Below the pieces are notes generated by a model. That model did not search any database. It saw only the letters and a list, made by a program, of their open reading frames with translations, and was not told the DNA's origin. Below, piece by piece: positions 1 to 29,166 of a stretch of 29,166 nt of DNA. The translations under genes were made by a program, and so were the position numbers. The stretch is from a virus. Taxonomy: Duplodnaviria > Caudoviricetes. The stretch spans positions 1-29,166 of the IMG/VR virus record IMGVR_UViG_3300008255_000373; one strand, written 5' to 3'. Position 1 is the stretch's first letter, and the number at the start of each line of letters is the position of its first letter.

Positions 1-1087
1 ACTGGGCGACTTCCGAGAGGGTCGCGTTGTCCGCCGCGTCTTCGAGGAGCGAGGCGAAGTGGTTCAGGTGCTTCTTGTCCTCCTCGCGGAGTCGCTTGCG
101 CTCCTCGGCGGGCGAGGCGGACGCGGCGGGCGAGGAGGGCGGAGCCCAGCCCGCCTCCCGGGCGAGAGCGAGGACGGAGCGGAACGTGACCTGCTCGCCG
201 CGCCTCGTCTTCCGCCCGAAGGTTGACCACTGGTACTCGATCTGCTCCCGCCCCGGATACTTCTCCGCTGACGCGGAGGACCACGAGTCGAAGAGGTCGA
301 GCCCCGCGTCTCCGAACTGGACCTTGAGAGCCTGCCCGATGACGACCCACTGGTCATGGTCCATCGACGGGTCGAGGTGGTCGAGGATCTCCTTGGCCTT
401 TGCCTCGTCGATGTCGCTGAGGACGGACGGACCGTGCTGAAGGAACGTCTCGGCGGAGTCCGCCTGGGGGCTCTCCCCGCCGCCCGCGAGGAAGTCCCGC
501 CACGCCTCCGGAAGCTCCGCTGGCTTCGCCTTCTCTTCGTTCCACTCGTAGGTGTTCCCCGACTTGTGACGGGACGGCGGGGCGACTGCCTGGGAACCAT
601 CGCTCATGACGTCGATCCCCGTCACCGCCTTCCGGTCGAGCCCGAGGAGAGCGCGGCCAATGTGCGTAGCCTTACGGATCCGGTAGCCTTCCGGATAGCG
701 GAACAGACGGTGCGTGCCTCCGCCGCCCGAGACGAAGGAGAGCGTGGAGGGGAGAACGCCCAACCGCTTCTCCAGGCGGCGAAGGTTCGCTGGTCCGCCC
801 GAACGCGGATCAGTCTCGATATCCACGAGCCCCGTTGCCGCTCCGAACGCAATGCCGACGTTCGAGGACGGCCACTGCTCGTACCAGCAACGGATCTCCT
901 CGGCGTCCGTAGTCGCGTCATCAATCCAACCGGCGATCCGGGGATGCTTCCCGGCAGCAGGACAATCCGCGACCCCGCACGTACACAATCCCGTCTTCGT
1001 AATGGAGTGAATCGGGATCACGCGCCACCCTCGGCGGGCGTAGGAGAGGGCGGCGGAAAGGGTCGGGGAGGTCGTAGCGGTGGTCAT
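1..1087 (-). CDS. Bifunctional DNA primase/polymerase (Prim-Pol) with PriCT-2-like domain; 3'-truncated by the window edge, probably continuing into a helicase domain
   Basis: Not in the ORF track because there is no stop in the window. Manual translation from ATG 1087 (SD AGGAGA upstream): MTTATTSPTLSAALSYARRGWRVIPIHSITKTGLCTCGVADCPAAGKHPRIAGWIDDATTDAEEIRCWYEQWPSSNVGIAFGAATGLVDIETD...SGGGGTHRLFRYP...GIDVMSDGSQAVAPPSRHKSGNTYEW (Prim-Pol signatures), then DHDQWVVIGQALK...GLDLFDSWS..SAEKYPG..IEYQWSTF (PriCT-2-like). The frame is open to position 2. Confidence 0.9.
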   Translation of the reverse strand, partial: MTTATTSPTLSAALSYARRGWRVIPIHSITKTGLCTCGVADCPAAGKHPRIAGWIDDATTDAEEIRCWYEQWPSSNVGIAFGAATGLVDIETDPRSGGPANLRRLEKRLGVLPSTLSFVSGGGGTHRLFRYPEGYRIRKATHIGRALLGLDRKAVTGIDVMSDGSQAVAPPSRHKSGNTYEWNEEKAKPAELPEAWRDFLAGGGESPQADSAETFLQHGPSVLSDIDEAKAKEILDHLDPSMDHDQWVVIGQALKVQFGDAGLDLFDSWSSASAEKYPGREQIEYQWSTFGRKTRRGEQVTFRSVLALAREAGWAPPSSPAASASPAEERKRLREEDKKHLNHFASLLEDAADNATLSEVAQ

Positions 1088-1417
1088 CGAGGTTCTCCTG
1101 AATCGGGGAAAGAAGAGAGGGAAGAAGAGGGAATATTGTAGGAAAGAGCTGTTTACGTCAGCAGTCCGGGCAGTAAGTCGTATTCTTCCCCGGTTATATA
1201 GCGGGGAGAAGGTCCATAGAAAGGAGAAAGAGGGAAGTGTGGGTATTTACCGTATATTTTATACTCTTATTTCTTTATTTATATATATAATATATAATAA
1301 TAAATAAGAGTAGAAAAGAGTGGGTCTTAGATTTTTTTTCTATATAGGCCGATTTCGCCCGAAGAAAGGAGGGGAAGAAGGGAAGAGGTCGTGAATGACT
1401 CGTAGCTTCTATGAATC
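1088..1417. promoter_or_regulatory. Divergent intergenic control region; candidate replication origin and/or packaging site and late promoter
   Basis: 1261-1320 has only 8 G/C in 60 nt in an otherwise ~65% GC sequence. There is an 11-bp inverted repeat (1262-1272/1302-1312) and pure-purine tracts at 1105-1133, 1218-1237 and 1361-1388. The region lies between the divergent primase and terS genes. Confidence 0.55.
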
Positions 1418-1894
1418 ATGAAACTCGATAGCCTCGTGGATGTGAGCTCGAAGAAGCGACCCTGTCCCATATCCAAAGCCGATGTCGCGGCCATCGTCGC
1501 GGATGTCTCAAGAGGCGTCCCGTGGAAGGTCGCGGCGACGGCTCGCGGACTCCCGAGAGCCTCTTTGACGGAATGGCTCAGGCTCGGTCGGACGATGCAC
1601 AAGGCGATGATTGAGAATGGAGCCTTCCCCGAGAGGACCGGACCGCTGGAGTGGACACTCTACGAACTCGCGGTTGGGATCGACAAGGCGCACGCCGAGT
1701 TCGTCCGGAGGCAGGCCCTCAAGATCGGAGCCGGGGCGAAGAAGTCCGTGGAGTGGGCGTCATGGGTTCTTGAGAAGCGTGCGACTCGCGACTATGGCGA
1801 GGCGGAGGAGGTCGATGGGGCCTCGCCGCTCTCGACCGGACCGCGCATTCAGATCTACGCTCCGGTGAACGCTCGCGGACACGCCAATGGATGA
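1418..1894 (+). CDS. Putative terminase small subunit (HTH)
   Basis: 158 aa, directly upstream of and overlapping terL. Has an HTH-like segment VPWKVAATARGLPRASLTEWLRLG and a WASWVLEKR motif typical of HTH-type TerS. Confidence 0.7.
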   Translation: MKLDSLVDVSSKKRPCPISKADVAAIVADVSRGVPWKVAATARGLPRASLTEWLRLGRTMHKAMIENGAFPERTGPLEWTLYELAVGIDKAHAEFVRRQALKIGAGAKKSVEWASWVLEKRATRDYGEAEEVDGASPLSTGPRIQIYAPVNARGHANG

Positions 1895-3248
1895 GGTCAT
1901 AGAGATCCGCCCGCACGGCGGTCCCCAAGAACGGTTCCTGGCTTGTGACGCTGACCTCGGGTTCTACGGAGGCGGGGCGGGCGGCGGGAAGACATGGGCT
2001 CTCCTCTTCGATCAGGCGCGGTGGGCTTCGACCGTCGCGGGCTTCGCGGGCGTTGTCTTCCGCCGAACCTACCCGGAGATCATGAACCCGGGCGGGCTCT
2101 GGGACGAGTCGGAGAAGCTGTTGCCGTACTTCGGAGCGACCCCAACCCGCTCCGCGCAGAAGTGGACGTGGCCGAACGGTTCGTGGATCAAGTTCTCCCA
2201 CCTCCAGTACGACAACGATGTCCACAAGTGGCAAGGCGCGCAGCTGGCGGCCATCGCCTTCGATGAGCTCACGCACTTCTCCCAGGCCCAGTTCTTCTAC
2301 CTCCTCTCCCGCCTCCGCTCGCGATGCGGCGTCCGCCCCTATATCCGAGGAACGTGCAACCCGGATCCTACGTCCTGGCTCGCGGAGTTCCTCTCGCCCT
2401 GGATCGACAAGGACGGATTCCCGAAGCACGAGGTCAAGCGACTCTATATGGGGCGGGTCGGCGGACGGATCCTCTGGGAAGAGGAGCGACCGCCGCCCGG
2501 GGAGATCGCCTACAAGTCGGTCGAGTTCATCCCCGCGAAGGTCCAGGACAACCCCTCGCTGCTCCTCGACAACCCCGAGTACGTGGACACGCTGAAGTCC
2601 CTGAACCTCGTGGACCGTGCGCGGCTCCTCGACGGCAACTGGAAGATCCGGGCGGTCAGCGGGACGTTCTTCAAGCGTGGTTGGTTCAAGTGGCTACCGA
2701 CCCGCCCCGCCGACAAGAACATCCGCTGGGTACGCTACTGGGACCGTGCGGCGACCGAGGTGAGCGAGAACAACACCGACCCGGACTGGACGCGTGGCGC
2801 GCTCCTCGGGCTCGACGGGAAGCGCGTGATCATCGCGGACATCACGGGGCTTCGCGGACCGCCCGGGGAAGTTCGCCGCCATATCCGTGCGACCGCTGAG
2901 ATGGACGGGACGGACGTTGAGGTTGCGCTGGAGCAGGATCCCGGTCAGGCGGGCGTGGTCGATGTCGATCAGCTCACCTCCGATCTCGCGGGCTTCGCGG
3001 TCCACCGCGTCCTTCCCCACGGCCACAAGGCGGACCGCGCCAAGCCGATCTCCGCGCAGTGCGAGGCGGGCAACGTCGCCCTCGTCCGTGGCGAGTGGAA
3101 CGAAGAGTTCATGAAGGAGGCTGAGGGCTTCCTCGACAATCGCGAGACGAAGGAACCTCAAGGCTATCATGACGACCAGATCGACTCCGTGAGCGGAGGA
3201 TATACCTTCCTCGCAGGCGTCCCAACTCCGAGGATACGAGTGCTATGA
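1887..3248 (+). CDS. terL: Terminase large subunit
   Basis: PHGGPQ adenine-binding motif, Walker A YGGGAGGGKT, Walker B AFDELTHF, coupling motif TCNP, and nuclease motifs YWDRAAT and HDDQIDS. Confidence 0.96.
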   Translation: MDEVIEIRPHGGPQERFLACDADLGFYGGGAGGGKTWALLFDQARWASTVAGFAGVVFRRTYPEIMNPGGLWDESEKLLPYFGATPTRSAQKWTWPNGSWIKFSHLQYDNDVHKWQGAQLAAIAFDELTHFSQAQFFYLLSRLRSRCGVRPYIRGTCNPDPTSWLAEFLSPWIDKDGFPKHEVKRLYMGRVGGRILWEEERPPPGEIAYKSVEFIPAKVQDNPSLLLDNPEYVDTLKSLNLVDRARLLDGNWKIRAVSGTFFKRGWFKWLPTRPADKNIRWVRYWDRAATEVSENNTDPDWTRGALLGLDGKRVIIADITGLRGPPGEVRRHIRATAEMDGTDVEVALEQDPGQAGVVDVDQLTSDLAGFAVHRVLPHGHKADRAKPISAQCEAGNVALVRGEWNEEFMKEAEGFLDNRETKEPQGYHDDQIDSVSGGYTFLAGVPTPRIRVL

Positions 3249-4852
3249 GCAACCGATTCACCAACGCCCTTCGCGCTCTCTTCGGAGCGCAGGTCAAGAT
3301 CAGCGGCACTGCCCCCTACGTCATGCTCCAGTTCACGGGGCAGTCGGAAGGGATCGCAACGCGGCGGAACTTCGCCCAGTACGCTGAGGAGGCGTACCGC
3401 AAGAACGTCATCGCCTATCGAGCGATCAGCGTTGTCGCCCGAGGTGCCGCGTTCATCCCCTTGGTCGTGAAGCTCGGGGAACGGGACGCTCCGCCGAACC
3501 ATCCGCTGTGTAAGCTCCTCCGCCGACCGAACCCGTGGCAGGGCGGGGCGTCCTTCTTCGAGTCGGTGGTGGCGTACTATCTCCTCAGCGGCAACACCTA
3601 CATCGAGGGCGTGGGACCGGACAACGCCCCGCCGATTGAACTCTACTCGCTCCGCCCGGACCGCATGCGCGTTGTCCCCGGGGCGGTCGGCATCGCTGGC
3701 TACCTCTACGAAGTCAACGGACAGAAGAAGCGCTGGGCGGCGGATCCGATCACGGGCCAGTCTCCTATCCTCCACCTCAAGTCGTTCAATCCTCTTGATG
3801 ATATCTACGGCATGAGCGCGGTCGAGGCGGCAGCGTACTCAGTCGATCAGCACAACGAGGCGGGGAAGTGGAACCAGTCGCTGCTACAGAACGCTGCGCG
3901 ACCGTCCGGAGCTATGGTCTATAGCGGGACGTCCTCGATGAGTGATAAGCAGTTCGAGAGGATGAAGCAGGAGCTCAACTCCGCCATGGAGGGTTCGGCC
4001 AACGCGGGGCGTCCGCTTATCCTTGACGGCGGGCTCGACTGGAAGCAGATGTCGCTCACGCCCGCTGAGATGGATTGGATCAACGGCAAGCACGTCTCCG
4101 CTCGCGAGATCGCCTTGGCCTTCGGAGTCGCCCCGCAGCTACTCGGTATCCCCGGTGACTCGACGTACTCGAACTACCAGGAGGCGCGCCAGAGCCTCTA
4201 CGAAGACACGATCATCCCGCTGTTCGATTCGCACCTGGACGGGTTCAACGCGTGGCTCGGCCCTGTGTTCGGAGAGGACGTCCGCGTTGAGATGAACGTT
4301 GACGATATTCCCGCGATGGCGCCCAAGCGTGCCGCTAGGTGGACCGCTGTACAGAACGCGACGTGGATGACGATCAACGAGAAGCGCGAGGCAACGGGCT
4401 TCGAGCCGTCAAAGAGTCCGGAGGCGGATGAGATCTTCATTCCGTCCGGGCTCCTCCCGCTCGCGGGCTCGATGGAAGAACCGGATACGGACGAGGGCGA
4501 GGAGCACGAGGAAGCCGAGAGCGAGAAGCCCGAGAGCGAGAAGCCCGAGGACGAGAAGCCCGAGAGCGAGAAGCCCGAGGGCGACGTCATCGAAGCCCCG
4601 GTCAACGAAGTCCAGACCACGGCTCTCAATGGCGCGCAGATCCAAGCCCTCGCCTCGATCATCGAGCAGGTCACGACCGGGGCGATGAGCGCGGAGGTCG
4701 CTGAGGCTCTGATCCGCATCGCCTTCCCGGCGGTCGCGGACAGCGCGGTTGCTATGCTTCTGGCGGCTCTCGCGAAGGCTCCGAAGAAGCCCGCCGCGAA
4801 GCCCGTGGGCGAGCCCGAGGACGAGGAGGACGAGGAGGACGAGGAGGAATGA
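3245..4852 (+). CDS. HK97-family portal protein with acidic C-terminal extension
   Basis: Motifs HPLCKLLRRPNPWQ, GNTYI, LYSLRPDRM, ILHLKSFNPLDDIYGMSAV, NAARPSG, IALAFGVAPQLLG, TYSNYQEA, MTINEKREATG. ATGA overlap with terL. Confidence 0.95.
   Translation: MSNRFTNALRALFGAQVKISGTAPYVMLQFTGQSEGIATRRNFAQYAEEAYRKNVIAYRAISVVARGAAFIPLVVKLGERDAPPNHPLCKLLRRPNPWQGGASFFESVVAYYLLSGNTYIEGVGPDNAPPIELYSLRPDRMRVVPGAVGIAGYLYEVNGQKKRWAADPITGQSPILHLKSFNPLDDIYGMSAVEAAAYSVDQHNEAGKWNQSLLQNAARPSGAMVYSGTSSMSDKQFERMKQELNSAMEGSANAGRPLILDGGLDWKQMSLTPAEMDWINGKHVSAREIALAFGVAPQLLGIPGDSTYSNYQEARQSLYEDTIIPLFDSHLDGFNAWLGPVFGEDVRVEMNVDDIPAMAPKRAARWTAVQNATWMTINEKREATGFEPSKSPEADEIFIPSGLLPLAGSMEEPDTDEGEEHEEAESEKPESEKPEDEKPESEKPEGDVIEAPVNEVQTTALNGAQIQALASIIEQVTTGAMSAEVAEALIRIAFPAVADSAVAMLLAALAKAPKKPAAKPVGEPEDEEDEEDEEE
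4517..4576 (+). repeat. Coding tandem repeat, 4 x 15 bp (GAGAGCGAGAAGCCC; third copy GAGGACGAGAAGCCC) encoding ESEKP/EDEKP
   Basis: Read directly from the sequence within the portal C-terminal linker. Confidence 0.95.
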
Positions 4853-4930
4853 ACTGCCCGTGCTGCGGCCTGTCCCGAGACGATGGCGGCGGGCGATGCG
4901 CTCGCTGCGGAACCGATATGGAGGACGATC

Positions 4931-5698
4931 ATGATCAATCTCAAGTCCGCCGCGTCCCGTCGAGCGGAGGCGCGGTCCCAGCTCAGGATGATCGAGGTGA
5001 TCGAGCGGAGGATGGCGCCACGGTTCGCGGCGGAGTTCCTACGGGCGACGAAGGCGGCAGCGTCAGCCTATCCGAACTGGAAGCCGACGTTGGAGGAGCA
5101 CAAACGGAATATGCTCCGACTACTGCGCGAAGAAGGCGAACGGGCGGCAAGGGTCGCGGCAGAAAGAACGCGAGGCGCAATCAAGAAGGCGATGCCCTGG
5201 TGCCTCGAAAGAAAGGCAGACACTGAAGACCAACTCGTGCGGCGGATCGTCCGCTGGGCGAAGAGGAACGCGGCGAAGAAGGTCACCGGGGTCGCCAACA
5301 CGACCCGCAAGCGGATCGCCAACGCGGTCGCCCGAGGGATCGGCAAGGAGGAGTCGTCAGCGCAGATCGCTCGACGGATCCGCGATGAGGTCGAGCCAAT
5401 GTCCTACTCGCGGGCTCGGACCATCGCCCGTACCGAGTCGCATCAGAGCGCGATGACGGGTCAGCAGGAGGCGGCGGAGGTGACGGCGGAGGAGCTTGGG
5501 CTCACGATGAAGAAGGAGTGGATGGCGACGATTGACGACCGGACCCGCGAGAGCCATTCAGCGGCGGACGGTCAGATGGTCCCGCTCGACGATTCGTTCA
5601 CGGTCGGCGGAGCAGATCTCCGCTACCCAGGCGACCCGGGCGGACCCGCCGAGGAGGTTATCAACTGCCGCTGTGTCGTAGGATACGAAGCGAAGTGA
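4931..5698 (+). CDS. Minor head / head morphogenesis protein (SPP1 gp7 / Mu gpF family)
   Basis: RARTIARTESH, KKEWMATIDDRTRESH, LRYPGDP..AEEVINCRC. Start moved from 4883 to ATG 4931, which has a GGAGG SD. Confidence 0.92.
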   Translation: MINLKSAASRRAEARSQLRMIEVIERRMAPRFAAEFLRATKAAASAYPNWKPTLEEHKRNMLRLLREEGERAARVAAERTRGAIKKAMPWCLERKADTEDQLVRRIVRWAKRNAAKKVTGVANTTRKRIANAVARGIGKEESSAQIARRIRDEVEPMSYSRARTIARTESHQSAMTGQQEAAEVTAEELGLTMKKEWMATIDDRTRESHSAADGQMVPLDDSFTVGGADLRYPGDPGGPAEEVINCRCVVGYEAK

Positions 5699-6441
5699 CG
5701 GAGTATATCGAGGCGGTCCTAGATTTGAAATCCCCTCACGCTAGACTCGACCCCGTCATGGGACACCTCATCGTTCCTTTCCTCGAAGTCAAAGAAGACG
5801 CCTCCACTCCGGGACGCTTCAAAGGCTACGGTTCAACGTTCGGCAACGTCGATCTCGGCAAAGACATTTGCGCCAAGGGCTGCTTCAAGCGGACCCTGGA
5901 GGAGCACTCGAAGGGCGGGACGCTCCCCGCGATGTATTGGATGCACGATAGGAAGGAGCCGATTGGTGACTGGCTCGACGTCCGCGAGGACTCGCGTGGA
6001 CTCGTAGTCGAGGGCCAGCTGTGGCTGGAAGCCGGGATCGAGAACGCGAAGAAGGCGTACATGATGATGAAGGGAACGGGACCGAAGGGCATGTCCATCG
6101 GATACTCGACCCGCAAAGCGGAGTACGATGACAAGAAAGGGACGCGGACCCTTCTGGACGTCGATCTCCCCGAAGTGTCCATCGTGGGCTACGGGATGAA
6201 CCCGAAGGCTCTGGTGACCTCGATCAAGTCTCACCTCGCTGACGGCATCGTTCCGACCGTTCGCGATTTGGAAGCCCTACTGCGGGATGCGGGGCTGTCC
6301 GAGAAGATGGCGAAGACGCTGCTGGCGAAAGGCTATGACGGACTGCGCCGAGATGGGGCAGACGAAGACGCCAAGGCCAACGCGGAAGCGCTGAAGGCTC
6401 TCCGGAACATCCACCGCCTCTTCCTCGCGGACGAGTGCTGA
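5695..6441 (+). CDS. HK97-family prohead protease
   Basis: FKGYGSTFGNVDLGKDICAKGCF, MYWMHD...PIG, GMSIGY, LPEVSIV..GMNPKA. Alternative start at ATG 5758. Confidence 0.93.
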   Translation: MTEYIEAVLDLKSPHARLDPVMGHLIVPFLEVKEDASTPGRFKGYGSTFGNVDLGKDICAKGCFKRTLEEHSKGGTLPAMYWMHDRKEPIGDWLDVREDSRGLVVEGQLWLEAGIENAKKAYMMMKGTGPKGMSIGYSTRKAEYDDKKGTRTLLDVDLPEVSIVGYGMNPKALVTSIKSHLADGIVPTVRDLEALLRDAGLSEKMAKTLLAKGYDGLRRDGADEDAKANAEALKALRNIHRLFLADEC

Positions 6442-6475
6442 CCACTACCAACCTCCCCAACGAAGGATTCCGACC

Positions 6476-7732
6476 ATGACCCTCGAACTCAAAGAGTTCA
6501 CCGACCAGTTCCAGAAGGACTGGGCCGACTTCAAGAAGACCAACAACGAACTGATCAAGGCGAAGGCGGACGGCAAAGCCGTCGCTGACCTCGAAGAGAA
6601 GATCGTCAAGCTCAACTCCGCTCTCGACAAGCACAGCGAGACGAGCGAGAAGCTCGCCAAGCTGGAGACGGCGCTGAAGCGTCTCCCCGCTCTCGGCAAC
6701 CCCGAGGAGAAGTCCCCGGAGCACGCCGAACACAAGGCTGGCTTCCTCAAGTTCGTCCGCAAGGGCATCGACGATGGCCTGGCCGAACTCCAGACCAAGG
6801 CCCTGTCGGTCAACGATGATACCTCGGGTGGCTTCATGGTCCACGCGGACCTGAGCGGTCGGATCATCAAGCGCATCTTCGAGACGTCGCCCATCCGCTC
6901 CTACGCCAACGTCCAGTCGATCTCGACGGACGCCCTGGAAGGTCCGGTCGATACCGACGAGGCGAGCACTGGCTGGGTGGGCGAGGCGGGCGTGCGCCCG
7001 CAGACCAACACCCCGAAGATCGGCATGTGGCGGATCCCGACCCATGAGCTGTACGCCATGCCGGCGGCGACCCAGAAGCTCCTCGACGATGCGGCCTGGA
7101 ACCCCGAGGAGTGGCTTGCCGCGAAGCTCGCGGACAAGTTCGCCCGCGTGGAGAACACCGCCTTTGTTCTCGGTGATGGCGTCAATCAGCCTCGCGGCTT
7201 CCTGACCTATCCCACCGTGGCCGAAGACGCGACCCTGAACTTCACAGCGCTGAAGAAGATCGGCAAGATCAAGACCGGGACCGCTGACGACTTCGCTCCG
7301 GTTCCCGCCGCTGGTACCGATCCCGCCCAGGCCGACTCGCTGATCAACCTCGTGTACTCGATGAAGACCCAGTACCGGGATATGCCCGGCTCTGCCTTCG
7401 CGATGCACCGCACCACGGTGGGTCGGGTCCGTCGCCTCCGCGACAACCTCGGCAACTACCTCTGGATGCCGGGGCTCGGGGCTTCGCCCTCGACCGTCCT
7501 GGGCTACCCCATCGCGGAGTTCAACGACATGCCCAAGCTGGGTGACGCGAACAAGTACGCGGTCGCCTTCGCGAACTGGCGCGAGTTCTACCAGATCGTG
7601 GACCGCATCGGCATCCGCGTCCTCCGCGACCCGTACACCTCCAAGCCCTTCGTCCTGTTCTACTCGACGAAGCGGACTGGCGGCGACGTCCTGAACTTCG
7701 AGGCGTGCAAGCTCCTTGAGTTCGCTGCCTGA
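6476..7732 (+). CDS. HK97-fold major capsid protein with N-terminal delta (scaffold) domain
   Basis: Helical charged N-terminus, then SGGFMV, ATQKLLDDA, AFVLGDGVNQPRGFL, LRDNLGNYLWMPG, VDRIGIRVLRDPYTSKPFVLFYSTKRTGG. Confidence 0.97.
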   Translation: MTLELKEFTDQFQKDWADFKKTNNELIKAKADGKAVADLEEKIVKLNSALDKHSETSEKLAKLETALKRLPALGNPEEKSPEHAEHKAGFLKFVRKGIDDGLAELQTKALSVNDDTSGGFMVHADLSGRIIKRIFETSPIRSYANVQSISTDALEGPVDTDEASTGWVGEAGVRPQTNTPKIGMWRIPTHELYAMPAATQKLLDDAAWNPEEWLAAKLADKFARVENTAFVLGDGVNQPRGFLTYPTVAEDATLNFTALKKIGKIKTGTADDFAPVPAAGTDPAQADSLINLVYSMKTQYRDMPGSAFAMHRTTVGRVRRLRDNLGNYLWMPGLGASPSTVLGYPIAEFNDMPKLGDANKYAVAFANWREFYQIVDRIGIRVLRDPYTSKPFVLFYSTKRTGGDVLNFEACKLLEFAA

Positions 7733-7737
7733 TCGTA

Positions 7738-7781
7738 GGACGGGCGGGAGTCTCTAGGCTCCCGCCCGTCCGCTGCTCTTT
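7738..7781 (+). terminator. Strong hairpin after the capsid gene; probable intrinsic terminator or attenuator
   Basis: GGACGGGCGGGAG (7738-7750) pairs perfectly with CTCCCGCCCGTCC (7759-7771), followed by a weak T tract (CTCTTT). Confidence 0.7.
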
Positions 7782-7852
7782 CACTCTCCCTCCCCGCCGA
7801 CTCCGCAAGAGGTCGGCATCACTCACCCCCTACCCTACAAGGGAATCTTTCA

Positions 7853-8242
7853 ATGCCCAACCGCGAAGAGATCCACATCTGCGTCGAGAAGCTCCTGGTC
7901 GCCACGACCGCCGCTGCCGATGCGACTCCCGTCAACTCGACCGCTCTGGACACCCAGGGCTTCGACTCCGCCCACTTCAACCTCCACATTGGCGCCGTCT
8001 TCGATGGCGCGATGACCTACAAGGTTCAGGAGTCGGAGGACAACGTCACCTTCACCGATGCCGTCGCCGCCGAGGTCATCGATGACGGCTCCGCCCTCGT
8101 CGCGAGCAAGACCAAGCGGGTCGCCTACGTCGGCTCCCAGCGCTACGCTCGCATCCAGGTCACCCCGGTCGCCCTCGACGTCTATACCGTCACGGGCCAC
8201 ATGGGCTACGCTGCCCAGAAGCCGACCGACAACCCCGCCTGA
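7853..8242 (+). CDS. Putative capsid decoration/cement protein
   Basis: Immediately follows the major capsid gene. Beta-rich 129 aa with a LDTQGFDS...KVQESED..FTD...AYVGSQRYAR pattern seen in post-capsid genes. Confidence 0.6.
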   Translation: MPNREEIHICVEKLLVATTAAADATPVNSTALDTQGFDSAHFNLHIGAVFDGAMTYKVQESEDNVTFTDAVAAEVIDDGSALVASKTKRVAYVGSQRYARIQVTPVALDVYTVTGHMGYAAQKPTDNPA

Positions 8243-8257
8243 TCGGTCGTTCCTCTC

Positions 8258-8279
8258 CCTCCCTCGTCCGCGAGGGAGG
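8258..8279 (+). terminator. 9-bp hairpin with TCCG loop in an intergenic gap
   Basis: CCTCCCTCG-TCCG-CGAGGGAGG. There is no downstream U tract, so a terminator role is uncertain. Confidence 0.4.
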
Positions 8280-8310
8280 ATGAGCAACGACCTACCTGGA
8301 GGACTCCTCG

Positions 8311-8571
8311 ATGCTTCCGACCAATTGGGCTTCCTGCGTCGCTGACGCTCCCGCTATCGACGGGGCGGCGGTCGTTCCGAACGATGGCGCTGACCTCGCC
8401 GCTCCCGCCCGTGCGCTCTGGATCGGAGCGGGCGGAACGCTCCGCGTCACCACGCTCAAGGGAACGGTCCTCGACTTCGCCGCCGTCCCGTCTGGCTACG
8501 TCATGCCGGTCGCCGCCGTCCGCGTCCACGCGACCGGAACGACCTGCTCAAGCATCGTGGCGTTGTTCTAA
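8311..8571 (+). CDS. Head spike base protein, RcGTA Rcc01079 (GhsA)-like
   Basis: 86 aa. AVVPNDGADLAAPARALWIGAGGTLRV...GYVMPVAAVRVHATGTTCSSIVAL matches the recalled family pattern (P.D..DL....RAL....GGTL......G..LPV...RV.ATGTT). Confidence 0.8.
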   Translation: MLPTNWASCVADAPAIDGAAVVPNDGADLAAPARALWIGAGGTLRVTTLKGTVLDFAAVPSGYVMPVAAVRVHATGTTCSSIVALF

Positions 8572-9404
8572 TGATTGGATCGGGCATCACGGTGTCGAGA
8601 GACGGAGGAGCCCCAAGGCCATCCGCTCTCGTATTGCCTTGGTACAACCGAGTCATCGCGGCGGGAGGATCGGTCGCTGCCGTACAGGTCGAGGCGTTGA
8701 ACGTCTTGACGGCGACCTATGCTGCTATCGGTCTGAACGATTCGACCTGTCGTTTCAATCCTTTCTGCGGCCTGAATCTCGCCGCCGCTCTCGTCCCCGT
8801 GTTTCGCGGGGGCGGTCCCGATCTGGACACCAACGCGAACTTCATTGAGTCAGACTTCGTTCCCGGGGTCGGGCTCAAGGGCGACGGCGCGACAAAGTAT
8901 CTGAACACGGGCGTCGATCCAACTACGCTCGGCGCGAACGATTCGCAGCACTTCGGTGTCTATTCGCTCGACGCTGGCGCGGTCCTTTCCGCGTGCGAGA
9001 TGGGAACCACAGGAACATCCCTGTCCTCGGCCGTCCGGTGCTGCTTGTTCGTGAACCATCCATCAACCGACACGGCGGTGGACTGCTATAGCCGCACAAC
9101 CTCGCGCGCCTCGGCAGTCGTGGCGAACAATCGTCGCCTCATCCTGTGCAACCGCACCGCCACCAACGGCACGCGAGGATACGCGGACGGCGTGCTGTTT
9201 GGCACCGCTGGTGCCTCGGCGGCTTCCCGCCCGACCGCGCCATACTTCGTGTTCGCTCGGAACAACAACGATGCCGGGCCAGATCTTCCGACGTCACGGG
9301 CCTTGGGTGGCTACACGCTCGGCTTGAAGATGGCGATTGCTGATGCCCCGGTTCTTTCCGCTGCGTGGCGGGCGTACTCCGAAGCTATGGGGAGGGTGAT
9401 CTGA
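8571..9404 (+). CDS. Putative head fibre (Rcc01080/GhsB-like anchor) with a beta-sandwich/lectin-like domain
   Basis: TAATG-coupled to the spike base gene. The N-terminus MIGSGITVSRDGGAP resembles the short anchor of GTA head fibres. GLKGDGATKYLNTG and a beta-rich C-terminus follow. Confidence 0.6.
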   Translation: MIGSGITVSRDGGAPRPSALVLPWYNRVIAAGGSVAAVQVEALNVLTATYAAIGLNDSTCRFNPFCGLNLAAALVPVFRGGGPDLDTNANFIESDFVPGVGLKGDGATKYLNTGVDPTTLGANDSQHFGVYSLDAGAVLSACEMGTTGTSLSSAVRCCLFVNHPSTDTAVDCYSRTTSRASAVVANNRRLILCNRTATNGTRGYADGVLFGTAGASAASRPTAPYFVFARNNNDAGPDLPTSRALGGYTLGLKMAIADAPVLSAAWRAYSEAMGRVI

Positions 9405-9640
9405 TGAACCTTGATGCGCTGATCGTCAACGCGACGGACCTTGCCGCTATCGAGGTTGTGAACGGGTCGCAGTCCAATCGACGGCTCGCACCCGTTCTTT
9501 CCGCCGATGGTCGGAAGGTTCTTTCCGCCGATCTCCTTACCGATTGCGGCGAGCAACAGACCTGGAAGGATTATCGTGAGATATTGACGAGGCTTCCCCG
9601 CGAGACGGTAGCCATGCCTGAGCCACAGGGGAGTCCATGA
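9404..9640 (+). CDS. Hypothetical protein (78 aa), possible fibre chaperone
   Basis: TGATG coupling at 9402-9406 with a GGAGG SD; ATGA overlap with the next gene. Confidence 0.6.
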   Translation: MNLDALIVNATDLAAIEVVNGSQSNRRLAPVLSADGRKVLSADLLTDCGEQQTWKDYREILTRLPRETVAMPEPQGSP

Positions 9641-10050
9641 GCCTTATCCGTGCCATCACCCGTCCCTACGGTCCCGCGACGGTGGACATCCAGATCGAGC
9701 AAGGCTCCGACTTCGTGATGAAGTTCACTCTGTCGAAGAACGCGGTGCCTTGGGATCTCACCAACGCGACGTTCCGCGCTCACTTCCAGTTGAGCGTACC
9801 GACCGCTCAGTGCATCCCTCTTCCGGTGACTCCTCTTGACCTCTTGAACGGGGAGGTCCAAGTGGAGTTCCCTGCCGCATCGTCGCTTGGTCCTCCGTTC
9901 GACACGCTCCCGCCGCTCGCGGAGGCTCGCCCGATTCGCCCCGATCAGTACCCTCTTGGCGGATGGCTCTTCGAGATTACTGACGCCAGCACGACAACGC
10001 GCATCGCCGAGGGTGCGTGCTTCCTGGATCGCGACCCATGCCTGATGTAA
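9637..10050 (+). CDS. Virion structural protein, BppU/LtfC-like beta-sandwich adaptor
   Basis: IQIEQGSDF...WDLTNATFRAHF...GEVQVEF...WLFEITD....RIAEG pattern typical of fibre-attachment domains. Confidence 0.6.
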   Translation: MSLIRAITRPYGPATVDIQIEQGSDFVMKFTLSKNAVPWDLTNATFRAHFQLSVPTAQCIPLPVTPLDLLNGEVQVEFPAASSLGPPFDTLPPLAEARPIRPDQYPLGGWLFEITDASTTTRIAEGACFLDRDPCLM

Positions 10051-10445
10051 GCGTCGAGATCACGCCACAGCCGAGTATCGTCGCAACGGTCGTTGGGGGC
10101 GATCAGATCAGTATTGATCTTTCTGCCGGTCCTCCGGGTCCAAGCGGAGCGACGGTCATATCCGGTACGCTCGCCGCGCTTTCGACAGAAATGGATTCGC
10201 TTGCCTCGGACTTCGCCAACTGGAACGTCCAGCTTTGGAACGGGGCTATGCGCTACACCGCCGACATCAACGCGAGTTCGGACGGCGTGACGGCGAACTG
10301 GTCGCAGTCCGGTGTGTCGCTTGTCGGGATTACCGTTCCGACTTTCACTCTCGACGTTCAGCGTGTCGGCGCTGACCTCGTCCTCTCGGGGATCGGGGTT
10401 GGCTGGTCCTTCCGCGTTCGCCGTTATCTCCAGGTGACATCATGA
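10038..10445 (+). CDS. Hypothetical virion protein with a short GPPGPSG collagen-like motif
   Basis: In-frame ATG at 10038 overlaps the previous stop region. Beta-rich N-terminus followed by AGPPGPSG. Confidence 0.55.
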   Translation: MPDVSVEITPQPSIVATVVGGDQISIDLSAGPPGPSGATVISGTLAALSTEMDSLASDFANWNVQLWNGAMRYTADINASSDGVTANWSQSGVSLVGITVPTFTLDVQRVGADLVLSGIGVGWSFRVRRYLQVTS

Positions 10446-10786
10446 AGTATCAAGACACCATCGGTGCCGTTGTTCTTCTGCGGAAGATCCTTCCGACAGA
10501 TGGCTGGTACAAGTCGGAGCCTCGCAAGGGAAGGATCCTCATCACTGCGATGGATGCGCTTGATGCGCTTCCGCCTTGCGACCTGGAGCGCGGAACCGAC
10601 GAGCAAGATTCCGATTGGGAGAAAAGGCGCGATGCGTTCTGGTCGCAGGAAGCATCCTGGGAGTGGAGCGAGACGCAGGAAGATGCCGTGCGCCTGTGCG
10701 TCAAGTTCTACCGGGACGCTGCCGCCTTCGCCCCAACGCCAGCCGTCCGTTCTCTTCTCAAACTCCTTCAACTGGACAAGGATTGA
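10442..10786 (+). CDS. Hypothetical protein
   Basis: ATGA overlap with the upstream gene; fills the operon without a gap. Confidence 0.6.
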   Translation: MKYQDTIGAVVLLRKILPTDGWYKSEPRKGRILITAMDALDALPPCDLERGTDEQDSDWEKRRDAFWSQEASWEWSETQEDAVRLCVKFYRDAAAFAPTPAVRSLLKLLQLDKD

Positions 10787-10788
10787 CC

Positions 10789-11154
10789 ATGACTGACGCC
10801 ATCATCCAGGTTGATCCCAAGACCACGACCCGCAAGGAAGTGCGAGCCGTCCAGATCGTCGGGCTCAACGATCTTGATGCCGATCCTTCTCGCCCGGATC
10901 TCAAGTATGGGTTCCTCATCCATCGGGTCGCGGAGCCGCAGAACGATAGCGGCGAACAGACCGGAGCGAGGATCGCCCTTCCTCCATTCCAGGTGCCTAT
11001 GCTCGACGTACTGACGCGGACCTTCACGCGACCGGACGGCTCGACGTTCTCAGGGGCGCAGCATCTCATGGACCACAACGCGGTCGTGGATCACTACAAG
11101 GCTATGGCTGAGATCCCCTCGCCCGAACCCGCCGCTGATCCGGAGACGCCATGA
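10789..11154 (+). CDS. Hypothetical protein
   Basis: AAGGA SD before ATG 10789 (the track's 10576 start overlaps the previous gene). ATGA overlap downstream. Confidence 0.6.
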   Translation: MTDAIIQVDPKTTTRKEVRAVQIVGLNDLDADPSRPDLKYGFLIHRVAEPQNDSGEQTGARIALPPFQVPMLDVLTRTFTRPDGSTFSGAQHLMDHNAVVDHYKAMAEIPSPEPAADPETP

Positions 11155-12179
11155 GCGAACAGAGTGACCTTGCGGTGCTTGGCCTGCGCCTGGGCGTCCT
11201 CGGGTCGCTCGCTTCGCTGGCGCTCGCCGCTCCGTTAGCTGATGGCGATCTGAGCGACGAGGCGCGGACGGACGCGGCTCGCATAGGGTTCTACTTCCGT
11301 CGCAACGCTGGCTTGGAGTGCATGCGCCATGTAGTGATGGGACGAGATATTCTTTGTGTCGGCGTCAAGGGAATCTCGTCATGGGTCAACTCGGTCGGCA
11401 AGGAGGTCGGTGACGCGAATGAGGTTTGGGGCTTTGATGCTGGTAATACCAACTTCACTGGAACCGGAAATACGTTCTTCGGACAATACTGCGCGAAGGG
11501 CAAGAGCGGAGGCGGAGGAGCCAACACCGCGTTCGGGCATCGTGCTATGGAGATTGGTTCCGGAGGATCGCTCAACGATGCCTTCGGAACGCAGGCGCTC
11601 AGGAACGTCACCAACAATCACAATAAGGCATTTGGATACCATGCGCTCCGCGAATGTACGAGCGGTGAGGGCAACGTCGGTATCGGTTCCTGGGCGTTTG
11701 AAATCCTGACGAGCGGTTCGCGCAACGTTGGTATCGGTCGGCGCGTGGCGGTCCTTCTCGCCAGCGGCTCAGACAACACCTATCTCGGAGCCTTCGCCGC
11801 TCCGAACGCAACGACCGGAAGTCACAACTGCGGACTTGGGGCGAACACACTCCCGAACATAACGACTGGCCGTGGTAATATCGGACTTGGTCGGTATGCT
11901 GGAAACGGTCGCGGCAACTCGGACAACAAACTCTATGTCGGCACGACCGCGACCGGAGGCGGAGCCTACGCAATCAACGCGGTTCGGATCGAGTCAACCG
12001 ACGTTCGCGGACCCTTGTGGGAGACTCCCAACCGCTTCGCCGCCGCGACCGCGACTTCCGCTGGCGTCAATCTCGGAGTTGGCGTTGACCCGCTTTCTCC
12101 GCAGGACGGCGACATATGGGTGACTGCTAGTTCCATCTTCGCCCGCGTTGGCGGGGTCACATACGATCTCTTGGCCTGA
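11151..12179 (+). CDS. Fibre/adhesin-like protein with N-x-x-[FIL]-G repeats (beta-roll, YadA-head-like)
   Basis: About 10 repeats with a 16-18 aa period (NTFFG, NTAFG, NDAFG, NKAFG, NVGIG x2, NTYLG, NCGLG, NIGLG). C-terminal P.SPQDGDIWVT..SIFARVGG motif common in phage fibres. Confidence 0.7.
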   Translation: MSEQSDLAVLGLRLGVLGSLASLALAAPLADGDLSDEARTDAARIGFYFRRNAGLECMRHVVMGRDILCVGVKGISSWVNSVGKEVGDANEVWGFDAGNTNFTGTGNTFFGQYCAKGKSGGGGANTAFGHRAMEIGSGGSLNDAFGTQALRNVTNNHNKAFGYHALRECTSGEGNVGIGSWAFEILTSGSRNVGIGRRVAVLLASGSDNTYLGAFAAPNATTGSHNCGLGANTLPNITTGRGNIGLGRYAGNGRGNSDNKLYVGTTATGGGAYAINAVRIESTDVRGPLWETPNRFAAATATSAGVNLGVGVDPLSPQDGDIWVTASSIFARVGGVTYDLLA

Positions 12180-12185
12180 GGACTT

Positions 12186-12467
12186 ATGGAAACTATCATC
12201 GTTCACGAAGACACGACCATCGAGCGGACCTTTGCCGAGGAGACGCGGGTTGTTGCTCGAAGTGATCCGCCCGAGAGCGGACCTTGGAACGCAACCATGT
12301 CGTTCGCCGCGACCTTCGTGGGGCCTATCGACCCGGAGAACCCCGTTGCCCCGATCAGCGCAAGCGGGGTCGAGGTCGAGACGCTCCTCAAGGTCGGTAC
12401 GTGGTCCATCACGCTCACTCCGACCGCCACGCCCTTCGATGGGCGCATACTCCTGGGTGACGCATGA
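12186..12467 (+). CDS. Hypothetical protein
   Basis: GAGGA SD; ATGA overlap with the connector gene. Confidence 0.55.
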   Translation: METIIVHEDTTIERTFAEETRVVARSDPPESGPWNATMSFAATFVGPIDPENPVAPISASGVEVETLLKVGTWSITLTPTATPFDGRILLGDA

Positions 12468-13189
12468 ACCCCTATCGCAGCGGTGCTCCTCTCTCCGGTT
12501 GGACGGTCCCTCGTCCTATCTCGAAGCGTCTCAAGGAGACGTCCGCTCCAGCCGTCCTCCCGGTCACGCTCGACGAACTCAAGGCGCATCTTCGCGTCAC
12601 GAACTCGGATGAGGACGCCTACCTGACGACCATCCTCGGGGCGGCGGTGACGATGGCGGAGAACTACCTCAGCAGAGGGCTCATCAACCGGAACGTCCGG
12701 ATGTATATGGACTATCTTCCGGGGTTCGGTCGGGACTTCTGGGCCTGGGGTTCGGGAGCCATGCAGCTGCCCGTAGCCTACGCCACTGAGAGCGTCTTCC
12801 GGATGTTCGACCTGATGCGCGTCCCGGTCGCCGCCGTCTCCCAGGTCGTGTTCGTAGCGGAGGATGACTCTGAGGAAGTCTTCGCCCCCACAAGCTACAT
12901 CGCGGACGTCGATGACCCCGACCAGCCCGCTCGGATCATCCTCCGTCGCGGAGCCGTCTGGCCTGTGAACATCCGGGTCGCCAAGTCGATCTACTGCGAC
13001 TACACCGTGGGCTACGGAACGACCGCCGCGAGCGTTCCTCTTCCGCTTCGTCAGGGCGTCCTCCTGATCGCCGCTGCACTCTGGTCGAACCGGGGCGACA
13101 ACTCCGATCCACAGCCCGACATCCTTCAACTCCCCGCCGTCAAGGCGACCCTCGAACCGTACCGTGTTATGAGGTTCAGTACGCTATGA
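12464..13189 (+). CDS. Head-tail connector/adaptor (phiE125 gp8 / HK97 gp6-like)
   Basis: PVTLDELKAHLRV...EDAYLTTILGAA...AENYL; YTVGYG...VPLPLRQGVLLIAA.LW.NRG; LEPYR. Confidence 0.9.
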   Translation: MNPYRSGAPLSGWTVPRPISKRLKETSAPAVLPVTLDELKAHLRVTNSDEDAYLTTILGAAVTMAENYLSRGLINRNVRMYMDYLPGFGRDFWAWGSGAMQLPVAYATESVFRMFDLMRVPVAAVSQVVFVAEDDSEEVFAPTSYIADVDDPDQPARIILRRGAVWPVNIRVAKSIYCDYTVGYGTTAASVPLPLRQGVLLIAAALWSNRGDNSDPQPDILQLPAVKATLEPYRVMRFSTL

Positions 13190-13539
13190 GACGGAAGATG
13201 GACGATTACACGGCTGGCGAACTCCGCGAGAGGGTTCAGGTCCAGCGTGTTCGTTATACTCCGGACGGTGCTGGCGGACAACTCAAGACGTGGGTGGACC
13301 ACGTTGTCCTCTTCGCGTTCGTCGAGGAGAAGTCCGCCCGAGAGAACTACGCGGACTCCTCGCTTGGTCGAATCCGGACCGAGAAGCACTGGGAGTTCAC
13401 GACCTGGAAGCGCGGAGACATAACGGTACAGGATCGGCTCGTCTGGGCGGATCGGCTCTGGGACATACGGTCCGTTGAGAACCTTCTGGCTCGCAACAAG
13501 TTCATCCGCATCATCGCGGAAGCCGGGGTGGAGCAATGA
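13186..13539 (+). CDS. Head closure protein (SPP1 gp16-like)
   Basis: GELRERVQVQ...DGAGG...W, DITVQDRLVW.DRLWDIRSV; expected syntenic position. Confidence 0.88.
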   Translation: MRRKMDDYTAGELRERVQVQRVRYTPDGAGGQLKTWVDHVVLFAFVEEKSARENYADSSLGRIRTEKHWEFTTWKRGDITVQDRLVWADRLWDIRSVENLLARNKFIRIIAEAGVEQ

Positions 13540-13988
13540 TCTCTATCGTCAAGGGCGTCCCGCAGCTACTCGCGACCTTCAACAAGCTCCAGGCGGAGTC
13601 GGGGCGGCGGATCGCCCGCGCCACGAACCGCGCAGCCCGCGTCCTTCAGCGCGATGCTATTCGCCGCGTCAAGAACCCTCCGAAGTCGGGGAAGCGTCGA
13701 GGCAACCACACCGCGTCCGCTCCCGGGGAGTCGCCCGCGAGCGACTCGGGCAAACTCGTCGAGAACATCATCGTGGTCGCCGCGAAGCCCGGACCCGTCG
13801 CGGTCGCGGAGGTTCGAGCCCGTACCAAGTACGCGAAGGCGTTGGAGTTCGGAACGCGGAAGGCGGGACGGTCGCGCAATGTCGTGATCGAGCCTCGTCC
13901 GTTCCTTGGGCCAGCCATCGCAGCGACCGCGAAGGAGATGAACAAGATTTTCAAGGAAGAGATGAACGGACGCGGAGGTGATAAGTGA
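13536..13988 (+). CDS. HK97 gp10-family neck/tail completion protein
   Basis: ASAPGESPASDSGKL, YAKALEFGT, PRPFLGPA. Confidence 0.88.
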   Translation: MISIVKGVPQLLATFNKLQAESGRRIARATNRAARVLQRDAIRRVKNPPKSGKRRGNHTASAPGESPASDSGKLVENIIVVAAKPGPVAVAEVRARTKYAKALEFGTRKAGRSRNVVIEPRPFLGPAIAATAKEMNKIFKEEMNGRGGDK

Positions 13989-14392
13989 CTGCCATACCCT
14001 CCCAAGCCGAACTCCTCGGGCTCATCAACGACCGTCTCACGGGCGATGCTCCGCTCATGGCGTTGGTCGGCAACCGGATCTTCAATCACGTCCCACAAGA
14101 CGCCCCGCTTCCAATCCTCCGCTTCCGACTCTCCCAGGCGAACGAATGGGACACGAAGGACTCGGCTGGATGGGAAGGCTACGTGGACATCGACATCTGG
14201 AGCGATCATCGCGGCGACTTGAAGCCGTTGGAGGTCGCGGATCGGGTCGATTCAATCTTCCACGTCCTCCCATTTACGATGAGCAGCGGGCAGTCGCTCC
14301 TTCTCCGTCACGAGTTTTCCGATAGCTTTACGGAGCCAGACGGACTCACCCACCACACGGTACTTCGCTTCAGAAGTATCATCACCAACTGA
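13985..14392 (+). CDS. Tail terminator (DUF3168 / gp17-like)
   Basis: LMALVGNRIFNHVPQDAPLP, IDIWS, DGLTHHTVLRFR; directly upstream of the tail tube gene. Confidence 0.88.
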   Translation: MTAIPSQAELLGLINDRLTGDAPLMALVGNRIFNHVPQDAPLPILRFRLSQANEWDTKDSAGWEGYVDIDIWSDHRGDLKPLEVADRVDSIFHVLPFTMSSGQSLLLRHEFSDSFTEPDGLTHHTVLRFRSIITN

Positions 14393-14411
14393 ACCCTCGG
14401 AGGTTATCACC

Positions 14412-14822
14412 ATGGCCAAGTTCTGCGGAAAGGATCTCCTGATCCAGCGGTTGACGGCACCCGCTACTTACACAACCGTCGCATCGATGCGATCCACCTC
14501 GCTCTCGATCAACAACGAGCAGGTGGACGTGACCGACAAGGATGACGCCCCGTGGCGCCAACTCCTCGAAGGCTGCGGCGTGCGCTCGATGGAGCTCAGC
14601 GCGGCGGGTATCTTCACCTATGCCGCCATCATGGAGACGATCATCGCGGACGTTCTCGCGGGCAATGTCGTCGAGTTCAAGGTCATCTCCGGGGCGGGCG
14701 ACACCTTCGTGGGGCTCTTCCTCGTCGCCTCGTGCGAGCGGTCTGGCGAGTACAACCAGGCCGAACAGTACACGCTCAGCCTCGCCTCCGCTGGCGAGGT
14801 GACGTACACCCCGGCTCCGTGA
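14412..14822 (+). CDS. Major tail (tube) protein, TP901-1/GTA family
   Basis: GKDLLI, MRSTSLSINNEQVDVTDKD..WRQLLEGCGVRSMELSAAGIF, YTLSLASAG; GGAGG SD. Confidence 0.93.
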   Translation: MAKFCGKDLLIQRLTAPATYTTVASMRSTSLSINNEQVDVTDKDDAPWRQLLEGCGVRSMELSAAGIFTYAAIMETIIADVLAGNVVEFKVISGAGDTFVGLFLVASCERSGEYNQAEQYTLSLASAGEVTYTPAP

Positions 14823-14842
14823 TTGCGTAAGGAGGACCAATC

Positions 14843-15220
14843 ATGGCTAACAAACATCGCGGGGAGATCGAGCTCACCCTAGGTGGACGGACGTTCTTGC
14901 TCCGTCCTACCTTCGAGGCTCTCGTGGAGTTCGAGGACAAGAGCGGCATGACTGCCTTTGAGGCTCTCAAGTCGCTTCTGGAGAGCCAGCGAGCCCCGGC
15001 CAAGGCGGTCGCTGCCGCCTTCTGGGCTGGGATCCGGGCGGCTTGGAAGTCGGAGGACGGGCGTTGCCCCTCCTTCGGGGAGATCGGCTTGCTCATCCAG
15101 AAGGACGGGCTCAAGTCGGTGATCGAGAACTACAGCAAGTTCCTGACCTTCTCGATCTCCTCCGACGAGGAGGTTGAGAAGATGAGGGAGGTGAGCGAGG
15201 GAAAAGAGGGGAGCGGCTGA
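14843..15220 (+). CDS. Tail assembly chaperone (gpG equivalent, GTA gp10-like)
   Basis: MANKHRGEIELTLGG....LRPTFEALVEFE signature; TAAGGAGG SD; lies between the tail tube and tape measure genes. Confidence 0.88.
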   Translation: MANKHRGEIELTLGGRTFLLRPTFEALVEFEDKSGMTAFEALKSLLESQRAPAKAVAAAFWAGIRAAWKSEDGRCPSFGEIGLLIQKDGLKSVIENYSKFLTFSISSDEEVEKMREVSEGKEGSG

Positions 15221-15435
15221 ACGATGAACCGGGAACGGACCTATGCGATTGGCAACGCCTCGTGGCCATCCTCGTGGTCCGCTTCCATCAATCGTCGGAT
15301 GCCGCTTGGCGCTTCACCCTCCGCGAGTTCTTCGCGCTCATCGAGGCTAACAACCCGAAGGAGCGTGCGAGCGTCAAGTGGGACTACGAGAAGCAAGGCG
15401 ACTTCATCGCTCACCTTCGTAGCATCGGAGCCTAA
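15199..15435 (+). CDS. -1 frameshift extension of the tail chaperone (gpGT equivalent; full product 14843-15435)
   Basis: In-frame slippery heptamer G GGA AAA at 15199-15205. The -1 frame reads GKRGERLNDEPGTDLCDWQRLVAILVVRFHQSSDAAWRFTLREFFALIEANNPKERASVKWDYEKQGDFIAHLRSIGA* (TAA 15433-15435) with the W-x-x-T-x-x-E chaperone motif. Not in the ORF track. Confidence 0.85.
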   Translation, partial: GKRGERLNDEPGTDLCDWQRLVAILVVRFHQSSDAAWRFTLREFFALIEANNPKERASVKWDYEKQGDFIAHLRSIGA

Positions 15436-15439
15436 CCTA

Positions 15440-17695
15440 ATGGCCACGACTCTCGACACCCTAACGGTACCAATCACGGGCTCGGTCGCGGGGCTCCAGA
15501 CCGCGTTCGCACAGGCGGGGAAGCTCACCCAGAACTTCGCCGCTGGCGTAGGGACGAAGCTCAACGCGGCACGGAACGGAGTCAACGCACTAGGTGGAGC
15601 GTTCCTCAAGCTCGCCGCCCCGGTCGCCGCTGCTGCGTCCGCGTTCATGTCGGTGAAGACGGTTCTGGACTCGATCAATCGGGCGGACGGGCTCGCCAAG
15701 ACGTCCTCCGAACTCGGCGTCACGGTCCAGGCTCTCCAGAAGCTCCACGTTGCCGCTTCGATGAACGCGAGCAACGCGGAGGATATGAACAACGCTCTCC
15801 GTATGATGACCCGAGTTCTCGGTGAAGCCTACGAGGAAGGGAGCGAGGCGGAGAAGGCTTTGAAGGAGTTGGGCTTCACGCTCAGCGACTTCGCGGGCTT
15901 GAGCAGCGACCAGGCTATGATGAAGTTCGCGGACGCTCTCAACAGCATCGAGGAGTCGGGCAAGCGGGCGGATCTGGCCAACCAGATCTTCGGACGCGGG
16001 GCGAAGAACATCGCTGGCGTCATCGCGGCGGGAAGCGCGGGCATACGCGAGATGGGCGACGAGGCGGAGAAGACGGGGAAGGTTCTGAGCAAGATGGAGT
16101 TTGGAAAGCTCCTCGCCGCCAATGACGCCCTCGACAAGCTCGGTGCCGCGCTCCAAGCCCTCGGAGATCGGCTCGCGGTCGCGTTCGGTCCGGTCATCGA
16201 CTGGCTTGGGACGGCGATCAACGATTGGATCGGAGACGTCCGTGGCGCGGACGAGACGTTCAACGGCTTCGCTCGCGGAGTCGTCAAGGCAATCGGCGTG
16301 ATCCGCCTCGCCTGGGACGGACTTCAGCTCATGTGGGCGGCGGGGAAGGTCGCGGTCGGAGCCCTCGCGGTCGGCGTCAACGAGTTCGCCAACGCGGCGG
16401 TCAAAGCCTTCAAGTGGGTGAGCGATCTCGCGGGGAAGACGTGGGACTTCATATCCGCGTCCTTCAAGGTGAACGCGGACGCTATAGCGGTCGGCTGGGA
16501 GTGGGTCAAGAGCAAGGCGGTGATCGCCTTCGCGACGATTGGAGAAGCCTTCGCCAAGACGATCATCGCCATGGGCCAGACCGCTCGCGAGAGCGGCATC
16601 AAGGGGCTCTCGGACATTGGTTGGCAGGCGGAGGTCGCTGGTGCTGATCTCCTCGTCGGGGCGATGAAGCTACGCCAGGGGGCGGAGGCTGGCGTCAAGG
16701 CGGCGAAGGACGATCTGGATCAGAGCGTCCAGAACCTCGAAGCGGCGAAGGAGGCTTTCAGCAAGCCCGCCGATCTCACCACCGGACTCGAAGGGGCGGT
16801 TGAGCGGTCCCATCAGTTCTTCCAAGAGGTCAAGTCCGAGTTCAAGGATCTCGCGCAGTCGATGGCCGACCAGGAGGGCGGCAACGCCTACGATAACACG
16901 CTCATCAGCTTCGACCGCAGCTTGGAGAAGTCAACCGCCAAGGCTATCGAACTCGGAGAGCAGTACGCCCAGAGCCGGGAGACGGTCGCGAAGAGGCTTG
17001 AGAGTGCGGAGGAACTCGCCAACCAGCGTTCGCTCGACCGTCGCGCAGCGTACTACGAGGAGCTTGCGAAGCGTACCCAGGAGGCGGAGGAGACGCTCAC
17101 GCTTCTTCAGGAGAGCGAGCAAGAGAGGCGCCAAGCCCTCCTCGCGGAGTCGGCGGTTGCGTACGAGGAGCAGAACTTCAAGGAACGCATGCAGTGGGCG
17201 GAGATGTGGCAGAGCGGAATGGAGGGAAAGCTCCAGATTATGTCCGGGCTTCTCTCCGGGTTCGCCTCGCTCATGCAGTCGAAGAACAAGAGCATGTTCC
17301 AAGTCGGCAAAGCGGCGGCGATGGCGGAGACGGTCGTCAACACGTTCCTCTCCGCCCAGCTGGCGTACACCCGCGCCTTGGAGATCCCCGGCATTGGTCT
17401 CGCTCTCGCCCCCATCGCGGCGGCGAGCGCCATCGCGGGCGGGTTGATGCGCCTCCAGCAGATCTCCTCGACACAGTTCGGTTCCTCGACCGCCCCGGGA
17501 GCAGGCGGAGGCGGGGCGACTCCGGGCATGAGCGGTGCCGCGTCCGCGAAGGAGTCCGCCGCCGCGTCCTCGCAGTCGAACGTCAACGTCACCCTCTATG
17601 GCTCGACCTTCTCCGGTGAGCAGGTTCGCGGGCTCATCGCGGCGATCAACGATCAGACCGGGGACAACATGAGCCTGAAAGCGCAGGTGGGATAA
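15440..17695 (+). CDS. Tape measure protein (751 aa)
   Basis: Long Ala/Gly-rich helical ORF after the chaperones. True start is ATG 15440 (MATTLDTLTVPITG); the track's 72-aa N-terminal extension is the off-frame reading of gpT. Confidence 0.92.
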   Translation: MATTLDTLTVPITGSVAGLQTAFAQAGKLTQNFAAGVGTKLNAARNGVNALGGAFLKLAAPVAAAASAFMSVKTVLDSINRADGLAKTSSELGVTVQALQKLHVAASMNASNAEDMNNALRMMTRVLGEAYEEGSEAEKALKELGFTLSDFAGLSSDQAMMKFADALNSIEESGKRADLANQIFGRGAKNIAGVIAAGSAGIREMGDEAEKTGKVLSKMEFGKLLAANDALDKLGAALQALGDRLAVAFGPVIDWLGTAINDWIGDVRGADETFNGFARGVVKAIGVIRLAWDGLQLMWAAGKVAVGALAVGVNEFANAAVKAFKWVSDLAGKTWDFISASFKVNADAIAVGWEWVKSKAVIAFATIGEAFAKTIIAMGQTARESGIKGLSDIGWQAEVAGADLLVGAMKLRQGAEAGVKAAKDDLDQSVQNLEAAKEAFSKPADLTTGLEGAVERSHQFFQEVKSEFKDLAQSMADQEGGNAYDNTLISFDRSLEKSTAKAIELGEQYAQSRETVAKRLESAEELANQRSLDRRAAYYEELAKRTQEAEETLTLLQESEQERRQALLAESAVAYEEQNFKERMQWAEMWQSGMEGKLQIMSGLLSGFASLMQSKNKSMFQVGKAAAMAETVVNTFLSAQLAYTRALEIPGIGLALAPIAAASAIAGGLMRLQQISSTQFGSSTAPGAGGGGATPGMSGAASAKESAAASSQSNVNVTLYGSTFSGEQVRGLIAAINDQTGDNMSLKAQVG

Positions 17696-18471
17696 TGGCC
17701 CAGATGGTCCTCCCCCAAGTCCTCTACGATTCCGCGCTCCACCGTTTCAAGGCGAGCCTTTCCTATGATGGGACCCTCGTGGAAGGCTTCGACCCGGAGA
17801 ACGCGGTTGACTGGCGGGACTTCTCGTTGTTCCGGGCGGATACGGGAACGACCCATCTCAAGGTTCAGACCACCGCCGCGATCAACCTGGATTCGTTCGT
17901 CTTCTGGCTCACGGCTCTCCCCGCGTCCGTCACCCTCTACGTCGAGACGAGCCCCGACGATGCGGTGTGGACCACGCGGGCGACCGTCGCGGTGACCTCC
18001 CTCCTCCAGTGGGCTGACTTCACCTCTGTCGCGGTCGCGAGCGGAGACTACATCCGCGTGCGGATCGCGAACGGGAGCGGCGGAGCAATCGACTTCCGCC
18101 AGATCAGCGTAGGTCTCAAGCTCCAGTTCCCGGTCGGACAGTGGAACGGCATCGCCCCTCCGACCCTCTACAGCGGCGTGGTCGTAGAGAACGTCACCGC
18201 CGTGAACGGGTCGATCATCGGGCGGAACGTCCGCCGCCTTGAGAAGTCGGGGAAGCTCGACATCAACCTACTCGATCCAACCTGGATCCGGACGTACTAC
18301 GACCCCTTCCAGCGTCACGCGGGTCGGTTCGCGTTCTGGTACCGTTGGCACCCCGTAGGCTATCCGACTGAGGTGGCCTTCGCCGCCGCGAACGACATCG
18401 TGGCTCCGACCAACGACCGCCCAGGCCCCAAGATGAAGATCGAGATGCCGATGAGGTTGCTGACCGCATGA
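17695..18471 (+). CDS. Distal tail-like / tail tip protein
   Basis: TAATG-coupled to the tape measure gene; beta-rich, possibly with a discoidin-like N-terminal half. Assigned by position. Confidence 0.6.
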   Translation: MAQMVLPQVLYDSALHRFKASLSYDGTLVEGFDPENAVDWRDFSLFRADTGTTHLKVQTTAAINLDSFVFWLTALPASVTLYVETSPDDAVWTTRATVAVTSLLQWADFTSVAVASGDYIRVRIANGSGGAIDFRQISVGLKLQFPVGQWNGIAPPTLYSGVVVENVTAVNGSIIGRNVRRLEKSGKLDINLLDPTWIRTYYDPFQRHAGRFAFWYRWHPVGYPTEVAFAAANDIVAPTNDRPGPKMKIEMPMRLLTA

Positions 18472-20327
18472 CCTACGAAGCGCAAGCCCAGGAGAGCGGG
18501 AAGACGGCGGTTCAGATCGTCGAGCTTTACATGTCGCGTTGCTCGCGCTCCTACGGGGTTGCGCCGTGCACCGCCGCTATCGGCGTGACGGGAACGGATC
18601 GTTGCTTCAACACGACCGCGACGTGCCAGGACCGCCCCAACCTCGACCTCGCACCATACGTCTATCGGTTCGCCTCGCAGCGGGTAGAAGGGCTCCAAGC
18701 TCCCGGTGACCCGCCGATCTTTCCCACGCTCCTCTCGGTCAAGACGGCTCCGACGATCCTCACGCCCGGGAAGGGCTTGGGCGTCCGCGCTTCCCTCTCC
18801 GTGACGATTCAGGATCACCCGTGGACGGACGTAGGCTGCGACCCCTATCGGACGCTGCGAAGCTACGACCCGGACGGAAGAGGAACCTTCTGGGGGAAGT
18901 GGCTCAACCGCAACCGCTTCTACGAGAACCGTCGCATTGACGTCCTCACGGGGTTCATGAACGATGATGGGACCTATGACGCGGCAAACTTCAATCGGCG
19001 GTCCTACATCATTACCAAGATCAGCGGTCCGAGTTCGACTGGACAGGTCAGCATCGAGGCGAAGGATCCGCTGAAGCTCGCGGACGGGGAGAAGGCGAAG
19101 TGGCCACGCGCCTCGCTCGCGAGCCTGACGGCGAACATCAACGAACTCGTCACGAGCGTTGCTATCACCGACCCGAACCTTGATCTCACGGAGTGGTGGA
19201 ACGCGGGCCAACGCTACCTCCGCTGCGAAGAGGAGATCATGCTGGCCACGGGAGCTTCGGGGATCGGGACGAGCAGCGTGACGCTTACCGTGACCCGGGG
19301 TTCGATGCCCTCCTGGTACGACTTCTCGCAGAACGTCGCGGAGGCGCACGACCTGGAGGCGAGCGTTCAGCCGTGCTGGCTCTTCGATGACGAGATGGTC
19401 TATGATATTGTGTACTTCCTTCTCAACTACGTCGCTGGGATCGACTCATCAAATCTCCCGCTGGCCGAGTGGATCACCGAGATCGACAACGGGTTCCAGT
19501 ACCTCTCCTTCAGTACGCTTCTCACGGAGCCCGTCGAGGTCAAGAAGCTCCTTGAAGAGATCAGCCAGTTGTCGGTGATGATGTTCTGGCACGAACGGGA
19601 CCAGGAGGTCAAGCTCAAGGGGCTTCGCTTCCAGCAGCTGATCGGACCGCAGATCAACGATGACCAGTCCATCGTCGCGGAGTCGGTCGGCGTGAGCGAG
19701 GATTCCGCCGCGCTCATTACCCAGTCGTGGATCTACTACGACATGACGTGGCCGCTCGCGATCATGAGCGAGCTTCGCTCCTATCGCAACGTGGACATCC
19801 GGGCGAACCTCGACCGCGAGACGGTCGAGGAGTACCAACGCCCCGCCATTCGCCAGACGATGTCCCGCTGGCTCAACCGCTCGCAGACAGGCGTGGCGGT
19901 TGAGATCGGCACTACGATCCTCCGCCAGTACCAGGACGTGCGCAAGATCATTTCGTTTGCGATGGACCCGAAGGATGACGCCTATTGGGTCGGTGATACG
20001 GTCGGCATCGCGACGAAGTACATCCAAGACGAGAGCGGAGCGCCAGCGGCGAAGAACTATCTCATCACGCAGGTCGAGGAGGTAATTGGAGACAACGGGT
20101 TGCTCCTCCGCTACGTCGCCACGGAGTTGTTCGCCTTCGTCCGGACGGGCTTGATCACGCATCCTTCGGATCCGGGCGGTCCGGTCGATCCGGTCCCCGC
20201 GCCTCCGGACTATTCGCTGGCTTCCGCGACCGAGAAGAACAAGTGGGCTTTCGCCTGCTACAACGTACCTCCCGAACCCAATGGACCTTTGTTCCTCGAC
20301 GGAACACGGGCGTACCAGATCGTGTAA
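18468..20327 (+). CDS. Tail tip hub / central tail protein with N-terminal four-Cys cluster
   Basis: 619 aa, second gene after the tape measure gene. C-x8-C-x11-C-x6-C, GLGVRA, GTFWGKW..RN, IEAKDPLKLAD motifs. Confidence 0.7.
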   Translation: MTYEAQAQESGKTAVQIVELYMSRCSRSYGVAPCTAAIGVTGTDRCFNTTATCQDRPNLDLAPYVYRFASQRVEGLQAPGDPPIFPTLLSVKTAPTILTPGKGLGVRASLSVTIQDHPWTDVGCDPYRTLRSYDPDGRGTFWGKWLNRNRFYENRRIDVLTGFMNDDGTYDAANFNRRSYIITKISGPSSTGQVSIEAKDPLKLADGEKAKWPRASLASLTANINELVTSVAITDPNLDLTEWWNAGQRYLRCEEEIMLATGASGIGTSSVTLTVTRGSMPSWYDFSQNVAEAHDLEASVQPCWLFDDEMVYDIVYFLLNYVAGIDSSNLPLAEWITEIDNGFQYLSFSTLLTEPVEVKKLLEEISQLSVMMFWHERDQEVKLKGLRFQQLIGPQINDDQSIVAESVGVSEDSAALITQSWIYYDMTWPLAIMSELRSYRNVDIRANLDRETVEEYQRPAIRQTMSRWLNRSQTGVAVEIGTTILRQYQDVRKIISFAMDPKDDAYWVGDTVGIATKYIQDESGAPAAKNYLITQVEEVIGDNGLLLRYVATELFAFVRTGLITHPSDPGGPVDPVPAPPDYSLASATEKNKWAFACYNVPPEPNGPLFLDGTRAYQIV

Positions 20328-20336
20328 GGAACTATC

Positions 20337-21014
20337 ATGCCCGTCCCTTCCTATAATCTGATTGCTGATTCGGAGATCGACCCCGAGAGCCCGATCACTT
20401 CCAGTCTCATGTTCCGCCTGCGCGACAACTGGATGTCGGTGTTCGGGATTGACACGACAGATCCTGCCCCGGCTCCCGCGCTCCCACCGTCTTTCCAGAC
20501 TATGCAATATGAGTACGATTGGTTTGCTTCTGGATCCGGCAACGGGACTTTCACCGCGTCTGAGTATATCGTTTCAACCATCGCATCAACCGCCATAGAG
20601 GATATTCAGATCACCGGAGGTCGATGGAGCCAAACTACCATCGTTGATACCTCGCCTAATCCGGTCGGACCCGGAGGACATTTCCGCATAGTATCTTACA
20701 CGGCTGGACCGGAGTACAATGCAGGCGCTGGACATTCCGTTTGCGGTATTCACGTTGTATATTCTTCGGGTAATCCGACGAGCGTGCGCGTAGCAACGAC
20801 CGCTGGATCTGCTAATATCACTTTGGCGAACACGTGGCAAGCCGTCGCGTCTTTCTCGACTGGCGGGACAACCTACGCAATACAAGCGAAGGCCAGAGCG
20901 ACCGCCAGCGAAGTCTATCTACAGTTCAGAATGGTTATCAGCGGGTCAAACTCGGTCACAAGTTTATCCATTCCAGGTTGTCTCAAGAAGTACGTCCCAA
21001 AGGCTGCGGTATGA
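20337..21014 (+). CDS. Putative receptor-binding/tail tip protein with lower-GC C-terminal domain
   Basis: TAAGGA SD. N-terminal anchor-like IADSEIDPESPITSSLMFRLRDN, a Pro-rich hinge, then a Ser/Thr/Gly beta-rich domain at about 48-55% GC by spot counts. Confidence 0.6.
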   Translation: MPVPSYNLIADSEIDPESPITSSLMFRLRDNWMSVFGIDTTDPAPAPALPPSFQTMQYEYDWFASGSGNGTFTASEYIVSTIASTAIEDIQITGGRWSQTTIVDTSPNPVGPGGHFRIVSYTAGPEYNAGAGHSVCGIHVVYSSGNPTSVRVATTAGSANITLANTWQAVASFSTGGTTYAIQAKARATASEVYLQFRMVISGSNSVTSLSIPGCLKKYVPKAAV

Positions 21015-21361
21015 GCCCCGATCTCCTGAACCTTCTCCAGACGTTCGGCTTCCCGGTCGCTCTCGCAGCTGCGCTGGTGTATTGGTGGCGACGGGATTAC
21101 AGCGACCTAGTCAAGCGCGTGCGTCAGGTCGAGGAGTCGCGGGCGGCGGAGCTTCGCTCCTACGCGAACTCCTACAAGGTTCTTGCCGAGCAAGTCACGG
21201 AGGCGTTGGAACAGAACAACCGCGTCACCCGTCAACTCCTTCACGCTCTCGGAGAGAAGACGTGGGAGCGACCGACCGACCGTCATACCACGCCACGACC
21301 CCACGCGGCGATCCGCACGCCGCTCCCGTTCGCGGTCGATCCCAAACCCAAACAAGCCTGA
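21011..21361 (+). CDS. Putative holin-like single-TM protein with coiled coil
   Basis: ATGA overlap at 21011. LLQTFGFPVALAAALVYWW hydrophobic segment followed by a heptad-like helix; located after the tail genes. Confidence 0.55.
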   Translation: MSPDLLNLLQTFGFPVALAAALVYWWRRDYSDLVKRVRQVEESRAAELRSYANSYKVLAEQVTEALEQNNRVTRQLLHALGEKTWERPTDRHTTPRPHAAIRTPLPFAVDPKPKQA

Positions 21362-21372
21362 GGAGCCCCGCC

Positions 21373-21624
21373 ATGAGACCTCATTTCGTCCTCCTGGTGA
21401 GCGGATTGGCGGGGCTCCTCTTTATCTCCGGATGCTCGGAGCGTCGAGACGCCGCAGTGGCGAACTCCGCCGCGAGTATCTACGAGGCGGCGAAGGCGAT
21501 TGACGAGGGCGTTGACCCGCGTCTCGTCACGCCCTCGATCCGCGCTCAAGCCTTCGCGATCATCCTCGCGATGGAACACGCCTACGCTCCCGCCGAACGG
21601 GAGTTCAACAAGGAGGTCCCATGA
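21373..21624 (+). CDS. Predicted lipoprotein (possible spanin component)
   Basis: GAGGAG SD. MRPHFVLLVSGLAGLLFISG|C signal peptide II with lipobox. Confidence 0.65.
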   Translation: MRPHFVLLVSGLAGLLFISGCSERRDAAVANSAASIYEAAKAIDEGVDPRLVTPSIRAQAFAIILAMEHAYAPAEREFNKEVP

Positions 21625-22118
21625 AACGCATACACATTATCTTTCTGCTACTTCTTGGGACGGTACTTGTCCTGGCGGGAGGTGAAGCGGTTCCTGCCGC
21701 GACCGCCGCCGACTGGGCGACCAACCCGACCGTCGCAGCGGACTCGAACGCCAAAGGAGCGGCGGAGACGGTCGCCAGCATATCGACCGCTGGATGGCTC
21801 GCCTGGCTCGCGGGGTTCGGCGGACTCGTGATCGCTCTCGGGAAGTTCATCCCCGGGGTCGGCGGAGTCGTGGCCAACATCGCGGGTCCGATCTACGACA
21901 TGGTGGTGACCAAGAAGGTCCGTGACGCGGAGTCGAAGCAAGCCGAACTCGCCAAGGGCTTCATGACGGTCGTGGCCGTCATCGACAAGCTCCCGAAGGA
22001 CGGGACGATTGGAGACTTGAAGGCGAAGCTCGGAGCCCGTCTCCCGACCGTCGCCCGAGACGCGGTCAACGAGTGGATAGCGGATCAGGAGGCGGCGAAG
22101 ACGCCCGCCACTTCGTAG
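21621..22118 (+). CDS. Membrane protein with N-terminal signal/TM segment and internal TM segment
   Basis: AAGGAGG SD and ATGA overlap. Hydrophobic segments MKRIHIIFLLLLGTVLVLAG and WLAWLAGFGGLVIALG. Last + strand gene. Confidence 0.7.
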   Translation: MKRIHIIFLLLLGTVLVLAGGEAVPAATAADWATNPTVAADSNAKGAAETVASISTAGWLAWLAGFGGLVIALGKFIPGVGGVVANIAGPIYDMVVTKKVRDAESKQAELAKGFMTVVAVIDKLPKDGTIGDLKAKLGARLPTVARDAVNEWIADQEAAKTPATS

Positions 22119-22383
22119 TCGCTCCGACTTCGACCGCAACGGCAGAGCCCTCCCGTTCTAGGACGCGGAGGGCTCGGCACATCTCGAAGGTCGAGACGCC
22201 TACGAAGGTCGCAAGCTCGCAGGCTCGGCTCGGACCCGCCGCCCGGAGGAGGAAGAGAGCCCGCCGCCCTAGCTCCTCCGTCGCGAGCGGCACCACCACC
22301 CCGCGAGGATCTCGGGCGACCCCTTCCCGCGACCCCTCGGCGGGAGATCCTTCGTCCTCGGGCTTCCTAGAGGCGGGAATCAT
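22066..22383 (-). CDS. Putative winged-helix DNA-binding protein
   Basis: ALFLLRAAGPSRACELATFVGVSTFEMCRALRVLEREG..VAV....KWR wHTH pattern. 3' end overlaps the convergent gene; start uncertain. Confidence 0.55.
   Translation of the reverse strand: MIPASRKPEDEGSPAEGSREGVARDPRGVVVPLATEELGRRALFLLRAAGPSRACELATFVGVSTFEMCRALRVLEREGSAVAVEVGATTKWRASSPPPDPLSTR
22145..22175. terminator. Hairpin at the convergence of the late and early units
   Basis: GAGCCCTCC (22145-22153) / GGAGGGCTC (22167-22175) with additional inner pairing. No U tract, and it lies within a putative - strand ORF. Confidence 0.35.
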
Positions 22384-22388
22384 AGGGC

Positions 22389-22565
22389 CTATTCGGACCT
22401 ATCTTCCGGGGCGAGGGCGACGAGGAGGACGCCCGGGAGGGCGAAGAAGGCGAGGAACACCACCGCCGTCAGCGGACGAAGGGCGATGTGGGCTCCCGCC
22501 CCGGCTCCGCCGAGGATCGCGAGGAGAAGCCCGAGGACGCGGAAGAAGATAGAGAAGAACCTCAC
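22389..22565 (-). CDS. Small two-TM membrane protein (58 aa)
   Basis: GTG 22565 in a GTGA overlap with the upstream stop, with a GGAGG SD; two hydrophobic segments. Confidence 0.6.
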   Translation of the reverse strand: MRFFSIFFRVLGLLLAILGGAGAGAHIALRPLTAVVFLAFFALPGVLLVALAPEDRSE

Positions 22566-22711
22566 CGGACGTCCCTCCACGTCACTCGGTTCGCTATGTA
22601 GCTGATGTTGCTCTGGCACGTCCGGAAGGCTAGGGCGAGAGCCCATTGGGGGAAGCGGTCTGCGAGACGGCGGATCTTCCGGACGGTCGAGGGGTTCTGG
22701 TTCGTTCTCAT
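22562..22711 (-). CDS. Small HTH protein (49 aa)
   Basis: ATGA overlap at 22708-22711 and GAGGAG SD. VRKIRRL...QWALALAFRTCQSNISYIANRVTW resembles the HTH found at the C-terminus of phage HNH endonucleases. Confidence 0.6.
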   Translation of the reverse strand: MRTNQNPSTVRKIRRLADRFPQWALALAFRTCQSNISYIANRVTWRDVR

Positions 22712-23160
22712 TGGCGTCTCCTCTTCGTTGCGAGGTAGTGGCTCATGATCACAGCGTACTCTCGTCGCGAGTTGACGAGGGTTGGAGGCTCGCCCTTCCG
22801 GACGATCAGCAGACGGTCGTTCGCTCCGAGGTACGGGGCGGAGATCGCCACCCAGCGGGCGAAGGACCGCGAGCACGCGTGATCGGGGAAGACTTCGGAG
22901 AGGGCGTTGACGACATCGTAGCAGAGGCTCCACTGGGCTCGGCTCACGATCATGCGCCGCGTCAGCGGGTGATGCGGGTGCGCGAGTCGGTAGGGCTCGC
23001 CGTCCTTCTTCCGCATCGCGGTCGATCCCGTCCGTATGATCTCAACGGAGGCGAGGAGTTGGACGCCTTCGAGGAGTTGCTTGCGGGCTCGGATCGGGTC
23101 GAGGATCGCGAAGTCAATTGCGGACCGTCGCGGATCCTCGTTGATGAGGAATATGTTCAC
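22708..23160 (-). CDS. Pyrimidine-dimer DNA glycosylase / endonuclease V-like family protein
   Basis: GTG 23160 (GTGA overlap, GGAGG SD). MNIFLINEDPRRSA...KQLLEGVQLL...YRLAHPHHP matches the MNIF.L..DP...KM..E..Q.L...H.NHP family pattern. Confidence 0.7.
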   Translation of the reverse strand: MNIFLINEDPRRSAIDFAILDPIRARKQLLEGVQLLASVEIIRTGSTAMRKKDGEPYRLAHPHHPLTRRMIVSRAQWSLCYDVVNALSEVFPDHACSRSFARWVAISAPYLGANDRLLIVRKGEPPTLVNSRREYAVIMSHYLATKRRRQ

Positions 23161-23369
23161 CCGACCCTCCAGCCTTCGCGCTTGAGGTTCTTGATGAGCG
23201 TATTGGCGGCGGTCCGGGTCATCGAGTTGAACCCGCCGTCCTCCCATTCGTCGCGGTGGAGATCGTCGCGGGCGAGACGGACCACGACCGCCTTGCCGCT
23301 CTCGTAGAAGCGGAAGAGGCGGGCGGAGGACTCGTCCGGGGAGATGAGACGGACGTTGGCGCGGATCAT
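23157..23369 (-). CDS. Hypothetical protein (70 aa)
   Basis: ATGA/GTGA overlaps on both sides. Confidence 0.6.
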   Translation of the reverse strand: MIRANVRLISPDESSARLFRFYESGKAVVVRLARDDLHRDEWEDGGFNSMTRTAANTLIKNLKREGWRVG

Positions 23370-23878
23370 GACTTGTACTCCGGACGGTAGCACAGCGGGA
23401 GCTTCGGGAGGAGTTCGGACAGTTCGCGTCCGAAGAAGGAGTTGATGCCCGGGGTGAAGAAAGTCGGCTTGCGGTCCGGGTCGTTCCGATAGTGAACGAT
23501 GAACTTCCCCTCGGCGGGCTCCTCGATCTTCCAGACCTTCCCGCTGAGGATCTCTTCGAGGATCGCGATGGCGGACGCGGAGAGGTTCGTGTGCTCTCGG
23601 TACTCGGGGAGCTTGACCACGTCGAGGATACGGGCGACCGTGTTAGCCTCGATCCCGCTCTTGATCTGCTTCGAGAGGTAGCCAATGACCGCAACCGGAT
23701 TCTCGCCGCGTGCGAGGTCGATGTAGGCGTGGCGGGCTTGGATGAGAGGTTCCTTGTAGGCGTCCGCCTTGTACTGGTATTCGAGGGAGTAGTGTTGCGG
23801 GTTCGCGGAGAGGGCGAGCGACTTGCCGAGGGGTTCGAGGAGGGCGAGAGCGCGGAGCGAGCGGGCGGAGAGGGTCAT
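23366..23878 (-). CDS. Hypothetical protein (170 aa)
   Basis: AAGGA SD; codon usage matches the neighbouring genes; coupled to the downstream gene. Confidence 0.7.
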   Translation of the reverse strand: MTLSARSLRALALLEPLGKSLALSANPQHYSLEYQYKADAYKEPLIQARHAYIDLARGENPVAVIGYLSKQIKSGIEANTVARILDVVKLPEYREHTNLSASAIAILEEILSGKVWKIEEPAEGKFIVHYRNDPDRKPTFFTPGINSFFGRELSELLPKLPLCYRPEYKS

Positions 23879-23889
23879 GGCGCGTTCCT

Positions 23890-24207
23890 TCAGCGGAGGG
23901 CGTTGATGGCGTTCGAGGCGTCGATGAGGGCTCGGGCTCGCACCGCGTCCTCGAACCGCTTGATCATATCCTCCATCATCCCGGTCGCCATGATCTCCTT
24001 CGTTTGGCTCGACCCGGACTCAGCGGGACCGCTCGCCGCGTCCGCGAGTCCGAGGATGGTGGCGAGGAGTTCGAGCCGGTCGGTGCGGCGGAGGTCGGTG
24101 CGCGCCTGGGCGGAGTTATGGAGGCACGCCTCGACGGTCGTGGTGACGGGGCGGCAGGTGTAGGCGGAGGTGAAGAGAGGTTCGCGGCGAGGGAGAGCGT
24201 TGCTCAT
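23890..24207 (-). CDS. Hypothetical protein (105 aa)
   Basis: GAAGGAACC SD before ATG 24207; the track's longer start overlaps the upstream gene. Confidence 0.65.
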   Translation of the reverse strand: MSNALPRREPLFTSAYTCRPVTTTVEACLHNSAQARTDLRRTDRLELLATILGLADAASGPAESGSSQTKEIMATGMMEDMIKRFEDAVRARALIDASNAINALR

Positions 24208-24232
24208 GGGAGGTTCCTTCGAGGTCGGAGGG

Positions 24233-24760
24233 TTAGGCGTTGGCGAGTTCGGCGGGCGGACCGTAGCTGGCCTGAGCGAGTCGGCGGTCACGAACCTGGG
24301 CGCAAGTCTCCCCGTTATGGGTCGCCGCCCCACATTCTACGCAGCATACAGGATCGACCGGGAAGCGGGTGACGTGGAACGCGGCGACGGCTGCCTTCAT
24401 TTCAGGGCTGGACGCGGCAATCTCAACTTGCGTCTTGCGTTCCTCTTCGACCGGGGCGGCGGGGCTCACCGTCTTCTCGCCGTCCGTCCACTCGTGGACG
24501 ACCAGCTTGGTGAAGTCGGACAGGCGGCGGGCGACGGTCCAGATGGTCGGCTGGTTCCAGCGAGCCTGGACCCGCAGTTCGTAGGACTCGGAGCCGAGGA
24601 AGAAGACGCCCACGAAGCCCTCGTGGGCGAGGCGGGAGTTGCCGTTGTAGGCAATGAAGAAGAAGTCGCGGGACTCGAACTCGCGGAGGAGGTCGAGGAG
24701 GGCGGCGGGAGCGTCGAGCTTCTTGGCGCGGCGGAGGAGGGCGGGGAGGGTGAGGCTCAT
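24233..24760 (-). CDS. Hypothetical early protein with C-terminal CCHC zinc knuckle
   Basis: TAAGGAACC SD before ATG 24760. C-VE-C-GAAT-H-NGET-C is an exact CX2CX4HX4C motif. Confidence 0.7.
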   Translation of the reverse strand: MSLTLPALLRRAKKLDAPAALLDLLREFESRDFFFIAYNGNSRLAHEGFVGVFFLGSESYELRVQARWNQPTIWTVARRLSDFTKLVVHEWTDGEKTVSPAAPVEEERKTQVEIAASSPEMKAAVAAFHVTRFPVDPVCCVECGAATHNGETCAQVRDRRLAQASYGPPAELANA

Positions 24761-24782
24761 AGTAGGTTCCTTACGAGGGCCA

Positions 24783-24814
24783 ACCATACGCCCCCGCCCG
24801 ACTTAGTAAAGAAC
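24783..24814 (-). promoter_or_regulatory. Sigma70-like promoter, copy 1 (GTTCTTTAC-N15-CG-TATGGT)
   Basis: -35-like TTTACT and -10-like TATGGT upstream of the 24760 gene. Same motif and spacing as 26776-26807. Confidence 0.65.
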
Positions 24815-24819
24815 AATCT

Positions 24820-24849
24820 TTGAGGATTCCCTAAGTGAGCAATCCTCAA
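24820..24849. promoter_or_regulatory. Inverted repeat (terminator or operator)
   Basis: TTGAGGATT (24820-24828) / AATCCTCAA (24841-24849), between the Nmad1-like stop codon and the promoter. Confidence 0.45.
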
Positions 24850-24853
24850 TCGG

Positions 24854-25273
24854 TTATGACGTCGAGCCCTTCGAGGCGCAGCCCGCCTCCACGTCCTTCG
24901 CGAGCGTCCCGGGGCAGCGGTTCGTCGCGATCAACTCCGCCTCGACCAAGAGGAGGTAGCGGCGGAGGTCGCGGATGTCGTCGATGACGCCTTCCGCCCG
25001 CTGGTCCGTCTCGACCGCTCCGAAGATGTCGAAGCGGTCAAACGCGGGAACCTTCTCAACGTCGCAATCGAGAGGGTGCGCGGTGTTCGGATTCTCCAAC
25101 GGAGGATTCGCCACGCGCTTCTCAAGGCGGTCCCACTTCCTCGCGAGCATCATGAAGGCTCCGATCCCTCCGCGCTTCTTCCACGAGTCTCCATAGGACT
25201 TCTCAGCGTGGCGAAGCGCGGTGACGTCGCTCGCCGCCACGCGGTCGAGTTCGTTGAGGTAGAGGTTGCTCAT
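24854..25273 (-). CDS. Nucleotide-modification-associated domain 1 (Nmad1/DUF1599, MazG-like all-alpha NTP pyrophosphatase fold)
   Basis: ATG 25273 (ATGA overlap, AAGGAG SD). KSYGDSWKKRGG...LARKWDRLE...EGVIDDIRDLRRYLLL. Confidence 0.7.
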   Translation of the reverse strand: MSNLYLNELDRVAASDVTALRHAEKSYGDSWKKRGGIGAFMMLARKWDRLEKRVANPPLENPNTAHPLDCDVEKVPAFDRFDIFGAVETDQRAEGVIDDIRDLRRYLLLVEAELIATNRCPGTLAKDVEAGCASKGSTS

Positions 25274-25785
25274 GAGGGTTCTCCTTCGTAGAGGTTTGAC
25301 CAGGCATTCTCGACTTCCGCGATGGCGGCGGAGAGTCGTGGCGTGTTGAACTCGGCTTGCGCCTTCTCCATCCAGGCGGTCCCGTTCTCGTACCACTCCT
25401 CAGCGTAGCGGTTCCCCATCTTCCGCTGCTCGACGGAGTACCAGACGAGTTCGAGCATGTCCGCGAACTTCAGCAGCCAGCGTTCCTCTCGCGAGAGGTT
25501 CGCCGCCTCGATCCCAAGCCCTCGCTCGATCTGGAGCTCAAGCTCATCGAGCGTAGCCTTGAGCGACTTCGACATCCACTTGGCCGTCGCGGGGATGTCG
25601 CCCGTATCGTACTCTGCCACGTCATGGTAGATCGCAGCGCGGAGGAGATTGACGGACGGGTCGCAGATCTCGAAGAGGAGCGCGGCGACTCCCCACGAGT
25701 GCGCGGCGACGGTCTGATGGTCTATGGTCGGACGGGTATGGAAGCGACGGACTCCACCGCCGAGTCGGATGCGTTCGTGATTCAC
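25270..25785 (-). CDS. HD-domain deoxynucleotide phosphohydrolase (YfbR-like)
   Basis: VRRFH....QTVAAHSW, AAIYHDVAE..TGDIP...K, LKFADMLE. Confidence 0.88.
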   Translation of the reverse strand: MNHERIRLGGGVRRFHTRPTIDHQTVAAHSWGVAALLFEICDPSVNLLRAAIYHDVAEYDTGDIPATAKWMSKSLKATLDELELQIERGLGIEAANLSREERWLLKFADMLELVWYSVEQRKMGNRYAEEWYENGTAWMEKAQAEFNTPRLSAAIAEVENAWSNLYEGEPS

Positions 25786-26753
25786 TTCCCCGCCCTCCGC
25801 TCAATCCACTCTTGGCATGCGACCTTCCACGCCTCGTCTCCGATGGCGTTGACCCATTCAAAGTAGATACCCTTGCGGAATACGAAGGCGTTGTGGACGG
25901 GGATTGCCACGCGACGTATGAACCGGGACTTCCATTCTCCGATCTCCAACGGTACATACTGACCCGCGCAGAGACAGAACCGTTGAACCTCCTCGTCCCA
26001 CTCTTCCCTCGGAAGGTCGAGGAGACGCGGAGCCGAACGGGCGAGCGGGTAGCGGTCGCAGGGTTCGGTCACGAAGAACAACCGCTGACTCTTCGCGTGA
26101 TTGCGATAGACGTGGAGGTTGTTGCTGATCTGCTCGTACCAACCAACCTCGACCCCGACCGCCTCCGCGACGTATTGCTGGAAGTACGACATGTGGACGG
26201 GGTTCGCTCCCGCGACCGCCCCGAGGACCGCGTCATTGGAGCGGTTGAAGACGGTGAGGTTGAGGGCTCCTCGGTCGATGGCGAAGACGAGGGAGAGGTT
26301 GCACGCCTTGTCCTTTGTGATCTTCCCGAGGTCGGCGGAGTCCCAGAGCGCGATGACGGCTTGGCGGCTCGTCGGGTTCTCCTTCAGTTCGCGGACTACC
26401 TCGGACAGCTGGTCCTTTCCGAAGTGATGACGCATACGGAATCCGTAGGCAGCGTTGTACCTCTTCCCATCATCGGAGAAGGACGCCATGGCCGAGTTGT
26501 AGAAGGTCGGGAACGCGACATCCTCCCGTCCCGCGAGCATCCAGAGCGACTCCATCAGATGGAAGAACGGGTTGGCGTCCCGAACGGGGCAGAAGCAGAC
26601 CCGCTCCAGCGGTCGCTCGTAGTGAAGCGCCACGGGCTCGGGGAAGCGGAGGACCGGACCGTTGCGGCTCAAGTCCTCGACTCCTCGCTTGTCAATCTCC
26701 GCCATCACGCGGCGGAGCATCTTGTTGACGTTGCGTTCTCGAATCTCGATCAT
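25782..26753 (-). CDS. Thymidylate synthase-fold enzyme, probable dUMP hydroxymethylase
   Basis: ATG 26753 with AAGGAG SD. SRNG, RDANPFFHLMESLWMLAG, FSDDG, AAYG.R, DQL, SRQAV, KDKACN (catalytic Cys), NRSND..LG..GAN (Asn at the uracil-specificity position), NLHVY. Confidence 0.85.
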   Translation of the reverse strand: MIEIRERNVNKMLRRVMAEIDKRGVEDLSRNGPVLRFPEPVALHYERPLERVCFCPVRDANPFFHLMESLWMLAGREDVAFPTFYNSAMASFSDDGKRYNAAYGFRMRHHFGKDQLSEVVRELKENPTSRQAVIALWDSADLGKITKDKACNLSLVFAIDRGALNLTVFNRSNDAVLGAVAGANPVHMSYFQQYVAEAVGVEVGWYEQISNNLHVYRNHAKSQRLFFVTEPCDRYPLARSAPRLLDLPREEWDEEVQRFCLCAGQYVPLEIGEWKSRFIRRVAIPVHNAFVFRKGIYFEWVNAIGDEAWKVACQEWIERRAGK

Positions 26754-26775
26754 GGTCGGTGTTCTCCTTCGGGGA

Positions 26776-26807
26776 ATCTTACGGGGAGGGGCGGACAGGT
26801 AAAGAAC
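26776..26807 (-). promoter_or_regulatory. Sigma70-like promoter, copy 2 (GTTCTTTAC-N15-CG-TAAGAT)
   Basis: Fills the gap upstream of the TS-like gene; same motif and spacing as 24783-24814. Confidence 0.65.
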
Positions 26808-27676
26808 TAGGGGAGTGGGGTTGCGTCCGGACGGTAGAGGCTCCGGGGTTCTCCCTGTCCCTCGATCACGCGACGGTACTTGTCCCACTCGCAGAAACAG
26901 TTCGAGAGGTTGTTCAAGTCCGCGAAGGTATCGACGAAGCGGGCTGTGCAACGGTTCACCGCCGCCCGGATCTGCTTGAGCGCCAGCGTGGACTCCTCGA
27001 CCTTCCACGAAGCCTTGAGGTCACGGAGGCAGAGACGATTCAACCCGCGCTTCGTTCCCGGTCCCGCGAGGACGAACGTGGCCCAATCGTCCGTCTCGCC
27101 AACCGGGAGATCCTTGGTGTACTTCATATCCGTGATGATCTGGTTCCTCATGAAGTCGCCCATCCCGAAGATCGACCCCAGGAAGACGTCCCACTGTCCG
27201 CAGTTCCGAACTCGCGGACGGTCCTTCCACTTCGCCGCCAGCGGGTCGAAGACTCGCTTGATGAGGTAGTCCTCCTTGTTGAGCTTCGCGTCCTCGCCCG
27301 TTCCGGCACGGATCATGTAGGCTCCGGTGTACACCTTCTCGCCGCGCTCCGTCCGCGAGCGCATAGCCTTCCGGAACTGATCGGGCTTCCAACGCTTCAT
27401 GTATCCGATCTCCGCGAGGGTATCTGGCCAGTTCACAAAGCGGGCGACCGCGAGGTTGAAGGCGAGGAACTCGTGGCCGTTGTTCGGCTTGATGATGTTC
27501 GCGAAGATCCAACGCGTCACGCGGTCATCGCAACGGTCCACATTACAGAACCGATACTTGAGCAACACCGGATCCTTCGTCCAGGGCGGTCGGAGTCCGC
27601 GCTGACGAGCCAGGCGGACGTCCTCGCGCTCCTTGATGAAGTAAAGGAAGTTGTCGAACATCTGGGCGTTGAACAT
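26807..27676 (-). CDS. DNA base hypermodification protein, aGPT-Pplase clade 1 / 5-hmdU DNA kinase helical-domain family
   Basis: YFIKERE.VRL.R......PWTKDPVL.KYRFCNV.R.DDRVT.WI, RFVNWP, YTGAYMI, GMGDFM..QI..D, GPGTKRGL, CEWDKY.R. No P-loop in this ORF. Confidence 0.85.
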   Translation of the reverse strand: MFNAQMFDNFLYFIKEREDVRLARQRGLRPPWTKDPVLLKYRFCNVDRCDDRVTRWIFANIIKPNNGHEFLAFNLAVARFVNWPDTLAEIGYMKRWKPDQFRKAMRSRTERGEKVYTGAYMIRAGTGEDAKLNKEDYLIKRVFDPLAAKWKDRPRVRNCGQWDVFLGSIFGMGDFMRNQIITDMKYTKDLPVGETDDWATFVLAGPGTKRGLNRLCLRDLKASWKVEESTLALKQIRAAVNRCTARFVDTFADLNNLSNCFCEWDKYRRVIEGQGEPRSLYRPDATPLP

Positions 27677-27679
27677 TGG

Positions 27680-28258
27680 TCACTCCTTGACGATGAGTTC
27701 GATGTTGGCAGCGAGCTTCTCGGGCGGATTGAAGTAGAAGAACTTGGCTTGGTCCTTGAAGAGTTTGACGTGACGGTACTTCGTTGCGCGCGGTCGAAGG
27801 TAGCTGGCCACCGTCTTCCCTTCGAGCTTCGCGTGCGTCTCGTCCGCGTTCTTCATAACGGAGGCATATGGTTGGTCGAGGTAGTAGAGGAGCGGGAAGG
27901 GGAGACCAAGCATGACGTCCTCGACTACCGACCGGAGCATGCGGTGCTCTGGATGATAGATCCCGAGAGGGGCGATGATCTTGGCCTCCGATCCGAACGG
28001 CGCAAACGTCGAGGCGAGAACCCTAGTCAACGACTTCCGGTCCTTCTCGGGCTTCTCGCGGTCCTCGGAGAAGGGGAAGCCGATCCAGAGGGCATCGACC
28101 GCCTTGGCGTAGGCTTTGGCGTCCTCCGCCCGCTTCCGTGTCTTCGAGAAGACGGTGATGATGGACACCGGGACGTTCGAGGCTCGCCACTTCTCGATGT
28201 GTCCGCCGAGGGAGAGGAACGCGTCATCAGCGTGCGGTTCGAGGATGATGAAGCTCAT
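27680..28258 (-). CDS. PIG-L/LmbE-family de-N-acetylase
   Basis: IILEPHADDAFLSLGG (H-x-D-D metal motif), R.AED, IIAPLGIYHPEH (HPDH-like), YYLDQPY. ATGA-coupled to the upstream glycosyltransferase. Confidence 0.82.
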   Translation of the reverse strand: MSFIILEPHADDAFLSLGGHIEKWRASNVPVSIITVFSKTRKRAEDAKAYAKAVDALWIGFPFSEDREKPEKDRKSLTRVLASTFAPFGSEAKIIAPLGIYHPEHRMLRSVVEDVMLGLPFPLLYYLDQPYASVMKNADETHAKLEGKTVASYLRPRATKYRHVKLFKDQAKFFYFNPPEKLAANIELIVKE

Positions 28259-29166
28259 GACTTCCTCCCGTAGATGAACAGATCATAGACCTTCGAGGGA
28301 TCGGCTTGCGACTTGACCCAAGCCTTCGCCCGTCGCCAACGCTCCGGGTCGAGGGCGAACCGTTGCGCCTCCTTCGAGGCGATGAGCTTCGGCAGTTCCT
28401 TCTCGGACTCGACGAACAGCGCGATGTCCTTCGGGACCGCCTTGGCGGCCTGGGAGTGAAGAATGGGGCAGCACCCGTACCACAACGCCTCCTTCGTAGT
28501 GTTGTTGTACGTCCCTTCCTTGTAGGCGGTGAACTTACTTCGCGTCAGTCCCATCAGGTCGATAGTGAACCAACCTCGGGCGAAGACTTCGGAGATGGCG
28601 TCCAGCGAGACGTTCCCGAAGAACTCCGCCCGACCGTATCCGTTGAAGCCCTTGAAGTGATCCGTCTTGACGGCTCGTCGCCACGCCTCCGTCGAGCGAA
28701 GTTGATAGTACAGGATCCCGTTTGAGTACATCTCGAAGTCTCCCGGGATCTCGGGGATGAGCGGAAGGATCTTGTGGATCCCCTTGATCGCCTTCCATTG
28801 CGACGCCCAGACGGTGAGGAGCTTCTTCGACCGCGCCTCCATCGTCTTCCTCGGCCAGAACGGGCTCGTTGAGTAGGAATGAGGAATGTCGAACTTGTCG
28901 AGATGTGCGAGGACGGGCTTGTGTACGCACGTCACGTAGTCGAGGAGCGGGACGGCGAGCCTCGCCCAGTGCTCGTACTCCTCCCAATAGGCGTCAGTGA
29001 GTCGCCCCACCATTGGAATGAGGATCGACCGGAGGAAGGGGAGCCAGAGCGGTTCCGACCCGTAAGCCTTCGTTGGATGTGGGACGAGATAGACGATGTA
29101 CACTCGGTCGTAGTTCTCGTTGATGAACTTCGCGGACGCGGAGAAGTTCGAGGGGTGGTGTGGCGC
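28255..29166 (-). CDS. Putative GT-B fold glycosyltransferase; 5'-truncated by the window edge
   Basis: The frame stays open beyond the track's 29103 start to 29166 (APHHPSNFSASAKFINENYDRVYIV...). WASQWKAIKGIHKIL, EFFGNV and KEGTYNNTTKEALWYGCCPIL resemble GT-B nucleotide-sugar-binding motifs. Confidence 0.62.
   Translation of the reverse strand, partial: APHHPSNFSASAKFINENYDRVYIVYLVPHPTKAYGSEPLWLPFLRSILIPMVGRLTDAYWEEYEHWARLAVPLLDYVTCVHKPVLAHLDKFDIPHSYSTSPFWPRKTMEARSKKLLTVWASQWKAIKGIHKILPLIPEIPGDFEMYSNGILYYQLRSTEAWRRAVKTDHFKGFNGYGRAEFFGNVSLDAISEVFARGWFTIDLMGLTRSKFTAYKEGTYNNTTKEALWYGCCPILHSQAAKAVPKDIALFVESEKELPKLIASKEAQRFALDPERWRRAKAWVKSQADPSKVYDLFIYGRKS

Follow-up and report, generated by a model that had tools for sequence, protein, structure and literature searches.

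A predicted glycosyltransferase and de-N-acetylase pair beside a 5-hydroxymethyl-dUMP pathway in a siphophage fragment: a candidate amino-sugar modification of thymidine

Gene layout of the cluster

The region analysed, 24854..29166 of the Caudoviricetes record IMGVR_UViG_3300008255_000373, belongs to a siphophage fragment of 29,166 nt, the whole of which is called the window here. An initial annotation had described six co-oriented and tightly packed genes, and all six open reading frames were verified at those places on the minus strand, with a GC3 of 0.79-0.86 in the claimed frame of each. Read along that strand, they are predicted to encode a GT-B glycosyltransferase distantly related to the T4 DNA alpha-glucosyltransferase AGT (28255..29166), a metal-dependent de-N-acetylase of the PIG-L/LmbE family (27680..28258), an aGPT-Pplase1 protein (26807..27676), a thymidylate synthase (TS) homolog of the dUMP-hydroxymethylase type (25782..26753), an HD-domain 5'-deoxynucleotidase-like protein (25270..25785), and a small helical protein with a weak likeness to Nmad1/DUF1599 (24854..25273). 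The ATGA overlap claimed for the glycosyltransferase and deacetylase genes was confirmed at their junction; a 3-nt gap follows the PIG-L gene, the TS and HD genes share a GTGA overlap, and the HD gene and the last frame share another ATGA. A gap of 53 nt precedes the TS gene and contains a putative promoter-like motif on the minus strand (26780..26806), with a second copy at 24787-24813. The motif pattern was derived from these same two sites, its only 2 matches, and a consensus promoter scan did not call either of them. Because the same gene order was seen again in unrelated contigs whose proteins are 35-58% identical, the cluster is not a chance arrangement. Pfam gave zero matches for the glycosyltransferase and for the last frame, and PHROGs gave nothing for the glycosyltransferase.

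The hydroxymethyl-dUMP genes and the glycosyltransferase/deacetylase pair

TS homologs with L143D and N177 make hmdUMP. The TS gene of the window matched the Thymidylat_synt model of Pfam (E 5.8e-22), and its product is 43% identical to M6 gp58 at 99% coverage. Its residues D148, C151, D174 and N184 do not vary across 13 sequences, M6 gp58 among them, and map to the positions L143D, C146, D169 and N177 that are diagnostic of dUMP hydroxymethylases (PMC13326640). We therefore assign the protein, by its residues, to the dUMP-hydroxymethylase type and predict that it synthesizes 5hmdUMP, in agreement with the 5hmdU pathway proposed initially. A dCMP-specific or 5-hydroxylating TS was rejected, since N177 and D169 are kept.

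The next gene upstream matched HMUDK_hel (PF18723, E 4.8e-43), a family to which M6 gp55 also belongs. Lee et al. (PMC8989533) found that the first transfer step of M6 does not need gp55; gp54 is the protein with kinase identity and gp51 the transferase. Of the label aGPT-Pplase1/HMUDK-helical, the first half was therefore retained, as a gp55 homolog, and the reading as a 5hmdU kinase was rejected. The HD protein is YfbR-like (PF12917, E 6.1e-11) and shares family and position with M6 gp59; it likely removes dTMP/dTTP from the pool. The last frame found SP10 gp189 in a pairwise comparison (E 2e-7), which also sits after a TS gene. Its Nmad1-like label is only weakly borne out, through a transitive link: SP10 gp189 matches PF07659 at E 0.02, below the cut-off, and 11% of the members of an ESM Atlas neighbour cluster carry PF07659, while the frame itself gave no direct match to that model.

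The glycosyltransferase frame leaves the contig at position 29166 and encodes 303 aa where most homologs have 365-409, which leaves the product about 70 residues short at its N terminus. The region was present in only one sequencing run, which may be the source of the window itself. With an AF2 model of the protein (pLDDT 91.8), Foldseek returned BshA as the top match (1.1e-9) and T4 AGT at 1.7e-8, and a VIA comparison ended in a tie at Z 18-19 that included AGT (best Z 19.0, rmsd 3.2 over 267 residues). These results uphold the GT-B-like label of the initial annotation: as modelled, the protein has the two Rossmann domains of solved GT-B folds and is GT4-like and presumably retaining. Since mannosyl-, glucosyl- and GlcNAc-transferases tie with AGT in the structure searches, neither donor nor acceptor is set by the fold. 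The family alignment keeps a Gly-Gly loop (G15/G16, in 79/84 and 82/84 sequences), which falls in the part absent from the window, together with a phosphate-binding Lys and a C-terminal Glu (82/84 each), and we take these to have the usual GT-B motif roles.

AGT glycosylates a 5-hydroxymethylpyrimidine in DNA. A wide profile of 84 glycosyltransferase sequences placed T4 AGT first in the PDB at full length (E 3.9e-11, with BshA at 2.4e-6), and HHalign gave 97.5% over 340 columns; a narrow profile of 39 sequences had no match in the PDB, and AGT did not stand out with it (2.6%). The AGT score grew with profile depth (1.5, 15.6 and 36.1 bits), four control glycosyltransferases staying below 9 bits, and none of the members of the wide profile is itself close to AGT. 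Residues D115, K209, T308 and E311 of AGT correspond to D58, K128, T223 and E226 of the window protein, whereas the position of AGT E306 is Asn in 39/39 and 71/84 family rows, which is compatible with a different sugar. The Pfam AGT model PF11440 had no match in the window protein, in five close homologs or in 41 distant ones, and so the protein is best described, on these profiles, as a relative of that family and not a member of it. Searches by tblastn of 50,697 phage records had zero matches for the glycosyltransferase (three family members as queries) and for the PIG-L protein, and no cultured phage with either gene was found. In a tree of 26 rows, built with three near-duplicates and six partial sequences excluded, the window glycosyltransferase groups with that of locus L001; the branches are long and we therefore claim no transfer history.

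The PIG-L protein matched PF02585 at E 5.8e-6 and 27.3 bits, slightly below the cut-off of 28.2 that some of its homologs exceed. The metal motif residues H9, D11, D12 and H105 are invariant in 22/22 sequences and align to PHLDD and HPDH of Dbv21, and the best folds are glycopeptide GlcNAc deacetylases, Orf2*/Dbv21 (Foldseek E 7.8e-10, TM 0.72-0.78), together with BshB and MshB. LmbE enzymes mostly deacetylate GlcNAc glycosides, although the fold also holds a non-deacetylase, the GalB hydratase, found at rank 11 among the fold matches. The deacetylase proposed in the initial annotation was thus recovered as a PIG-L/LmbE-family protein with intact metal motifs, predicted to hydrolyse an N-acetyl sugar. 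Isoelectric points across its family vary widely, from 5.7 to 9.7 with a median of 7.1, and so give no clear DNA-binding signal.

Co-occurrence of the pair with hydroxymethylpyrimidine genes

With the glycosyltransferase as query, PIG-L follows it in 21/22 informative distinct loci, within 300 bp in 20; L026 has no PIG-L within 1.5 kb downstream, and in G011 the two genes are separated by 10.5 kb. TS and/or aGPT-Pplase1 share the locus in 15/24 distinct glycosyltransferase loci, with no hmdU gene in view beside the pair in L027 (21 kb), L016 (10 kb) and L084 (12 kb). The co-occurrence check proposed with the initial annotation was also run on virus records. Twelve of these carry both genes of the pair; 10 have a hydroxymethylase-type TS and 11 have aGPT-Pplase1. 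G010, a 51% fragment, has neither but encodes a Tet/JBP dioxygenase, which offers a different way to the same hydroxymethyl group as acceptor, so that a 5-hydroxymethylpyrimidine maker is encoded in 11/12. The four records with the pair that are at least 90% complete (G005, G007, G011 and G012) all fit the model set out below. One of them, G007, is of the T4 myophage type, and its TS shares 42% identity with the PhiW-14 dUMP hydroxymethyltransferase; the Pfam TS model missed this enzyme and our own profile detected it, and absences by family models are therefore soft. Neither a fold other than GT-B nor a lack of association with hmdU genes, the outcomes that would have counted against the proposal in silico, was found.

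The amino-acid:DNA transferase (ADDT, PF18724) was found in 0/13 related records and the 5-HMUDK kinase family (PF18748) in 1/12, the exception being G009 with a kinase beside the pair; these whole-record searches leave out L027 and L017. The transferase search detected M6, a Kuttervirus and RHph_I72 as positive controls but missed SP10, and a transferase of divergent sequence may therefore have escaped it. Neither family was found in the window, which ends inside the glycosyltransferase, and a kinase, transferase or second glycosyltransferase could therefore sit upstream. Upstream of aGPT-Pplase1 and TS, the pair stands where M6 has gp51-54. Compared with the thymidine hypermodification systems of M6/YuA, ViI, PhiW-14 and SP10 (Lee et al., PMC8989533), the window has the dUMP hydroxymethylase, aGPT-Pplase1 and HD genes in the M6 order; those systems use the kinase and the transferase where the window relatives have the glycosyltransferase and PIG-L. 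The pair therefore seems to take the place of the M6/ViI amine route, both in Pol A phages and in myophages of the T4 type.

A candidate amino-sugar base

The model that we favour, with confidence somewhat above even, is the addition of an alpha-linked N-acetylhexosamine to 5hmdU in DNA followed by de-N-acetylation to HexN-hmdU. The phage DNA would likely be made with 5-hydroxymethyl-dU replacing T; the AGT-like enzyme would move an N-acetylhexosamine onto the 5-hydroxymethyl group, the probable sugar being GlcNAc drawn from the UDP-GlcNAc of the host, and PIG-L would strip the acetyl to leave a cationic hexosaminyl-oxymethyl-uracil, perhaps as protection against nucleases. A likely role of the HD and Nmad1-like proteins is to clean the nucleotide pool. 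aGPT-Pplase1 persists where kinase and transferase are missing, and so it likely handles the hmdU that stays unglycosylated. Sugar transfer to a 5-hydroxymethylpyrimidine in DNA is suggested by homology and genome context; hmdU itself as the acceptor and transfer before deacetylation are presumed, and only the deacetylase partner points to an N-acetylhexosamine donor. The initial proposal of HexNAc transfer to hmdU and deacetylation gains from the kinship with a DNA glycosyltransferase, the PIG-L motifs, the TS type and the co-occurrence, but its donor stays fold-ambiguous. A sugar on an amine adduct of hmdU is unlikely, because the transferase is found in 0/13 relatives and the kinase is nearly absent, which favours direct transfer. 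Its analogy to base J was also corrected: the beta-glucosyl bond of base J is formed by a GT-A enzyme (PMC13229309 and bioRxiv 2023.12.21.572611). That enzyme acts together with a dioxygenase. In both cases the sugar would sit on 5-hydroxymethyluracil in DNA, but the window enzyme is a GT-B and its sugar is predicted to be an amino sugar; the GT-A fold of the J-glucosyltransferase is not that of the window protein, and GT-A enzymes of the TAGT type occur in some relatives only. A GT-B of the AGT kind would be expected to form an alpha linkage, so T4 alpha-glucosyl-hmC is the closer parallel. The T4 system (gp42 and the PF11440 alpha-glucosyltransferase) shares a TS-fold hydroxymethylase precursor step and a homologous GT-B acting on the 5-hydroxymethyl group in DNA; the acceptor in the window is predicted to be hmU (N177, not D), the glycosyltransferase is about 12% identical and misses PF11440, and T4 adds neutral glucose and has no deacetylase.

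The foremost of the alternatives, though unlikely, makes the glycosyltransferase a second-step enzyme. Here hmdU would first receive a sugar or linker from a GT-A of the TAGT type, from a kinase or from a divergent transferase, and the pair would then add a HexNAc to the adduct and deacetylate it. TAGT accompanies the pair in seven loci (L001, L019, L024, L025, L029, L077 and L079, with L025 a near-duplicate of L024), L001 holding the glycosyltransferase nearest to that of the window by tree; the complete G002 carries PIG-L with TAGT and an epimerase but no glycosyltransferase of the window family, G009 has its kinase, and the upstream region of the window is missing. Carin-5 (PMC12686479) has a deacetylase gene among the glycosyltransferases that build a linker-borne glycan on T (gene 177, a predicted GlcNAc deacetylase annotated as polysaccharide deacetylase, not PIG-L). 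However, the complete G005 showed no TAGT, kinase, ADDT or other glycosyltransferase (by Pfam on 26/47 called genes and the cluster neighbours), the AGT-like ancestry suggests a base-flipping priming enzyme, and TAGT is the second enzyme beside the alpha-glucosyltransferase in T-even phages (PMC13216743). Next in rank and likewise unlikely is that hmdU receives glucose or some other neutral sugar, as an alpha analog of base J, with PIG-L hydrolysing another amide or doing unrelated chemistry. T4 AGT, the closest solved relative, does use glucose, the fold does not settle the donor, and the LmbE fold includes a hydratase; but a deacetylase translationally coupled to the glycosyltransferase and following it in 21/22 loci is left unexplained, the loci examined have no other recurrent enzyme that forms an N-acyl group, and the AGT E306 position is Asn in 71/84 rows.

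Orf2*/Dbv21, BshB and MshB act on the glycoside, after transfer, and this order in the solved relatives makes it improbable that the same product arises in the other order, with PIG-L converting UDP-GlcNAc to UDP-GlcN and the free amino sugar then transferred to hmdU, although such a route agrees with all co-occurrence data and with a PIG-L family that is not uniformly basic. Least probable of the four is a non-DNA substrate for a pair merely placed among replication genes; the substrate could be a glycan of the host surface, a protein of the virion or a small molecule as with BshA/BshB. One distant relative of PIG-L (33%) was found within a cellular gene cluster of the polysaccharide type (L085), another stands alone (L083), BshA heads the Foldseek matches and some loci show no nearby hmdU gene; against this, the best profile match is a DNA glycosyltransferase, 11/12 records encode a 5-hydroxymethylpyrimidine maker and the pair fills the gp51-54 slot. 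BshA/BshB, MshA/MshB and the glycopeptide GlcNAc transferase with Orf2*/Dbv21 also couple a glycosyltransferase to an LmbE-fold de-N-acetylase and give the top fold matches, but their acceptors are small molecules with no link to DNA and their identities to the window proteins are 12-19%.

Known phage marks approach the proposed HexN-hmdU in part. TET-linked phage glycosyltransferases put N-acetylhexosamine on 5hmC in DNA (Pyle et al., bioRxiv 10.1101/2023.12.21.572611), sharing a HexNAc on a 5-hydroxymethylpyrimidine but differing in a cytosine acceptor made post-replicatively; in the main text of that source, 'deacetyl' does not occur and no free amino sugar is described. SP-15, YerA41 and Carin-5 (PMC12686479, PMC9023294 and PMC13697223) carry sugars on thymidine, as predicted here, but on a long linker (104 Da in Carin-5), and YerA41 fragment masses did not match hexosamine. 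Glucosyl-hmdC and the predicted nucleoside are exact isomers, and an assignment by intact mass alone would therefore confuse the two. A literature search found no report of such a positively charged sugar base, and the initial annotation likewise knew of no characterised phage base of this type, although supplementary gene lists may already hold such a cluster, and none of a de-N-acetylase acting on DNA.

More tentatively, and in our view possible but doubtful, the pair could be a portable module that puts a free amino sugar on 5-hydroxymethylpyrimidines of phage DNA, whether from dUMP hydroxymethylase or Tet/JBP dioxygenase, the amine serving as a handle for tailoring in a heparan-like deacetylate-then-decorate scheme and the isomer of glucosyl-hmdC passing unnoticed in intact-mass surveys. 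Candidate tailoring genes are a sulfotransferase-like gene and an APS kinase in G008 and methyltransferases in G009 and G011; second glycosyltransferases occur in G006, G007 and the TAGT loci.

To our knowledge, the sugars so far described on phage DNA carry no charge or are acidic, the cationic marks of thymidine derive from amino acids or polyamines, and DNA is not known as a substrate of any de-N-acetylase. That aGPT-Pplase1 persists where kinase and transferase are missing constrains the role of this protein. If the model is true, a deacetylated amino sugar would join the sugar and cationic classes of mark, with two enzymes and a host nucleotide sugar being sufficient, and PIG-L would be the first de-N-acetylase shown on DNA. 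The base would then serve to examine how charge and linkage are read by modification-dependent nucleases and by glycosylases, and may offer an enzymatic amine handle on 5hmU DNA.

Layout of the cluster and its recurrence in other phages

The window is the virus record in its entirety (29,166 bases). Pfam and PHROGs matches identify a module of ordinary type on the plus strand (1418-20327), comprising an HK97-type head and a siphophage tail, with the terminase at 1887-3248 and the portal, protease, capsid, tail tube and tape measure genes on the same strand. The six-gene cluster forms the right end on the minus strand (24854..29166), and its first gene, encoding the glycosyltransferase (GT), is cut by the contig end. 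All six open reading frames listed in the initial annotation are present, with a strong third-position GC bias, and their junctions consist of three 4-base overlaps, one 3-base gap and one 53-base gap, the latter ahead of the thymidylate synthase homolog (TS). Pfam assigns four of the six, as PIG-L, HMUDK_hel (aGPT-Pplase1), thymidylate synthase and YfbR-like HD; of the Nmad1-like identity given to the last one, a weak likeness is what stands, via SP10 gp189 and Atlas neighbours. A promoter-like motif (TTCTTTAC, 17 bases, TA) lies on the minus strand ahead of TS (26780-26806) and ahead of the gene after the cluster (24787-24813). These two copies would divide the cluster into a GT-PIG-L-aGPT-Pplase1 unit and a TS-HD-Nmad1 unit; the pattern was derived from the same two sites, which makes its chance estimate too favourable. 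A minus-strand ORF at 22708-23160 matches phrog_624 (E 8e-13) and presumably resembles pyrimidine-dimer-glycosylase-like phage proteins. A PF03013 gene is found immediately upstream of the cluster in the related virus record G011.

GT-anchored scans gave 27 loci beyond the window, 24 when near-duplicates are removed, and 22 with sequence past the GT. PIG-L is the next gene in 21 of these 22 informative loci. TS and/or aGPT-Pplase1 lie within 15 of the 24 distinct loci; four of the remaining nine are shorter than 3.4 kb, G006 and G007 carry such genes elsewhere, and neither gene was found in L016, L027 and the short L029. Twelve virus records contain both GT and PIG-L, five of which came from PIG-L as query, and among these a hydroxymethylase-type TS is present in ten (diagnostic residues read in nine) and aGPT-Pplase1 in eleven; no TS was found in G006, which is 74% complete. 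Co-occurrence of the four genes, the check initially proposed, is widespread in the related genomes. The pair occurs on differing backbones, namely Pol A phages whose genes are ordered as in M6 and T4-type myophages. At the sensitivity used neither member was found in any cultured phage, a result that counts against the pathway proposed below.

Relationships of the three enzymes

The available text of PMC13326640 associates N177 of TS enzymes with dUMP, an acidic residue at L143 with hydroxymethylation and D169N with hydroxylation. The window TS has D148, C151, D174 and N184 at the diagnostic places and is 43% identical to M6 gp58, and because of these residues and this identity its predicted product is 5hmdUMP.

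The GT-B fold attributed to the GT agrees with the predicted model (pLDDT 91.8) and with structure searches, and the lengths of 38 homologs, mostly 365-409 aa, show that the window copy is short of about 70 N-terminal residues; complete versions of the GT occur in L001, L006 and L023, among others. Foldseek placed BshA at the top (1.1e-9) and T4 DNA alpha-glucosyltransferase (AGT) at 1.7e-8, and in VIA PimA, PimB', AGT and BshA were tied at Z 18-19, with T4 BGT at 13.1. A narrow GT profile matched no solved sequence in the PDB. An exhaustive search yielded 200 clusters at E <= 0.001, and for a wide profile of 84 family sequences, none of them itself an AGT, the top PDB match was T4 AGT (E 3.9e-11, positions 13-365), followed by tll1590 (5e-10, C-terminal half only) and BshA (2.4e-6). 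HHalign of this profile against T4 AGT gave 97.5% over 340 columns, and the AGT signal rises as the profile deepens while control GTs remain low. The family retains AGT residues D115, K209, T308 and E311, and has Asn at the E306 position in 71 of 84 rows. A Pfam search did not place it in PF11440. From the profile match, HHalign, the depth trend and the retained residues we therefore conclude that, by sequence, the GT is distantly related to an enzyme known to glycosylate DNA and lies outside PF11440, with a modest lead of AGT over small-molecule GT4 enzymes.

The PIG-L family comprises at least 140 clusters. H9, D11, D12 and H105 are invariant in all 22 sequences and align with Dbv21 motifs. 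By fold, the predicted model (pLDDT 93.8) is closest to the GlcNAc deacetylases of teicoplanin and A40926; next come BshB-type, Dac and MshB enzymes, and the hydratase GalB is also among the matches.

Proposed pathway and its alternatives

The simplest reading, which we hold to be somewhat better than an even bet, is that hmdU would be built into phage DNA, the GT would then transfer alpha-HexNAc onto the 5-hydroxymethyl group, and PIG-L would finally de-N-acetylate this sugar, giving a cationic amino-sugar base. The nucleoside predicted from this route has the composition C16H25N3O10 (419.154 Da), which is exactly that of its isomer hexosyl-hmdC; by calculation, hmdU with HexNAc would weigh 461.165 Da and hmdU with a hexose 420.138 Da, and the oxonium ions expected of the two isomers differ (162.076 for HexN, 163.060 for Hex). 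Of the two halves of this model, the evidence is better for the GT working on hydroxymethylpyrimidine in DNA. An N-acetyl donor is suggested by the coupling of a deacetylase to the GT and by the substitution of E306 across the family, a position which we take to have a role in sugar binding. That the GT adds a neutral sugar, with PIG-L an unrelated hydrolase, appears improbable, and deacetylation already at the nucleotide-sugar stage, before the GT acts, seems slightly less probable again. Two distant PIG-L relatives are cellular, which counts against the pathway in DNA; a substrate other than DNA is nevertheless the reading we find hardest to credit, given the likeness to AGT.

The GT might also be a second-step enzyme on an already primed adduct, which we regard as unlikely. 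The window HMUDK_hel protein is a homolog of M6 gp55, the M6 kinase and amino-acid:DNA transferase (ADDT) being gp54 and gp51, and according to the accessible part of Lee et al. (PMC8989533) gp54 and gp51 suffice for the first transfer, gp55 not being needed. ADDT was found in none of 13 related records, by a search that was positive in M6, a Kuttervirus and RHph_I72 and missed SP10; the kinase family was found in one of 12, and this one kinase, in G009, counts against the simplest reading. In the complete T4-type myophage G007, whose TS shares 42% identity with that of PhiW-14, neither kinase nor ADDT was found among 140 scanned genes. TAGT, a GT-A type glycosyltransferase, accompanies the pair in several loci, including L001, the window's nearest relative by tree, and this too counts against the simplest reading; in T-even phages, as far as the available text of PMC13216743 goes, an alpha-GT is accompanied by TAGT as second enzyme. 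Two further loci count against it. The complete phage G002 (L002:8749-16141) has TAGT, PIG-L, a sugar epimerase, aGPT-Pplase1, TS and HD, and no GT of the window's family was found there; its deacetylase may work for a non-homologous GT. In locus L084:4872-9928 the genes for ParB, GT, PIG-L, a radical SAM enzyme and terminase follow one another, the 12 kb contain no TS, and the acceptor may arise by a different route.

Additional genes and standing of the cluster

Several related loci carry additional genes. In G008 (L003:2031-3022), aGPT-Pplase1 and TS are separated by an APS kinase gene and by a gene with weak likeness to sulfotransferases, which suggests that the sugar, or its amine, is sulfated. 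Methyltransferase genes adjoin GT or PIG-L in G009 (L080:7391-7996) and G011 (L093:4826-5617), where sugar methylation is possible. The T4-type myophages G006 and G007 have a second GT4-type gene immediately past PIG-L (L008:11615-12823 and L009:11581-12816). The T4-type phage G010 (51% complete; L096:6216-7565, L072:15-599) combines the pair with a Tet/JBP dioxygenase (E 5e-20) and a dATP/dGTP diphosphohydrolase, and therefore possibly has another modified base too. The cultured Ralstonia phage RSL1 (L114:327-8063) and Microbacterium phage Morrigan (L112:4277-7869) have aGPT-Pplase1, TS and TAGT-type GTs, with no ADDT match, and RSL1 additionally has a sulfotransferase and APS kinase; both are candidate sugar-modified hmU phages.

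A full-text search, with most subscription papers and supplements outside its reach, found no account of hexosaminyl-hmU or of the modification of phage DNA by a GT and PIG-L pair, and an earlier prediction of such a cluster elsewhere in the literature is possible. The nearest precedents, in the portions of the sources available, are HexNAc on 5hmC in phage DNA (bioRxiv 2023.12.21.572611) and a predicted deacetylase within the Carin-5 glycan cluster (PMC12686479); for DLP3, the accessible description lists a PIG-L gene within a sugar cluster that lies apart, and does not establish its target. The cluster is a real, conserved branch of thymidine hypermodification, of predicted chemistry and apparently undescribed.
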